From contig OY970399.1 in assembly GCA_963720545.1 (NCBI GenBank), forward strand, positions 3,520,001 to 3,584,000: a stretch of DNA of 64,000 nt, in the 5' to 3' direction. How positions within the stretch are numbered: the first letter of the stretch is position 1; each line of letters starts with the position of its first letter. This document shows positions 1-64,000 of this stretch, one piece after another. Made by a program: the position numbers and the translations under genes. The stretch comes from an uncultured Acidobacteriota bacterium (GTDB lineage Bacteria; Acidobacteriota; Vicinamibacteria; Fen-336). The notes below the pieces were generated by a model. It was not told the DNA's origin and did no database searches. It worked only from the letters and a program-made list of their open reading frames with translations.

Positions 1-189
1 GCGAGCAGCGACTCGAGCGCAACACCGCTGCGCGGCAGCGGTTCGCGAAACGCTGGCGGTGAGCGGTGCCGCGTTTTCGACGTCGTGTGACGGTTGCGTC
101 GCGAGCGTGCCAACGTGCTCGCGCGCGAACGCGAACACCGCCTCGCCAAGGCGCAGCATCGCGGCATCATCGGGCTCGAGCGGAGTCAT
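1..189 (-). CDS. N-terminal fragment of a probable PLP-dependent (aromatic amino acid-type) decarboxylase, truncated by the window edge, with an apparent frameshift near nt 50-57
   Basis: Manual translation from ATG at 189 gives MTPLEPDDAAMLRLGEAVFAFAREHVGTLATQPSHDVENAAPLTA. A shifted frame continues AFREPLPRSGVALESLL, resembling group II decarboxylase N-termini. Not in the ORF track. Confidence 0.5.
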   Translation of the reverse strand, partial: MTPLEPDDAAMLRLGEAVFAFAREHVGTLATQPSHDVENAAPLTASVSRTAAAQRCCARVAAR

Positions 190-285
190 CGGAGGCGAAG
201 CTTAGGCGAGAAACGTGTTAGCCTCATCCGGTCCATTTCTCCCGTTTTTCCTCGCAAAAACCGAGCTTCTCAAGACCAGGAACCG

Positions 286-1586
<1,301 letters not shown>

Positions 1587-1590
<4 letters not shown>

Positions 1591-2582
1591 CCGCGCCGCC
1601 AGCGCCGCAGCAGCAGCCGGCGTGGCCGATCACCCTGCGCGACGTCCTCGAGGCGCGCCAACGGATTGCGGCGCACATTCAGCGCACGCCATTGCGCAGC
1701 TACGCCGGACTCGACGCTCTCGTCGGCAGCGGCATCCGCGTTCTCGTGAAGCACGAGAACCACAACCCCACTGGCGCCTTCAAGGCGCGGAACGCGCTGT
1801 CCGCGCTGCTGATGCTGAGCGACGAACAGCGCGCGCGCGGCGTCATCGGCGCGACCCGCGGCAACCACGGCCAGGGTCTCGCGTGGGCGGGAGAGAAGCT
1901 CGGCGTCAAGGTCACGGTGTGCGTGCCGTTCGGCAACAACCCCGACAAGAACGATTCGATGCGCGGCTACGGAGCGCGCCTCATCGAGGACGGCGCCGAC
2001 TACGACGCCGCGGTGAAGGTGGCCGACCGCCTGACGCGCGCCGAGGGCCTGACGCTCGTGCATTCCACCAACAACCTCGGCGTGCTCGCCGGCGCCGCCA
2101 CCATCAGCCTCGAGATCCTCGAGGATGCGCCCGAGGTGGACGCCATCGTGGTCGGCGTCGGCGGCGGTTCGCAGGCAGTCGGCGCCATCACGGTGGCGCG
2201 CGCGCTGAAGCCGTCGCTCGAGGTGTTCGGCGTGCAGGCAGCCGGCGCCCCGGGGCTGCAGCAGTCCTGGAAGGCGGGTACGGTGCTGGAAGGCCCGCCG
2301 CCCGCGACCATCGCCGACGGCCTTGCGACGCGCGTTCCGCAGCCCATGACGTTCGACGCGCTGCGCAGCGGCCTTGCCGACTTCGTCCTGGTGAGCGAAG
2401 ACCAGATCGCGGCGGGCGTTCGCGACTTGCTGCGCACCACCCACAACCTGCCCGAGGCTTCAGCGGCGGTGCCGCTTGCCGGCATCCTCCAGTTGCGCGA
2501 GCGCCTCGCGGGCAAGACCGTCGCCTTCATCTTCTCCGGCGGCAACATCGACGCCGCCACCTTGCGCCAGGTCCTGGCATAG
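1587..2582 (+). CDS. PLP-dependent threonine/serine dehydratase family protein
   Basis: KHENHNPTGAFKARNA (PLP lysine), ATRGNHGQ, VGVGGGS, FSGGN. Start uncertain: probably CTG at 1587 overlapping the gltA TGA. Confidence 0.88.
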
Positions 2583-2603
2583 GTCTTTTCCCCCGACCCA
2601 TCG

Positions 2604-2653
2604 CCGTTTTCCCGAGGGGTTCGGGTTGTTACTGCCCCGAGGGATCTCCCGTT
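2604..2653. repeat. Dispersed REP-like element, copy 1 (inverted relative to copy 2 at 24169-24220)
   Basis: Reverse complement AACGGGAGATCCCTCGGGGCAG...CCCTCGGGAAAACGG matches 24169-24220 at both ends. Confidence 0.75.
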
Positions 2654-2692
2654 GTGGCACACTTCCCGCGCCTGCGGGCAGGAGGTCATACG

Positions 2693-3271
2693 ATGGGACG
2701 AAAGATTCTGGCCGGTTTCCTGGCGGCCCTTGCGATGTTCGTCTACGGCATGATTTCGCACATGGCGCTCGGGCTCACCGACCGCCACCTGAAGACCTTC
2801 CCCAACGAGGCGGCGGTGATCGAAGGCCTCCGCACCACGGTGCCGGGCCGCGGCCTCTACCTCTATCCGTCGATCGCCATGGACGCGCCGCCCGAGCTGC
2901 AGCAGTCGGCGATGATCGAGTACAACCGGGCCTACTCGGCCGGCCCGCGCGGCATCCTGATCTACGAGCCGACCGGCGGCACGCCGAGCTTCCCGCTGAT
3001 GCTCGCCAGGCAGTTCCTCTTCAACGCAGCCGTCGCCTTCATCGCCATGTGGCTGCTTGGATTCGCGGCTGCGCAGCGGCCCGCCTACTGGAGCCGCGTG
3101 TGCTTCGTCGCCTCGCTGGGCGTCCTGGCCAGCTTCTTCGTCGACTTCCCGTACTGGAACTGGTATTCGTTCCCGACGGGTTACACCCTCGCCGTGCTCC
3201 TCGACCGCACGCTGATGGCGGCGGCAGGCGGCCTGGTGCTCGCGTACTTCGTGAAGCCGCTGCGCGCCTAG
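2693..3271 (+). CDS. Hypothetical integral membrane protein (about 4 TM)
   Basis: GGAGG RBS before ATG 2693. MGRKILAGFLAALAMF N-terminus, hydrophobic C-terminal segments, high-GC3 codon usage. Confidence 0.8.
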   Translation: MGRKILAGFLAALAMFVYGMISHMALGLTDRHLKTFPNEAAVIEGLRTTVPGRGLYLYPSIAMDAPPELQQSAMIEYNRAYSAGPRGILIYEPTGGTPSFPLMLARQFLFNAAVAFIAMWLLGFAAAQRPAYWSRVCFVASLGVLASFFVDFPYWNWYSFPTGYTLAVLLDRTLMAAAGGLVLAYFVKPLRA

Positions 3272-3383
3272 GTTCTCCTCGGCCTCCAGCAGGCGGGCAA
3301 GGGCGTCGAGCCGCCGTGTCCATTGGGTGCGCTGCGCCGCCAGCCAGTAGACTGCAAGCACCGAAGGGACGAGAGGTGAAGCG

Positions 3384-3695
3384 CTGGACCACATCGGCAA
3401 GACGTTCGAGTTCGACTACGGTGCGCTGCTGATCGAGGTGCGCTACCAGGCGGCCGACCGCCTGCTGTGGAAGCAAGTGAAGGGGCCGGCCGCCGGCTCG
3501 AGCGGCATCGAGGCGACCAGCATGATCGAGATCCGGCCGCGCGTCGTTTTCATCACCTGGCAGGAAAAGGATCTCTCGGTGGTGTCGCAGGTGGTCGACT
3601 TCGAACGCGGCGCGGTGTTCACCGCGTGGGTCTCCGCCGCCAGGGCGCTTGCCAATTTCCAAGGCAAGGTCAAGGAGACCTTCCCGGCGCAGTAG
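3384..3695 (+). CDS. MoaF/phenolic-acid-decarboxylase-like small beta-barrel protein
   Basis: Frame extends upstream of GTG 3438 as LDHIGKTFEFDYGALLIEVRY. EIRPRVVFITWQEKDLSVVSQVVDF is typical of MoaF N-terminal domains. GAGG lies 8 nt before CTG 3384. Confidence 0.7.
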   Translation: MDHIGKTFEFDYGALLIEVRYQAADRLLWKQVKGPAAGSSGIEATSMIEIRPRVVFITWQEKDLSVVSQVVDFERGAVFTAWVSAARALANFQGKVKETFPAQ

Positions 3696-4712
3696 TTAGC
3701 GGGCGGGCGCTTGCGTGGCCGCCGCGGTGCCGCGGTCGGTCGGGGTGCCCTCGGCCAGTTCCCAGTTGGTGTGCGGCGCGCGGTTCAGCACGAACCATTG
3801 CCAGACGATCTGCCGATAGGTGTGCGGCTTCAGCTCCAGCTCGGCGTACAGCGGGCGCAGCCGCATGTGCAGCTTGCGCAGGTTGTAGAACGGCACGCGC
3901 GGAAAGTAGTGATGCTCGAGGTGGTAGTTCGAGTAGACGAACAGGAAGTCCCAGAACCGGCTGGCCTTCATCAGCGTCGCCCACTTGAGCGGATGCGTCG
4001 GGTCGATGTTGTAGTGCTGCCCGAGCCGGTTGAGGCAGAACGCCACCGGGAAGACGAAGAAGTACGGGATCAGCTGCACGCGCAGCAGCACACCGAGGCC
4101 GCCGAAGTAGTAGAGCGCGCCCATCACGCCGAACTGCAGCGCCATGGTGCCGAGTCGCTCGAACGCGATGCGGCGGCGCAGCGCCGCCGGATAGGTGGCC
4201 ACTTCGCTCGCAGCCGCGCGGAAATAGATGGGGATGAGCAGCGGCGTCGCGTAGAGGAGCTTGTACCAGCGGGCGTTGCGCTTGGGCGAGAGCCAATGCC
4301 GCTTCGGGTCGTCCTCGTCGGAACCCAGGTTGTCGTGGTGGTCGAGGTGCCACTTGGTGAACTGGCTCGCCGAGATGCCGCTGGTGCTGGCGTAGACGAT
4401 GCCGAGGACACGCTCCCAGCCGGGCCGTCCGTGGCGGAACACCGACTGGTGGACCACCTCGTGGAGCAGCGTGGTCATGTTGAAGAAGGTGAAGCCCTGG
4501 ACGATGGCCAGCGGCACCCAGATGAGCGGGTTGGTGAAGTGCCACAGACCCCAGCCGCACAGCCCGATGATCGCGAACTGGCGGAACGCGTACGCGAGGT
4601 GCATCGCCGGCTTGTTGACGTGCAGCTCGCGCAGTTCTTCCACAGGAATCGCCTCGCGGAGGCGGGTCTTGAACTGGGCAATCGCCGTCCAGTAGTGGTT
4701 CGACTTGCTCAC
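3696..4712 (-). CDS. Fatty acid desaturase family protein
   Basis: His boxes HEVVH, HLDHH and HLEHH plus GQH, with TM segments. Confidence 0.9.
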   Translation of the reverse strand: MSKSNHYWTAIAQFKTRLREAIPVEELRELHVNKPAMHLAYAFRQFAIIGLCGWGLWHFTNPLIWVPLAIVQGFTFFNMTTLLHEVVHQSVFRHGRPGWERVLGIVYASTSGISASQFTKWHLDHHDNLGSDEDDPKRHWLSPKRNARWYKLLYATPLLIPIYFRAAASEVATYPAALRRRIAFERLGTMALQFGVMGALYYFGGLGVLLRVQLIPYFFVFPVAFCLNRLGQHYNIDPTHPLKWATLMKASRFWDFLFVYSNYHLEHHYFPRVPFYNLRKLHMRLRPLYAELELKPHTYRQIVWQWFVLNRAPHTNWELAEGTPTDRGTAAATQAPAR

Positions 4713-4718
4713 GAACCC

Positions 4719-4770
4719 ATATTAACAGGGGGGTAAAGCAGGGCTGGTAATAGGTTGGTAACAGCGGTCA
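4719..4770 (-). promoter_or_regulatory. Putative extended -10 (TGtTAATAT) 6 nt upstream of the desaturase GTG, preceded by TTACC direct repeats
   Basis: TAATAT at 4724-4719. GGTAA at 4732, 4746 and 4757 and GGTCA at 4766 on the + strand. Confidence 0.5.
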
Positions 4771-4779
4771 AGACAGGCG

Positions 4780-4809
4780 CGGGGCCCCGAGAAAGGATCC
4801 GGGGCCCCG
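4780..4809 (-). terminator. GC-rich hairpin downstream of the 4835-5287 gene
   Basis: CGGGGCCCCG-N10-CGGGGCCCCG (self-complementary arms). No strong U-tract. Confidence 0.45.
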
Positions 4810-4834
4810 GTGGGACGCGTTACCGCCCAGGCAG

Positions 4835-5287
4835 TTACCAGCGGCGGTCGGAATAGCCGGGTCGCGGCCGCGCGTAGTCGCGATCGCCCCAGCGGTCGCG
4901 GTAGCCCTGGTCGTAGCCCTGGACGTAGCCGCGGCGGAAGCCGGCCTGGTAGGCGTCGCGAGGACCGAACTCGCGCTTGTAGCCCTTGTCGGCGTTGCGA
5001 TACGTCTTCTCGTCGCGGTACTCGTAGCGGCGGTCGCGGTTGTCGTCGCGGTCGCCCTGCTTCAGGCCTTCGCTGCGGCCGCGTTCGTAACCGGCCTGGT
5101 AAGCGTAGGAGCTGTAGGAACCGTAGCCATTTCCATATCCGCCGTAGCCGCCGTAACCGTAGCGGTTGTCGTAGTGCCGATCGCCGCCGAGCACGATGCG
5201 AATGCCGACGTCGGCTGCCATCACGGGTGTGGGGGCGATCGCCGAAGCCGCGACGAAAACCCCCGCTGCCAACAGTGTCGCCTTCAT
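4835..5287 (-). CDS. Secreted Gly/Tyr/Arg/Asp-rich hypothetical protein with YxxGY/F repeats
   Basis: AGGAG RBS, signal peptide MKATLLAAGVFVAASAIA, repeats YQAGYERG and YQAGFRRGYVQGYDQGY. Confidence 0.8.
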   Translation of the reverse strand: MKATLLAAGVFVAASAIAPTPVMAADVGIRIVLGGDRHYDNRYGYGGYGGYGNGYGSYSSYAYQAGYERGRSEGLKQGDRDDNRDRRYEYRDEKTYRNADKGYKREFGPRDAYQAGFRRGYVQGYDQGYRDRWGDRDYARPRPGYSDRRW

Positions 5288-5333
5288 GACCTTGTCTCCT
5301 TTGATCGGCGCTTGCCGAGTCGGGGAGTGGAAT

Positions 5334-5349
5334 TGCAACGGCCATGCCT
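5334..5349 (-). promoter_or_regulatory. Putative sigma54 (-24/-12) promoter
   Basis: Minus strand AGGCATGGCCGTTGCA matches the TGGCACG-N4-TTGC spacing, 46 nt upstream of ATG 5287. Confidence 0.6.
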
Positions 5350-5428
5350 GCGCAAAAACCCAACAAATACCGAAGAAATTACAGCGGACGGGGTGGCCGT
5401 CCGCTGTGGAGGACAGCGCGCGTGATGC

Positions 5429-6517
5429 CTACGGACGTGCTTCGAGCACCATATTGAATGGAGTCGCGGCAACGCGCTTCACGCTACTGAAGCCGGCGTC
5501 TTGCGCGACCTTGCGAAGCCGTGCCTCACCAGCCTGCGCACCAAGCGCGGCGCCGACATCCTGTGACAGCGAGTTCGGCGTGCAAAGCAGGGTCGAGAAA
5601 CCGTAGTAGACGCTGCCGACGGGGTTGAGGTTTCCGACGAGGTCGTCGGCCGCCATCGGCTCGACGATCATCCACACGCCGTCTGGTGCCAGCGACTGGC
5701 GCACGTGGCGCGCCGCGCCGACCGGGTCACCCATGTCGTGCAGGCAGTCGAAGAACGTGACGAGGTCGTAGCCGGCGCCGGGGAACTCGGCCGCCGCCGC
5801 ACGCTGGAACGAGACGCGGGTACCGAGGCCAGCAGCGGCCGCGTTGTCGCGCGCCATGTCTAGAGAGCCCTGGTGATAGTCGAAGCCCTTGAAGGTGGTG
5901 TTCGGGAACGCCTTCGCCATGAGGATGGTGGAGGCGCCTAGCCCGCAGCCGACGTCGGCGACGCGCGCGCCGCGCTCGAGCTTCCCGGTGACGCCGGAAA
6001 GCGCCGGCAGCCAGGAGGTCAGCAGGTTCGCGAGGTAGTTGGGCCGGAAGAAGCGCTCGCAGCCTTCGAAGACGTTGTGGTCGTGCTCGTGCCAGCCGAA
6101 GCCCTTGCCGGTGCGAAAGCACTCTTCGATCTGCGGCACGGCGTCGAGCGAGCCGAGCGCCAGCTGGAAGGCGCCGGGGAAGTAGGCGATGGCCTGCGGA
6201 TCGGTGAGTGCAAAAGCCTGCTCGGGCGAAATGCTGAAACGGTCGCTGTCGGCGTGATACGCGATGTAGCCGCTCGCGGACTGCGCCGACGCCCACTCGC
6301 GCACGTAGCGCTCGGTGGTTTTGGTGCGCGCCGCGAGCTCGGCGGCGCTGAGCGGTTCGGCGGCATCGGCCAGGGCCTTGTAGAGGCCAAGGCGCGCGCC
6401 CAGCACCACGAGGCCGGCGTTGACCGTGGCGCCGAGGTCGCCGACGAAACGGTTCAGGAAGGTATCGAACTTCGCGGGATCGAAAGCAGCAGCGGGCTGT
6501 GTGGCTTGAGTCGACAT
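5429..6517 (-). CDS. Class I SAM-dependent methyltransferase with N-terminal wHTH (Rv2258c-like)
   Basis: VADVGCGLGAS SAM motif, FFDCLHDMGDP, N-terminal ELAARTKTTERYVREW. AGGAG before ATG 6517. Confidence 0.92.
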   Translation of the reverse strand: MSTQATQPAAAFDPAKFDTFLNRFVGDLGATVNAGLVVLGARLGLYKALADAAEPLSAAELAARTKTTERYVREWASAQSASGYIAYHADSDRFSISPEQAFALTDPQAIAYFPGAFQLALGSLDAVPQIEECFRTGKGFGWHEHDHNVFEGCERFFRPNYLANLLTSWLPALSGVTGKLERGARVADVGCGLGASTILMAKAFPNTTFKGFDYHQGSLDMARDNAAAAGLGTRVSFQRAAAAEFPGAGYDLVTFFDCLHDMGDPVGAARHVRQSLAPDGVWMIVEPMAADDLVGNLNPVGSVYYGFSTLLCTPNSLSQDVGAALGAQAGEARLRKVAQDAGFSSVKRVAATPFNMVLEARP

Positions 6518-6561
6518 CGTTTGGCTCCTGGCGGGGAGACTCTCCCCGGGTCTGATGTAAT

Positions 6562-6577
6562 TCGGTCGCTCGACCGA
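6562..6577. promoter_or_regulatory. Putative TetR operator, copy 1
   Basis: Palindrome TCGGTCG-CT-CGACCGA. Confidence 0.75.
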
Positions 6578-6691
6578 CAAGACGCAATATCAGCCCTGGC
6601 CGGCTGATTGTCAAGAACCAAAATGGTCAACATCCTCAGATAATCCTCATGGATCTCTTGACAATGGTTTTCGGACGCGAGAAAGTCGGAA

Positions 6692-6707
6692 TCGGTCGTA
6701 CGACCGA
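6692..6707. promoter_or_regulatory. Putative TetR operator, copy 2
   Basis: Palindrome TCGGTCG-TA-CGACCGA, immediately before the RBS and TTG of tetR. Confidence 0.75.
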
Positions 6708-6717
6708 AAGAGGTAGT

Positions 6718-7359
6718 TTGACGATTAACGGCAAAGAAACGGACACTCCGGCGGCCATACTCGCGGCAGCGCGCACTCGCTTGCTCGCCGACGGCTACGC
6801 GCGCCTTTCGACGCGCAAGGTCGCGCAGGAGGCGGGGGTTCCGCTGTCGCAGGTTCACTACCACTTTGGCTCGAAGGGCGGCATGGTGCTGGCGCTTCTC
6901 GAGAACGAGAACCGCCGGCGGCTCGCTCGGCAGACGACGATGTACGCGCAGGACACGCCGCTGTGGAAGCGCTGGGAGCAGGCCTGCGACTATTTCGAGG
7001 ACGATCTCGAGTCGGGGTATGTGCGCGTGCTGCAGGAGATGATCGCTGCCGGCTGGTCGACGCCGGAGATCGGGGCGCAGGCGCGAACGATACTGAAGGG
7101 GTGGTTCGACCTGTTGGTGGAGGTGGCGCGCGAGGCCTCGCAGCGGTTTGGCAGCCTCGGCCCGTTCGAGCCGGAGGAGATCGCGGCGCTCGTCGCCTGC
7201 TCCTTCATCGGCGCCGAGGCGCTGCTGCTCGTCGGCCACGAACGCCAGCAGGTGCCCATCCGCGCGTCGCTGCGGCGCGTCGGCACGCTCATCCGCCAGT
7301 TCGAAGACGCGGCCCGCAAGGAAGAGCGGCCGAGGAAGGCGGCTAGTGCGGGCGCTTGA
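6718..7359 (+). CDS. TetR/AcrR family transcriptional regulator
   Basis: ILAAARTRLLADGYARLSTRKVAQEAGVPLSQVHYHFGSK HTH. TTG 6718 follows GAGG (ATG 6649 is an alternative start). Confidence 0.93.
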   Translation: MTINGKETDTPAAILAAARTRLLADGYARLSTRKVAQEAGVPLSQVHYHFGSKGGMVLALLENENRRRLARQTTMYAQDTPLWKRWEQACDYFEDDLESGYVRVLQEMIAAGWSTPEIGAQARTILKGWFDLLVEVAREASQRFGSLGPFEPEEIAALVACSFIGAEALLLVGHERQQVPIRASLRRVGTLIRQFEDAARKEERPRKAASAGA

Positions 7360-9484
7360 GCCCGACCGCGCCGGCTTCGCCGAGCGCAACGGCGTGCGCA
7401 TCGCCTACGAGGTCTTCGGCGACAGGCCCGGACGCACGACCGTGCTGTTGGCGCCGACATGGTCGATCGTCCATTCGCGCATGTGGAAGGGCCAGGTCCC
7501 GTATCTCGCGCGCCACTTCCGGGTCGTCACTTTCGACGGCCGCGGCTGTGGGCAGTCCGACCGGCCGCAAGACAGCGCTGCCTACACCCACCTGGAGTTC
7601 GCCGACGACCTGATCGCGGTCCTCGATGCCACGCTCACGAAGCAGGCGGTGATCTGCGCCTTTTCGTGCGGTGCGTTGTGGAGCGTGCAGGCGGCGGCCG
7701 ACCATCCGGAGCGGGTCCTCGGCCTCGTCGCCATCGGGCCGGCCGTGCCGCTGGCACCGGGCCTGCCCGAGCGGCAGGTCCACGCTTTCGACGCGCGCCT
7801 CGACACCACCGAGGGCTGGGCCAAATACAACAAGCACTACTGGACCGAAGGCGGGTACAGCGACTTCCTCGAGTACTTCTTCCACCAGGTGATCCACGAG
7901 CCGCACTCGACCAAGCAGATCGAGGACCTGATGGGGTGGGCGCATGAGATCGATCCGCAAACCCTCGTGGCCACCGACGAGGGCATGGGCGGGGCCTGCA
8001 CCATCGAAAGCTTCCGCGCGGTGTGCGAGCGCGTGCGCGCGCCGGTGCTCGTGATCCACGGCGACGAGGACCGGATCCGTCCGCATGCGCAGGGCGCGGC
8101 GCTCGCGAAGGTCACGGGCGGCCGTCTCGTCACGGTGGCTGGCGGCGGACACGGGACCACCGCGAAGGATCCGGTGCTCATCAACCTGCTGATCAAGGAG
8201 TTCGTCGACGGTATCGACGCGCACCGCTCGGGCGCCGCCGTGAAGGCGCCGGGCACCGCCTGGACTCGCGCCGTGCGTCGTCCGAGGAAGGCGCTCTACA
8301 TTTCCTCGCCGATCGGCCTCGGCCATGCGCAGCGCGACGTAGCCATTGCGGCGGAGTTGAAGAAGCTTGCACCCGCCCTTCAGATCGACTGGCTCGCGCA
8401 GCACCCGGTAACCACGGTGCTCGAGCGGGTGGGGGAGCGAATCCACCCGGCTTCTCGCTGGCTCGTCAACGAATCGGCGCACATCGAGGACGAGTCGCAC
8501 GAGCACGACCTGCATGCGTTCCAGGCCATCCGCCGCATGGACGAGATCCTGGTCAGCAACTTCATGGTGTTTCACGACGTAGTGGCCGCCGAACCGTACG
8601 ACCTGGTGATCGGCGACGAAGCCTGGGACGTCGACTACTTCCTGCACGAGAACCCCGAGCTCAAGCGCTTCGCGTTCGCGTGGATGACCGACTTCGTGGG
8701 CTGGCTGCCGATGCCCGACGGTGGCGCGCGCGAGGCGGCGCTGGCCGCCGACTACAACGCCGAGATGATCGAGCAGCGCGCGCGCTTCAAGCGGCTGCGC
8801 GACGCGTCGGTGTTCGTTGGTGACGCCGACGACATCGTGCCCGACGCCTTCGGCGCCGGCCTGCCCGCGATCCGCGACTGGACCGAGAAGAATTTCGATT
8901 TCGCCGGCTACGTCACGGGCTTCGATCCCGCGGCCTTTGCCGACCGCGAGGCACTGCGCGCCGAACTCGGCTACCGCCCGGACGCGCGCGTCTGCATCGT
9001 CACTGTCGGCGGGTCAGGCGTCGGCGCGTCGCTGCTGAAGCGCGCAATCGATGCTGTGCCGCTGGCGCGGCGCGCCGTGCCGGGGTTGTGCTTCGTGGTC
9101 GTCTGCGGTCCGCGCATCGATCCGGCGTCGTTGCCGGCGTGCGAGGGCGTCGTCTACAAGCAGTACGTACCGCAGCTCTACAAGCACCTCGCGGCCTGCG
9201 ACCTGGCGGTGGTTCAGGGCGGCCTGACTACCTGCATGGAACTGACCGCCAACCGCCGCCCCTTCATCTACGTGCCGCTGCGCCACCACTTCGAGCAGAA
9301 CTTCCACGTCCGCCACCGCCTCAACCGCTATGGCGCCGGCCGCCACATGCCGTACGAGGAAGCGAGCGAACCCGATGCCCTGGCCGCCGCGATCACGGCC
9401 GAGATCGACCGCACCGTCGACTACCGCCCGGTGGCAACGGACGGCGCCGCCAAGGCTGCGCGGCTGCTCGCCAACCTGCTCTAG
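7346..9484 (+). CDS. Alpha/beta-hydrolase fused to a GT-B (GT28-C/UGT-like) glycosyltransferase
   Basis: N-half: FDGRGCGQSD, AFSCG nucleophile elbow, HGDEDR, GGHG. C-half: SSPIGLGHAQRD, TVGGSGVG, QGGLTTCMEL, HFEQ. GTG start overlaps the tetR end. Confidence 0.88.
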   Translation: MRALEPDRAGFAERNGVRIAYEVFGDRPGRTTVLLAPTWSIVHSRMWKGQVPYLARHFRVVTFDGRGCGQSDRPQDSAAYTHLEFADDLIAVLDATLTKQAVICAFSCGALWSVQAAADHPERVLGLVAIGPAVPLAPGLPERQVHAFDARLDTTEGWAKYNKHYWTEGGYSDFLEYFFHQVIHEPHSTKQIEDLMGWAHEIDPQTLVATDEGMGGACTIESFRAVCERVRAPVLVIHGDEDRIRPHAQGAALAKVTGGRLVTVAGGGHGTTAKDPVLINLLIKEFVDGIDAHRSGAAVKAPGTAWTRAVRRPRKALYISSPIGLGHAQRDVAIAAELKKLAPALQIDWLAQHPVTTVLERVGERIHPASRWLVNESAHIEDESHEHDLHAFQAIRRMDEILVSNFMVFHDVVAAEPYDLVIGDEAWDVDYFLHENPELKRFAFAWMTDFVGWLPMPDGGAREAALAADYNAEMIEQRARFKRLRDASVFVGDADDIVPDAFGAGLPAIRDWTEKNFDFAGYVTGFDPAAFADREALRAELGYRPDARVCIVTVGGSGVGASLLKRAIDAVPLARRAVPGLCFVVVCGPRIDPASLPACEGVVYKQYVPQLYKHLAACDLAVVQGGLTTCMELTANRRPFIYVPLRHHFEQNFHVRHRLNRYGAGRHMPYEEASEPDALAAAITAEIDRTVDYRPVATDGAAKAARLLANLL

Positions 9485-9496
9485 AAAGCGGGGCGG

Positions 9497-9835
9497 TTAG
9501 CCGGCGTCCTGGACGCGCCAGCGGCTGAGGCCCGGATCCGTGAGCTCGTGCGAGCGCATCTCGGTCGCAACGCCGGTCGCGAGCGCCCGCTTCACCTCGT
9601 CGGCCACCGCCGCCTCGAGTGTCACCAGTTCCTTGCGGCGGCGCCTCGCTTCGTCGGTGTCCTGCGCCGACGGCGGCAGCGCGTCGAGGGCGGCAGTGGC
9701 CCGCTGGGACACGATCCGTCCCACGGCGACCGCGAACAGGTCGCGTTCACGCGTGCTCCACGCGTCGCTGCGATTCAGGTCGAGCCCGATTTCCCGGACG
9801 TCCTCGTGGATCCCCAAGCGGTCAACTATGAACAC
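9497..9835 (-). CDS. Hypothetical protein
   Basis: ORF with GGAG before GTG 9835. No recognisable motif. Confidence 0.5.
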   Translation of the reverse strand: MFIVDRLGIHEDVREIGLDLNRSDAWSTRERDLFAVAVGRIVSQRATAALDALPPSAQDTDEARRRRKELVTLEAAVADEVKRALATGVATEMRSHELTDPGLSRWRVQDAG

Positions 9836-9984
9836 CGTGCTCCTCCCACTTGCGTTACGTGCCCCCGCCCACAAGTTCCCTGTCAAAAGTTGCAGCGTTC
9901 CCGAGCGCTGTCACCGCTTGCGCGAAAGCACCGGCTCCCGAACGCTGCCAACGCGGCGCTGGCGCGAAGGATCCTCGTTTCCCC

Positions 9985-10004
9985 TACTGTGTCCGGACAC
10001 AGTA
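9985..10004. repeat. Perfect 20-bp palindrome
   Basis: TACTGTGTCCGGACACAGTA, 8 nt past the acetamidase stop. Confidence 0.8.
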
Positions 10005-10012
10005 ACGCCCGC

Positions 10013-11002
10013 CTACTTGTTCAACACCCTCTTCGGGAACTTGGCGACGACCGTGTGGTTGGGATCGACGACGTTGGCGACGCGCACCACGCCGGCCTGC
10101 GACACGACCTGGTACGCCTCCATCTTGTCGAAGCCGTAATCGGCGACCAGCCACTCGATGAGTTCGACGTACGCGATGCGTAGCGCGTCGAGCGTGGGCC
10201 GGATGCTTGCGGCGACCATCATGTAGTCGTTGTTCTCGATCCGCGGCCAGCGGATCTTCCGGCCTTTCTGCAGCTCGAACTGAAACGTGACGTCGGCGGT
10301 CGATTCGAGGCCCGAGCCGACAATTTCGCCGTCGCCTTGCAGAGCATGAAAGTCGCCAAAGTAGAAGAGGCCGCCATCGTGAAACACGGGCAGGTACACC
10401 GTAGCGCCTTCGCAAACGTCGGAGGCGTCGAGGTTGCCGCCGAAATCACCGGGCCACAGCCCGCCCCAGGCTTCCTCACCGGCCGGCGCCACCGCCACGC
10501 GTCCGAGCATCCCGTGGAGCGGCAGCTCGACGCGCTTGATGGCGGACTTCGGCGTTTCGAGGATGCCGACCATCCGCTGGCGGTCGAGTTTCCAGACGAA
10601 GCGTCGCGCCGGCAGTGGATCATTGAGCATACGAGTGCGGTTGTCGGCCGCCACGCCGCTGATGCCATTGGGCGTGACATTCGAGATAGCAGTGTCCCGA
10701 TTCGGCGCCAGCTTGAGAATGCGCACCACCAGAGTGTCTCCAGGTGCCGCGCCCTCGATGAAGAAGGGACCCACCTCGCCCGGCCACGGTCCGGCCGTGT
10801 CGGCGTCGTAGTAGTCGCCAGCCTTGGAGAAGGTCTGCGTCACCACGGTATCTCCCGGCTTCACGCGCAACACGGGCTCACGCACGGTGAACGTCTGCAC
10901 ACCGGCTGTCGCCTTGAAGGTGTGTTGCTCGCACACCGCCGCTTGCGGAAACGCCAGCCCGACGAACGCGACCACCCACACGCGGCTAGCAGCTGTCTTC
11001 AT
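10013..11002 (-). CDS. Acetamidase/formamidase family protein, secreted
   Basis: GPFFIEGAAPGDTLVVRI, PGDFGGNLD, GDFHALQGDGE. Signal peptide and GGAG RBS. Confidence 0.92.
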   Translation of the reverse strand: MKTAASRVWVVAFVGLAFPQAAVCEQHTFKATAGVQTFTVREPVLRVKPGDTVVTQTFSKAGDYYDADTAGPWPGEVGPFFIEGAAPGDTLVVRILKLAPNRDTAISNVTPNGISGVAADNRTRMLNDPLPARRFVWKLDRQRMVGILETPKSAIKRVELPLHGMLGRVAVAPAGEEAWGGLWPGDFGGNLDASDVCEGATVYLPVFHDGGLFYFGDFHALQGDGEIVGSGLESTADVTFQFELQKGRKIRWPRIENNDYMMVAASIRPTLDALRIAYVELIEWLVADYGFDKMEAYQVVSQAGVVRVANVVDPNHTVVAKFPKRVLNK

Positions 11003-11029
11003 GAAGTCTCCCTCGCTACTTGACCCGCG

Positions 11030-11776
11030 CTATGCCTCATTGTGCATGACCTCATTCCACAGCACGCGCTTCCAGCGCGGGTATGAGGCTGGCTGGTATT
11101 CGAATCGGCCGACAGCGCAATTTCGGATCTTCTCGGACTTGTAGAGCTCGACGACGCCGTCCTCGTCAAGCCGCTGCAGGTGAAACGCGAACGTCACGAT
11201 CGTCACGGCGTGCGACACGATCAGGACGTGCGCTCCGTGGCGATTCGGCTGGAACAGCTTGCCGAGAAACATGTAGGTGCGCTGGCAAACGTCCGCCCAG
11301 CTGTCGCCATTGTCGGGGCGTGTATAGAACTTGCCGGAGTTCTTGCGATGCGCCTCGAAGCGCGCGGTCGCCGCCTCGAAGTGCGGGGCCGTTTCGTCGA
11401 GCGCGTTGACGACGTCGGCGTAGCCGAAGTCCTGCTCGCGCAGTAGGATGTCGCGCCGCCCTTCTGGCTCGCCCAGCCGCTCCCGCCAAGCCGGTGGAAA
11501 CCCCGAGATCAGGCCCTCCTTGGTTTCAACGGTTCGCTTGTAGGGACTGAAGTACGCATAGTCAAAACCGCCTGGAATCCGTTGCGCCAGGGCGGTTCCG
11601 GTCGCGCGTGCCTGACGACGTCCAAGCTCAGTCAGCGGCACCTTGTGGTTGGGTGTTCCGCGTAAAGAAGCCGGAACGGCATGCACAGATTCGGGATCAT
11701 GCAGGTTCGATTCCGACTGGCCATGGCGAACCAGCGTGATGGACGCCGGCCGGTACTGACTCGCCTGAACTTCCAT
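11030..11776 (-). CDS. Histidine phosphatase (phosphoglycerate mutase) family protein
   Basis: LVRHGQS, FSPYKRTVET, LREQDFG, IVSHA. Confidence 0.92.
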   Translation of the reverse strand: MEVQASQYRPASITLVRHGQSESNLHDPESVHAVPASLRGTPNHKVPLTELGRRQARATGTALAQRIPGGFDYAYFSPYKRTVETKEGLISGFPPAWRERLGEPEGRRDILLREQDFGYADVVNALDETAPHFEAATARFEAHRKNSGKFYTRPDNGDSWADVCQRTYMFLGKLFQPNRHGAHVLIVSHAVTIVTFAFHLQRLDEDGVVELYKSEKIRNCAVGRFEYQPASYPRWKRVLWNEVMHNEA

Positions 11777-11963
11777 TTCCGAGAGCTCTCTGCCGCCAGA
11801 CTATAGCTCCCTGCGCCGCTCGGAACGTTCGGTCCAGTTACGTCAGCGGCGGGGCATGAGGTTGAGCGCCAGCGTTCCGTTCGACTTCGTGAATTGCAAG
11901 TGTGGCCAGACCCTTGAAGCACATTTGCTGGCGTCCTCGCTAGAACTCGCTGACGTCACACTA

Positions 11964-13010
11964 TTAAGCCCGGTGGCGACGGGAAAAAAGTGGTGACGGG
12001 GGAGAGTGAGATTGGAGCCGGCGTGAGTTCTCTCCGACGACGGCGTACATCGCGCCAGGAATAATGATCAGCGACAGTGGCACCAGAAAATGACGCGTCT
12101 CCGCCGGAGTCGAGATCAGGAACTGGGTCAGGGTCCATATCGGCACCATGGTTGCTCCAAGGAGTTTCAACTCGAAGGGCCAGCGGCGCCAGCTCATGAT
12201 TGCAAGCACCGGCATCACGGTGAAGGTTGCTATGAAACGCCACCACGTGCGGGGCATCGTGAGGTTGTCGCGGAGCGCAACCCACCCCAATGCGGAGCCG
12301 GATGCGGTATGAGGGCCACCGTAGCCTAGATACCAGCGAAGGGTCAGCAGGATCGCGATGTGCAGGAGCAGAGCAACGAAACCGACAACTATCGCTCGAC
12401 GGCGATGCTCCCGCACCGAGACTAGTCCGAACACGCACAGAAACGCGGGCACCAGAATGCTGGTTTCACGGTTTAAGGCTCCAAGAATTGACAGTGGGAT
12501 TATCGCGAGATACCAACCGTCCACGAGGAGCAAACCGGCCGTTAGGTAGACGATCGCATCTCCATAAGTGTTGAAGGACAGGTCGCTGTTGTAGAACATT
12601 TGTCCCATCGACCATGCGAGGCAACTCAAGGCGAGCAAGATCCGCGAGTCGGACAATCCAAGCCGCCGGTACCAAGCGGTGGCCAACAAAAATATTGCGA
12701 TGTTTTGAACCACGCGAACTCCCCAGAAGCCCGTGACGTAGGGGTCCTTCGCACCAATCACGTCACGCGAGACCCTGACGGCTCCGGAAGCGACCCATTC
12801 CGAAAGCACCCTGTAGCGCCAAGGGTTCGGTGCCTTGCCTTTCATGACTTGGCTGTGGCGAAATACTTGAACGTCCATCGGTGTGACGAGAAACTGCGCA
12901 CGAACCAACATCGTTCCCAAGCCTGCTGCCAAGAAGAAGTACAAAACCCGACGAAGCCACCTCGTGCGCCTACTGTCGTTCTCGGCTAGGCCAGCCTTAG
13001 TTGGGAGCAT
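11964..13010 (-). CDS. Polytopic membrane protein, possibly GT-C-like
   Basis: Many TM segments, PWRYRVL and LNRET motifs. Lower GC than the flanks. Confidence 0.65.
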   Translation of the reverse strand: MLPTKAGLAENDSRRTRWLRRVLYFFLAAGLGTMLVRAQFLVTPMDVQVFRHSQVMKGKAPNPWRYRVLSEWVASGAVRVSRDVIGAKDPYVTGFWGVRVVQNIAIFLLATAWYRRLGLSDSRILLALSCLAWSMGQMFYNSDLSFNTYGDAIVYLTAGLLLVDGWYLAIIPLSILGALNRETSILVPAFLCVFGLVSVREHRRRAIVVGFVALLLHIAILLTLRWYLGYGGPHTASGSALGWVALRDNLTMPRTWWRFIATFTVMPVLAIMSWRRWPFELKLLGATMVPIWTLTQFLISTPAETRHFLVPLSLIIIPGAMYAVVGENSRRLQSHSPPSPLFSRRHRA

Positions 13011-14004
13011 CGCACCTAGAACAGCTGCCGTGCCACCGAACTTGCTGGGGCGTGCATGCAGCGCGCGCGTTCCACGGATCGGTGGCCCACGCCTTCCTGG
13101 GCTGTTCGGTACCCGATCCGAAACCGCGATATGAACACTTTCCAGGTGCGACTAATATGCCGGTTTCATCGCATTCAATGCCTATTCCGTCGCCGTCGGC
13201 GTCCGAACCAGTAACGCCGAGGATTACGCGGCAGTGAGGGGCGGAGCACACTAGTCCCGACCCCTGGCCTACTTTGCAGACGGGAGCACTATTGACGCCC
13301 GTGAAATCCTTGCTTGCCGACGCAGCCGCGCCGTGTGAGTCAGTAACGGTCACCTGTGCCGAGTAAGTTCCAAGCGTGGTAACAATACACGTTGATGTTT
13401 GATCAGCCCCTGAAGCGCAGCCGAGCCAGCGGTAAGCGATGGGATCTCGATCTGGATCGCTCGCACTGGCACTGATTGCGAGGGTGCACGGGCTGGTTGG
13501 TGTTGGGTGGCAAGCGACTTCGCTGGAATTGATCTCGACTTTGGGTGCTTCATTGTGCGTAGGCGCGGCCGTGGGCTCTGGCGTGGGCTTGGGGGTCGGC
13601 GGCTTGCCGCCCGTAGTTCGGTCGACGCTGATCTTTGCTGTACCCGTCACGGTCGCGTTCTTCGTGTCACTGACGATCACGCTGATGGTGTCGGTGCCGG
13701 CCGTGCCGTTGTTCAGGTACTGCGCGCGGCCCGGCTGGCTCGAATCGGGGATTGCGAATACGCCGTGCGTCGCGTGGAACGTATAGAAGAGACGATCGTC
13801 TTCAGGATCTCGCGCGGTCACCACTACCATCGCCGATCCCCCGGGGGTTATTGCATTGGGCTCGACACTGACACCCTGAATGGCCGGTGAACGATTTCCC
13901 GCTGGCCCGGTCGGCAGTGTCGCGCCACCGCCACAGGCGAATGCGGTCGCCAATGCAAACCCGACAAGCCACACGAACGCACAGCGTCTGAGCTCCTGAG
14001 CCAT
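12997..14004 (-). CDS. Lipoprotein with tandem Ig-like/PKD-type repeats and a Pro/Thr linker
   Basis: Lipobox AFAC. Repeats NRSP...ARDPEDD, NEAP...ASDPDRD and NSAP...GSDADGD. PTPKPTPEPT linker and Cys-rich C-terminus. Confidence 0.7.
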   Translation of the reverse strand: MAQELRRCAFVWLVGFALATAFACGGGATLPTGPAGNRSPAIQGVSVEPNAITPGGSAMVVVTARDPEDDRLFYTFHATHGVFAIPDSSQPGRAQYLNNGTAGTDTISVIVSDTKNATVTGTAKISVDRTTGGKPPTPKPTPEPTAAPTHNEAPKVEINSSEVACHPTPTSPCTLAISASASDPDRDPIAYRWLGCASGADQTSTCIVTTLGTYSAQVTVTDSHGAAASASKDFTGVNSAPVCKVGQGSGLVCSAPHCRVILGVTGSDADGDGIGIECDETGILVAPGKCSYRGFGSGTEQPRKAWATDPWNARAACTPQQVRWHGSCSRCDAPN

Positions 14005-14247
14005 TTTTCGCCTGCCTTCCATCCGGGACTCCCAGATTTCGTCTGGGTCGCCAAAACCGCGCCTATTGTAAGCACGTAACGATCGCAAGCCACGTGCCGC
14101 GCAGTCGTCTGCGAGCGCGCCTGGATAAGGGCGTGGGTAAGCGTCCTGGTTTCAGTTGATTACGGGCTATTCTCGCTCGATTCGCGCACCGCGGCGCCTC
14201 GACCGACGCCACAGAACTGCTGGGCGGCACGCGTCCACGCCCATCAT

Positions 14248-15183
14248 CTACTGCATCCAGAGCTTGTGGCTTCTCCAGATGAACGTCTGCACGTCGATGA
14301 AGTCGACGGCTCCATGGGGGCGAAGCCGGGTGAGCAGGTCGTTGCCCAGAGTCATCAGGCGTTCGTACGTCTGCCACTGCGGCCGAGTCTCGTAGAGCAG
14401 GTCATAGTTGAGGCCGGCGGCGATCGCCTGCGTTGCCATCGGCTTGAGGAACATCACCCGCGTCGGTGCGGCGATGAACGGAACGAGTGTGGTGATCGTC
14501 CACTTGTCGACTGCGCTCTTGCCCTTGGCGGTGGGGAGGCTCGCAACCGCGTCAGACAGGTCGTCGAACAAGCCTTCATCGGGATCGGAGTCGATGAACG
14601 CGAAGAGCGCCTCGGCGTAGTGGCCGGTCGAAGGACCATCGGTCAAGCCGTCGTTGAACGCCGCCAGCTCGATCCACGTCGCAAGGTTGATGCTGCCGGC
14701 GATTTCGCCAAGGTGCTCGGCCAGCACATCGGTCTTGCCGGCTTTCAGCAGCGAAGCGCCCTTGCCGTCGCCGAGCAGTTCGACATACAGCGCGTGCGCC
14801 TTGTCTTTGTAGGCGCGCTCCTCCTCGAGATACTTCTTGTCGGCGAAGAGCGCCGGGTACTCGTGCGTGAAGATGGTGAGCGCCTGGTCGAAGGGCAGCG
14901 CCGACGTCGCGTCGGCACCTTCGGCCGTTCCTGCCTTGCGGGCCCGACGTCCCGCACGTGCGGTGCGGGCTTCGAGAATGCGGTCGGCCTGGTCCTCAAG
15001 CGCCACCAGGCCGGCGGTCGCCACGGACATCCTCTTGGTCGCTTCAAGCTCCGGAAGATCGCGAAACAAGACCGTGGCATACGGCCCGTCACGCTTCAGG
15101 ATTTTCCCGGGACCCCAGGACGGCATGCGGGGATTGGTGACGAGGATCCCCGGACCAAGCTCGAGACTTTCACCGTTGGTCAT
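14248..15183 (-). CDS. DUF3553-like N-terminal domain protein with a helical C-terminal domain (IDVQTFIW)
   Basis: VTNPRMPSWGPGKI SH3-like start, YLEEERAYK, KWTITT, FLKP, DFIDVQTFIW. Confidence 0.7.
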   Translation of the reverse strand: MTNGESLELGPGILVTNPRMPSWGPGKILKRDGPYATVLFRDLPELEATKRMSVATAGLVALEDQADRILEARTARAGRRARKAGTAEGADATSALPFDQALTIFTHEYPALFADKKYLEEERAYKDKAHALYVELLGDGKGASLLKAGKTDVLAEHLGEIAGSINLATWIELAAFNDGLTDGPSTGHYAEALFAFIDSDPDEGLFDDLSDAVASLPTAKGKSAVDKWTITTLVPFIAAPTRVMFLKPMATQAIAAGLNYDLLYETRPQWQTYERLMTLGNDLLTRLRPHGAVDFIDVQTFIWRSHKLWMQ

Positions 15184-15274
15184 TGATTGGGCACCCCTTG
15201 GAGCCAGTCAAGGATAGCCCGGTACGGGCAGCACGCGTGCCGATGCCCAAAAACACGCCGTATACTGCCCCTCG

Positions 15275-17482
15275 ATGACTCAGGGGCTCTACCTCGGCAA
15301 GGAATACGACCCCGCCACCAAGGCGCTTGGCGACAAGGTGGAGCTGGACCCGGCTGACCTGCTGACGCACGGGCTGATCGTCGGCATGACCGGCTCGGGC
15401 AAGACCGGCCTCGCCATCGCCCTTATAGAAGAGGTGCTGCGCCAGGGCATCAGCGTCCTTGCCATCGACCCGAAGGGCGACCTTGGCAACCTCCTGCTGC
15501 AGTTTCCCGGCCTGAGCAAGGAAGAGTTCGCGCCCTGGATCGACGAGGAGACCGCGAAGCGTGCGGGGCAGACCAAGGACCAGGCCGCGGAGGAAGCGGC
15601 CGCCACCTGGACCAAGGGCCTCGCCGACTGGGGCCTCGGCAAGGACGACATCGCCAAGCTGAAGGCTAGCCACGAAGCCACCATCTACACGCCCGGCTCG
15701 ACCGCGGGCGTGCCGCTCAACATCCTCCAATCACTCGACGCACCGGCGACGAAGTTCGAGGATGCGGCGGAAGATCTGCGCGACGAGATCGCCGGCATCG
15801 TCAGCGGCATTCTCGGCCTGTTGAAGATCGACGCCGATCCGCTGCAGAGCAGGGAGTACATCCTTCTCTCGAACATCATCGAGAACGCATGGCGCAAGGG
15901 CCAGGGCTTGAGCCTCGAGGGGCTCATCACCGCGGTCGCCGATCCGCCTTTCGACAAGGTCGGCGCACTGCCGCTCGAGTCGGTGTTCAAGCGCAAGGAC
16001 CGCCAGGCGCTGATGACCTCGCTCAACAACCTGCTTGCGGCGCCAAGCTTCGAGGTGTGGCGCACCGGCGAGCCGCTGGACATGGAGCGGATGCTGGGTG
16101 GCGACAAGACGCGCTTGTCGGTCGTGTACACCGCTCACCTCTCGGACGAGGAGCGCCTGTTCGTGACGGCGCTGCTGCTCGACAAGGTGAAGACGTGGAT
16201 GCGCCGCCAGGGCGGCACCAGCGAACTGCGCGCCCTCGTCTACATGGACGAGATCTTCGGCTACTTCCCGCCGCACCCAGCGAACCCGCCCACCAAGCGG
16301 CCGCTGTTGACGCTGCTGAAGCAGGCGCGCGCGCAGGGCGTGGGCATCGTGCTCGCAACGCAGAACCCGGTGGACATCGATTACAAGGGCCTGTCGAACA
16401 TGGGCACGTGGATGGTGGGCACGCTGCAGACGGAGCAGGACCGCGCCCGCTTGCGCGAAGGCTTGCTCGGCGCCGGCGTCACCGCCGCCTCGTTGGACAA
16501 GCAACTCGACGCGACAAAGAAGCGAGTCTTCTTCCTGCACGACGTGCATCGCAAGGCAACGTGCCTCCTCAACTCACGCTTTGCAATGTCCTACCTCCGC
16601 GGCCCGTTGACCCGCGACGAGATCCGAGTGCTGACGCAGGCGATCCCCCCGCGTGTTCCCGAGGGTCCCGGTCGTTCTGCGGCGCCGAAGGACCTCGCCT
16701 CCGGCCCCCCCATCCTCCCGTCCCCCTTCACCCACTCCTACTACTCCAAATACGGCGGCCAAGTCGCCGACCCGCACCTCTTTGTAAAGTACGCCGCCGT
16801 CTACAAAGGAGTGCCGGAGATCGTCGCGTGCCGCGCGTACCCCCTCACCGGGGCATCGCCCATGGAGATGCTCGAAGGCACGCCGCTGGATATCGACGAA
16901 GCAAAGCTGTCGGCCACCATGCCGTCTGGTTTGCGTTTCTCCGATTTGCCGCCGTACGTCTCCGAAGGCGGCGCGCGCGCAATCGAGAAGGCCCTTCGCG
17001 ACCGCCTCGACGACAAACTGAGCGTGACGGTCTTCTACGACCCGGTCACCAAGACAACCTCTGCGCCAGGCGAAACCCGCGAAATGTTCGCCGCCGCCAT
17101 TGCCAGCACAGGTGGGGGAGCCAAGACCCAGGCTCTCCGCGACAAGCTGGAAAAGAAGAAGGCCGATCTCGCCCAGAAACAGCAGGAGGTCCAGGGCCGC
17201 AAGAGCGAAAAGTGGATGGCCATCGGCGGTGCCGTCTTGTCGAACGTCGGCATCCTGTTTGGCCGCAAGCGCTCCATCACCCTGGGCGGCGCAAACACGG
17301 CCATGACCAAGAACCGGATGGAGAACACGGCCGAAGCGCAGGTCGAAGGCCTGCAGGCAGAAATCAAAGACCTGGAAGCTCAGTTGGCGACGGGATCCGC
17401 ATCCGATCCGTCGCGCTTCGAAGAAAAGACGATGGCACCGTCCGTCAAATTGCTTCGCTACGACGCGGTCTGGGTCTACTGA
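15275..17482 (+). CDS. HerA/FtsK-like (DUF87/DUF853) P-loop ATPase with C-terminal coiled coil
   Basis: Walker A GMTGSGKT, IDPKGD, Walker B YMDEIFG, LATQNPVD. Confidence 0.88.
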   Translation: MTQGLYLGKEYDPATKALGDKVELDPADLLTHGLIVGMTGSGKTGLAIALIEEVLRQGISVLAIDPKGDLGNLLLQFPGLSKEEFAPWIDEETAKRAGQTKDQAAEEAAATWTKGLADWGLGKDDIAKLKASHEATIYTPGSTAGVPLNILQSLDAPATKFEDAAEDLRDEIAGIVSGILGLLKIDADPLQSREYILLSNIIENAWRKGQGLSLEGLITAVADPPFDKVGALPLESVFKRKDRQALMTSLNNLLAAPSFEVWRTGEPLDMERMLGGDKTRLSVVYTAHLSDEERLFVTALLLDKVKTWMRRQGGTSELRALVYMDEIFGYFPPHPANPPTKRPLLTLLKQARAQGVGIVLATQNPVDIDYKGLSNMGTWMVGTLQTEQDRARLREGLLGAGVTAASLDKQLDATKKRVFFLHDVHRKATCLLNSRFAMSYLRGPLTRDEIRVLTQAIPPRVPEGPGRSAAPKDLASGPPILPSPFTHSYYSKYGGQVADPHLFVKYAAVYKGVPEIVACRAYPLTGASPMEMLEGTPLDIDEAKLSATMPSGLRFSDLPPYVSEGGARAIEKALRDRLDDKLSVTVFYDPVTKTTSAPGETREMFAAAIASTGGGAKTQALRDKLEKKKADLAQKQQEVQGRKSEKWMAIGGAVLSNVGILFGRKRSITLGGANTAMTKNRMENTAEAQVEGLQAEIKDLEAQLATGSASDPSRFEEKTMAPSVKLLRYDAVWVY

Positions 17483-17568
17483 CCGCGTCCGATCAGCACT
17501 CAGGCCACGAATGCGAGCCTACGTCGCGGATTGCGCGCGTCGGTGGTGGCGACGAGCGCAGCAGGACG

Positions 17569-19116
17569 TCAATTTGCGAGCTGATAGAGAAACCGCACAA
17601 ACGACAGCGCGGCATCGTCCATGCCGGCGATCTTCGGATCGCTGCTCTCGATCAGGAAGAATTCGTCCGGTGCATGCGCGCCGGTGCCGTAGCCCAAGCC
17701 GAAGCCGCCCGCCGGTAGATTCAGCGGCGGTCCGGTGAAGCGCACACCCGGCCAGGATCCCGCCATCCGGGGATTGATCGACGTGACGATTCCCAGGTCC
17801 TTGTATGTGGCGATCTGTGCCTGGACCAGCTTGCTGTTCTCCTCGGTTTCCGTAGGGTCGTAACCGCCCGTCACGTTGATCTCGATGTCAGTAAAGCCGC
17901 GCTTGTCGAGATGCGCCCGCAGTTTGCGCTTCGCTTCTTCGATCGTCATGTTCGGCACCAGGCGACAGTCGATCTTCGCCACCGCGCGGCCCGGCAGGAT
18001 CGTCTTGCCGCCCGGTCCGGTATAGCCAGCGACGAGCCCTTCGATGTTGATCGTCGGCTCCGCCGCCAGCCGCTCCATTGCCTTGCCGAACGGCAGGTCG
18101 TCGATCCAATGGGAGATGCCCATCTCCTTCATCTCCGCCGCCTCATTCCGGACACCGACGGATTGCGCGATCAGCTCCTTCTGCCTCGCCGTCAGCGGCG
18201 CTACGTGCTCGTACCAGCCGTCCACCGCCGGTTTGTTGCCGTCCGGCGTCACCAGCGTCTGCAGCGCTGCGACCAGGCGCCAGACCGGGCTATCCACGGC
18301 CGCCTTCAAACTCGAGTGCAGGTCCTGGCGCGGCCCGCGGCCCCACTTGGCGCCGCTCGAGACCAGCTCCAGCTCCGCAATGCCCTTCGCGCCAAGCTCG
18401 ACGCTCACGCCACCGGTCGTGTCCTGGCTGGCGGAGGGCAGCATGATGCCCACGGTCTTCTTCAGTGCCGCGAGAATGTTCGCGCGATTGACGATCTCGC
18501 CGAAATGCGGCGAGCCGATTTCTTCCTCTCCTTCCGCCACCAGCACCAGATTGACCGGCAGCTTGCGTCCGGCATCCTGCATCGCATGCAGCGCGGCGAG
18601 CAACGTGGCCTCCGGCCCCTTCTGGTTCACCGCGCCGCGCCCCATGACGATCTTGCCCATGCCGGGCTTGTCGATCAGCCGCGCCTCCAGCGGAGGTGAC
18701 GACCACTCCTTGGGGTCGAACTGTTTCACGTCGTACATGAAGTAGACGCCCAAGGTCTTGGGCGCGCCGGCATCGAGCGTCGCGAACACGCCGGGCATGC
18801 CAGTCGTCGGCACCACTTCGACCTTCTGGAACCCCGCATCGCGCGCGAGCTGCGCCATGTGCTCGGCGCCTTCCTTCGGCGCGCGGTTCTCCGCTGCGAC
18901 CGAGGGCAGGGCAATCCAGTCCTGCAATCGCTTCACCGCCGCGGCGTGGTTCTTGGCAAGAGCCGCCTTCACATCCGCAAGATCATCCGCCGCAAAGGCG
19001 ACCCTGGGCGCCACCATGGCCGTGGCCGCGGCCGCGGCCGCGGCCGCACAGCCAAGCAAGAGTCTGCGGCGGAAAACGCCTGCGAATGCAAATGTCGGCA
19101 TCTGACACTCCCCCAT
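17569..19116 (-). CDS. M20/M25/M40 family metallopeptidase, probably Tat-exported
   Basis: RRRLL signal, MYDV, GRGAVNQKG, EGEEEIGS, AHAPDE. Confidence 0.92.
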   Translation of the reverse strand: MGECQMPTFAFAGVFRRRLLLGCAAAAAAAATAMVAPRVAFAADDLADVKAALAKNHAAAVKRLQDWIALPSVAAENRAPKEGAEHMAQLARDAGFQKVEVVPTTGMPGVFATLDAGAPKTLGVYFMYDVKQFDPKEWSSPPLEARLIDKPGMGKIVMGRGAVNQKGPEATLLAALHAMQDAGRKLPVNLVLVAEGEEEIGSPHFGEIVNRANILAALKKTVGIMLPSASQDTTGGVSVELGAKGIAELELVSSGAKWGRGPRQDLHSSLKAAVDSPVWRLVAALQTLVTPDGNKPAVDGWYEHVAPLTARQKELIAQSVGVRNEAAEMKEMGISHWIDDLPFGKAMERLAAEPTINIEGLVAGYTGPGGKTILPGRAVAKIDCRLVPNMTIEEAKRKLRAHLDKRGFTDIEINVTGGYDPTETEENSKLVQAQIATYKDLGIVTSINPRMAGSWPGVRFTGPPLNLPAGGFGLGYGTGAHAPDEFFLIESSDPKIAGMDDAALSFVRFLYQLAN

Positions 19117-19232
19117 GTTTCACGCAAATCGCCTTGTGCGTCGAAGAGTGGAGCGTAAGTGAAAAGGGTGACGTTGGCCAGTGACCGCCCAATGTATCGA
19201 GCGTGAAAGGCGTGAGGAGCTAAGCTCCGCAC

Positions 19233-20117
19233 ATGCAGAAAACACTTCGGATTCTTCCGCTCGTAGCGTTCTGTGCTACCGCCACTGCGGCGGCGGCGCC
19301 TCCTGCCAAGGACAACGCTGCGCACAAAGCGCATGAGGAGTATGTCGCCGCCATCAATTCGAACAACCTCGACACGCTGCTCGGCATGCTCACCGAGGAC
19401 GTTGTGTATATGGCAGCGCATGAGGCGCCCATGGTGGGGAAGGCCGCGGTGAAGCCGTGGGTTGACGGCTATTTCAAGGCGTTCAAGACGCACTGGGAGA
19501 AGCCGGTGCAGGAGTTTGTCGTTATGGACAGCGAATGGGCGTTTGAGCGCTACTCGTACAAGTCGACGGACACGCCCGTCGGCGGTGGTGGCGCCGTGAG
19601 CGATACCGGATGGGGACTCGCGATCTACCATCACGACAAGGACGGCAAGTGGCGGGTGGCGCGGGATTCGTGGGGGCCGGATCACCCGGCGACAGCGGTT
19701 GCGGATGCGATGGGGGGAGCGATGGACGCCGATAAGGTCAAAGACTTCGCGACTCGCTACACCAGTGCGTGGTGCAGCCAGGATCCGGCGCGGGTTGCTT
19801 CCTTCTACTCGGAGAAAGGCTCGCTCAAGATCAACGCCGGCGAGCCTGCCGTCGGGCATGACGCGATCACGGCGTCGGCGCAGGGGTTCATGCGTGCCTT
19901 TCCCGACATGGTTGTTGCGATGGATTCCGTCGGCATCGAGAACGGTCAGATGATCTTTCGCTGGACGCTGACCGGTACCAACACGGGCCCGGGTGGCACG
20001 GGTAAGGCCGTGCGAATGAGCGGCTACGAGGAGTGGACTCTCGGCGCCGACGGCCTCATCGCGCAGTCTCTCGGGCACTACGACGAAGCCGACTACGCGC
20101 GCCAGCTGGGGCGCTGA
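19233..20117 (+). CDS. Secreted two-domain NTF2-like protein (DUF4440 plus SnoaL-like)
   Basis: Signal peptide. Domain 1 ends DGKWRVARD. Domain 2 is YTSAWCSQDPARVA...GYEEW...SLGHYD. Confidence 0.85.
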   Translation: MQKTLRILPLVAFCATATAAAAPPAKDNAAHKAHEEYVAAINSNNLDTLLGMLTEDVVYMAAHEAPMVGKAAVKPWVDGYFKAFKTHWEKPVQEFVVMDSEWAFERYSYKSTDTPVGGGGAVSDTGWGLAIYHHDKDGKWRVARDSWGPDHPATAVADAMGGAMDADKVKDFATRYTSAWCSQDPARVASFYSEKGSLKINAGEPAVGHDAITASAQGFMRAFPDMVVAMDSVGIENGQMIFRWTLTGTNTGPGGTGKAVRMSGYEEWTLGADGLIAQSLGHYDEADYARQLGR

Positions 20118-20922
20118 GTTCCGACGGCCGGGTGCCGTAGCGGCGGCGAAACGTCGTCGCGAAATGGCTGAGTGAGCCGAAGCCTACGGCGAAGCAGGTT
20201 TCGGTGACGCCGGCGCCGTCGCGGAGCCTGGTGCGGGCGTGAGCGAGCCTCACATCGCGCAGATAGCGGTGGGGCGGCTGGCCTTCGAGCTCGGCGAAGA
20301 CACGCGCGAAGTGGAAGATGCTCATTCCGGCGTCGCGAGCCAGCATGGAAAGTGACAGCCGCTCGGCGTAGCGCGCTGCAATCATCGCTTTCGCGCGCTC
20401 GACGCGGCCTGCGTACCACGACAGGCGGACGGCGCGGAACAGCGGTTGCTTCTTTCTGCTCGCTGAGAGCGACGCAAGCAGCGCGTCGGCGAGAGCTTCG
20501 AGGCGCCCTTCGTCTCCCGCAACGCACTCCAGGAGGCCGTGCTGCAGGAACGCCTGGCGATTGGTAAGCGGGCGAACAAGAGACGGGGTTGACGCGGGCG
20601 CCGTCATCGCCACGGAGCGCGCGCTCTCAATCGCCTCGTCCGAGTACCTCACGGAAAGACATGAGTCGCTCGGAAGGTCTTCGTCGTGCGCGCACGAGAA
20701 CTCGAGGCCCGGCGTCGTCACGAGCACCGAACCGGCGGTCATCGTATGCCACCTGCCGGTGGTGCGAACCCGAAACGAGCCAGCCTCGACCAGGTTGATG
20801 GCGTGTGTCCTGGCGTGCTCGCGCCTGGGGTCGCGATGCGCCAAACCGGGAACGTGATCGAAGCGCTCCAGCGCGACGGCATCCGTTTGCAGCAGGCGCG
20901 CAACACGGTTCATCGAAACCAT
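20056..20922 (-). CDS. AraC family transcriptional regulator
   Basis: LARDAGMSIFHFARVF...VGFGSLSHFATTFRRRYG. Confidence 0.92.
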   Translation of the reverse strand: MVSMNRVARLLQTDAVALERFDHVPGLAHRDPRREHARTHAINLVEAGSFRVRTTGRWHTMTAGSVLVTTPGLEFSCAHDEDLPSDSCLSVRYSDEAIESARSVAMTAPASTPSLVRPLTNRQAFLQHGLLECVAGDEGRLEALADALLASLSASRKKQPLFRAVRLSWYAGRVERAKAMIAARYAERLSLSMLARDAGMSIFHFARVFAELEGQPPHRYLRDVRLAHARTRLRDGAGVTETCFAVGFGSLSHFATTFRRRYGTRPSELSAPAGARSRLRRSARETAR

Positions 20923-21010
20923 GATGGCACGACTTTGGCGCCCTCGCGATTCGCAAGAAACCGCAAGTCGGGCGGGCGGCTCCAGCCTAGATTGTGAGCC
21001 GGAGGTGTTG

Positions 21011-21460
21011 ATGACGATTGTCCAGACTCTGGCCCTGGCGGTTGGCGTGGCCGTACTTCAGGCCGATGCGGCGGTGGACGCGAACGTGCTGATCGCGCGT
21101 GAAACGGCGTGGCGTTCGTACTTCGCCGGTGACGTGAAGACCCTGGGCGACCTGCTGCCGCCAGAGTTCATTGGCATCGGCATGAACGACGGACCGTTCG
21201 GCGATCGCGCCACGACCCTTGCCGACTCGCAGGCATTCCATGAGCGCGGCGGCCGGTTGGTGAGCCTCTCGTTTCCCGAGACGCGTCAGCAGCGCTACGG
21301 CGACACAATCTTCCTCTATGGACGCTTCGAGGCGGTGATCGAGTCGGGCGGCAAGCAGGCCACGATGCGCGGCCGCCTCACGGAAACGTTCGTGCGGCGC
21401 GACGGCAAGTGGTGGCACCCCGGCTGGCATCTCGACCTGGTCTCGACACCCGACAAGTAG
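21011..21460 (+). CDS. NTF2-like (DUF4440) secreted protein
   Basis: GGAGG RBS, signal peptide, TETFVRRDGKW. Confidence 0.85.
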   Translation: MTIVQTLALAVGVAVLQADAAVDANVLIARETAWRSYFAGDVKTLGDLLPPEFIGIGMNDGPFGDRATTLADSQAFHERGGRLVSLSFPETRQQRYGDTIFLYGRFEAVIESGGKQATMRGRLTETFVRRDGKWWHPGWHLDLVSTPDK

Positions 21461-21498
21461 CTCGTGGCGGCCTCGTTTTCGGCCTAGGATGCTGTTCG

Positions 21499-21867
21499 AT
21501 GGCGACTCAAGCGGACGTGCGTCGCATTGCTCTCGCACTGCCCGGCGCTGTTGAAAACACGGAGGGCCGGTTCGCCTTCGCCGTCGCCGACAAGAAAGGG
21601 AAGCAGAAGGGCTTTGCGTGGTCCTGGCTGGAACGCATCCACCCGAAGAAGGCGCGCGTGCCGAGCTCCAAGGTCATCGCCGTACGGGTGCGCGACCAGG
21701 CCGAGAAGGCGGCGCTCCTGGCCGGCGATCCCGACGTCTTCTTCACCGAACCTCATTACAACGGTTACCCGGCAGTGCTCGTGCGCCTCGCCGCGGTCAC
21801 GAAACCGCAGCTGAAGAAGATCCTCTACGAAGCCTGGCGATGCCAGGCGCCCCAGAACCTTAAGTAG
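21499..21867 (+). CDS. MmcQ/YjbR family protein
   Basis: VRRIALALPGA...FFTEPHYNGYPAVLVRL. Confidence 0.9.
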   Translation: MATQADVRRIALALPGAVENTEGRFAFAVADKKGKQKGFAWSWLERIHPKKARVPSSKVIAVRVRDQAEKAALLAGDPDVFFTEPHYNGYPAVLVRLAAVTKPQLKKILYEAWRCQAPQNLK

Positions 21868-21881
21868 ACTCGCGCACGACG

Positions 21882-23417
21882 ATGGCTCTGTTCCAAAGCA
21901 CACTGATCCTCCTTGTCATTGCGATAGCTCTGCTCCAGGTGTCGCGGCGGTTCGCGATTCCCTATCCCACCATCCTGGCCATGGCCGGCGTGGGGGTGGC
22001 CGCGCTGCCGGGAGCGCCGACCATCGGCATCGAGCCGCACCTGGCCTTGGCGCTCTTCATTGCGCCGGCGCTGCTCGATGCGGCGTACGACTTTCCGCGC
22101 TCGGCGTTGTGGCGGCATTGGATTCCGCTGGTGCTGCTCGCCGCGGTGGCGGTGGTGGTGACGACCGCTGCGGTGGCGTGGGCCAGCGTGACGTGGGCGG
22201 GCCTGCCGCTTTACGCGGGGATAGCACTCGGGGCGATCGTGTCGCCGCCGGATGCGGCGGCCGCTACGGCAATGCTCGGGCGGCTGGCCCTGCCGCGAGC
22301 CACTGTCACCGTGCTGAAAGGCGAGAGCCTACTCAACGACGCTGTCGCGCTCCTGATCTTCGGCGCGGCGGTTGGGGCGATGACCAGCGGGACATCGATC
22401 ACGGCGCGCCTGCCCCAGCTCGCGCTGGCGGCGCCGGGCGGAGTGCTCGTCGGCTACGCGCTCGGATGGGTCCAGGCGCGCGTCACGCCGCACCTCGCCG
22501 GTACCGTGGGTCTCGTGGTGATGACCTTCGTCTCCACCTACGGCACCTGGCTCATCGCCGAACAACTGCACGTCTCGCCGATCCTCGCGATCGTTGCGTA
22601 CGGGATGACGGTTGCGCGCCACGGCCCTCACTTCGTCGCGGCGCGCGACCGGATGCACATCTACGCGGTGTGGGGCTTTGCGGTGTTCCTGCTCAACGTC
22701 GTCGCGTTCCTGCTGCTGGGGCTGCAGGCGCGCACCATCCTCAACGGCTTCGCGGATGCGGAACTGTTCGCCGCCCTGCGCTTCGCGGGCGGCATCTTTG
22801 TGCTCGTGGTCGTCATCAGAATCGTGCTGGTCATGATCTACAACCGGGCGATCCAGCCGGTCTATCGCTGGCTCGGCCGCACGCCGCCAACCGTGGCGCA
22901 GGGAATTCTGGTCTCCTGGTGCGGGATGCGCGGGCTGGTCACCCTGGCAACCGCGCTCGCGCTGCCGGCGACCTTTCCAGGCCGCGATCTCATCGTGCTG
23001 AGCGCTGTCGCAGTAGTGCTGGGCACGCTGGTGCTGCAAGGACTGACTCTCGGCCCGCTGATTCGCGTGCTGCGCTTTCCACCCGATGATTCGCTGCAGC
23101 GTGAGGTGGCAACAGCGCGCCTGGCTCTCTTCGGCGCGGCCATCGACAAGCTCGCTGGCGACGAGAATCCGGACGCGGTGTCGCTTTGCAGGAAATACAC
23201 GACACGTCACGCGCTCACTGTCGATGGTCTCGACCCGAACGATCTCCAGCACCTGCGGCTGCTGCGCAAGACGCTTGCCGCGGAGCGTGAGCGCCTCTCC
23301 GAGCTGCGGCGCGACGGGCACATCGACGACGAGGTCTTCCACGAGCTCGAAGCCGAGCTGGACCGCGCCGAAATGGCGACAGCACCGCACGAGAAGTTCG
23401 AGCTCGTCGAAGGCTAG
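21882..23417 (+). CDS. CPA1 family Na+/H+ antiporter
   Basis: GAIVSPPDA, KGESLLNDA, WCGMRGLVTLA, about 12 TM. Confidence 0.93.
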   Translation: MALFQSTLILLVIAIALLQVSRRFAIPYPTILAMAGVGVAALPGAPTIGIEPHLALALFIAPALLDAAYDFPRSALWRHWIPLVLLAAVAVVVTTAAVAWASVTWAGLPLYAGIALGAIVSPPDAAAATAMLGRLALPRATVTVLKGESLLNDAVALLIFGAAVGAMTSGTSITARLPQLALAAPGGVLVGYALGWVQARVTPHLAGTVGLVVMTFVSTYGTWLIAEQLHVSPILAIVAYGMTVARHGPHFVAARDRMHIYAVWGFAVFLLNVVAFLLLGLQARTILNGFADAELFAALRFAGGIFVLVVVIRIVLVMIYNRAIQPVYRWLGRTPPTVAQGILVSWCGMRGLVTLATALALPATFPGRDLIVLSAVAVVLGTLVLQGLTLGPLIRVLRFPPDDSLQREVATARLALFGAAIDKLAGDENPDAVSLCRKYTTRHALTVDGLDPNDLQHLRLLRKTLAAERERLSELRRDGHIDDEVFHELEAELDRAEMATAPHEKFELVEG

Positions 23418-23420
23418 GCG

Positions 23421-24170
23421 ATGCGCGTCGCGGCGCTCTTCGACATTCATGCGAACCTGCCGGCGCTCGAGGCTGTGATCGCGCGGATGCGAGGCGTTGG
23501 CATCAACCTGATCGTGGTGGGCGGCGACGTGGTTCCCGGGCCCATGGTACGGGAGACGCTCGCGTTGCTGCGCAGCGCTGGTGCGCCTTGCGTGTTCATC
23601 CACGGCAACGGCGAGACCGAGATCCTTGCGGCTCGTGCGGGCCGCGAACTGACTCGCGTTCCCGCGAACTTTCGCGATGCGATCGAATGGAACGCGGCCG
23701 GGTTGTCGGAGGCGGAGACGTCGATGGTCGAGTCGTGGCCGCTCACGGCGCGCGTCGAGGTCCCAGGCCTGGGCACGGTGCTCTTCTGCCATGCAACGCC
23801 GCGCGGCGACAACGAACTGTTCACCAAGCTGACCCCGACCGAGAGGCTGCTGCCGATCTTTTCAGCGACCGGAGCGGATGTCGTCGTGTGCGGTCATACA
23901 CACATGCAGTTCGACCGGCAGGTGGGAAGCGTGCGCGTCGTCAACGCCGGCAGCGTCGGGATGCCCTTTGGCAGGACCGGCGCCGACTGGCTGCTGATTG
24001 GGCCCGCGATCGAGTTTCAACACACGGACTACGATCTGGCGGATGCCGCCGCACGGATTCGGGCGACCGCCTACCCACAGGCGGAGTTCGCCGCGAACGC
24101 GGTGCTCAACCCAAGGTCGGAGGAGGAGATGGCGGCGTTGTTCGAACGGGCGGCGCTGGGGGGTAGGTAA
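23421..24170 (+). CDS. Metallophosphoesterase (YfcE-like)
   Basis: DIHAN, GGDVV, HGNGE, CHAT, GHTH, NAGSVG. Confidence 0.92.
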   Translation: MRVAALFDIHANLPALEAVIARMRGVGINLIVVGGDVVPGPMVRETLALLRSAGAPCVFIHGNGETEILAARAGRELTRVPANFRDAIEWNAAGLSEAETSMVESWPLTARVEVPGLGTVLFCHATPRGDNELFTKLTPTERLLPIFSATGADVVVCGHTHMQFDRQVGSVRVVNAGSVGMPFGRTGADWLLIGPAIEFQHTDYDLADAAARIRATAYPQAEFAANAVLNPRSEEEMAALFERAALGGR

Positions 24171-24220
24171 CGGGAGATCCCTCGGGCCAGCGCAAGCGCA
24201 AGGAGCCCTCGGGAAAACGG
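24169..24220. repeat. Dispersed REP-like element, copy 2
   Basis: AACGGGAGATCCCTCGGGCCAG...CCCTCGGGAAAACGG, between convergent genes. Confidence 0.75.
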
Positions 24221-24237
24221 GAGCGATCGGGGAACGG

Positions 24238-25155
24238 CTACCGTAAGGCGGCTAGTTGCTTCCAGTTGATGAGGATGAAGCCCTGCTCGCGGAGGTAGTT
24301 GCGGAACGCGGGGCTGCTCACGAGGTTGAGGTCCCATTCGCGCCAGGCGGCGCCCCAGTCGGGATGGTCCGCGGTCGCGCCGCGCATCTCCTCGTCGTCA
24401 TAGCCAAGGTGGACGATCAGCTGGTAAACGCCCGGCGGCAGCGGCGTGAGGATGTCCCTGTAAGCGGCGAACCACTGGTCGCGCGTGACGCCGGGACCGA
24501 TGGAGACGACGCGGTCGACGAAGGCTTCGTCGCGCGCCGCGGTGGCCGGTGCGTTGCGCGAGCCACTGCGTTCCAGCAGTCGCGGCAGGTTCACGGCCTC
24601 GCCGACGCGGCGATACGTCTCGAACAGCGGCTCGGAGCGGAACAGCATCGCCATGTGCGAGTCGATGTGCGACAGGCGAATGCCCGCCGAGCGTGCCCGT
24701 TCCACCTGTGCCTTCAGCTCCACCTCGACTTCCGCCGGCACCGCGCGCGGCACGACCAGTTCCTCGTTCAGCGGCAGGTAGCCCTGGGCGTCCATGAGGC
24801 TCGGCACCTTGTCCACCGGGCTCACCGGCCGCCAGCGAAACGGCGTCCACTCGCTGTTGAGCGCCAGGTGGATGCCAAGGTCCGCGTCCGGATGAGCCGC
24901 GGCGAAGCTCACGACCTCGGGAAACCACGGGCACGGGACCAGGATACTGGCCGACGTGACCCAGCCGTTTTCGAGCGCTTTGAACGTGGCGCGGTTGACC
25001 GAGTGGGACATGCCGAGGTCGTCGGCATGAATGATCAGCAGGCGCGATTCGGCGGGGTAGCCGAGCCGCTCCTGCACGGTGCGTGTTTCGCTTGCGGTCG
25101 CGGTGGCCACCGCGAGTGCTGCTGCGAGCCAGGGCATCACTGCCATACGCCGCAT
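24238..25155 (-). CDS. YdjC/ChbG-like carbohydrate deacetylase, secreted
   Basis: IIHADDLG, GIHLAL, HIDSHM, IVHLG. Signal peptide. Confidence 0.9.
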   Translation of the reverse strand: MRRMAVMPWLAAALAVATATASETRTVQERLGYPAESRLLIIHADDLGMSHSVNRATFKALENGWVTSASILVPCPWFPEVVSFAAAHPDADLGIHLALNSEWTPFRWRPVSPVDKVPSLMDAQGYLPLNEELVVPRAVPAEVEVELKAQVERARSAGIRLSHIDSHMAMLFRSEPLFETYRRVGEAVNLPRLLERSGSRNAPATAARDEAFVDRVVSIGPGVTRDQWFAAYRDILTPLPPGVYQLIVHLGYDDEEMRGATADHPDWGAAWREWDLNLVSSPAFRNYLREQGFILINWKQLAALR

Positions 25156-25156
25156 G

Positions 25157-25284
25157 CTAGGACTTTTTCAGCTCGAGGCGCATGGTCGGGCGCGCTTTCG
25201 TCGGCCGGGCGACAGTCTCGAACCCGGCGCGGCGGAACGTACTGACGTCGATAGCTCCGGTATCAGCGGCCGAATCGTCAGCAT
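25157..25284 (-). pseudogene. Internally deleted GNAT acetyltransferase remnant
   Basis: ATG 25284 gives MLTIRPLIPEL. A different frame gives STFRRAGFETVARPTKARPTMRLELKKS*. These resemble the N- and C-termini of one GNAT family. Confidence 0.6.
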
Positions 25285-25301
25285 TGGTCGGCGTTGCTCG
25301 A

Positions 25302-26186
25302 CTACTGCAATTGAGTTCCGTCGGCTTCGGGGCGGTCGTCCCCTTGCAGCTCGTCGTGCGTGCCCGCCGGGCCCCGCTCTAGGCCGGTTTCGAGGGCGCC
25401 GATACGGCCCTGGCGGTCGAGAGTCATCGTGGTCGGCCACACGCGGATGCCGGCGCGACGGGCGATGCGCAGGTCGCTGTCCGGCACCGTGGTGAACCGC
25501 TCGCCGAGATGTCCGGCCACCACTTCTGACTCGCGGCCGCCAGCGCCGCCGAGCACCACGACGAGGTTGACGCCGCGCTCTTCCGCGGCGTCGTAGCGCG
25601 CGGCGAGATTGCGCAGGTGCGCCATGGTCGCATCGGTCACAGCGGGCACGAAAGTCACGACCGTGCCGTAGCTGCCGCGGCTCCACGGAAACGGCGGACA
25701 GGGATCCTGCAGCGCCGAGTAGTCGATGGGCCACAACAAGTCGCCGATGGGAAACAGCTTGTCGACGCCCCAGGCCGCGCCGATCACGTCGAGGTTCGGC
25801 GACGGGCTGGTGACAAGACGGCTGTCGAGCGCGTGCGTCAGCTGGCGCGCGTCCAGCTCGCCTTCGTGCGACCACGTCACGTCGCCGGCGGGGCCCACCA
25901 GGCGGGCGCTGCCGTCTTCGAGGCGAAATGCGCGCGACCAGCGGCCGCCGACGTCCTCGGCCACGACCGTCGCGAGGCCCATCTCCGCACCCACACGCTG
26001 CAGTGCGGTGACCGGTCCGTCACGCCGGTCGAGGCGCTGGCCTTCGGGGACGAGTGCCAGCAGCGCCAGGCCGGCATCGCGGCGGTGGCTCGAGGCGAGC
26101 GCGGCGCCGATCGCGGCCGCGGCCTCATGGCTCAGGGATTCGCCGGCGTGCACGATGAGCGTGTTGTGCGCCGCTAGCAGCGCGGT
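25302..26186 (-). CDS. Tandem thioredoxin/peroxiredoxin-like folds without CxxC; probably the frameshifted C-terminal part of 26125-27951
   Basis: Frame opens just after a TGA near 26190 as ...AAHNTLIVHAGE. PDSDLRIARRAGIRVWPTT...DRQGRI is a Trx-type cis-Pro region. Confidence 0.65.
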   Translation of the reverse strand, partial: TALLAAHNTLIVHAGESLSHEAAAAIGAALASSHRRDAGLALLALVPEGQRLDRRDGPVTALQRVGAEMGLATVVAEDVGGRWSRAFRLEDGSARLVGPAGDVTWSHEGELDARQLTHALDSRLVTSPSPNLDVIGAAWGVDKLFPIGDLLWPIDYSALQDPCPPFPWSRGSYGTVVTFVPAVTDATMAHLRNLAARYDAAEERGVNLVVVLGGAGGRESEVVAGHLGERFTTVPDSDLRIARRAGIRVWPTTMTLDRQGRIGALETGLERGPAGTHDELQGDDRPEADGTQLQ

Positions 26187-27951
26187 TCGTCACGGCGAGG
26201 TCCACGCGCGCCAGCTGCGGGAACGGAACGTCCTGCGACAGCTCCGGAACGTCGGTGAAGTCGTGGCCGAACAGCGGGCCGGGATCGACTTGGAGCCCGG
26301 CGTAGATGTTGAACCCGAAGTGATTGCACTCGGTCTTGCTGGTGACGCGCTCGAGGTCGCCGGTGACAGCGTTCACCTGTGCCCCCTGGATCCACAAGCA
26401 CACACGACCCGAGACGTCGACTCCCGGCAGCGGCTCGGTGCCCTCGAACGCGATGTCGATGCCCCAGCGGCCCTTGCCGGCCCGCGGCCGGCGCAGCACG
26501 AAGCGGTCGGCCCAGGTTTTCGCGCCGGTGGCCTGCGAGCCATAGGTGGTCCACGACCAGGAAAACTTGTCGATGCGGCCGCCCGGGATCCACGCCTTCA
26601 CGGCGGTCAGCGCGTCGCCTTCGCCGGTCTTCTCGAACATCACCACGGGCCGCTGGCGGCGCGACACCGAGATGCGCCCGCGCAGGATCATGCCGTCGCC
26701 GAGGAACTCCGCGCCTTCAACGCGCGCGCCGGCGCCGGCGTCGAGCGTGCGCAGCTGGGTCACGAGCTCCGCCTTGCGGCCGAGGATGGCATCGACATCC
26801 GGTTGCGCGGCGGCGCAGGCGTTCTCGATCATCGGCTTCACGATGCCGTCGATGGTGCTCTTCACCGTGCCCTCGACGATGCCGCCGAACGGCCCACCCA
26901 CGTGGGCGTTGACCTTGCGCGAGCCGACGCCCAGCCACAACCGCTCCGAGCCGCTGTCGAAGTTGACTGTGATGTCCTGGTCGATGTCGAAGGTGGCGTT
27001 GGGAAGGATCGAGTCGGTGTTGGCGCCGCCGCTGACCTTGATCTTGATCACGGCGAAGCCGCCGTAGGGATGCCACTCGACGACCGGCGGGTTGGTCCAC
27101 ACGCGGTAAACGGTGTCGATGTCGGGCGCGGGCCACGGCGTGCCGACGTGCACCTTGATCGTCGGGTGGAAGTCGCGGATGGGTGCCAGCGCAGGCTCGG
27201 CCAGCGCCATGACCGTGGCGGTGCTCACCGCGATGCCGAAGTCGGCGCCTTGCAGGAACAGCCAGTTGACGCTCGCGATGTTGCCGGCCGGATCGCCATT
27301 GACCGGCACCGGCGCCACGACTGCAGTCTCGCCGTTCGCGTCGAGGCTGCGCAGCGAACCGCGCCGGAAGCGCTTCGACACCGGGTGCGGCGTCGCCTGG
27401 AACTCGGTCAGCAGCGCCACCGCGACCTGCCGGCTGATGCGCTCCTCGACCTGCGCATGGTCTTCGACGGCGCCGCCCGGTGTGTACATGCCGGTGAAAT
27501 TGATCTCGTCCTCAGCGGTTCCGGCGAAATGCACGGTCTCCGGCACCACGCGCACCCACACGTGGTCCGCGGCCTTCTTCGACCAGCCCAGGCACTTCGG
27601 ATCGATGTCGGCGATGTGGTACTGCGCGCGCACTGTGCCGTTCATGTACTGGGGCAGCGGTTTGGTGCCGGCATCCGGCAGGTAGCGGGCGCGCACCGGC
27701 ACTTCGATCCAGAAGCGGTCGGTGGAGCCGCCGATGAGCGAGACGCGCGGCGCGCCCACCTGCGCCTTGACCGTGCCGAGGACGCCGTCGACCTTGTGGA
27801 CCTGGCCGAGGCGCAGCTGCACGCTGTGCGGAAAGCTCGGCGTGTCGGGATTGGTGAACGCGTTCTGGTGGAGGCTCGCCATCAGGCGGTTGATGGTCTT
27901 GCCGCTCACCTGCAAGACAGCATCGAAGTCACCGGTCAACGGGTTCGGCAT
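26125..27951 (-). CDS. Large hypothetical protein (MPNPLTGDFDAVLQVS...), probably continuous with 25302-26186
   Basis: 608-aa ORF with strong GC3 bias. The tail after ...DLAVTNR looks out of frame. Confidence 0.75.
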   Translation of the reverse strand: MPNPLTGDFDAVLQVSGKTINRLMASLHQNAFTNPDTPSFPHSVQLRLGQVHKVDGVLGTVKAQVGAPRVSLIGGSTDRFWIEVPVRARYLPDAGTKPLPQYMNGTVRAQYHIADIDPKCLGWSKKAADHVWVRVVPETVHFAGTAEDEINFTGMYTPGGAVEDHAQVEERISRQVAVALLTEFQATPHPVSKRFRRGSLRSLDANGETAVVAPVPVNGDPAGNIASVNWLFLQGADFGIAVSTATVMALAEPALAPIRDFHPTIKVHVGTPWPAPDIDTVYRVWTNPPVVEWHPYGGFAVIKIKVSGGANTDSILPNATFDIDQDITVNFDSGSERLWLGVGSRKVNAHVGGPFGGIVEGTVKSTIDGIVKPMIENACAAAQPDVDAILGRKAELVTQLRTLDAGAGARVEGAEFLGDGMILRGRISVSRRQRPVVMFEKTGEGDALTAVKAWIPGGRIDKFSWSWTTYGSQATGAKTWADRFVLRRPRAGKGRWGIDIAFEGTEPLPGVDVSGRVCLWIQGAQVNAVTGDLERVTSKTECNHFGFNIYAGLQVDPGPLFGHDFTDVPELSQDVPFPQLARVDLAVTNRAASGAQHAHRARRRIPEP

Positions 27952-27985
27952 GATTCAGGTTCGCTTTCCGACCGCGCGCTCGCGG

Positions 27986-28987
27986 TCACTTGTTGATGGC
28001 GAAGTGGTTCTCGAGTTCTTTCGCGGTCAGCGCCTTGCTGTGCAGCACCACCTCCTGGATGACGCTCAGGATCGGCTGGTGGACGGTCTCCGGCTGCGCC
28101 GGGTTGAGCTGGCCGTTCTCGATGCCGATGTAGAGCGGCAAGCCCACCGGCGGCGCGTACGCGGCGACCGCTGCCTCGGCCACCTGGCTGCCGTTGATGA
28201 ACAGGCGCACGCGGTGCTGCGTGCCCACCTTTTCCACGGTCATCGCGATGTGAATGGCAGCGAGCATCGCGACCGGCGCGCTGGTGAGCGGCACCGCGCC
28301 GGCTGGAGCAAGGCCTACGGCCCACGCGTTCTGGATGCTGGCCAGAAGCTGGAACCCGTGTCCGCTCGGTGGCGGCGCCGGCTCGGCGTAGAGGCCGGCC
28401 GCGCTCCACAGCGTGTGTTCGTAGTTCGCGACCTTGGTCCACGCGGGCGTGATCCACGCTTCGAGCGTGAAATCGGTGGGATGCAGGCCGGCTTTCCACG
28501 GGATGCGCACGAACCCGCCTCCGAAATGGCGTGCCTTCACGGAAGGGTCGGTGACGATGAGGCTCGCCTGGTTGACGACGAACGTGCCGGCGGCTCCCTC
28601 GGTGGCGTCGCCCTGGTTATCGGGCAGCAGCCCGGGCGAGACGTATTCGCCGTCCTGGAAGCCTTTCTCGTCGTGCGCCACGTTGGAGGTCGGCGCATCG
28701 ACGAGGCGCCAGTAGCCGACCACGGCATTGGGGTCCGGCACGATCTCGGGGTTGGGTACGGTCCCGGGATTGTTCGGCACGCCCATGATGTAGTCGCGGT
28801 AGCGCGGCGGCTTCGGCTTTTCCGTGGGCGGCTTGGAAGGGTCGACTTTGGAAGGCGGTGTCTCGGCGCTCGGCTCGGCCTCGGAGGGGGTCGCACCGAC
28901 GCCGAAGCTGCTGCAGCCGACGAAGCGGAACAGCACGACGATGGGCAGCGCCAGCAGGGGCAGCAGCAGGTACAACCAGTCAGCCAT
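27986..28987 (-). CDS. LamG/concanavalin-A-like jelly-roll domain putative lipoprotein
   Basis: VVGYWRL, DFTLEAWI, HIAMT...RLFINGS, IQEVVLHSKALT. N-terminus MADWLYLLLPLLALPIVVLFRFVGC followed by a Pro-rich linker. Confidence 0.85.
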   Translation of the reverse strand: MADWLYLLLPLLALPIVVLFRFVGCSSFGVGATPSEAEPSAETPPSKVDPSKPPTEKPKPPRYRDYIMGVPNNPGTVPNPEIVPDPNAVVGYWRLVDAPTSNVAHDEKGFQDGEYVSPGLLPDNQGDATEGAAGTFVVNQASLIVTDPSVKARHFGGGFVRIPWKAGLHPTDFTLEAWITPAWTKVANYEHTLWSAAGLYAEPAPPPSGHGFQLLASIQNAWAVGLAPAGAVPLTSAPVAMLAAIHIAMTVEKVGTQHRVRLFINGSQVAEAAVAAYAPPVGLPLYIGIENGQLNPAQPETVHQPILSVIQEVVLHSKALTAKELENHFAINK

Positions 28988-29725
28988 CTAGTTCCTCCAC
29001 GCAGTGATGAGGACGGCAAGGGACAGGGAGACGAGCCCCAGGGATAACGCGCGCTGCAGGCGCAAGCCGAAGGCGCGGTCTTGGGTTTCGCGCGCTGCTT
29101 CGAGGAGGGCGCGAACCGCGCCGTAGCCGCACACCGTGGCGAGAAAGACGACGCCAGCGGCTGGGCTAGTGCGCTGAAGCGCAAAGACCGCGGCCAGCAG
29201 CAAGGCCGCGCTGGCAGCCTCGAGCAGCTGGTTCGGCACGCGGCGCGCCCACACGCCCAGGTGGTTCGGCAGGTACATGCCGAACCGGCTGTTCGTCGGC
29301 CTGCCCGCGCAGCAGCCGTTCAGGAAGCAGCCCGCGCGCGTGATCGCCATGCCGGCCAGCATCGTGAAGGAAGCGCTGTCCCAGAAGCGCCAGAACGGAA
29401 CTGCGAGCGCCGCGAGCAGCGGGACCGACACCGGCACGGCAAGCAGCAGGCCGCCATAGAGCGCACCGCCGCCTTCGTTGCGCGCGTACATCGCCGCGCG
29501 GTTGCTGCGGTATGCGGACCAGTGACTGAGGACGAACAGCAGCCGCGAGCCGAGAAGCGCCGGGATCAGCAGCAGCAGCGTCGCGAGCGAGACCTGGCCG
29601 ACAACGAGGTGCATACGCGCCGCCACCGACTGCTGCACGAACATGCCGGCGACGATACCGGTGGCGAGCATCGCCGGATAGCTGTGGATCCGCAGCCCAT
29701 TCCATTGCAGCAGCACGCGGCGCAT
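28988..29725 (-). CDS. lgt: Prolipoprotein diacylglyceryl transferase (accessory Lgt paralogue)
   Basis: LLGSRLLFV, GGALYGGL, RAGCFLNGCCAG, PNQLLE, YGAVRALLEAAR. Confidence 0.85.
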   Translation of the reverse strand: MRRVLLQWNGLRIHSYPAMLATGIVAGMFVQQSVAARMHLVVGQVSLATLLLLIPALLGSRLLFVLSHWSAYRSNRAAMYARNEGGGALYGGLLLAVPVSVPLLAALAVPFWRFWDSASFTMLAGMAITRAGCFLNGCCAGRPTNSRFGMYLPNHLGVWARRVPNQLLEAASAALLLAAVFALQRTSPAAGVVFLATVCGYGAVRALLEAARETQDRAFGLRLQRALSLGLVSLSLAVLITAWRN

Positions 29726-29729
29726 TGGG

Positions 29730-30179
29730 TCAGCCCCGCAGTCCTGAAGCAGCCGCAACCAGCGCCCCGGCGACGATCGCGGCATCGGCGAGATTCCACG
29801 CCGGCCAGAAGCGCAGGTCGATGAAGTCGACGACGCCGCCGCGCGCCAGCCGGTCGGCGAGATTGCTCGCGGCGCCGCCGAGCGCCGCGCCCAGTGCAAC
29901 GCGGGCGGTGAGCGTGGCGAAGAAGGGCGTTGCGCTCACCAGCAGCATGAGGGCCGCCGCCTCGAGGGCGAGCAGCACGACGAGGGCGCGGCCGCCTCGG
30001 GCGGCACGCCCGCCGGCGCCGCGAGGATTGAGGCCCACGCGCAGCAGCGCACGGCGTGCCGAAGCCGCACTGCTCGCCGGCAGGTGCGACAGCGCGAAAT
30101 GCTTCGTGGCCTGGTCGAGGATCAGCACCAGCGCTGCTGAAAAAAGCAGCCACGCAGGCGACGTTGAAGTGACAATCAC
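29730..30179 (-). CDS. lspA: Signal peptidase II (accessory LspA paralogue)
   Basis: LDQATKH, GGAASNLADR, GVVDFI, WNLADAAI. Both catalytic Asp residues are present. Confidence 0.88.
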   Translation of the reverse strand: MIVTSTSPAWLLFSAALVLILDQATKHFALSHLPASSAASARRALLRVGLNPRGAGGRAARGGRALVVLLALEAAALMLLVSATPFFATLTARVALGAALGGAASNLADRLARGGVVDFIDLRFWPAWNLADAAIVAGALVAAASGLRG

Positions 30180-30298
30180 GATGTCCCGAACGGCGCTTTG
30201 GGAAGAGGTGGGCGCAGGCTACCGGCGCCTAGACGCCGATTGCAAGCAAAAGCGACGCAGCTCCGACTATGCTCTGCGGACACTATTGGGGGCCTTCA

Positions 30299-31587
30299 AT
30301 GATCAAGACGCACACGGCACGCATCGTCCTGGGGATGGCCTTGCTCATCCCGGCATGTCGGCTGCCGGCGCCCCACAGCCAGGCGCAAAGCCACGGGCGC
30401 GCGACCTCGGCGTTCCATTTGACGGGACACCGGGGTCAGCCAATGCGATCACCGATGTGCAGGGTGTCGAGGTCGGCTACACGACGCTCGTTTCGGGCGA
30501 AGGCAAGCGCGAGACCGGCAAGGGGCCGGTGCGCACCGGCGTGACCGCGATACTGCCGCGCGGCCGCGAGTCGCTGGCACCGGTGTTCGCCGCGTTCACC
30601 ATCGGTAACGGCAACGGCGACATGACCGGCACGCACTGGATCGAGGAGAACGGCGTGCTCGAGACGCCGATCCTCATCACCAACACCCTGAGCGTCGGGG
30701 TGGTGCGCGACGCCGCGGTGTCGTGGCTCGTGAAGCGCGATGCGCCGGCGACCTTCTGGTATCCGGTGGTCGCGGAAACATCCGACGGCTGGTTGAACGA
30801 CCAGAAGGGCCAGCACGTGAAGGCCGAGCATGCGCTTGCGGCGCTCGAAGCGGCGCGCGGCGGAGCCATCGCTGAGGGCAATGTTGGTGGCGGCACCGGC
30901 ATGTTGTGCAACGGATTCAAGGGCGGCACCGGCACGGCTTCGCGGCGGCTCGCAGCCGAGGCCGGCGGCTACACCATCGGCGCCCTGGTGCAGTGCAACT
31001 ACGGCCTGCGCTCCGACCTGCGGATCGCCGGCATTCCGGTTGGCCGCGAGATCAAGGGCTACCAGCCGTGCGTCGCGCAGAAGATCGAACCGCCAGTGCG
31101 CCGCGGCAACGGCGATCCGTTTCCGGTCTGCGGGCCCGACGGCGCCTCGGTTTCGACGCTGGCCGAAGGCGAGGGTACGGAAGTGGAGCAGGGATCGATC
31201 ATCGTCGTGATCGCGACCGACGCGCCGCTTTCACCCGACCAGCTGAAGCGCGTCGTGAGGCGGGTGAGCCTTGGCCTGGGACGCCTGGGATCGACCCACG
31301 GCAACGGCTCCGGCGACATCTTCATCGCCTTCTCCACGGCGAACTCCGGCGCCGATGCCGGCAACAGCGAGACCGGCAAGGGTCCGGCGACGATCACACG
31401 ACTGCGTGCGGCCGGCATGGATCCGCTGTTTCTCGCCACCGTCGAAGCCACCGAGGAGGCGGTTGTCAACGCGATGGTTGCCGCCGAGACCATGACGGGC
31501 TCCGACTACATTCGGGTCCACGCGATACCGCACGAGCCGTTGCGCGCCGTGCTGCGGGCCCACGGGCGGTTGACCGAAGCTAAGTAA
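30299..31587 (+). CDS. DmpA/P1 (S58) family aminopeptidase; signal peptide is out of frame (1-nt frameshift near 30350)
   Basis: [62 protein letters not shown] (ATG 30299) is in another frame. Confidence 0.9.
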
Positions 31588-34129
31588 GGCTGCCGATCCT
31601 CAGCAACTGCAGCACCGGCTCGCCGGCCGCACGCGACGAGTGCAGGTCGACCTCGAATTCGGCGAGCCAGTCGTTGAGGTCCTGCGTGTCGACCAGCATC
31701 TGCTGGACGCGCCAAGAACCGCTTGCCGATTCCGTGTCCACGCTGGTGTGCTTCAGGTTGCGCGCCTCGGGGTCGAGGCGCAGCGTGCCGTGTTCCTGCC
31801 GGTGCGCGTCGCGCAGCGCCTTCAGGACGTCGACACTCCACTCGACCCCGGCCGCGTCGATCTTCGCGTCGAGCACCTCCAGGGCCGCCTCGTCCTGGCC
31901 GATCGACCAGTTCTTGAGGAACGCGAAGATGCGGGCGCGGATGGCGGCGGTGAACGCCTTGGCGTTGGCAGTGACGTCGATCGGACCGGCATCGAGCGGG
32001 GCAGGCTGCGCCGGTGCCGAAGCACTCCCCTCGACGCCGGTGCGCATGCGGTCCCACTCCTCCAGCAGGCTGGAGTCGACGGCGCGGATCATGTCGCGCA
32101 GGTAGAGCTCCATCTCGAGGAGCATCCCGGTCTTGATGCCGTCCGGCACCGTCTGCGCCAGCACCTTGTAGACGCTGTTGAGGTGGCGCAGCAACAACCC
32201 TTCGGCGCGCTCCAGGTCGTACTCCTGGACGTAGTCGGGAAAGGTGCGGAAGCCTTCGAACATTTCGCGCGCGATCGACTTGGGGCGAATGTTCTCCTCG
32301 CCAACCCACGGGTGCGCATCGGCGAAGGCGTTGAACGTCATGTAGACGAACTCGCGCAGCGGCTTGGGGTACTCGAGCTTCTCGAGCTTCTCCATGCGCT
32401 GGTCGTAGTCGAGGCCCTCGGCCTTCATCGCCGCGATGGCTTCGCCTTTCACCTTGTCGAGCTGCTTGCGCAGGATGAGGTCCGGGTCTTCCAGGATGCT
32501 TTCGACGAGCGTCAGCACGTCGAGCGCGTAGGTCTCCGACTCCGGCTCGAGGTGGTGGATCGTCTCGAGCAGGTACAAGGACAGCGTCTGGTTCATCGAG
32601 AAGTCGTCCTGCAGCTCGACGTTGACGCGCACTTTCGAACCGCTGCGCTCGGCGGCAGGCACGATCTCGATGATGCGGCGCGCCACCAGCGAGCGGAACA
32701 GCTGCCAGGCGCGGCGGAAGTGCGCCGGCTTGTTGCGCTCCGGGTCGTGGCTGTCGTGGATGAGGTGCTGCATCGCGCGGCAGCCATCGCCCTGGCGCGA
32801 CAGCACGTTGAGCAGCATGCCGTGCGTCACCTGGAAGCGCGAGGCGAGCTTCTCCGGCTGCGCACCGATCAGGCGCTTGAAGGTCTGCAGGTCCCAGTGC
32901 GCGTAGTTGCGCTCAGGCGGCTTGCGGCGCACGAACTTCTTGCCGTCCTTCGCCTTCTCCTCGAGGCGCAGGTTCTCGATGACGTGCTCGGGCGCCTGCG
33001 CCACCACGTAGCCCTGGTCGTCGAAGCCCTTGCGCCCGGCGCGGCCGGCGATCTGGTGAAAGTCGCGCGCGCTCAACACCGCGGTCTTCAGCCCGTCGAA
33101 CTTGCAGAGGCGCGTGAACAACACCGTGCGGATCGGCACGTTGATGCCGACGCCGAGCGTGTCGGTGCCGCAGATGACCTTCAGCAACCCCTTCTGCGCG
33201 AGCTGTTCGACCAGCACGCGGTACTTGGGCAGCAGGCCCGCGTGATGCACGGCGATACCCTGTTTCAACCACTTGCGAATCACCGGGCCGTACGGGCTGC
33301 TGAAGCGGAACCCCTCGATCGCCTCCGCCACCGCGTTCTTCTCATCGCGGGTTGCGAGGTTGAGGCTCGTGAAGTCCTGCGCGCTGTCGGCCGCCTCCTT
33401 CTGCGTGAAGTGCACGACGTAGACCGGCGCCTTCTTCTCCGACACCAGCTTGTCGAGCGTCTGCGACAGCGCGATCTCCGAGTACGCGTAGTCGAGCGGC
33501 ACGGGACGCAATTCCGACTTCACCACGGCCGTCGGCCAGCCGTTGAGGCGGGTCAGCCCTTCCGCGAAAAAAGCAACATCGCCGAGCGTCGCCGACATCA
33601 GCAGGAAGCGCGTGTTGGGCAGCGCCAGCAGCGGCAGTTGCCAGGCGACGCCGCGGTCGCGATCGGCGTACCAATGGAACTCGTCCATCACCACGTCGTC
33701 CACCGTCGAGTCGGCCCCTTCGCGCAGCGCCATGTTGGCGAGCACCTCGGCAGTGCAGCACAGGATCGGCGCATCGCGATTGACCGTGGCATCGCCAGTG
33801 GAGAGCCCGACGTTGTCGGCGCCGAACTCGCGGCAAAGAGCCATCCACTTCTCGTTGACCAGCGCCTTGATGGGGCAGGTGTAGACAGAGCGGCGACCCT
33901 CGGACATCGACGCGAAGTGCAATGCCGACGCGACCAGCGACTTGCCGGAGCCCGTGGGCGTGTTGAGAATGACGTTGCGCCCCTCGAACAACTCGAGGAC
34001 CGCTTCCTCCTGGGCCGCGTACAGGCTGAGGCCGCGCGACTCGACATATTCGAGAAACCGGCCGAGCAGCTCGCTGCTGTCGGCGTCCTGGGGCGGGAGC
34101 AGGGCGAAAAGCGGCGCCGCCTTGTTCAA
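31580..34129 (-). CDS. Ski2-like DEAD/DEAH helicase with DUF3516-type C-terminus
   Basis: [43 protein letters not shown]. Start uncertain (TTG 34129). Confidence 0.92.
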
Positions 34130-34239
34130 GGCTGCCCAACATGAGGATGTTGCTCGGGATCTATATTCAAGGCTGCCTTGATTATGGACGGGGTTGCGCG
34201 CGAGCGGGGAAGGCCGTGGATGCGTAGAGTCTGGCGCTG

Positions 34240-35166
34240 ATGGCGTCTTCGACCCTGCGTGTGGCGGCCGTGCAGGCCGCCGCGGTGCCTCTCGACCTTG
34301 CGGCGTCCTTCGCCAAGGCGAAGGCACTCGTGGCGGCTGCGGCGGCGCAAGGCGCGAACCTGGTCGTGTTTCCGGAGACCTGGCTGCCGGGTTATCCCGC
34401 GTGGCTCGACTGTTGCACCGACGTCGCTCTGTGGGACCACGAGCCGATGAAGCAGGTGTTCGCGCGCCTGCGCGAGAACAGCGTGCTGGTGCCGGGGCCC
34501 GTCACCGAGGCGCTCGGTGCGTTGGCGCTCGAGCATGACGTGGTGCTCAACATCAGCGTGCACGAGCGCGTGGCGGAAGGACCCGGCCGCGGCACCCTCT
34601 ACAACACGATGCTCACGTTCGGCGCCGACGGCGTCCTGCTGCACCGCCATCGCAAGATCATGCCGACGTTCAGCGAGAAGCTCATCTGGGGAGCGGGCGA
34701 TGGCCGCAGCCTGCATGCGGTCGACACGGGCCGCGCCCGCGTCGGCGGGCTCATTTGCTGGGAGCACTGGATGCCGCTCGCGCGGCACGTGTTGCACGCG
34801 TCGGGCGAGGACGTGCACGTTGCCGCCTGGCCGCAGGTGAAGGAGATGAACCTGGTGGCCAGCCGCAGCTACGCTTTCGAGGGCCGCTGCTTCGTCATCG
34901 CCTGTGGCGCGATCATGAAGGCGTCGGACCTGCCCGCCGAACTGACGCCGATGCCTTCGCTCATCGGCAGGCCCGATGCGCTGGTGCTGAACGGCGGCAC
35001 CGCCATCATCGGCCCCGACGGCGCCATCCTTGCCGGGCCGGTGTATGGCGAGGAAACGATCGTCGTTGCCGACCTCGACCTGGGTCGCATCGACAAGGAA
35101 AGCCTGACGCTCGACACGGCCGGGCACTACCATCGGCCCGACATCTTCGACGTGCGGGTGAAGTGA
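34240..35166 (+). CDS. Nitrilase / carbon-nitrogen hydrolase
   Basis: Catalytic triad FPE, HRKIMP, ICWEH. GHYHRPD. Confidence 0.93.
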
Positions 35167-36695
35167 CGGCGCAAAAGGCCGCGCCGCTCTGGACGCTCGT
35201 CGCCACGATCCTGGGTTCGAGCCTGGCGTTCGTCGATGGCACCGTCGTGACCGTCGCACTGCCGGCCCTGCAGCGCGACTTCGATGCCGCAGCCGCCGAC
35301 GTGCAGTGGGTGGTCGAGGCATACGCGCTCTTGTTCTCGGCGCTGCTGCTCGTCGGCGGTTCGCTCGGCGACCGCTTCGGGCGGCGCCGCGTCTACGCGC
35401 TCGGCATCGTCACGTTCACCGGCGCGTCGATGCTGTGCGGCCTGGCTCCGAGCGTCACGCTGCTGATCGCGGCGCGCGCGCTGCAGGGCATCGGCGCCGC
35501 GCTGCTCGTGCCCGGCAGCCTGGCCCTGATCGCGGCGTCCTTCACCACCGGTCATGAGCGCGGCAAGGCCATCGGCACGTGGTCGGCGTTCAGCGCCATC
35601 GCCACGGCACTCGGGCCGGTGCTCGGCGGCTGGCTGGTGGACACCGCGGGCTGGCGCTACGCCTTTTTTCTCAACCTGCCGGTGGCGCTCGTGACGCTGG
35701 CCATCCTGTTCTGGCGGGTCGAGGAGAGCCGCGACCGGTCGGCCGCGCGGCACTTCGACTGGCTGGGCGCGTCCCTGGCCGCGACCGGCCTTGGCGGCAT
35801 CGTGTACGGGCTCATCGAAGCCGCGCGTCTCGGCTGGGGGCACAGGGCCATCGTTGGGGCGATCGGGCTTGGTTTTGCCGGTCTCGCGGCATTCTTCATC
35901 GTCGAATCGCGCAGCAAGGCGCCCATGCTTCCGCTCGGGCTCTTCAAGTCGCAGCGCTTCGCGGGCGCCAACCTGCTCACCGCCGGTCTCTACGGCGCCT
36001 TGACCGCCACGATGTTCCTCCTGCCGCTGAACCTCATCCAGGTGCAGCGCTACTCGGCGACCGCGGCCGGCGCCTCGCTGCTGCCGCTGATCCTCATCAT
36101 CTTCCTGCTGTCGCGATGGACAGGCGGCCTTGCCGAAAGGGTCGGCCCGCGGCTGCCGCTCGTCATCGGGCCCGCGGTGGCCGCCGCCGGCATGGCGCTC
36201 ATGGCGCTGCCCGGCGTGGGCGGCAGCTACTGGGCGACTTTCTTCCCGCCGATGGTGGTCCTCGGGCTGGGGATGGCGATCACGGTTCCGGCACTCACCA
36301 CAACCGTGATGGATGCCGTTGACGTAGCGCACGCGGGCACGGCCTCGGGCATCAACAATGCCGTCACGCGAGCCGCGGGACTGCTCACGATCGCCCTCAT
36401 GGGCGTGCCGATGCTGGCCGTGTTCAGCGCCCAGCTGGTTCGCCGGCTGCCGGCGCACGGGGTTCCCGCGCCGGTCGCCGCCGAGGTGCTGCAGCAGCGC
36501 ATCATGCTCGCCGAAATCCAGCCGCCGCCCTCGGCAACCCCTGCGCAAGCGCTCGCCGTGCGCCAGGCGGTGGCGGAGTCTTTCGTCGCCGGGTTTCGCG
36601 TCATCCTGCTGGCCTCGGCCGCGATGGCCCTGCTCGGTGCAGTCCTTGCGGCTTTCATGGTCGGCGGCGAGAGTGTCGATCCGGTGCCCGGCTGA
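35163..36695 (+). CDS. MFS transporter, DHA2 (14-TM) type
   Basis: GSLGDRFGRRR, RALQGIGAALLVP. GTGA overlap with the nitrilase stop. Confidence 0.92.
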   Translation: MTAQKAAPLWTLVATILGSSLAFVDGTVVTVALPALQRDFDAAAADVQWVVEAYALLFSALLLVGGSLGDRFGRRRVYALGIVTFTGASMLCGLAPSVTLLIAARALQGIGAALLVPGSLALIAASFTTGHERGKAIGTWSAFSAIATALGPVLGGWLVDTAGWRYAFFLNLPVALVTLAILFWRVEESRDRSAARHFDWLGASLAATGLGGIVYGLIEAARLGWGHRAIVGAIGLGFAGLAAFFIVESRSKAPMLPLGLFKSQRFAGANLLTAGLYGALTATMFLLPLNLIQVQRYSATAAGASLLPLILIIFLLSRWTGGLAERVGPRLPLVIGPAVAAAGMALMALPGVGGSYWATFFPPMVVLGLGMAITVPALTTTVMDAVDVAHAGTASGINNAVTRAAGLLTIALMGVPMLAVFSAQLVRRLPAHGVPAPVAAEVLQQRIMLAEIQPPPSATPAQALAVRQAVAESFVAGFRVILLASAAMALLGAVLAAFMVGGESVDPVPG

Positions 36696-36788
36696 TCGAC
36701 GTGCTGTTGGAAGCGGCTATCATGGCCGCAATCGAGGAGACAGCTACCTGCGCGAACCGGGGCTGCGCGCGTTGCTGCCGCTGCGCAG

Positions 36789-37892
36789 CTAGGGAACCGA
36801 GAGGACCGGCTTTCCGAGGACCTTCATCCGCGGCGTGATGCCGAGGCCGGGTGCCGTTGACGCCGCCATCCGGCCGTTCTTCCGCTGCGGGGCACCTGTC
36901 GCGGTGCTCACCGTGACGTAGCTGTTGAAGTCGGTGGCGCTGAAGCGGAAGCGTTCCGGCGTCGAATGCGCAAGGTGGGCGATGGCGGCGGTGGTGATGT
37001 CGCCGCCCCACGAGTCTTCGATGGTCATGGCGATGCCGAGCGACACGCACAGGTCGCGGATCTGGCGCGCACGCGTGAGGCCGCCGACCTTGGAGATCTT
37101 CAGGTTGATGACGTCCATCGCGCCGTCCTGGTGCGCGCGCAGCAGCACGGCAACCGAATCGATCACCTCGTCGAGGACGAACGGGTGGTCGGTGCGGCGG
37201 CGGATGGCAAGGCACTCCTCGTAGCTGAGGCACGGCTGCTCGATATAGACGTCAATCTCGCGCACGGCACGCACCACGCGCGCGGCGTCGTGCATCAGCC
37301 AGCCGGTGTTGGCGTCGGCTACCAGCACGTCGCCGTCCTTAAGCCGGCCGCGCGCGGCGCGGATGCGGGCGATGTCTTCGTCGGGGTCGCCGCCCACCTT
37401 CAGCTGGAACTTGCGGTAGCCCTCCGCGCGGTAGCCCGCGACCTTCGCCGCCATCTTCGCCGCGGACTCCTGCGAGATGGCACGGTACAGGTCGATCGCG
37501 TTCCCGTAGCGGCCGCCGAGCAGCGTGCACACCGGCAGGCCCGCCGCCTTGCCCAGGATGTCCCAGCACGCCATGTCGATTGCCGACTTCACGTACGGAT
37601 GGCCCTTGAGTGCCATGTCCATCGTCACGTTGAGCCGCTCGAGTTCGCGCGGATCTTCACCGATGAGGTGCGGAGCCAGCTCGCCGATGCCGGTGCGCGC
37701 CCCCGGCCCGTAGGCCGCGAGGTAAAAGGGGCCGAGCGGGCAGACCTCGCCCCAGCCGGTGATGCCGGAATCGGTCGCGACCTCGACCACCGTGCTGTCG
37801 AAGACGTCCACCGACTTGCCGCCCGACCACTTGTAGCTGCCTTCGCCCAGCGGCAGCGCCACTTGATACGCGCGAACTGCGGTGATCTTCAT
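36789..37892 (-). CDS. Enolase superfamily (mandelate racemase/MLE) enzyme, cis-3-hydroxyproline dehydratase/HpbD-like
   Basis: [41 protein letters not shown]. Confidence 0.88.
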
Positions 37893-37897
37893 GGCGC

Positions 37898-38158
37898 CTA
37901 TCGTAGCCGCACCCGGCCGGCGGTGGCGACGAGGCACAGCTTCTGCTCACGCGTCAGGCTCTTGATGCGCGCCTCGAGGCGCAGGGCGCGCGACCAGGTG
38001 AGGACGCGCTGCGACCAGGCGAGTTCCACGGGGAGGCGGCTGCGGGTGTAGCGGGACGCGGTGCCAGCGGCGTGCGCGGCGAGCCGCCTCGCCAGGTCCT
38101 GTGCGGCGCCGGCATAGAGCGAGCCGTCGCGGCAGCGCAGGATGTAGGCGGCCGGCAA
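37898..38158 (-). CDS. GIY-YIG nuclease family protein (UPF0213/YhbQ-like)
   Basis: [14 protein letters not shown]...RRLAAH...[11 protein letters not shown]. Confidence 0.88.
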
Positions 38159-38167
38159 GGGCTCGGG

Positions 38168-38485
38168 CTAGGAGGCGTTCGGCAGCTTCGGGGCGACCGG
38201 CTTGCGGCGCGGGGTGACGGTGTGCGCCTCCTTGTAGCTTTGCAGGTCGGCTGCGCTCACCCCGATGTACTCATCGAAATGGTCCCCGAACTCCGCCTGC
38301 AGCTGCTGGATCTTGCGGAAGCAGATGTCGGGGCCGTCCTGCATCTGCGCCTTGTGAGCGGCGAACGCCTCGATCGGAATCCAGACGGTGTACTGCCGCG
38401 ACTCCGCGCCGTTGCGGACCGAGACACTGTATTCGCGGCGGTCCGGAAGGTTGCGAAAACCGTGGTACTCGAACGCTGTCGTCAT
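38168..38485 (-). CDS. Hypothetical protein
   Basis: GAGGAG RBS. 105 aa with EYHGF...REY...QDGPDICFRK. Confidence 0.75.
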   Translation of the reverse strand: MTTAFEYHGFRNLPDRREYSVSVRNGAESRQYTVWIPIEAFAAHKAQMQDGPDICFRKIQQLQAEFGDHFDEYIGVSAADLQSYKEAHTVTPRRKPVAPKLPNAS

Positions 38486-38647
38486 TGCTCTCCTCGGCGC
38501 ACGCGTTGACGCTCGCCCTTCGCTGTGCCGACGAAGAGTGGGGTGACCGATAGCTTACACCCCGCAACCGCCGCGCCCTGCCGGGCTGGAATGTAGAAAG
38601 TGCCAGCACTTTGGGGAGCGCAGGGCGGTGTCGTCCGGCGGCGGGAG

Positions 38648-39553
38648 ATGGCACACGGCGTGCTGTCCATCCGGGCAATGCTGAAGGCGGTGCGCCCCCT
38701 GCTGAGCCAGGCGTGGGACGAATGGTGGAGCGACAACTCGGCGCGGATGGGAGCGGCGCTCGCCTACTACACGCTCTTCTCGGTCGCGCCCCTGCTGGTC
38801 GTCTGCATCGGCATCTGCGGCTTCTTCTTCGGCGCGGAAGCGGCACAGGGGCGCATCGTCGGCGAACTGCGCGGCCTGGTGGGCGAGGCCGGCGCGCTCG
38901 CGATCGAGGCGATGATCGAGAGCAGCCGCAAGGCCGGCACCGGCATCATGGCGAGCGCCATCGCGGTCGTGACGCTGCTGATCGGCGCCAGCGGGGTGTT
39001 CGGCGAGCTGAAAGCAGCGCTCAACGTCGTTTGGGACGTGCCGGCGCCGGAAGCTAAAAACGGCTTCCTCGCGTTGGGCCGCAACCTGCTTCGCGAACGC
39101 GTCCTCTCCTTCGCGATGGTGCTCGCCATCGGTTTCGTGCTGCTCGTGTCCCTGGTGGTGAGCGCGGGCCTGGCGGCGGCCGACGGTGCACTGCACCGCT
39201 ACCTGACCGGATGGACGCTGCCGCTGCACATCCTCAACACGGCGCTCTCGCTCACAGTCGTGACCGCCATCTTCGCCTTGATGTTCAAGTACCTGCCCGA
39301 CGTGCGCATAGCGTGGCGCGACGTGTGGGTCGGCGCGGCGCTGACGTCGGTACTGTTCACCATCGGCAAGGCACTCCTCGGCCTTTACCTGGGCCACACC
39401 AGCTTCACCTCGATCTACGGGGCCGCCGGCTCGCTGGTGGTGCTGATGATCTGGGTGTACTACGCGGCGCAGATCTTCTTCTTCGGCGCCGAGCTGACGC
39501 AGGCCGTTGCGCAGCGCCGTCAGGGGCAGCATCGACAGGGGCGCCGGGTGTGA
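38648..39553 (+). CDS. YihY/BrkB family membrane protein
   Basis: GAALAYYTLFS, FKYLPD, YGAAGSLVVLMIWVYYAAQIFFFGAE. Confidence 0.93.
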   Translation: MAHGVLSIRAMLKAVRPLLSQAWDEWWSDNSARMGAALAYYTLFSVAPLLVVCIGICGFFFGAEAAQGRIVGELRGLVGEAGALAIEAMIESSRKAGTGIMASAIAVVTLLIGASGVFGELKAALNVVWDVPAPEAKNGFLALGRNLLRERVLSFAMVLAIGFVLLVSLVVSAGLAAADGALHRYLTGWTLPLHILNTALSLTVVTAIFALMFKYLPDVRIAWRDVWVGAALTSVLFTIGKALLGLYLGHTSFTSIYGAAGSLVVLMIWVYYAAQIFFFGAELTQAVAQRRQGQHRQGRRV

Positions 39554-39581
39554 ACGGCTTGCTCGTCCAGGCCGGGTACGT

Positions 39582-39635
39582 GGGCACGAATCCTGCACTG
39601 TTCTCACGTCATTAATTCAGTACTGGTCGACCAGT
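39582..39635 (+). promoter_or_regulatory. Putative sigma54 promoter followed by a perfect 14-bp palindrome
   Basis: GGGCACGAATCCTGCA at 39582-39597. ACTGGTCGACCAGT at 39622-39635. Confidence 0.5.
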
Positions 39636-39658
39636 GCAGTAACCATTCATAAGGCGGG

Positions 39659-39961
39659 ATGCGGCGAACGAGCACTTTCCACAAACATCCAGAGGTTTCG
39701 CGGCACAGGGGCACGGCCGCCGTCGCCGCCGCGGCAGGAGCGGCCGTGCTGCTCTTTGCGATGCGCCGCCTGTTGCGCCCGAGTCCCGCTGCGGCTGTCG
39801 TGGGGCTCGCCCGCGGTGCAGTGCGCGTGGGCACGGTCCTTTGGCCAATCGCGGTTGCGGTCCTGCGCTCCGCCGAGGAGCGCAGGGCACAGGGCGCAGG
39901 CCCTGAGCGGCGCTGGAGCGACCGAACAGGAACTAGGGCGACCCGGCTTTCCGGCCGCTGA
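39659..39961 (+). CDS. Possible small hypothetical membrane-associated protein
   Basis: 100-aa ORF with two hydrophobic stretches, downstream of promoter-like motifs. Confidence 0.35.
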   Translation: MRRTSTFHKHPEVSRHRGTAAVAAAAGAAVLLFAMRRLLRPSPAAAVVGLARGAVRVGTVLWPIAVAVLRSAEERRAQGAGPERRWSDRTGTRATRLSGR

Positions 39962-41165
39962 TCAGCACTGCGATCTCGTCGGTCCGGGCGTTGTGAAGGT
40001 CGAGGCGGATGCGGCCGTCGGCCGTTTGACTGACAACCGCTGGCACCGATGAACCACTGAGCAGGTAGCCCTTCGGCAGCACCACCGCGTTCCTCGGCCT
40101 GCCGAGCGTTCGGTCGAAGACGAAGCCGTCGCCTTCGACGCGGTAGCTCTTCGCATCGGTATAGGTTTCCGAGATCCGCAGGCGCAGCGAGCGGCCCTTC
40201 GTGACGGCAGGGAACCGGATGACGACCACCTCGGTATCCGCCTTCACGGGACCTTCCTCACCAAGGTCGAGCTTTGCTTCGGTGATCGCCGTGCCGCGCA
40301 GGGTCTCGACCTTCAACGCCTCGCCCGTGTCGAGGATGCGGGCCGAGGGCTGCGAGGCCTTGCTGCCCGCGCGCACCACGTTGAGATACTTGTCGATGCC
40401 TTCGCGCGACTCCGTGTAGTCGTGGTACAGGTCGAACGAATGCGTCTCGGGCGGGTTGAGGAAGTACACGATGTCGCGGTCCTGGTGCGCCCGCTCATCG
40501 GTTCGGCGGGCGATCTCCTCTGCAGGCAGCGCGCCCGCAGCCGTTGCCGGTGCGGCTACTGCGCGCGCCTTCGCCGCGGTGACCTTGTAGCTGACGGCAT
40601 CGGGTCCCGTGTTCATGAAGCTGACTCGCACCCGGCCATCCGCCTCAAGAGCCATCTGCGACGGAAAGGAACAGGCGAAGAGGTCGTAGCCCTTCGGCAA
40701 GACCACCGAGTTGCGCTTGATGCCGAGCGAGCGCTCGAAGACGATGTGGTCGCCTTCCTGGCGGTAGCTCTTCGCGTCGGCATAGGTCTTGTCGATGAGC
40801 AGTCGCACCTGGCCGTCTTTCGGCACGGGGCGCGGCAGCGTGACCTTGATGTACTGCTCGTCGTCCACGGCTTCCGCCACGCCGCCAGCGCGCGCCGCGG
40901 CGCCGCCGACCACCTCGAACGGCAGCTTCTGTCCGTCCATGCGGTCGTACACCGCTTCGTCGCTCGCGGCACTGCCCTTGCGGATCGGGTTGAAGTAGAA
41001 GCGCGCCCCTGCCGTCGTTGCGGTGACTTCGTAGGTGATGCGGAACCTGGCCGTCCCGGGTGCGAGCAGTTCGTAGCGCGTGTATTCGTCCGATTCGGTT
41101 TGCACCGGCGCTTCGGCGAGCGCCGGCGCCGCGGCGAGAAGCAGGGCGAAGAGCAGTGATGGCAT
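39933..41165 (-). CDS. Secreted hypothetical protein made of two homologous halves
   Basis: Signal peptide. TYADAKSYRQEGD...FERSLGIKRNSVVLPKGY versus TYTDAKSYRVEGD...FDRTLGRPRNAVVLPKGY. Confidence 0.85.
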   Translation of the reverse strand: MPSLLFALLLAAAPALAEAPVQTESDEYTRYELLAPGTARFRITYEVTATTAGARFYFNPIRKGSAASDEAVYDRMDGQKLPFEVVGGAAARAGGVAEAVDDEQYIKVTLPRPVPKDGQVRLLIDKTYADAKSYRQEGDHIVFERSLGIKRNSVVLPKGYDLFACSFPSQMALEADGRVRVSFMNTGPDAVSYKVTAAKARAVAAPATAAGALPAEEIARRTDERAHQDRDIVYFLNPPETHSFDLYHDYTESREGIDKYLNVVRAGSKASQPSARILDTGEALKVETLRGTAITEAKLDLGEEGPVKADTEVVVIRFPAVTKGRSLRLRISETYTDAKSYRVEGDGFVFDRTLGRPRNAVVLPKGYLLSGSSVPAVVSQTADGRIRLDLHNARTDEIAVLISGRKAGSP

Positions 41166-41187
41166 GGTGAGCGGAGTATAGCCAGTG

Positions 41188-42663
41188 CTACTGGACGTAA
41201 CCGAGCGCGCGCAACTCCTCGAGCGACTCCTGGCTCATCGGCGCGGCCTTCGCCTTGCCGGTCCTGGCGGCGACCAGCTTGCGAAGCGCCGCATCCAACG
41301 GCGCCGCAAGCGCGCGCGAGTCGGCCTTCTGCGCAAGGTTCGTCGCCTCGCCCGGGTCGGCCACGAGATCGTACAGCTCTGTTTGCAGGGGAACGGCCGG
41401 CAGCCGCGCACGGCCCGCGGCGCGCACCTGCTGGGTGCTCATCCACAGGACGTACTTCAGCCGATCGGTCCGCAGGCTCTTGGCCTCGTCATCGCGCGAC
41501 AGCGACTCGCTCACCGCTGGCCGCGACCGAGCTCCCCGCTGCTCCCAGAACTCCCTCAGGGATTGACCTTGCACCTCGGCCGGCACCTCGGTGCCCGTGA
41601 CGTCGAGGATGGTGGGCATCACGTCGATCGCACGCGTCACCGCGGCGACGCGGCGGCCGGCGGCCGCGGACGCGGGCAGTTTCAGGATCAGCGGAACGTG
41701 TATCAGCTCCTCGTGCAGGGTGTTGCCGTGGATGTCGAAGAAGCGGTCGTCGCGTTCGCCGAGCTGCTCGCCGTGGTCGCTGGTGAAGACGATGAGCGTG
41801 TTGTCGTACTGTCCGCTGGTCTTCAGCTGCGCCACCACGCGGCCGAGTGCCTTGTCGGCCGACAACACGCCGCCGTCGTACAGTGCCGAAACGACCTCCG
41901 CCGAAAAGGCGCCGCGGTCCCGCAGCTCGGCCGACTCGAGGCGCGCCACCGCACGACCTTCCCGGCTCTCGGCGAGTTCGTCGAGGGCAGTGCGCAGCGC
42001 CGCCGCGCGGTTCGCCGGCAGCACCGACTCCAGGAACTCGCCGTGCAGGTAGGGCGCGTGCACCTCGAAGGTGTGCCAGAAGATGAAGAACGGCGCTTCC
42101 TGCCGGCGCGCGACGGCGTTCAGCAGCCGCCCGAGGTTGCGCTCGTCGAGCTTGCCCATGAAGGTCTGGTAGCGGACGAAGCCGCGGTCGAAGCCGACGC
42201 GCGGATCCATGGTCGCGCCGCCCGTGAACGCCACCGAGCGGTAGCCGTGCGCGGAAAGGAGCTCGGGCAGCGTGCGGTGTTCGTCGCCGAGCCGCTCGAA
42301 GCCGGCGCTCGCGAGCAGCGCTCCCGTCAGCTCCTTGAAGGAACGGGTGACGCCGTGCGCCGACGGCAACAGGCCGGTGAACAGGCTCATGTGGCTCGGC
42401 GTCGTCCATGGCGCAGCCGTGATGTGATGTTCGAACAGCACCGCGTCGCGCGCGAGCGCGTCGAGGTTGGGGCTCGTGACGCGCGCGCGGTAGCCGTAGG
42501 CGTTGAGGCGGTCGGCGCGCAGCGTGTCGATCGAGATGAGCAGGACGTTCGGCCCGCCGCGACGCGGCTGCGGTGCCTGGCGGCAACCCGCGCTCACGAA
42601 CGCCGCCGTGACCATGACGACCATGACGACGACGAGTGCCGGAGAGCGCGGGGCCCGCGGCAA
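41188..42663 (-). CDS. Sulfatase-like (alkaline phosphatase superfamily) lipoprotein with a non-canonical active site
   Basis: PNVLLISIDTLRAD, WTTPSHMSLFTG, HAPY, TSDHGE. Lipobox SAGC. Confidence 0.88.
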   Translation of the reverse strand: MPRAPRSPALVVVMVVMVTAAFVSAGCRQAPQPRRGGPNVLLISIDTLRADRLNAYGYRARVTSPNLDALARDAVLFEHHITAAPWTTPSHMSLFTGLLPSAHGVTRSFKELTGALLASAGFERLGDEHRTLPELLSAHGYRSVAFTGGATMDPRVGFDRGFVRYQTFMGKLDERNLGRLLNAVARRQEAPFFIFWHTFEVHAPYLHGEFLESVLPANRAAALRTALDELAESREGRAVARLESAELRDRGAFSAEVVSALYDGGVLSADKALGRVVAQLKTSGQYDNTLIVFTSDHGEQLGERDDRFFDIHGNTLHEELIHVPLILKLPASAAAGRRVAAVTRAIDVMPTILDVTGTEVPAEVQGQSLREFWEQRGARSRPAVSESLSRDDEAKSLRTDRLKYVLWMSTQQVRAAGRARLPAVPLQTELYDLVADPGEATNLAQKADSRALAAPLDAALRKLVAARTGKAKAAPMSQESLEELRALGYVQ

Positions 42664-42667
42664 GGAG

Positions 42668-44227
42668 CTAGCTGTGGACCGCCAGCGGTGACGGTGCGGT
42701 TGCCGCCTTCAGGTATGCGTTGGGGTCGTGCTCGACGCCGCCTTCGGGCAGCGAATCCCACAGCGCGCCGAGCGCGCTCTTGACGCGGCTGCGGTAGAAC
42801 GCCGGGACCGTTGCGGTTTCGCCGTCGAAGAAGCTGCGCACCGAGCGGTCGGTGTCGAGCAGGCCGCGCACCGTGGAGTCGTGGCGGATGCGGCCATGGC
42901 CTTCCGACGAGATGGCGCGCACCAGGTTGAGCGAGCGCGTGAGGAAGCCGTTGTTGGCCGCGAGCCGGCGGCCGATCGCGCGCGCCGAAAACGTGTACTT
43001 GCGCAGGTCGATGATCCGGTCGTAGAGGGCCGACCAGCTGTAGTTCTTGGGCTGCACGTTCATCGCGTGGTTGTTGTCGAGGAAGTGGAACGGGAACGGC
43101 AGCACGCGGCCGCTGCGCTGTAGCTCGAGGTTGAGCGGCGCCGCCTGGCCGAACGCCGAGAACAATGAGTAGGCGGGGAAGGCGCCCGGCGTCTTGTCGA
43201 CGAAGCGCTTGGTGAGCTCGAAGGGCTCATCGCCCATGTCGCAGTCGAGGCCCAGGACGAAGTTGGTCTGGACGTACGGGATGTAGCGCAGGATGGTGTT
43301 GACGTGGTCGGAGACCTGCTGCACCTTTCCGAGGCCGGTGTTCTTGCCGGTCTTCGACTTGTTCCCCATGTCATACCACGACTCGATGCCCGGGAGGATC
43401 GCCTTGAAACCGTTCTTCGCCAGCCGCTTCAGGTGCGGCTCGGAAAGGAGCGACAAGCTGCTCTCGGCAGCGAAGTCGATGGCGCCGGCAGGCACCGCTT
43501 CCTCGATCGCCGACATGGTCTCGTCGAAGCGCACGCCGAAGTTCGGGTCGTGCCAGCCGATACGCGGCCGCTTCAGCTTGGCGAGCAGGAAGCGCAGGTC
43601 TTCCTGGATCTGGTCGTGCGCGAGCGGCTGGTAGTCGACGTTGGCGTCGATACAGAAGCTGCAGGTGTACGGGCAGCCGAGGCTGCCGATCATCGGCACG
43701 ATCTTCACCGTCGGCGCCTTGGCGATCGTCGGCGCGATGAACTTCCACCGCTCCTTGATGCCGGGAAGCTGCAGCGGCTGCTTCTTGGCGCCCAGCCGCA
43801 GGCCCTCGGGACGATGCGGCGCGCAGTCGGCCAGCACCTCGCGCACCACCGAGCGATCGGTGAAGCCGAGCACGTAATCGAAATAGCGTGCCGCGTCTTC
43901 CGGATAGCAGCGCGCATGCGGCCCGCCGAGCACCGTGACGACGCCGCGCTGCCGGTACTGGTTGCTGATGGCCGCGGCGGTGTGCGCGGCGGCGGTGAAG
44001 GCTCCTATGAAAAGGATGTCGATGTCGGGCGGCAGCTCTTTCCCGAGGTCCTCGAAGCCGGTGTAGCAGACGAACACCACCTCGTGCCCGGCTTCCTCGC
44101 ACCACACGCCGATCACCTGCGGCATGATGCTCGCGAAGTTCGGCTGCATGATCCGGTTCCACAGGTTGCCCGAAGGCCCGTTCTGCACCAGGTCGAGGAC
44201 GCCCACACGCAAACGCTTCAATCGCAC
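42668..44227 (-). CDS. B12-binding-domain radical SAM protein
   Basis: VLGGPHA, GCPYTCSFC (CxxxCxxC), DPNF, GIES, FVLGLD. Confidence 0.9.
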   Translation of the reverse strand: MRLKRLRVGVLDLVQNGPSGNLWNRIMQPNFASIMPQVIGVWCEEAGHEVVFVCYTGFEDLGKELPPDIDILFIGAFTAAAHTAAAISNQYRQRGVVTVLGGPHARCYPEDAARYFDYVLGFTDRSVVREVLADCAPHRPEGLRLGAKKQPLQLPGIKERWKFIAPTIAKAPTVKIVPMIGSLGCPYTCSFCIDANVDYQPLAHDQIQEDLRFLLAKLKRPRIGWHDPNFGVRFDETMSAIEEAVPAGAIDFAAESSLSLLSEPHLKRLAKNGFKAILPGIESWYDMGNKSKTGKNTGLGKVQQVSDHVNTILRYIPYVQTNFVLGLDCDMGDEPFELTKRFVDKTPGAFPAYSLFSAFGQAAPLNLELQRSGRVLPFPFHFLDNNHAMNVQPKNYSWSALYDRIIDLRKYTFSARAIGRRLAANNGFLTRSLNLVRAISSEGHGRIRHDSTVRGLLDTDRSVRSFFDGETATVPAFYRSRVKSALGALWDSLPEGGVEHDPNAYLKAATAPSPLAVHS

Positions 44228-44272
44228 CTCTTGGAGGGGACCACTCTACGCCCTTTAGGGGAAAACCCTTAG

Positions 44273-45406
44273 CTATTCCGCGCGCGCCACGAACAACAGG
44301 TCGAGCGAATACCTCGGCAGCAGCTCTCCCGCCCTGAACATCGCTTTCATGAGTGGTATTGCCCACTTACGGTTCCACGCTCGCTGCAGCCGGTCCAGTT
44401 TCGGCTGGCTGGAAGTCCAGTTGATGAGCAGCTCGAGGTGCAGGCCGCCACGCGACAGCACCTTGAACCCTTCGCGGCGCATCAGCTCGCCCAGTTCGTC
44501 ATAGGACAACTCGCTGAGGTGATCGGGGCTGATGGGACGGTCGGAGCCATCCGCGATGTTTGCAAGCCTGCGGCGGTTGGGCGTGGTGAGGATGAGGACG
44601 CCGCCCGGCTTCAGGACGCGGCGAAACTCGGCCATGGCCGTCGCGGGGTTGGTGAGGTGCTCGATCAGCTCGCCCGCGAACAGCGCGTCGAAGACGCCCG
44701 CGCGAAAGGGCAGGGGATCGGCGAACGAAACCGCCCAGTGAAGCTGCGGGAACTCGCCGCGGCGGCTGCGGATGGCGCCCTCGTCCACGTCGGCGGCCAC
44801 GATGCGAAACGGCCACTTCGGGCGGATCTCGGTGAACAGACTGCGCCCGCAGCCCGCATCGAGGACCAGGGCATTGGGCGGGATGCGCGCGAGGAACACC
44901 GCTTCCAGCTTCTGGAGCACGCGCTCGTGCAGCTTCCACAAGAACGGCTCGTGGACCGCGGGCGTGTAGCCGTGGTCCGCGTGCACGTGCTGGTAGAAGT
45001 GCTTGAGGATGGCCGGGGTCGCCACCTTGCCGGTGACCACGTGGCTCTCCACCACGGAGTTGTCGCTACGGCGCCGGCGCACCAGCTGGATGCCGACCAC
45101 CGGATCCCAGTCGTACGCGGGGTTGGTCCACGAGTCGGCTGGCGCAATGCGCCCCTCCTTCGTCTCGATCCACACCGAGTCCGGGCCGATGGCCCGCAGG
45201 TCGAGGTGCACCGTGAACGTACGCGCGGCCGGCATCGCGAACACCCAGTACCCCGGATGCGTCTGCGGGTGGCTCTCCTGCAGGTGCGAGTAGATGTCCA
45301 CGACGAACAGGTCGCGCCCGGGGCGCGACACACGGCTGCGTACCTCGACCGAACCACGCAGTTCGGAGAGATCTACCGTGGTCGTGATGGGGCGCAGGCG
45401 CCGCAC
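44273..45406 (-). CDS. Class I SAM methyltransferase with an uncharacterised N-terminal domain
   Basis: VLDAGCG, ELIEHL, RRVLKPGG, TTPN. Confidence 0.85.
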   Translation of the reverse strand: MRRLRPITTTVDLSELRGSVEVRSRVSRPGRDLFVVDIYSHLQESHPQTHPGYWVFAMPAARTFTVHLDLRAIGPDSVWIETKEGRIAPADSWTNPAYDWDPVVGIQLVRRRRSDNSVVESHVVTGKVATPAILKHFYQHVHADHGYTPAVHEPFLWKLHERVLQKLEAVFLARIPPNALVLDAGCGRSLFTEIRPKWPFRIVAADVDEGAIRSRRGEFPQLHWAVSFADPLPFRAGVFDALFAGELIEHLTNPATAMAEFRRVLKPGGVLILTTPNRRRLANIADGSDRPISPDHLSELSYDELGELMRREGFKVLSRGGLHLELLINWTSSQPKLDRLQRAWNRKWAIPLMKAMFRAGELLPRYSLDLLFVARAE

Positions 45407-45410
45407 GCGG

Positions 45411-46259
45411 CTAGGCGCTGGCGAGCAGCTTCTTCACGTATTCATACGAGCGGCGCACGCCCTCGGTCGGCGCCTTCTCGTCGAGTTCGTATTCGACGTT
45501 GAGCGCGTAGGGGTATTTCAGTTCCTGCGCCACCTTCAGGAACGCTGCGATCGGCGTCTTGCCCTCGCCGAACTGCGTGAAGGTGTTGTCCGGGTCGCGC
45601 ACCGTGTCTTTCACGTGCACGCTGACGATGCGCTTGTGGTGCTCGCGGAAGAACGCGACCGGGTCGTGGCCCGCGGCCGAGAAATGGCCGATGTCGAGGT
45701 TGATCGCGATGTGCTCGGAGCGGCCCTTCATGGCTTCGGCCCAGTCCTCGGGGCTCTCGAAATTCTTGGCGCGGTCGCCCTTGAACCAGCTCTCGCCGAA
45801 CCAGTGGTTGTGCAGGCCGATGGTGACGTCGTATTTCGTCGCGTACTGGTCGAGCCGCGGGACGATCGCCTTTTCCGTGGAGGTCGTCATGACCTTCGTC
45901 CCCAGCAGGCCCGCGCCGCGGAAGCTCTTGTCGAGGAGCTCGTCGCTCGCCTCGGGCGCGAAGTTGACGCAGTAGGCGTTGATCGTGATCCCGGCGGCGG
46001 CGAACTTGTCGCGGGTCGCCTTGAAATCGGCCTCGTTCGCCTTGGCGGGATCGAGGTGGCCGTCCCACAGCTCGACGCTCTTGAGGCCGATCGACGTCAT
46101 CGCCTCGATCATGCGCTCGACGCTGAAGGCGCGGAATGAATAGCTCTGCACGCCGATTTCGAGACTGTGCGCGGCGGCGGCGGCGGAGCGGGTGAGGGCC
46201 ATGCCGGCGACGGCGGCGCCGACGCCTGCGGTGAACTCGCGACGGGTGATCGTGACCAT
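45411..46259 (-). CDS. Sugar phosphate isomerase/epimerase (AP endonuclease 2 TIM barrel), Tat-exported
   Basis: TRREF signal, [26 protein letters not shown]. Confidence 0.9.
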
Positions 46260-46315
46260 GGGCGGATGATACAGTCGCTCGTCAAGCAGCGGAGTTCCTC
46301 TCTCAAGGATGCGGG

Positions 46316-47560
46316 GTGGCTATGGCCAGGGCGTTCGAGCCACGGTTCATGAAGATCGGCGTGCTGACGGCTGCCCTGCAGGAGCTGACCCCGCGCACCG
46401 TGCGCGACCAGGATCCCGACCGCGCCGTTGAGGAATGGGCCGCCTTCGCCCGTCAGGTCGGCGCCGACTACATGCAGCTCTCGGCCGCCCTGCACCCGTC
46501 GGTCGCCGACGTCCCGGCCGAGGCGCTCCTCGACCCGGTGGCGAACACCCTCGACTTGCGCGAACCCTTCGACAAGGACCGTGCCGCGCGCGTCCGTCGT
46601 GCGCTCGACGCCCACGACCTCGGGCTCTCGGACATCGGCTACTTCGACAACATGCTGCACGACGACGCCGCGGTGCGCGCGCGCAAGCACGACTTCATGA
46701 AGCGGGTGATGGACGCCGCAGTGCTGCTGGGCGTCGACGCGGTCTGCGGTTTCGTCGGCCGCAACCAGCTGCTGTCGATGGACCAGAACCTCGGCGACTT
46801 CGAGACCGGCTTCGTGCCGCTGCTGCGCTACGCCGCCGACCGCGGCCTGACCTACCGCATCGAGCAGTGCCCGATGCCGGGCTGGACCACCGGCGACAAC
46901 TGGCACAACCAGATCGCCTACACGCCGGGCACCTGGATCGCCCTGCATCGCATCGCCGCGCGCCACGGCGTCGGCGACGCCTTCCGCATCCACTACGACC
47001 CCTCGCACGCCATCCTCATGGGCCAGGACACGCGCTCGTTGTTCCAGTACCTGCGCGACACCGGCTACGCGTTCCTCATCGGCGGCTTCCACGTGAAGGG
47101 CCAGGTGATCGACGCGAAGGGGATCTCGGCCTGGGGCTACGGCGGGCAGACCGTGGAGCGTGGCGACTGGAAAGACGGCAAGCCGTCGCCCGACCCGAAG
47201 GACCAGGGCAACGCGTGGAAGAAGCACACGGTCTTCAGCGAGCACGAGCTGCCGGGCACCGCGCGACACGATCCGCTCGGGTACTTGCAGAACCGCACCG
47301 TCGACTGGCTCGACCACCAACTGGCCGCGCGCGAGCTGCTCGACCTCGACGTCGCGAACACGCACCTGGTGGTGGAGCACGAGTACCCCAAGGCGCGCAT
47401 CCAGGACAAGGACAAGCTGGCGCCGATCCTCGAGGGGTCGATCGCCTACACGCGGCGCATCGACGAAGCCGCGGCGTGCATGTACGCGCTGCAGCACGAG
47501 GTGCTCGCCGACCAGGGCATCCCGATCCAGGGTTTCGGCCGTCAGGCCTACAGGAGCTGA
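46316..47560 (+). CDS. Sugar phosphate isomerase/epimerase family (xylose-isomerase-like TIM barrel)
   Basis: [23 protein letters not shown]. Start may be 46322 or 46349. Confidence 0.85.
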
Positions 47561-47564
47561 CCGA

Positions 47565-49238
47565 ATGAAACAGTACGACGTGGCGATCGTCGGGTCGGGC
47601 GCGGGCGGCGGCATGGCGGCGAAGGTGCTTGCCGAAGCCGGCGCAGAGTGCGTGCTGCTCGAGGCCGGCCAGACGTGGTCGGCGGCCAGGGACGGCAAGA
47701 TGTTCGGCTGGAACTACGACTCGCCGCGCCGCGGTGCCGGCACCCGGCTGCGGCCGTTCGGCGAGTATGACGGCTGCATCGGCGGCTGGGACATCGAAGG
47801 CGAGCCGTACACGGTTGCGAAGGGCGAGGAGTTCCTGTGGTTCCGGGCGCGCATGCTCGGCGGGCGCACCAATCACTGGGGCCGCATCTCGCTGCGCGCC
47901 GGTCCGTGGGACTTCAAGGCACGCAGCCGCGACGGCCTCGGCGACGACTGGCCCATCGGCTACGACGACATCAAGCCGTACTACGACAAGCTCGACCGCC
48001 TGGTGGGTTTGCACGGCTCGATGGAGGGGCTGCCGAACGACCCCGACGGCATCTTCCTGCCGCCGCCGGCGCCGCGCGCCTCCGACATCCTCATCAAGCG
48101 CGCCGCCGGCAAGCTGAAGATCACCTGCATTCCGGGGCGCGCTTCGGTGCTCACCCAGCCGCACAATGGCCGGCCGGCCTGCCACTACTGCGGCAACTGC
48201 GGGCGCGGCTGCGCCACGGACTCCAACTTCTCGACGCCGTCGGTGCTGCTGCCGCCGGCGCTCGCCACCGGCAAGCTCACGATCGTCACAGGCGCGATGG
48301 CGCGCGAGGTGCTGACCGACAGCGAGGGGCTCGCCACGGGCGTCTCCTACGTCGACACCAGGACCGGTGAGGAACAGCAGGTGCGTGCCCGGATCGTGGT
48401 GCTGGCGGCCAGCGCCTGCGAGACCGCGCGGCTGATGCTCAACTCGAAATCGCCGCGCCACCCGAACGGCCTCGCGAATTCGAGCGGGGCTGTGGGCCGC
48501 TACCTCACCGATTCCACCGGCGCCAGCGTCGGCGGGCAGGTGCCGGCGCTCGAAGCGCTGCCGCCCCACAATGAAGACGGCACCGGCAGCCAGCACATCT
48601 ACATGCCGTGGTGGATCGACAACACGAAGGTCGACTTCCCACGCGGCTACCACATCGAGCCGGGCGGCGGGCGCGGCATGCCGGGCTACGGTTTCATGGG
48701 CGGCATTCAGAAGATCCAGGGCGGCGGTTACGGCAAGAAGCTGAAGGACGACTACCGCCGGTTGTACGGCTCGTTCGTCGGCTTCGCCGGCCGCGGCGAG
48801 ATGGTGCCGAACGAACACTCGTTCTGCGAGATCGACCCGCATGTGGTCGACCGCTGGGGCATCCCGGTGCTGCGCTTCCATTGGCGCTGGTCCGAGTTCG
48901 AGATCAACCAGGCGCGCCACATGCAGCAGACGTTCGTCGAGATCATCGACGCCATGGGCGGCAAGGTCATCGGCCCGCTGCCGGGGCGCGACAAGCTGTA
49001 CGGCCTCGAGGCCGGCGGCGAGATCATCCACGAGGCGGGCACCACGCGCATGGGCGACAGCCCGCGCACTTCGGTGGTCGACATGTGGTGCCGCGCCCAC
49101 GACTGCCGCAACCTGTTCGTCGCCGACAGCGGCCCGTTCGTCACCAACTCGCACAAGAACATGACCTGGACCATCCTCGCGCTGTCGATGCGCACCGCCG
49201 AGAACATCGCTGCCGAGCGCGCCAAGGGGGGCCTCTGA
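47565..49238 (+). CDS. GMC family FAD oxidoreductase (glycoside 3-dehydrogenase-like catalytic subunit), copy 1
   Basis: VGSGAGGG, GGRTNHWGR, CHYCGNCGRGC, IHEAGTTRMG, KNMTWTILALS. Confidence 0.93.
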   Translation: MKQYDVAIVGSGAGGGMAAKVLAEAGAECVLLEAGQTWSAARDGKMFGWNYDSPRRGAGTRLRPFGEYDGCIGGWDIEGEPYTVAKGEEFLWFRARMLGGRTNHWGRISLRAGPWDFKARSRDGLGDDWPIGYDDIKPYYDKLDRLVGLHGSMEGLPNDPDGIFLPPPAPRASDILIKRAAGKLKITCIPGRASVLTQPHNGRPACHYCGNCGRGCATDSNFSTPSVLLPPALATGKLTIVTGAMAREVLTDSEGLATGVSYVDTRTGEEQQVRARIVVLAASACETARLMLNSKSPRHPNGLANSSGAVGRYLTDSTGASVGGQVPALEALPPHNEDGTGSQHIYMPWWIDNTKVDFPRGYHIEPGGGRGMPGYGFMGGIQKIQGGGYGKKLKDDYRRLYGSFVGFAGRGEMVPNEHSFCEIDPHVVDRWGIPVLRFHWRWSEFEINQARHMQQTFVEIIDAMGGKVIGPLPGRDKLYGLEAGGEIIHEAGTTRMGDSPRTSVVDMWCRAHDCRNLFVADSGPFVTNSHKNMTWTILALSMRTAENIAAERAKGGL

Positions 49239-49894
49239 TGACGATGCCAACGAGCGCCAAGCGCCGTTCGCTGCTGCAGTTCCTCGGCACCGCGCCACTC
49301 GTGGCCGGCCTGACGGTTGAGGGGGCGTCTGCTGCCGGCGCGCACGCGGCTGCGTCCGTCGGCGCTGCGGCGGCCGGCAAGGCGTACCAGCCGAAGTTCT
49401 TCACCGCGCACGAGTGGCAAACGGTGCGCATGCTCACCGACCTGATCCTGCCGAAAGACGAGCGCTCCGGCAGCGCCACCGACGCCGGCGTGCCCGAGTT
49501 CATGGACTTCATCATGACCGACCCGGCGGTGGACGATCGCTCGCGCGAAGCGCGCCAGGTGTCGATGCGCGGCGGCCTCGCGTGGCTCGACAACCAGAGC
49601 CGCGAGCGCAGCGGCAAGACGTTCGTGGCTGCGACCGACGCGGAGCGCATCCAGCTCCTCGATGCCGTCGCCTACTGGAAGGGCGATGACCCGGAGGAAT
49701 ACGAGGACCACCCGACCGACAAGCGGGTCCTGCCCATGGCCCACGGCCCCGCGTTCTTCAACTCGTTCCGCGACCTCACGGCGTCGGGCTTCTTCAGCAG
49801 CAGGATGGGCGTCGCCGACCTCGGCTACATCGGCAACACCGCCTTCAACTGGACGGGCCCGCCGCCGGAAGTGATGAAGAAGCTCGGCGAGTAG
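49238..49894 (+). CDS. Gluconate 2-dehydrogenase subunit 3 family protein (Tat hitch-hiker subunit), copy 1
   Basis: KRRSLL Tat motif, DLILPKD...SATDAGVPEF, FRDLTASGFFSS...LGYIGN. Confidence 0.9.
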   Translation: MTMPTSAKRRSLLQFLGTAPLVAGLTVEGASAAGAHAAASVGAAAAGKAYQPKFFTAHEWQTVRMLTDLILPKDERSGSATDAGVPEFMDFIMTDPAVDDRSREARQVSMRGGLAWLDNQSRERSGKTFVAATDAERIQLLDAVAYWKGDDPEEYEDHPTDKRVLPMAHGPAFFNSFRDLTASGFFSSRMGVADLGYIGNTAFNWTGPPPEVMKKLGE

Positions 49895-49913
49895 CCTCTC
49901 GACCGGCTGGTCG

Positions 49914-50041
49914 TGTCCGTTGTCGCAACCGGCCGTCCGCAATCGGACAGCCAAGGCCTCGTTCAACGCAACGAATTCGCCCGCAACGGACGGCACCGTA
50001 TCGATTTCGTTCCCCGTCGGCGGGGCGGCACAAAGATCGCT
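49914..50041 (+). promoter_or_regulatory. Putative sigma54 promoter with upstream activator sites for the ABC permease
   Basis: TGTCCG at 49914, GTCCG-CAAT-CGGAC at 49935-49948, CGGCACAAAGATCGCT at 50026-50041. Confidence 0.55.
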
Positions 50042-50062
50042 TTAGCAGCGGCGGGGGGGCCC

Positions 50063-52570
50063 TTGCCGACTGCATTGATTGCGACGATCACCCATGCCGT
50101 TCGCAGCCTGCGGCACGCGCCGGGGCTCGCCCTTGCTGCCATCCTTTGCATCGCGCTTGGCACCGCCGCCACCACCACCGTTGCGACGCTGGTGAGCGCA
50201 ACGCTGATCCGGCCTGTGCCTTTTCCAGCACCCGAGCGCCTGGTGCGTGTGTGGTTCGACGAACCGCAGGTCAACTCCCGCATCTCGCTGTCGATCCCGG
50301 AGATCGCAGACTTCGGCGCGATGACGGCGTTCGACGCATTCCTGGGCACCGCGCGGGTGCGCTCCACGGTGCTCTTCGACAGCGGCGCCGAGCGCTTGCG
50401 CGGCGAGGGAGTGTCGCGCGGATATTTCGAGACGCTCGGCATCCGCCCCGCGCTGGGCCGGGTGCTGCAACCGGCCGATCACACGGCCGATGCGCCGGCG
50501 GTGGTGGTGCTGAGCCACGACACCTGGCTGCGCCACTTCGGTGGCGATGCCGCTGTTGTCGGGCGACCGTTTCGCACGCCGCACGCCGCCTACACGATCG
50601 TCGGCGTGGCGCAGCGCGGCTTCGAGGGGACGGTGGAAGACGACGTCGTCGAGTTCTTCATCCCGCTCGAGCAGTACGAACCCCGCGCGCTGCGCACCGA
50701 CCGCAACGCCCGGCCGTCGTGGGCGATCGGGCGGCTGCGCCCGGGAGCATCGATCGGCGCGGCGCAGGCCGAGGCCGAGCGCGTCTACCAGGCGCTCGCG
50801 GCCGCGCATCCCGACATCTACCGCCGCTGGCAGATGCGTGTGGAGCCGTTCGGCGAGAGCTGGCGCGAACGGCTGCGCGGCAGCGGTGCCGTGCTGTTCG
50901 CGGCGGCGGCGCTGCTGCTGATGATCGCCGCCATCAACGTCGGCTGCCTGCTGCTCGCGCGCGTTCTCGACCGCCGGCGCGAGCTCGCCATCCGCGCCGC
51001 GCTGGGCGCCGGCACCCGGCGCATTGCGCTGCAGCTCTTCACCGAGGCGCTGGTGCTGGTGGTCGCAGGCGGCGCCCTCGGCGCGCTGCTGGGACCGCGC
51101 CTGCTCGACGGGTTCCTGGCGGTGGCGCCACTCGACCGGTTGTCGCTGCCGCGCTACCTGCGCCTCGAGCCGGACGCGACGGCGCTCGCCATCGCCATCG
51201 GCACGCTTGCCGTCGCCGGCCTGCTCGCCGGCACGGTGCCGACGCTGCTGGGCCGGCGCGTGCAGCCGGCGGACGTGCTGCGCGACGGCGGCCGCGGCCA
51301 CCTTGGCCGCGGCGCCGAGAAGGGCTGGGGCGCCGCGCTCATCGCGTGTGAGACCGCGCTGACGCTGGTGCTGCTGGTCACCGGCGGACTGCTGGTGCGC
51401 TCGTACGAACGGCTCACCAACATCGACACCGGCTTCGAGCGCGACCGGATCGCACGGCTTGCCGTGACGCTGAGCCGTTCCGACTACGGCGAGGCGGAGC
51501 GCCTGCCGCAGGTGTACGAGCGTCTGCAGCGCGAGCTGGCGAATGTCCCCGGCGTGCGCGCCATCGGCCTCGTCAGCCCCACGCTGCCGCCGTGGGACGG
51601 GTTGCAGTCGCGCGTGCATCCCGAGGGCGTCGACCTGCCCGCCGCCGGGGGTGGTGTGGACGAGGGCATCGTCGTCAGCACGCATCTTGCCGACGGCGGC
51701 CTGTTGCCGATGCTCGGCGGCGGCATCGTCGCGGGCCGCAACCTCGACCCGGGCGACGCGCGCGCCGACGCCGCGTCGTTGGTGGTGATCAGCCGCTCGC
51801 TTGCCAGGTTGATGGGGGGACCAGAAAAGGCGTTGGGCCGCACCGTGACCTTCGGCCCCGACGACCCCGGCATGCCCACCGGGCCTTTCCGCGTGGTCGG
51901 CGTCGCCGAGGACATGGCTTACGACGGCCTCGTCGAGCAGGACACGCGCCGCTTCGTTCGCGGTGGCGCGGGCGGCGACGCGCGCGCCAGCCGCTTCGAC
52001 GTTTATGTGTCGCTGCAGCGCTTTCCGTCGCCGGTGGTGTCGATCGGCGCCGCGACCAGCGGTGACCCGGCGGCGCTCATTGCGCCGCTGCGTGCCCGCA
52101 TCGCCGCGATCGCGCCGGCTTCGGCCATCCACTGGGTCGGCACCATGCCGGAGGAGATCGCCGCCGAGTACGCGCCGACGCGTTTCTACACGATCCTGGT
52201 GACCGTGTTCTCGACGAGTGCGCTCCTGCTGACGAGCCTCGGCCTGTTCGCCTTGCTGTCGCACGCCGCGGTGCGCCGCACTTCCGAGATGGGCCTGCGT
52301 CTGGCACTCGGCGCATCGCGCGGCTCGACCGCGCGCTTGCTGTTGCGCGGCGGGCTGTCGCCGATCGCCGCCGGCATCGCCGCCGGCGGCCTCGGCGCCT
52401 ACGCCGCCGGCCGTTCCATGGGCGGCATGGTCTACGGCATCGGCACTTTCGACAGCGCCACTTTCGCCTTGTCGGTGGCGGTGCTGGTGCTCGTCAGTGT
52501 CTGCGCCGGGCTGGTCCCCGCACGCCGCATCGCGTCCATCGACCCGGTCGAGGCGCTGCGCACCGACTGA
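50063..52570 (+). CDS. ADOP-type duplicated MacB/FtsX ABC permease (no adjacent ATPase)
   Basis: AVRSLRHAPG, INVGCLLLAR...RELAIRAALGA, RRTSEMGLRLALGA, PARRIASIDPVEALR. Confidence 0.92.
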   Translation: MPTALIATITHAVRSLRHAPGLALAAILCIALGTAATTTVATLVSATLIRPVPFPAPERLVRVWFDEPQVNSRISLSIPEIADFGAMTAFDAFLGTARVRSTVLFDSGAERLRGEGVSRGYFETLGIRPALGRVLQPADHTADAPAVVVLSHDTWLRHFGGDAAVVGRPFRTPHAAYTIVGVAQRGFEGTVEDDVVEFFIPLEQYEPRALRTDRNARPSWAIGRLRPGASIGAAQAEAERVYQALAAAHPDIYRRWQMRVEPFGESWRERLRGSGAVLFAAAALLLMIAAINVGCLLLARVLDRRRELAIRAALGAGTRRIALQLFTEALVLVVAGGALGALLGPRLLDGFLAVAPLDRLSLPRYLRLEPDATALAIAIGTLAVAGLLAGTVPTLLGRRVQPADVLRDGGRGHLGRGAEKGWGAALIACETALTLVLLVTGGLLVRSYERLTNIDTGFERDRIARLAVTLSRSDYGEAERLPQVYERLQRELANVPGVRAIGLVSPTLPPWDGLQSRVHPEGVDLPAAGGGVDEGIVVSTHLADGGLLPMLGGGIVAGRNLDPGDARADAASLVVISRSLARLMGGPEKALGRTVTFGPDDPGMPTGPFRVVGVAEDMAYDGLVEQDTRRFVRGGAGGDARASRFDVYVSLQRFPSPVVSIGAATSGDPAALIAPLRARIAAIAPASAIHWVGTMPEEIAAEYAPTRFYTILVTVFSTSALLLTSLGLFALLSHAAVRRTSEMGLRLALGASRGSTARLLLRGGLSPIAAGIAAGGLGAYAAGRSMGGMVYGIGTFDSATFALSVAVLVLVSVCAGLVPARRIASIDPVEALRTD

Positions 52571-53676
52571 GCGCCGGCCGGCAGCAGACCGCTCGCACCG
52601 AGGTGCTCGTAGATCGCTGCCGCAGCCAGCGCGCTCGCGTCGGCATCCCAGTGGCGGTCCTTCGGGAAGTCCCAGCGCTTTGTCGGCTCCGCGAGGCGCG
52701 CCGGCTCGAGCGTGTCCTCCATGCGCATGAAGTCGAAGCCTTCCGGGCGCAGGTAGTGGCGGCGCAGACGCACGAAGCGCTCGATGTGCTCGCCACGCTG
52801 CGCGGCGTTCACGATCAAGAGCCGCCCGCCGGCCAACTCGACCTCGTGGCGTAGTTCGCGCAGCAACGCAGCCGTCAACGCATATGGATCGTCGGCAGTG
52901 GTGCGCGGGATGGCGACCTCGAACAGGTTCAGCACGGCCTGGAACGCAGGGGTTGCCGACTCGCGGCTGCGCGCGAAGTTCCAAAGCTCCGAGTCCTGAC
53001 CCAGCCGCAGACGCACGCGCTGCCAGGCGGTGAGCACGGGCACCGGCGAGTTGTGCGCGACCAGTGACGCGCCGGCGAGCGTGAAATACGGCTTGTAGTA
53101 GGAGAGGTACTCGAAGTCGCGGGTGTTCTCCTCGAAATCGTTGTCGCACATCAGCAGCAACACGATCTTTGGCGAGAGCCGCGCGCCGGCTTCCTTGAAC
53201 AGGATCAGCTCCTGGTCGGTCGAGTAGCCGCTCAGGCTCATGCTGGTGACATCGGCTTTGACGTGGTCGATGGCGAACTGGTGCTGCAGGAACGCGGCGA
53301 CGGTGTGATCCTCGTCGAGGCCGACGCCGAAGCCGAACGAGTCGCCGAGCACCAGCACCCGGCCAAAGCCTCCCGGTGTGGCCGCCGCGATTTCGGCGCC
53401 GCGCACACCCAGGGAATTGATGCGTACTGCGGCGCGGTCGGCGCCGCCCTCGATATGGGTCGATCCTTGCGAGAGCCGCCGCCCGATCCAGCCCTTGGTG
53501 GCGTCGTAGGTCCAGACCCCGCGGTCGTCGTCTTCGGCGTCCGCAATCGCCGGGTAGTGGATGCGGGCGATGCGCAGCCCGGCTTCCGCTCCGAGGACCA
53601 GCAGCCCCAGCACCAGGCAGTTCACGCCCGCCAGGCGGAGGACCGTCAGCAGCTGGCTCCCGGGACCGCGTTTCAT
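52432..53676 (-). CDS. SGNH/GDSL hydrolase family protein, membrane-anchored
   Basis: INSLGVRG, VLGDSFGFG, GYSTDQE, ND, DRHW. Confidence 0.87.
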   Translation of the reverse strand: MKRGPGSQLLTVLRLAGVNCLVLGLLVLGAEAGLRIARIHYPAIADAEDDDRGVWTYDATKGWIGRRLSQGSTHIEGGADRAAVRINSLGVRGAEIAAATPGGFGRVLVLGDSFGFGVGLDEDHTVAAFLQHQFAIDHVKADVTSMSLSGYSTDQELILFKEAGARLSPKIVLLLMCDNDFEENTRDFEYLSYYKPYFTLAGASLVAHNSPVPVLTAWQRVRLRLGQDSELWNFARSRESATPAFQAVLNLFEVAIPRTTADDPYALTAALLRELRHEVELAGGRLLIVNAAQRGEHIERFVRLRRHYLRPEGFDFMRMEDTLEPARLAEPTKRWDFPKDRHWDADASALAAAAIYEHLGASGLLPAGAQSVRSASTGSMDAMRRAGTSPAQTLTSTSTATDKAKVALSKVPMP

Positions 53677-53748
53677 ACGAGGGGCCGAACGCTACGCCTC
53701 TCGAGGCGGCACCACAATGGCAGCCGTCACCGCGGCTGCCAGGGGCTG

Positions 53749-55686
53749 TCAGGGCAGCTGGATCACGGAAACTGCAGCCAGGGCACGGGGCGGACCGTCC
53801 CCTTGGGCGTCCGCGAACACGAGGCAGATCCGATTATCGCCCTCGACCAGTGCCTGCCGTGACGCGACGAACGGGAGATTCGCCCACCCTTCGTCGAGCG
53901 CGCCGAGCGCGGCCTCGACGCCGTTGACGCTGACGGACACCCGGACGGTGCCTTCGCCAGGGGCGGCGCGGGCAGCGATGATGCCCCGCATGTCGAATGG
54001 CTGGCGCAAGGGAACGCGGACGCAAGCCCTTGGAGAGTGCGCCCAGCGGAACTGCGGCCAGCCCTCGCGCAGCCGCGCTCTCGACCACCCCTCGGCGAGA
54101 TAGGGGCTCTCGACCGCTCCCACCTCGATGCTGCCGGAAGGATTGACGTTGGTGTAGAAGTACTCGCCGACGCCGATGTTGTACGCCAGCGCACGGCCCG
54201 CTTTCCCCGCCACGGCGCCGAGCCCCGCATCGAGAGCGTCCTGGACATTGCGAGCCTGCAGCACGGCTACTTTCGCGAGCGGCGCCGTCGTGGGGAAGAG
54301 GTGCTCCTCGAATCCCCTGATGAAGCCGAGATTCCAGCCGACGAGCAGCAGGCCGATCGTGAGCGGTGCGAGCATGGGACGCGCACGCACAGCGCGCGAC
54401 AGTCGCAGCGCAATTTCAGCGACACCGACCGCGATCAACGGCATCACGAAGTCGAAGCGGCGCGCTCCGAACGCATCGGATGCAGCCCAGTCCTGCACTC
54501 CGCCGTTCAACCAGGCGTTCGCGAACCAGACGAGCAGTCCGCCGATACCCAGAAGCGGGTGCGCCGGAGCGAGCAACACGAGGCCGACGATGCCGGCGGC
54601 CGCGATCGGCGTCCACGTGAACAGGCCGTGATCCGCCGAGAGCAGGACGTCGCGCAGGTGCGGAGAACTCCAATCGATGAACCCGGACCCTTGCGGCATG
54701 GTGATCGCATGACCGTAGAGCACGCGCCACGCGGCAGCTTGTGGCGCGAACATCAAGAGCGCGACCACGGCCGCGCCGGCAACCCATCCGACACGGGTTC
54801 GCGACCGGGACAGTTGCATGACGGCGAGCGCCGCCGGGAGCATCGCAAACAGCACCGCCTGCCAACGCACCAGGGCGAGCAGACCCGTTGCTCCGCCAAG
54901 CATCAGCCAGCTGCACAACGCCGGCGTGCGCTCCGCACGATCGAGGGCCCACACTGCAGCGGCCGCCGCGGCAAAAGCCAACCCATGGGCCATCGTGGGC
55001 AGTACGAGGACATAGTAAGCAACGCTCGAAGCACCCACCGTCGCGAGTACGGCTCCTGCTGCCACTGGGTATCCGGCTCGGGCTGCGATCATCCGGGCCA
55101 GTAGGAGAGCCCCAAGAACCGCCCAGCACAACGTGCCAGCGGCGCACGCCCGCCAGTAAGGCGCGCTGAAGCCGTCATCGGCAAAGCGCTTACGGCCCAG
55201 GCCGTTTGCCACACGGACGTAGACGTGCGCGGTCGCATAGAACGGCGCCCAAACGATGGCCGGGCCGATTCCCTGGGAGTTGCCGCGCATGCCGGTTGCA
55301 GTAATTGCGCCCGGTTCATGGCCCCAGCGCTGCCGCTCGTTCGCAAAATCGAGATCGCGGTCGAACGCGAGCGAATGCAGATAGGCGAAGTAGTTGGTGG
55401 CGTCGGCGCGTTTCAGTTCCGGCTGAAACCACGAGCCGGCCAGCATCGCCGCGCCGCAGCAAAACGCCGCCAGCGGGGCGGAGTCGAACCGGGAAGACGG
55501 TCGCAGCAGCGCGGCAATCCCGAGGCAAATGGCTGCAACGACCGCGGTCGCGGCGTGTGGGTCGATGAATGTCAGGAACGAGGCGACAACTCCGGCGACC
55601 AGGGCAAGCGCGCCTGGTCGCGCGACGGATTTTGGTCCGCGGTCTGGGGCGCCGGCGGCCATGTGCGGCCAATCGTACTCTGGCAA
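53749..55686 (-). CDS. GT-C (PMT/GT39-like) membrane glycosyltransferase with a C-terminal periplasmic domain
   Basis: DATNYFAYLHSLAFDRDLDF, HGLFTWTP, FGARRF, many TM. Confidence 0.8.
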   Translation of the reverse strand: MPEYDWPHMAAGAPDRGPKSVARPGALALVAGVVASFLTFIDPHAATAVVAAICLGIAALLRPSSRFDSAPLAAFCCGAAMLAGSWFQPELKRADATNYFAYLHSLAFDRDLDFANERQRWGHEPGAITATGMRGNSQGIGPAIVWAPFYATAHVYVRVANGLGRKRFADDGFSAPYWRACAAGTLCWAVLGALLLARMIAARAGYPVAAGAVLATVGASSVAYYVLVLPTMAHGLAFAAAAAAVWALDRAERTPALCSWLMLGGATGLLALVRWQAVLFAMLPAALAVMQLSRSRTRVGWVAGAAVVALLMFAPQAAAWRVLYGHAITMPQGSGFIDWSSPHLRDVLLSADHGLFTWTPIAAAGIVGLVLLAPAHPLLGIGGLLVWFANAWLNGGVQDWAASDAFGARRFDFVMPLIAVGVAEIALRLSRAVRARPMLAPLTIGLLLVGWNLGFIRGFEEHLFPTTAPLAKVAVLQARNVQDALDAGLGAVAGKAGRALAYNIGVGEYFYTNVNPSGSIEVGAVESPYLAEGWSRARLREGWPQFRWAHSPRACVRVPLRQPFDMRGIIAARAAPGEGTVRVSVSVNGVEAALGALDEGWANLPFVASRQALVEGDNRICLVFADAQGDGPPRALAAVSVIQLP

Positions 55687-55709
55687 TCGTCAGTATCGCC
55701 GGCGCGACC

Positions 55710-57674
55710 TCAACCCGTTGGGCAGGAAGAAACGGCCGGGTCCGAGTTGACGGCAACCTCCCAGAACAGAAGCGACGACTCGGGTCCCTGGTCTGCGCTG
55801 ACCAGTTCGATTCTGTTGCGGCCCTTATGGAGGGCGGCGCCTGGAACGCACGCGTCGTGGGTTCCGATCCGGTTGGGGTCCAACCGGAGACGCAACCTCG
55901 CGATCGGTACTCCGTTCGCCTTCACATCGACAACTGGTTCGGCGTCGGTTCTCACTGGGTCGATGCGGAACCGCAGCGTCAGGGTCGCGGGCTCGTCCAC
56001 GGGCACGTAGACCGTCGTCTGGCGGCTCCGACTCGATCGAACAGTGATGTTGCCTCGCGCATGTGGCGGCCCCCATCCCGGTCCGAACAGGAACCAATCG
56101 GTCAAGCCTGCCGAGATGCGCGCCGAGCGCGACCGCAGGTCCTCCGCCACTCGAGCGTAGTGAATCGCGCAGGCGGCGAGCCAGAGCGCCAGCAGGACGC
56201 CGATGGCCGCGAGGATGCATGTGAAGTGGCGTCGCTCCAGACGGAACAGCAACGGCACGCTCGCTGCAGCCGCGCCCACCGCGATCAGATAGAAGGGGTA
56301 GGCCGGCATCGTGAACCGCCACTCACCGCCGCCGAGAATGCCGAAGGTGAACGAATACGGGAGCAATACCGCGAGCAGTCCCACCAAAAGGATCCGACCA
56401 GCCCCGGAGAACAGGAACATCACCAGTCCAACGACAGACAGCCGCGACAGCCAGACGCCCACGCCTGGAACGACGTATTCGAAGCCCTGCCACTTGTTCT
56501 CGAAGGGAAGCTGGAGCAACCCGGTGATGCTCGTGTCGAGCAGTTTCCACGGGCCACCGAGCATTCCCAGGAACGCCCCCACCCAGAAGGTGTCGTCGCG
56601 CCATCCCTCGACCGACCAGGCGATCACGGTTCGTTCGACCGCGAACAGGTAGGCCGCCAGAAGTCCGACCACGCTCGAGAACGCCCTGGCGCCGGCCAGA
56701 TAGGTCGCGAGGATTGCGAGTGTCGAGAAGAGCGCCGAGACCCAGTTGATGCCGCGGTCGGACCCACTCGTGAGCCACAGGCCCACTCTGGTCGCCGCGA
56801 TGAAGAAGGGCTCGCGAACGTGGGCCTCGTAGAAGCCGCGCTTCTCACGCGCAAAATGGAGGTACGTGGTGGGATCGCCTAGATAGGGATGGTCGTTCAG
56901 CTTCCAGCGATAGGCGGGGTCGTGGAGCTGGGTTTCGGCGAAGTCGCGCAGGCTATCGGCCCAGGGCGGCGGTTTCTCCCAGTACCTTCCGACCAGCGCC
57001 TCGAAGCGCAGCAGGCCGCCCAGCAGGACGACAGCGGCGACGCAAGTGACGGCTGCGGGGCCGCGCCAGCGACGAGCCCGCGCAATCCAACGATCACGAT
57101 CCGCACCCGGCTGCCGCCGGAACCACGCGACCATGAGAGCGCCGAACAGCAGCCACGCTGCGGTTGCCCCGCGCGTGAACCACGGGGCCAGGGTTCTCGC
57201 CCATGTCGATGTCGCAGAGGATCCGGTGCGTCGCAGTACATCCCCTGCAATCCGGCGTGGTTGCGAACCCGCCCGGCTCCACCAACATCGCCCCACGCTC
57301 GTGGCTGGTCCGTAGCGCGCCGACAAGGCGTGAAGCCCGGCCTCCAGGTTCAGCTGCTGCTGCACCTGGCCACCGGAGGTTGTCAGGGCGACCACGTTGT
57401 CCAGTCGCAGCTCGAAGGGACCGGCCGTGTCCGCGCCAAATTCGTAGCGACCACTGTCATCAACGAGCAGATATCCCGTCCATCGCGCGGTCGCGCCCGG
57501 CGGAACACGCCACAAGTCGACGCCGCCAACAACCCGTTCGGGCGTGGCGCTGGATTCGAAGAGGAGACCCTGGGACCGATTCTCGAGAACGAACAGGATG
57601 AGCGCCAGGAGGCTGAGGACGAGGGCCAACGCTGCGGAAACGCCGCGCCACCCATCCACCTTCGCTCGGCTCAC
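55710..57674 (-). CDS. PA14-like domain plus GT-C (GT39-like) membrane glycosyltransferase, possibly internally shortened
   Basis: ARWTGYLLV...GRYEF...LRLD (PA14-like), GDPTTYL, HVREP, GWRDD, EWRFT. Confidence 0.75.
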   Translation of the reverse strand: MSRAKVDGWRGVSAALALVLSLLALILFVLENRSQGLLFESSATPERVVGGVDLWRVPPGATARWTGYLLVDDSGRYEFGADTAGPFELRLDNVVALTTSGGQVQQQLNLEAGLHALSARYGPATSVGRCWWSRAGSQPRRIAGDVLRRTGSSATSTWARTLAPWFTRGATAAWLLFGALMVAWFRRQPGADRDRWIARARRWRGPAAVTCVAAVVLLGGLLRFEALVGRYWEKPPPWADSLRDFAETQLHDPAYRWKLNDHPYLGDPTTYLHFAREKRGFYEAHVREPFFIAATRVGLWLTSGSDRGINWVSALFSTLAILATYLAGARAFSSVVGLLAAYLFAVERTVIAWSVEGWRDDTFWVGAFLGMLGGPWKLLDTSITGLLQLPFENKWQGFEYVVPGVGVWLSRLSVVGLVMFLFSGAGRILLVGLLAVLLPYSFTFGILGGGEWRFTMPAYPFYLIAVGAAAASVPLLFRLERRHFTCILAAIGVLLALWLAACAIHYARVAEDLRSRSARISAGLTDWFLFGPGWGPPHARGNITVRSSRSRQTTVYVPVDEPATLTLRFRIDPVRTDAEPVVDVKANGVPIARLRLRLDPNRIGTHDACVPGAALHKGRNRIELVSADQGPESSLLFWEVAVNSDPAVSSCPTG

Positions 57675-57713
57675 CGGCCTACTCTATCGGTGCCTTGCGG
57701 AGAGCACGCGGGT

Positions 57714-59384
57714 TCAGTTGGGAGGGTCGAGCTCGTAGATGCGATGCGGGCCCATCGAGGCGGCCAGGCGCACGCCAGGCGGCAACCGGACAGTGCCGGT
57801 CGCGCGCATGAGTCGGCCGGGCCGGTCGGGCGGGATGAGGTCGGTGTGGACGACGACGTAGCGGATGCCGCCGCGGCGAAACTCGCGGGCGGTGAAGTCG
57901 CTGGGGAAGAGCTTGCCGAGAACGCCGTAGCCGAACGGACCGCGCGGTTCGAAGGCGCCCCAGCCGTTCACCATCGGCTGCCAGTGATACGTGGACCAGT
58001 AGATGTAGGTCGCGCCGTAGTCGGCCGTCTCGTGGTCCCATGGCAATTCGAGGACCGGGCCGATGGGAGCGGCGGCGAGCCACTGGGCTGTGGGCGGCGG
58101 TTGCGCGAGCGAAGCCACGCTGCGGGCCAGGCCCACGGGATACGTTTCGGCGATGACGGCAGCGATGGCCAGTGCGGACCAGAGCTGCGCCCGCGGAATG
58201 CGCCGTTCGAGCGCAGCCCAGGAGGCGGCCGCGAGCAGAGCGAACCCCAGCAGCGCCAGGACACCGAGCCGTGAGGGCGTGCGCAACAGCGCTCCGCCGG
58301 GTAGCAGCCGCAGGAGGTTGAACGGGCCGGGAACAGTAGCGCCGCCGATGCTGACGCTCGGACCGAGCGAGAGCAGGATGCCGGCGGCGAGCAGGACGGC
58401 GGCCCAGCGGACGCGGCGATTGCGAAGCCAGAGCGGCGCGCCAACGATCGTGAGCGCCAGCACGATGGTTGTCGGGAACAGCGGCTCGTTCGAGGCGACC
58501 TTGCCGGCGAGCCAGGCCTGGTGGGGCAACGCGACGTAACCCCCGGGGTCGAAATAGCTCGACCAACGGGCGCTCCAGTGGCGCGTCTCTGCTTCGGTCC
58601 GCGCGATCGGCGCGCCGCGCGCCGCGGATTCGCGCTGCAATGCCGCGCGCATCGGCAAGTACGCGAGCAAGGCGATCCCCAGCGCGATCGCGAGGCCGGC
58701 CACGAGATGCGGCGGCGGCCTGCGCCACCCACGTTCCTTCAACAAGAGGATGGCGACTGCGAAGACGGTGATGAGCACGTAGTAGCCGCTGCCCAGGAGC
58801 GCGAACAGGAACAGGCATGAGGCGGCAATCGACCAGCGCAGCGACTTCTCGTGGACTGCGCGTCGTATTGCGAACAGCGCAGCGGGCAGCCACTGCATCG
58901 CGAGGCTCTGCACATGGACCAGATGGTGCAGGCGGTACGCGCAGAAGGCGTAGCTCACCGCCGCGATGGCGGCGCCGGCTTTCGAGCCGGTGAGGTCGCG
59001 CGCCAGCACGTACATCGCGAGCCCGCAGAGAATGAAGCTCAGCACCACGACCATGTTGTGAGCAAGGATCGCGCTGCCGCCGCTCAGCAGCCACGGCGCC
59101 GCCAGCAGCGCCTGCGGGAACTGGGTCTCGGTGAGGCCCAGCGCGCCCGGTATCGGGTGGTAGATGTTCGCCTCGAAGAGGCGCAGCGGATCGGTGACCG
59201 CGCGGTGCACCACGAAAGCCAGCGTCCAGGCGTTGCCGTACACGTCGGCGTTCTGCACCACCGACGTTCCGGGGTGCAGCGACAGCGGAGCGAGGAACAG
59301 GATCGTCACCGCGACGAGCGCCGCGGTGACGAGCAGGAGCTCTGTCGCCGTGAACGGCTTTGATGCGTCCGGACTGGCGTTCAG
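57714..59384 (-). CDS. Polytopic GT-C-like (YfhO-like) membrane protein
   Basis: FEANIYHP, HNMVV, YAFCAYR...HVQ, LRTPSR, VLELP, HWQPMVNG. The frame extends past GTG 59309 to a CTG at 59384. Confidence 0.78.
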   Translation of the reverse strand: MNASPDASKPFTATELLLVTAALVAVTILFLAPLSLHPGTSVVQNADVYGNAWTLAFVVHRAVTDPLRLFEANIYHPIPGALGLTETQFPQALLAAPWLLSGGSAILAHNMVVVLSFILCGLAMYVLARDLTGSKAGAAIAAVSYAFCAYRLHHLVHVQSLAMQWLPAALFAIRRAVHEKSLRWSIAASCLFLFALLGSGYYVLITVFAVAILLLKERGWRRPPPHLVAGLAIALGIALLAYLPMRAALQRESAARGAPIARTEAETRHWSARWSSYFDPGGYVALPHQAWLAGKVASNEPLFPTTIVLALTIVGAPLWLRNRRVRWAAVLLAAGILLSLGPSVSIGGATVPGPFNLLRLLPGGALLRTPSRLGVLALLGFALLAAASWAALERRIPRAQLWSALAIAAVIAETYPVGLARSVASLAQPPPTAQWLAAAPIGPVLELPWDHETADYGATYIYWSTYHWQPMVNGWGAFEPRGPFGYGVLGKLFPSDFTAREFRRGGIRYVVVHTDLIPPDRPGRLMRATGTVRLPPGVRLAASMGPHRIYELDPPN

Positions 59385-59397
59385 GACAGGCGCGGAG

Positions 59398-61221
59398 CTA
59401 TGACTTCAGGTCTTCCTGAAGCTTGTCCATGGTTCGCCAGCACATGGCGAGGATGGACCAGGTGGTGTTCTGCGTGCCGCCCGACACGAATGGGGCGGCG
59501 TCGGCCAGGTAGACGTTCTTCACGTCGTGCAGGCGGCACCACTTGTCGGTGACCGAGGTCTTCGGGTCGTCGCCCATGCGCGCGGTGCCGATCTCGTGGA
59601 TCGACCAGCCGGGCGTGAGCATCTCGCGGTTGACCTTGATGTCCTCGGCGCCCGCGGTGCGCAGCATCTCTTCCGCCGTATCGGCCATGTCCTTCGCCAT
59701 CTTGATCTCGTTGTCCGAGAAGCGATAGTTGAAGCGGATGACCGGGATCCCCCAGGCGTCCTTCACGGTGTCGTCGAGCGCGATGCGGTTCTCCTTGCGC
59801 GGCAGCACCTCACCAAACCCGCCGAGGCCGAAGGTCGCGGGATAGTACTTGCGCACCGAACTCTTGAACCCCTTGCCGAAGCCGCGCGCCTCGGCCGCGC
59901 GTCCGGGAAAGTCGCCGGCGCCGCCGCCGCCCTGGAAGTGGTAGCCGCGGATGAAGTCGGGGTGCTTGTCGGTGACGTTGCGGAAACGCGGCAGGTACGG
60001 GCCGGTGGGCCGGCCGTCGTCGTTGGTGGGCTCCGTGCCGATGCGCGTCGGGATGAAGCCGGTGGCTCCCGGTCCCATGTGGTGTTCGCTCAGGTAGCAA
60101 CCGAGGATGCCCGACGAGTTGCCCATGCCGTTTGGATGTGCCGCCGACTTCGAATTGAGGAGGATGCGGGTGCTGTCGACGCAGCCGGCGCCGAGCACAA
60201 CCACCTTCGACTTGAAGTCCATCACCTCTTTGGTATTCGCGTCGATGACGCGCACGCCGGCGGCGAGGCCGGTCTGCGGGTCGAGGATCACTTCCGAGCA
60301 AATCGAGTAGGGGCGAATGGTGAGGTTGCCGCTGTCGCGCGCGGGGAACAGCAGCGCGGTGGGCGAGTTGAACGACGCGTGCACGTCGCAGCCGCGGCCA
60401 CAGCCGCCGCGGCCCAGGCAGCGGGCGCGGTACTTGTGGTTGAGGATGCCGTCGGTGGTGACGCCGGCGCGGCCGGCGATGTACTTGCGGTCGGGATACT
60501 TCGCCTCGACGGCGCGCTTGAACGTGGTCTCGACGCAGTTCATCTTGATGGCGCGCTGGTAGATGCCGTCGGGCACCGCCATCAGGCCTTCGCGGGTGCC
60601 CGACACGCCGAGCAGGCGGTCCACCTTGTCGTAGTAGGGCGAAACGTCCTCGTAGCCGATCGGCCAGTCGATGTCGAAACCGTCGCGGCTCGCTGCCTGG
60701 AACTGCAGCGGTCCGTAACGGATGGCGACGCGTCCCCAGAAGTTGGTCTTGCCGCCGAGGATGCGCGCGCGCACCCAGGAGTAGGGCGTGCCGGTGGTGG
60801 GATGCTCTTTCTCGTTCACCACCCAGTTGCGGGTGAAGGTGTTGCCGGCGTACGACGACACCTTCTTCTTCGCCGCGAACGACGCGTCATTGGCGTAGGG
60901 CCGGTCGAGGAAGTTGTACTCGGCCACGTTCAACGCGCGCATGTCGGGGGGCAGGCGCGAGCGGCGCTTCGACGAGTAGGACCACTCCATCGTGCGGTAC
61001 TCGCGGCGATGGTCGATCATGCGGCCGGCTTCGAGGCACAGCACCTTGAGGCCGTTCATCGCCATCTGAAACGACGCCATGCCGCCGGCCGCGCCGCTGC
61101 CCACGACGATTGCGTCCCAGGGTCCGTTCTTCGGGGTGATCGACGCGGCCATGCGCTTCGATTCGGCGACGACGCCGCCCAACTGCAGGTCGAGCGTCTT
61201 GTCGGGCATCTCGATCGCCAT
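59398..61221 (-). CDS. GMC family FAD oxidoreductase, copy 2
   Basis: VGSGAAGG, GGKTNFWGR, CLGRGGCGRGC, IHEIGTARMG, QNTTWSILAM. Confidence 0.93.
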   Translation of the reverse strand: MAIEMPDKTLDLQLGGVVAESKRMAASITPKNGPWDAIVVGSGAAGGMASFQMAMNGLKVLCLEAGRMIDHRREYRTMEWSYSSKRRSRLPPDMRALNVAEYNFLDRPYANDASFAAKKKVSSYAGNTFTRNWVVNEKEHPTTGTPYSWVRARILGGKTNFWGRVAIRYGPLQFQAASRDGFDIDWPIGYEDVSPYYDKVDRLLGVSGTREGLMAVPDGIYQRAIKMNCVETTFKRAVEAKYPDRKYIAGRAGVTTDGILNHKYRARCLGRGGCGRGCDVHASFNSPTALLFPARDSGNLTIRPYSICSEVILDPQTGLAAGVRVIDANTKEVMDFKSKVVVLGAGCVDSTRILLNSKSAAHPNGMGNSSGILGCYLSEHHMGPGATGFIPTRIGTEPTNDDGRPTGPYLPRFRNVTDKHPDFIRGYHFQGGGGAGDFPGRAAEARGFGKGFKSSVRKYYPATFGLGGFGEVLPRKENRIALDDTVKDAWGIPVIRFNYRFSDNEIKMAKDMADTAEEMLRTAGAEDIKVNREMLTPGWSIHEIGTARMGDDPKTSVTDKWCRLHDVKNVYLADAAPFVSGGTQNTTWSILAMCWRTMDKLQEDLKS

Positions 61222-61224
61222 GGT

Positions 61225-61932
61225 TCAGGCCTCCGCCTTCTGCCCGCAGTGCGGGCAATCCTTGCCGTCCTCGGTGAGGCAACCGACGAACTCGGCCTGC
61301 ATCTGGTTGCCCTTGTACCGCAGTTCCTTGTGGATGCCGATCTCGGAGGTGTAGTAGCCGCTGATCGTGGCGCGCTTGGTAACGGCGAAGAATCGCTCGA
61401 GCGCCGTCGCGGGGTCGTCGGGCCCGGGGCGGTAGACGCCGCCGAAGATGTCGGCCACCGGCCGCGTCAGCGGCGGCTCGGCGGTGTTGGGCGTCGACGG
61501 CTTCGCCTCGAACGCGCTGATGTCGGTGAGCAGCGCCTCGGTTTGCTCGGGTGTGAGCTTCGCGAAGGTGGTCTTGAACCGCGTGGTGCATTCGGCCTCG
61601 ACCGCCTCCAGCCCGGCGAGCCACTCCTTGCGCGGTTCGGCTTCCGATTCGCTCAGCAGCAGGTCGATGTAATCGGCGACCCGGGCTTCCTTCGCGCCGG
61701 GCGAATGCTCGTCGGCGGGGATGATGGCTTCGACGAAGGCCTCCGTGGTTGCGTACTGCGCGGGGCTCAGCACCTTGAGCGCCGGCTTCGCGCCATGGGT
61801 GGTGATGGCGTCGAACGCGGCGGCGCCTTCGTCGGACAGCCAGGGGAAAAAGGCCAGCGCCCCGGCGCTGGTGCCGAGGGTCTTGAGGGCCATGCGCCGG
61901 GAAACCGACGCGTCTTTCGTCGCCTGTGCCAA
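61225..61932 (-). CDS. Gluconate 2-dehydrogenase subunit 3 family protein, copy 2, with a C-terminal Cys cluster
   Basis: SRRMALK Tat motif, IIPADEHSPGA, GYYTSEIG, C-terminal GC...CPHC. AGGAGG RBS before TTG. Confidence 0.9.
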   Translation of the reverse strand: MAQATKDASVSRRMALKTLGTSAGALAFFPWLSDEGAAAFDAITTHGAKPALKVLSPAQYATTEAFVEAIIPADEHSPGAKEARVADYIDLLLSESEAEPRKEWLAGLEAVEAECTTRFKTTFAKLTPEQTEALLTDISAFEAKPSTPNTAEPPLTRPVADIFGGVYRPGPDDPATALERFFAVTKRATISGYYTSEIGIHKELRYKGNQMQAEFVGCLTEDGKDCPHCGQKAEA

Positions 61933-61985
61933 AAGCGGCCTCCTTACCGAAGTTCGGTCGCAATACTAGTCGCGATTGATATCAT

Positions 61986-61999
61986 GCGAAACGTTTTAG
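61986..61999. promoter_or_regulatory. Possible LacI-family operator between divergent sugar operons
   Basis: gcgAAACGTTTtag with a central CG palindrome. Confidence 0.4.
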
Positions 62000-62012
62000 T
62001 GAAAGGGATCCC

Positions 62013-62909
62013 ATGACCCTGACGAGGCGTGAAGGGCTGCGGCGTCTGGGCGGCGGCGTGGCCGCGGCAGCCTTTTGGCATCAGGGATTGCCGGCGTTCG
62101 CGCAGCAGCGCGCCAGGGCCCTCTTCAAGGTGGGCGCCACCGATTGGAACCTCGGTCTCGAGGGCAGGCCCGAAGCGGTCGGGTTGGCGAAAAAGCTCGG
62201 GTTCGACGGCGTGCAGGTGAGCTGCGGCAAGAGCGACGCTCCGGGACGGCTGCCGCTCAGCGACCCGGCGCTGCAGGCGACCTACCTCGCGGCGGCGAAA
62301 GAACATCGCCTGCCGATCGCGTCCATCTGCCTCGAAGTGCTGCACTCGCATCCGCTCAAGTCGGACCCGCTCGCGTCTGGCTTCGTTTCCGACTCCGTGG
62401 CGATTGCGCAGGCGCTGGGCGTTGACGTGGTGCTGCTGCCGTTCTTCGGCAAGGGCGCCCTCACCACCACGGCCGAGATGGACTACGTCGGCGACGCGCT
62501 TCGCGAGGTGGCGTCGCAGGCCGAGAAGGCGAGCATCGTTCTCGGCCTCGAAGACACGATTTCCGCGCGCGACAACGTGCGCATCGCCGACCGCAGCCGC
62601 TCGCCCGCGGTCGTCACCTATTACGACGTCGGCAACTCGACCAGGGCCGGTTTCAACGCGGTCGACGAGATCCGCTGGCTGGGCGCCGACCGCATCTGCG
62701 AGGTCCACCTCAAGGACAACCCGCACTATCTCGGCAAGGGCAGCATCGACTTCGTGGCCGTGGTCGATGCCCTCGCCGACATCGGCTTCGACCACTGGGC
62801 GCAGCTCGAAACCGACACCCCGGCGGGGGTGGAAGCGGACATGGCCCTGAATCTCGCGTACATTCGCGGCGTGGTCGCCCGCCGCAACGGCAGCGGCGCG
62901 GCCGCTTGA
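62013..62909 (+). CDS. Sugar phosphate isomerase/epimerase family protein, Tat-exported
   Basis: TRREGL signal, GFDGVQ, LED, YYDVGN, VHLKD, LET. Confidence 0.9.
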   Translation: MTLTRREGLRRLGGGVAAAAFWHQGLPAFAQQRARALFKVGATDWNLGLEGRPEAVGLAKKLGFDGVQVSCGKSDAPGRLPLSDPALQATYLAAAKEHRLPIASICLEVLHSHPLKSDPLASGFVSDSVAIAQALGVDVVLLPFFGKGALTTTAEMDYVGDALREVASQAEKASIVLGLEDTISARDNVRIADRSRSPAVVTYYDVGNSTRAGFNAVDEIRWLGADRICEVHLKDNPHYLGKGSIDFVAVVDALADIGFDHWAQLETDTPAGVEADMALNLAYIRGVVARRNGSGAAA

Positions 62910-62928
62910 GACATTTCCCGGAGGGCTC

Positions 62929-64000
62929 ATGACAAGCGGTGTGTCGTTCCGCCTCAGCGTGATGATGTTCCTCGAATACGTGATCTGGGGGTCGTGGCTG
63001 CCGCTCCTCGCCTTGTATCTTGGCGACTCGCTGCACTTCACGAGCCGCCAGATCGGCCTGGTGTTCGCGACGCCCGCGATCGCGTCGCTCTGGGCGCTGT
63101 TCGTCGGTGGCCAGATCGCCGACCGTTACCTCTCCGGCGAGAAGATGCTGGCGCTCAGCCACCTCATCGGCGGCATCGCGCTGCTGGCGCTTGGGCGGCA
63201 AACCGAGTTCTGGCCGTTCTTCCTGATCATGCTCGTGTACCAGCTGGTGTATGTGCCGACACTGTCGGTGACGAACGCGATCGCGTTCCACAACCTGGAG
63301 GGCCGCGAGCGCGAGTTCGGCCGCGTGCGTCTCTGGGGGACGATCGGCTGGATCGCCGCCAGCTGGCCGTTCGTCTTCATCCTCGCGGGGCGCACGGGCG
63401 CCGACCTCGAGGCGGCGCGCGGCGCCATCTTCACCATTGCGGCGGTCGCGTCGTTCGCGCTCGCGGCCTTCTCGTTCAGCCTGCCTGCGACTCCGCCGAG
63501 CAAGACGGCGGGCGGCAACGCACCACTCGAGGCGCTGAAGCTGCTGGCGATCCCGGCGTTCGCCGTGCTCTTCTTCGTGACGCTTCTCGACGCCATCGTG
63601 CACCAGTGTTACTTCCAGTGGACGAGCCCGTTCCTGAAACACGCGGGGCTCGCCGAGAACTGGATCATGCCGGCGATGAGCGTTGGCCAGATCGCGGAGA
63701 TCTCCACCATGGCGGCGCTCGGCTTCTTCCTGGCCCGCCTCGGCTGGCGCAAGACGATGATCGTCGGCGTCCTCGGCCACGCGGCCCGCTTCCTGATCTT
63801 CGCCATCGGCGACCCCGTGTGGCTGATGGTGGCGGTGAACGTGGTGCACGGCCTGTGCTACGCGTTCTTCTTCGCCACGGTCTACATCTTCATCGACGAG
63901 TACTCGCCGCGCGATTCGCGCGCCAGCACGCAGGGCCTCTTCAACCTGCTCATCCTCGGGCTCGGGCCGTTCCTCGGCAGCTTGCTGTGGGGCCAGCTGG
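62929..64000 (+). CDS. MFS nucleoside:H+ symporter (NupG/XapB-like), truncated at the window end
   Basis: Manual translation from ATG 62929 (GGAGGG RBS): LSVMMFLEYVIWGSW, GQIADRY, VRLWGTIGW, GQIAE. Confidence 0.9.
   Translation, partial: MTSGVSFRLSVMMFLEYVIWGSWLPLLALYLGDSLHFTSRQIGLVFATPAIASLWALFVGGQIADRYLSGEKMLALSHLIGGIALLALGRQTEFWPFFLIMLVYQLVYVPTLSVTNAIAFHNLEGREREFGRVRLWGTIGWIAASWPFVFILAGRTGADLEAARGAIFTIAAVASFALAAFSFSLPATPPSKTAGGNAPLEALKLLAIPAFAVLFFVTLLDAIVHQCYFQWTSPFLKHAGLAENWIMPAMSVGQIAEISTMAALGFFLARLGWRKTMIVGVLGHAARFLIFAIGDPVWLMVAVNVVHGLCYAFFFATVYIFIDEYSPRDSRASTQGLFNLLILGLGPFLGSLLWGQL

Follow-up and report, generated by a model that had tools for sequence, protein, structure and literature searches.

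A putative lipoprotein-maturation cassette with reversed charge bias in its Lgt and LspA paralogues, a nonbasic client signal, and a double-TULIP partner protein

Results

The window analyzed here, a 64,000-nucleotide stretch of DNA from an uncultured Acidobacteriota bacterium, contains a cassette of four genes (Table 1). As originally predicted, these are packed tightly on the same strand; the ORFs of the LspA and Lgt paralogues and of their putative client were found, with gaps of 4, 0, and 34 nt between successive genes, and the N terminus of the LamG protein, MADWLYLLLPLLALPIVVLFRFVGC, matches the earlier quotation. Both catalytic Asp residues described as intact are indeed present in the cassette LspA. 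The check for separate housekeeping genes revealed an ileS-lspA-lgt-rluD locus elsewhere in the genome, which holds two copies each of lgt and lspA. The GC and GC3 of the cassette are those of its neighbors, so that there is no sign of a recent arrival, and none of nine proteins matched a PADLOC model of known anti-phage defense (2023 library).

Table 1. Coordinates of the cassette genes and their features in the window
Feature	Coordinates	Strand	Description
cassette lspA	29730..30179	-	signal peptidase II paralogue, 149 aa, GTG start, PF01252 E 1e-21
cassette lgt	28988..29725	-	diacylglyceryl transferase paralogue, GC-x-x-x-GCC type, 245 aa, PF01790 E 6e-34
client prolipoprotein	27986..28987	-	333 aa, signal + Pro-rich linker + LamG/ConA-like beta-sandwich, PF13385 E 6e-9
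client signal, putative reverse type	28913..28987	-	25 aa, acidic N-tail, ca. 17 uncharged residues, F-R-F-V-G before the cleavage point and Cys25
giant partner gene	25302..27951	-	probably ca. 882 codons, split in assembly, no signal peptide
giant gene, double TULIP	about 27951-26660	-	limits approximate, transferred from homologue P0003
giant gene, beta-sandwich	about 26620-26290	-	limits approximate, transferred from homologue P0003
giant gene, two thioredoxin-like folds without CxxC	about 26180-25370	-	limits approximate, from homologue P0003
extra base splitting giant gene	26174		absent in X1 and X7 contigs; homologues continuous

The giant partner had been described as a single unknown protein of ca. 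880 residues. The size is probably correct (ca. 882 codons), but in the window the gene is read in two frames, a 608-aa ORF (27951-26125) and a ca. 290-aa frame ending at 25302. The break is probably an assembly error, because base 26174 is absent in X1 and X7, which come from two studies and are the two of four runs with a contig spanning the site (one contig each, at depths of 3.6 and 2.1). Most of the 120 homologues listed are 850 to 900 aa long. Nor is the protein still without a recognizable fold. An AF2 model of homologue P0003 (pLDDT 78.5) comprises a double TULIP domain of the P47/BPI-like type, a beta-sandwich, and two thioredoxin folds lacking CxxC. Foldseek E values for the TULIP model ranged from 1e-11 to 1e-9 (BPI, 7e-11; P47, 2e-10), and VIA aligned residues 1 to 428 with P47 (Z 12.9, rmsd 4.7, 357 residues aligned) and the model with the OrfX3 complex (Z 12.2). 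The thioredoxin-like fold matches ResA (Z 12.5), with SAAS or SxxC in place of the CxxC of the TlpA/ResA thiol-disulfide oxidoreductases. ESM Atlas leads all scored under 0.9, with the PF06597 cluster at 0.86.

A hydrophobic N terminus was found in none of 115 homologues of the giant protein. Two pairs of cysteines are strictly copresent: C120 and C752 both occur in 135 of 148 sequences and are both missing from the other 13, and C520 and C544 both occur in 146 and are both missing from 2. These pairs look like disulfides and hence point to an oxidizing compartment for the TULIP protein; taken with the lectin-type folds of the clients, this suggests that the final location of the product may be extracellular. 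A derived actinobacterial TULIP clade adjoins a gene for an HExxH peptidase, and no cassette-type Lgt was found in the five genomes of this clade that were searched, so that lipidated clients are not needed by the TULIP protein everywhere.

In quick trees, a well-supported branch sets the cassette Lgt apart from the housekeeping copies, and another does the same for LspA, as would be expected of the proposed paralogues; the cassette branches hold mixed hosts. The expected conservation across genomes was borne out for gene content, which recurs in several phyla, but not for gene order, which varies; tight linkage was seen in 33 of 41 loci. The loci include those of two cultured bacteria, Smaragdicoccus niigatensis and Mycolicibacterium xanthum. 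Co-occurrence also held: of 401 genomes from the phylum, 4 have the TULIP gene, and these same 4 carry a cassette-type Lgt (at least 263 bits; next best, 147). Genomes with the cassette have at least two PF01790 matches in 35 of 35 cases and at least two PF01252 matches in 34 of 35, although some of these matches may be fragments. No cassette-type Lgt was found in viral contigs (three matches at 28 to 30% identity, of which the two inspected looked ordinary) or in plasmids, and no conserved flanking gene was found beyond the core. A PDB sequence search with the cassette Lgt and LspA returned only known Lgt and LspA. The cassette appears to be an accessory, patchy, horizontally moved, and self-contained lipoprotein-maturation module.

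The cassette Lgt scores 117.9 bits against PF01790 (curated cutoff, 24.9) and 73.8 bits against the TIGR00544 equivalog, under the cutoff of 118.9. The copy in the window keeps the equivalents of Y26, R143, E202, Y235, R239, and R246, functional residues taken from the account of E. coli Lgt in PMC4728403. Among 63 cassette Lgts, R239 and R246 are invariant, as are three Cys residues, while Y26 is conserved in 56, R143 in 59 (Lys in 4 more), E202 in 58 (Asp in 5 more), and Y235 in 59. The H103 position, that of the catalytic base, is Tyr in 52 of 63 and Phe in 8, and H103Y is reported to abolish the activity of E. coli Lgt (PMC4728403). However, 20 of 31 housekeeping Lgts also have a residue other than His here (Tyr in 8, including the source genome's own), so that its absence is not diagnostic of inactivity. 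The His of HPxQ is lost from the cassette Lgt as well; the Tyr and Cys are shared with housekeeping GCC-type Lgts.

In 21 natural proteins (18 of the 20 long proteins inspected and a further 3 of 3), Lgt, linker, signal, GC, and client are joined in one chain, and on the strength of these fusions we conclude that the cassette Lgt is dedicated to the client signal. Over 18 residues, the linkers average 0.56 K/R and 1.56 D/E, with a net charge of zero or below in 17 of 18; this paucity of K/R is as expected of an outside loop. Three candidates were left out of the topology argument: P0322 (TULIP/thioredoxin and Lgt in one frame) and P0300, considered as N-terminal fusions that would fix topology, in which Arg/Gly-rich joining junk suggests frameshifts, and P0314, whose tail is an unrelated ABC fragment.

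The cassette LspA has lost NxGxAF, the motif of the LspA periplasmic loop: Gly remains in 4 of 57 sequences and Phe is outside the five commonest residues, compared with Gly in 31 of 31 and Phe in 30 of 31 housekeeping enzymes. A divergent subgroup has substitutions that we label N112H and D115E. The catalytic residues D124 and D143, so named in PMC9360617, are each present in 57 of 57.

In both cassette enzymes the Lys/Arg bias is turned round while catalytic residues are retained. Housekeeping Lgts (n = 31) have a mean bias of +5.5 (-1 to +12), whereas the 57 of 63 cassette Lgts that could be scored average -11.1 (-16 to -7), with no overlap. All eight loops shift in the direction that inversion needs, and K/R are lost from the four normally cytoplasmic segments (L1, 3.3 to 1.4; L3, 2.7 to 0.6; L5, 3.0 to 0.95; C-tail, 3.4 to 0.4). 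For LspA, the housekeeping mean is +1.4 (n = 31; -3 to +5) and the cassette mean is -7.4 (57 of 57 scored; -11 to -4); four of five segments shift, with losses from the N-tail (1.8 to 0.1), L2 (1.8 to 0.3), and C-tail (2.6 to 0.2), and the K/R of the cassette enzyme lie on loops that are periplasmic in normal LspA. In the source genome itself, K+R bias is -9 for the cassette LspA versus 0 for the housekeeping enzyme and -9 versus +7 for Lgt, and same-genome pairs showed the reversal in 27 of 27 genomes for Lgt and 29 of 29 for LspA. A neighbor-blind Lgt set was bimodal (103 of 150 scored; 90 negative and 13 positive), and the 13 positive members group with housekeeping Lgt. E. coli Lgt is described as negatively charged on its periplasmic face and positively charged on its cytoplasmic one (PMC4728403). 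Topology here is deduced from charge counts only, with helix limits set by hand, and since the comparison covers related sequences, p-values overstate its significance.

The client signal was said to lack a basic n-region, and K/R occur there in only 1 of 103 and 1 of 71 clients, with D/E in 81 of 103; the source genome's ordinary lipoprotein candidates have K/R in the n-region in 14 of 14 cases. The suggested motif search found F-x-F-[VI]-G-C within the first 60 residues of 108 of 115 LamG homologues, a frequency far beyond chance. An Arg just before the box is present in the window's client but is not a general feature, the -4 residue being Arg in 35 of 71 locus clients and Gly or Ala in 29. 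Given its frequent absence, and a C-flank that is net acidic in 64 of 103, the orientation signal would lie mainly in the missing basic n-region, and by its composition the signal reads as an N-out anchor. Positions -2 and -1 and the Cys, which is invariant in client alignments, fit the canonical [LVI][ASTVI][GAS]C, and the -3 residue is Phe (in sets selected by motif or profile), with Thr in several actinobacterial clients. When the signal profile was searched across the source genome, the window's client was the only strong match. The AF2 model of the client (pLDDT 90.6) aligns with AbnA domain 4 and HCN-type LamG domains (VIA Z 20.1, rmsd 2.5 to 2.6, ca. 195 residues). Client-type folds seen were LamG, FN3, and Ig, folds typical of exported proteins.

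Discussion

Bacterial lipoproteins are taken to form at the outer surface of the cytoplasmic membrane. In reviews, the active sites of Lgt and LspA and the mature domain are placed on the periplasmic side (PMC4728403, PMC9360617). The reversed Lys/Arg bias of both enzymes is new here. A dedicated, paralogous lipidation and cleavage pair serving a noncanonical client, as originally predicted, is supported by the second locus, the trees, the conserved gene content, and the 21 fusions; what the prediction missed is the likely reason for such a private pair, namely, a reversed membrane orientation. Going by sequence, we consider it probable that the cassette encodes a mirror-image Lgt/LspA pathway which lipidates its clients and releases them at the cytoplasmic leaflet, the TULIP protein being the probable carrier.

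Judging from charge, the cassette Lgt would lie N-in/C-out and the cassette LspA would be N-out/C-out. Both arrangements are opposite to those of the housekeeping enzymes and would turn the active sites toward the cytoplasm. The client, by virtue of its acidic, K/R-free N-tail and full-length hydrophobic helix, would insert N-out/C-in, which would place the lipobox Cys at the cytoplasmic leaflet, beyond the housekeeping Lgt and LspA. There, as predicted from the catalytic residues and the fusions, the cassette Lgt would put diacylglycerol on the Cys and LspA would cut before it, so that the inner face would carry a diacyl lipoprotein; we found no Lnt among the genes of the module. The weakest step, which we give about an even chance should the others hold, is that the double-TULIP protein, which has no signal, accommodates the acyl chains and renders the lectin-like client soluble, in effect a cytoplasmic LolA. 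From there the client might go on to another membrane or leave the cell without Sec; alternatively, client and TULIP protein may stay associated and form a scaffold or sensor that is bound to the membrane in the cytoplasm. The fullest version is a second, mirror-image lipoprotein pathway in which Lgt, LspA, and the substrate signal were inverted as a set and whose cytoplasmic TULIP protein extracts diacylglyceryl-anchored proteins from the cytoplasmic leaflet for delivery to another membrane or Sec-independent release. It is tentative and in our judgment somewhat short of an even bet; the TULIP protein would then play in bacteria the part that cytosolic chaperones for lipidated proteins play in eukaryotes. 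We found no published description in the literature of an inverted Lgt/LspA cassette with a TULIP protein.

The Tyr or Phe at H103 (though the Tyr is shared by some housekeeping Lgts), the loss of NxGxAF from LspA, and the actinobacterial TULIP clade, with no cassette-type Lgt in the five genomes searched, weigh against the inside-out pathway. Both the paired cysteines of the TULIP protein and the exported-type client folds also count against an inside-out arrangement, and they are what one would expect if the pathway were dedicated but normally oriented, with both enzymes facing the periplasm and serving an odd signal, their basic outer loops binding acidic lipids or partners, and the TULIP protein leaving the cytoplasm by a route that needs no signal, to serve as a carrier in the periplasm or at the surface. 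The acidic client C-flank fits this reading too, as does the dedication evident in fusions and co-occurrence. It nonetheless leaves unexplained why both enzymes have lost K/R from each segment that normally lies in the cytoplasm, why the linkers are K/R-poor, and why the TULIP protein lacks a signal, and as a whole we think it unlikely.

Less likely still is an inverted cassette whose chemistry differs or is partly dead, in which Lgt transfers a different lipid or binds without transfer, and/or LspA fails to cleave, leaving the client as a membrane-anchored protein. The Tyr or Phe at H103, the lost HPxQ His and LspA NxGxAF, the substitutions in the divergent LspA subgroup, and the three invariant Lgt Cys would suit this idea, but the full conservation of both LspA Asp residues (57/57), of R239 and R246 (63/63), and of the lipobox Cys argues against it, and the Tyr and Cys are common to housekeeping GCC-type Lgts. 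Extra lgt and lspA copies are known in some bacteria, and ordinary redundant copies could adjoin a lipoprotein gene by chance; this is highly improbable and is already contradicted by the separate branches with mixed hosts, the tight linkage, the Lgt-client fusions, and the reversed charge.

If true, a natural inside-out copy would overturn the rule that lipoproteins are made on the outer face and would mean that a multienzyme pathway can reverse its orientation in concert with its substrate. In addition, it would tie a bacterial TULIP protein to a defined cargo and allow genetically encoded lipid anchoring of any protein to the inner face of the bacterial membrane by means of a ca. 25-residue tag and two small enzymes, or one fusion. 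Should the inversion fail, what remains is a dedicated paralogous Lgt/LspA pair.

The cassette shares with the canonical Lgt-LspA(-Lnt)-Lol pathway, as outlined in PMC4728403, PMC8689077, and PMC9360617, the enzyme families, catalytic residues, and lipobox Cys, and its lspA lies beside lgt, as in the source genome's housekeeping locus. It differs in the reversed charge bias of both enzymes and in a signal with Phe at -3, a longer helix, and no basic n-region, whereas the canonical signal is defined with a positively charged one (PMC9360617). It is also accessory, patchy, and paired with a TULIP protein, with no Lnt or Lol among its conserved neighbors. The name of the NCBIfam NF058595 "lipo-invert" tail suggests an unusually placed lipoprotein signal, but this was rejected as a cassette feature: the single over-cutoff match in 35 cassette genomes, a C-terminal helix-basic-lipobox tail, is in an unrelated protein on a different contig, and among the cassette proteins scanned one client alone matched weakly (16.8 versus a cutoff of 37 bits).

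Skillet-1 lipocone operons likewise combine a predicted dedicated lipidation enzyme with clients that have an unusual lipobox-like signal and concanavalin/Ig-type domains (PMC12419801). Their enzyme is unrelated, with Ser (GS) in place of Cys, and the text covered describes no LspA paralogue, TULIP partner, or inversion. The double-TULIP fold of residues 1 to 430 is that of P47/OrfX2/OrfX3, BPI/LBP/CETP, and Bdellovibrio TipA, at 8 to 11% identity. Unlike these, the cassette protein continues into a beta-sandwich and two thioredoxin folds that lack CxxC, and no toxin gene was found among the cassette's conserved neighbors. TipA, as reported in bioRxiv 10.1101/2025.09.09.675085, demonstrably holds lipids, is accompanied by a beta-sandwich partner, and has a signal peptide, which the cassette protein lacks. 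Finally, paralogues of the SMR transporters offer a precedent for homologues oppositely oriented through opposite K/R bias (bioRxiv 10.1101/133298). There, as described, the two orientations make up one antiparallel dimer; in the cassette, the flip appears to have involved two unrelated enzymes together with their substrate.

Results

The lspA and lgt copies of the cassette almost certainly form a dedicated paralogous lipidation pathway, as the original prediction held: separate housekeeping copies exist, the cassette enzymes occupy distinct tree branches, and natural fusions join Lgt to client. The first description of the four minus-strand genes, of the gaps between them (4, 0 and 34 nt) and of the client's N-terminal sequence holds, and Pfam agrees with the LspA, Lgt and LamG identities; both enzymes score under the TIGR equivalog cut-offs. 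The ~880 aa given for the giant partner is borne out by homologue length (169 matches; among the 120 listed, mostly 850 to 900 aa with the frame unbroken), but it is not a single ORF in the window, where a 608-aa ORF is followed by a second frame. Because the homologues are continuous and one base at 26174 is missing in both runs with a contig spanning the site (two of four runs, at low depth), this split is probably an assembly error. The flanks encode a Na+/H+ antiporter, metallophosphoesterase, YdjC and DEAD-box DUF3516 helicase by Pfam, and a DmpA-like peptidase and nitrilase by eye.

The separate housekeeping pair on which the prediction depended is present in the same genome: PF01790 and PF01252 each match exactly twice, and the second pair sits in an ileS-lspA-lgt-rluD context (gene names from translations). 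Among 35 chosen cassette-bearing genomes, all had at least two Lgt matches and 34 at least two LspA matches, some of them fragments. Quick IQ-TREE trees, midpoint rooted only, split cassette enzymes from housekeeping orthologues as anticipated, with all 63 cassette Lgt rows and all 57 cassette LspA rows on one side of a branch versus 31 housekeeping rows (SH-aLRT 99 and 98, respectively). The cassette side mixes acidobacterial, actinomycetotal, pseudomonadotal, gemmatimonadotal, verrucomicrobiotal and thermodesulfobacteriotal hosts; the window genome's housekeeping Lgt clusters with those of acidobacterial genomes. A cassette Lgt profile searched against 1.84 billion representative proteins gave long Lgt proteins among its matches, and 18 of the 20 read were Lgt-linker-signal-GC-client fusions; an additional search added three of three further Lgt-client fusions. 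Cassette Lgt and client signal therefore belong together.

With the giant (TULIP) protein as bait, we recovered 56 loci in genomes and 58 in metagenomes. The locus set comprises 58 genome loci (55 from the bait search, two from a further search and the window; the fragment L058 was not counted, and L202, a duplicate of L011, was dropped), and module counts use the 41 with at least 4 kb on each side. Gene content proved conserved, but the order, expected to be conserved also, varies and is convergent in some loci. The number of clients per locus ranges from one to four. Both enzyme genes and a client signal were found by profile at 27 loci and, with the client recognised by eye, at six more (33/41). 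One locus combines lspA with clients; at three, only clients accompany the TULIP gene and the cassette lgt lies elsewhere in the genome (L055 is on the contig of L019); three have an HExxH peptidase in place of the lipoprotein genes; and one has no cassette lgt, lspA, client or HExxH peptidase. The suggested co-occurrence was seen in an even sample of the phylum, where the TULIP gene and a cassette-type Lgt (263 to 342 bits; next best 147) coincide in the same 4 of 401 genomes. The client's mature domain is exchanged (LamG, FN3, Ig and others of no assigned kind) with the signal retained. Two loci, L059 and L044 (the latter heavily frameshifted), each carry two TULIP copies and several clients, and in genome G394 the cassette lgt, lspA and two LamG clients are located away from the TULIP gene, around a coiled-coil-like ORF.

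Coordinates of features at the cassette and related loci
Feature	Location	Strand	Description
Cassette flanks	window 17569-25155 and 30269-37937		unrelated housekeeping-type genes, not kept around other cassettes
Housekeeping Lgt	G000:C1:804882-806133 (L001; window's genome)		GCxxAGCC type, Tyr at His103 position
ORF in G394	L219:8634-9125	minus	163 aa, coiled-coil-like, no known family, flanked by cassette genes
Peptidase-type TULIP locus	L026:4360-6475		
Peptidase-type TULIP locus	L035:12634-14662		
Peptidase-type TULIP loci	L036, L037, L042, L104, L109, L113-L115		
NCBIfam 'lipo-invert' tail	L201:9658-11877	minus	on metallopeptidase-like protein: helix, basic patch, LAIQAG-C lipobox, short tail

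At the peptidase-type loci, the TULIP gene is followed by a signal-less HExxH peptidase, with weak matches to Pfam M91 (E 2e-4) and CFI-box-CTERM, and a ~170-aa beta-rich gene. In a FastTree of 31 TULIP rows (L038 labelled peptidase-type by assumption, several loci removed by a start-motif filter), this derived actinobacterial clade is nested among lipoprotein-type TULIPs. Cassette Lgt was not found in five genomes of the peptidase type, which are drafts; this context counts against the inverted-pathway reading.

Charge bias was scored as K+R of normally cytoplasmic minus normally periplasmic segments. Helix limits were set by hand on the genome's housekeeping enzymes; the guides were alignments to the E. 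coli Lgt and P. aeruginosa LspA structures, together with the topology published in PMC4728403 and PMC9360617. Housekeeping Lgts averaged +5.5 (range -1 to +12, n=31) and cassette Lgts -11.1 (-16 to -7; 57 of 63 scored, six with incomplete helices left out); for LspA the values were +1.4 (-3 to +5) versus -7.4 (-11 to -4; 57/57). All Lgt segments shift, K+R rising in the N-arm (0.9 to 3.0), arm-2 (1.5 to 4.0), head (2.8 to 5.0) and L6 (1.7 to 2.7) and falling in L1 (3.3 to 1.4), L3 (2.7 to 0.6), L5 (3.0 to 0.95) and the C-tail (3.4 to 0.4). The LspA loop with the first catalytic Asp is unchanged (p 0.24). Same-genome pairs shift in the same direction (27/27 for Lgt, 29/29 for LspA), so GC-driven arginine content is controlled for. 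Of the best 150 profile matches to cassette Lgt, 103 were sufficiently complete for scoring, and the bias was negative in 90 and positive in 13; the latter all score at most 170 bits and group in the tree with housekeeping Lgt, a split that composition may aid. Catalytic residues are retained in both cassette enzymes; residue numbering is presumptive for Lgt H196 and, outside D124/D143, for LspA.

Three normally oriented Lgts (P0361, P0363 and P0381, one named Chloroflexota) have a cassette-like head motif, LPxxxGxWxxRY, and possibly represent a near-ancestral state preceding a flip. Viral-collection contigs L221-L223 carry GCC-type lgt genes at 28 to 30% identity, probably host-derived; the two read look normally oriented.

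Among 103 complete client signals from 115 homologues, K/R precedes the helix in one and D/E in 81, the uncharged run is 17.5 residues long on average, and in 100 K/R is commoner after the helix than before it. Ordinary lipoprotein candidates in the genome, taken by a crude filter, have K/R in 14/14.

Discussion

We consider it likely, from charge distribution, that cassette Lgt and LspA sit inverted in the membrane and perform their normal chemistry. Opposite K/R bias marks opposite orientation in SMR paralogues (bioRxiv 10.1101/133298). The client signal fits an inverted orientation as well, and so does the fusion linker from Lgt helix 7 to the signal: in a normally oriented enzyme this linker would be cytoplasmic, yet it holds few K/R, and in 17 of 18 fusions it carries no net positive charge. 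The alternative, that both enzymes are normally oriented, is the less likely reading. In favor of normal orientation are the client C-flank, net acidic in 64/103, the co-present cysteine pairs of the TULIP protein, and client folds of kinds found in exported proteins. These three features are also compatible with a client that would mature inside and then leave the cell by Sec-independent release. For the window client, the model fits HCN-type LamG domains as well as it fits the sugar-binding domain of an arabinanase (Z 20.1 for both), a common fold that says nothing about function.

His103 of E. coli Lgt is termed catalytic and H103Y inactivates the enzyme (PMC4728403). Against normal chemistry, nearly all cassette Lgts have Tyr or Phe at this position; His is, however, absent there from 20 of 31 housekeeping Lgts, eight of which have Tyr.

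As had been supposed, neither this cassette nor an inverted Lgt/LspA was found described in the literature searched, which lay largely outside subscription journals; the lipocone source data and TipA figure EV2 (TULIP fusions) may mention the giant protein. The comparison literature was PMC4728403, PMC8689077, PMC9360617, PMC12419801, PMC6791001, 10.1101/2025.09.09.675085 and 10.1101/133298. The NCBIfam 'lipo-invert' element was rejected as a relative, being the C-terminal tail of a metallopeptidase-like protein.

An AF2 model of P0003, a homologue of the giant protein (pLDDT 78.5, pTM 0.66), resembles BPI, CETP, P47 and OrfX3 in residues 1-430, while its C-terminus matches ResA-type thioredoxins. 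Between these regions, a beta-sandwich and the first of two thioredoxin-like folds are predicted from secondary structure, structure searches being barely informative there. The thioredoxin-fold CxxC position is SAAS or SxxC, and no N-terminus among 115 homologues is hydrophobic. Two cysteine pairs are strictly co-present, pointing to disulfides or a metal site; the homologues that lack them fall into one or two clades. By analogy, the TULIP protein would carry the lipidated client, as LolA does, a role that we regard as possible but rather doubtful; the Bdellovibrio TULIP protein TipA has been shown to hold lipid (10.1101/2025.09.09.675085).
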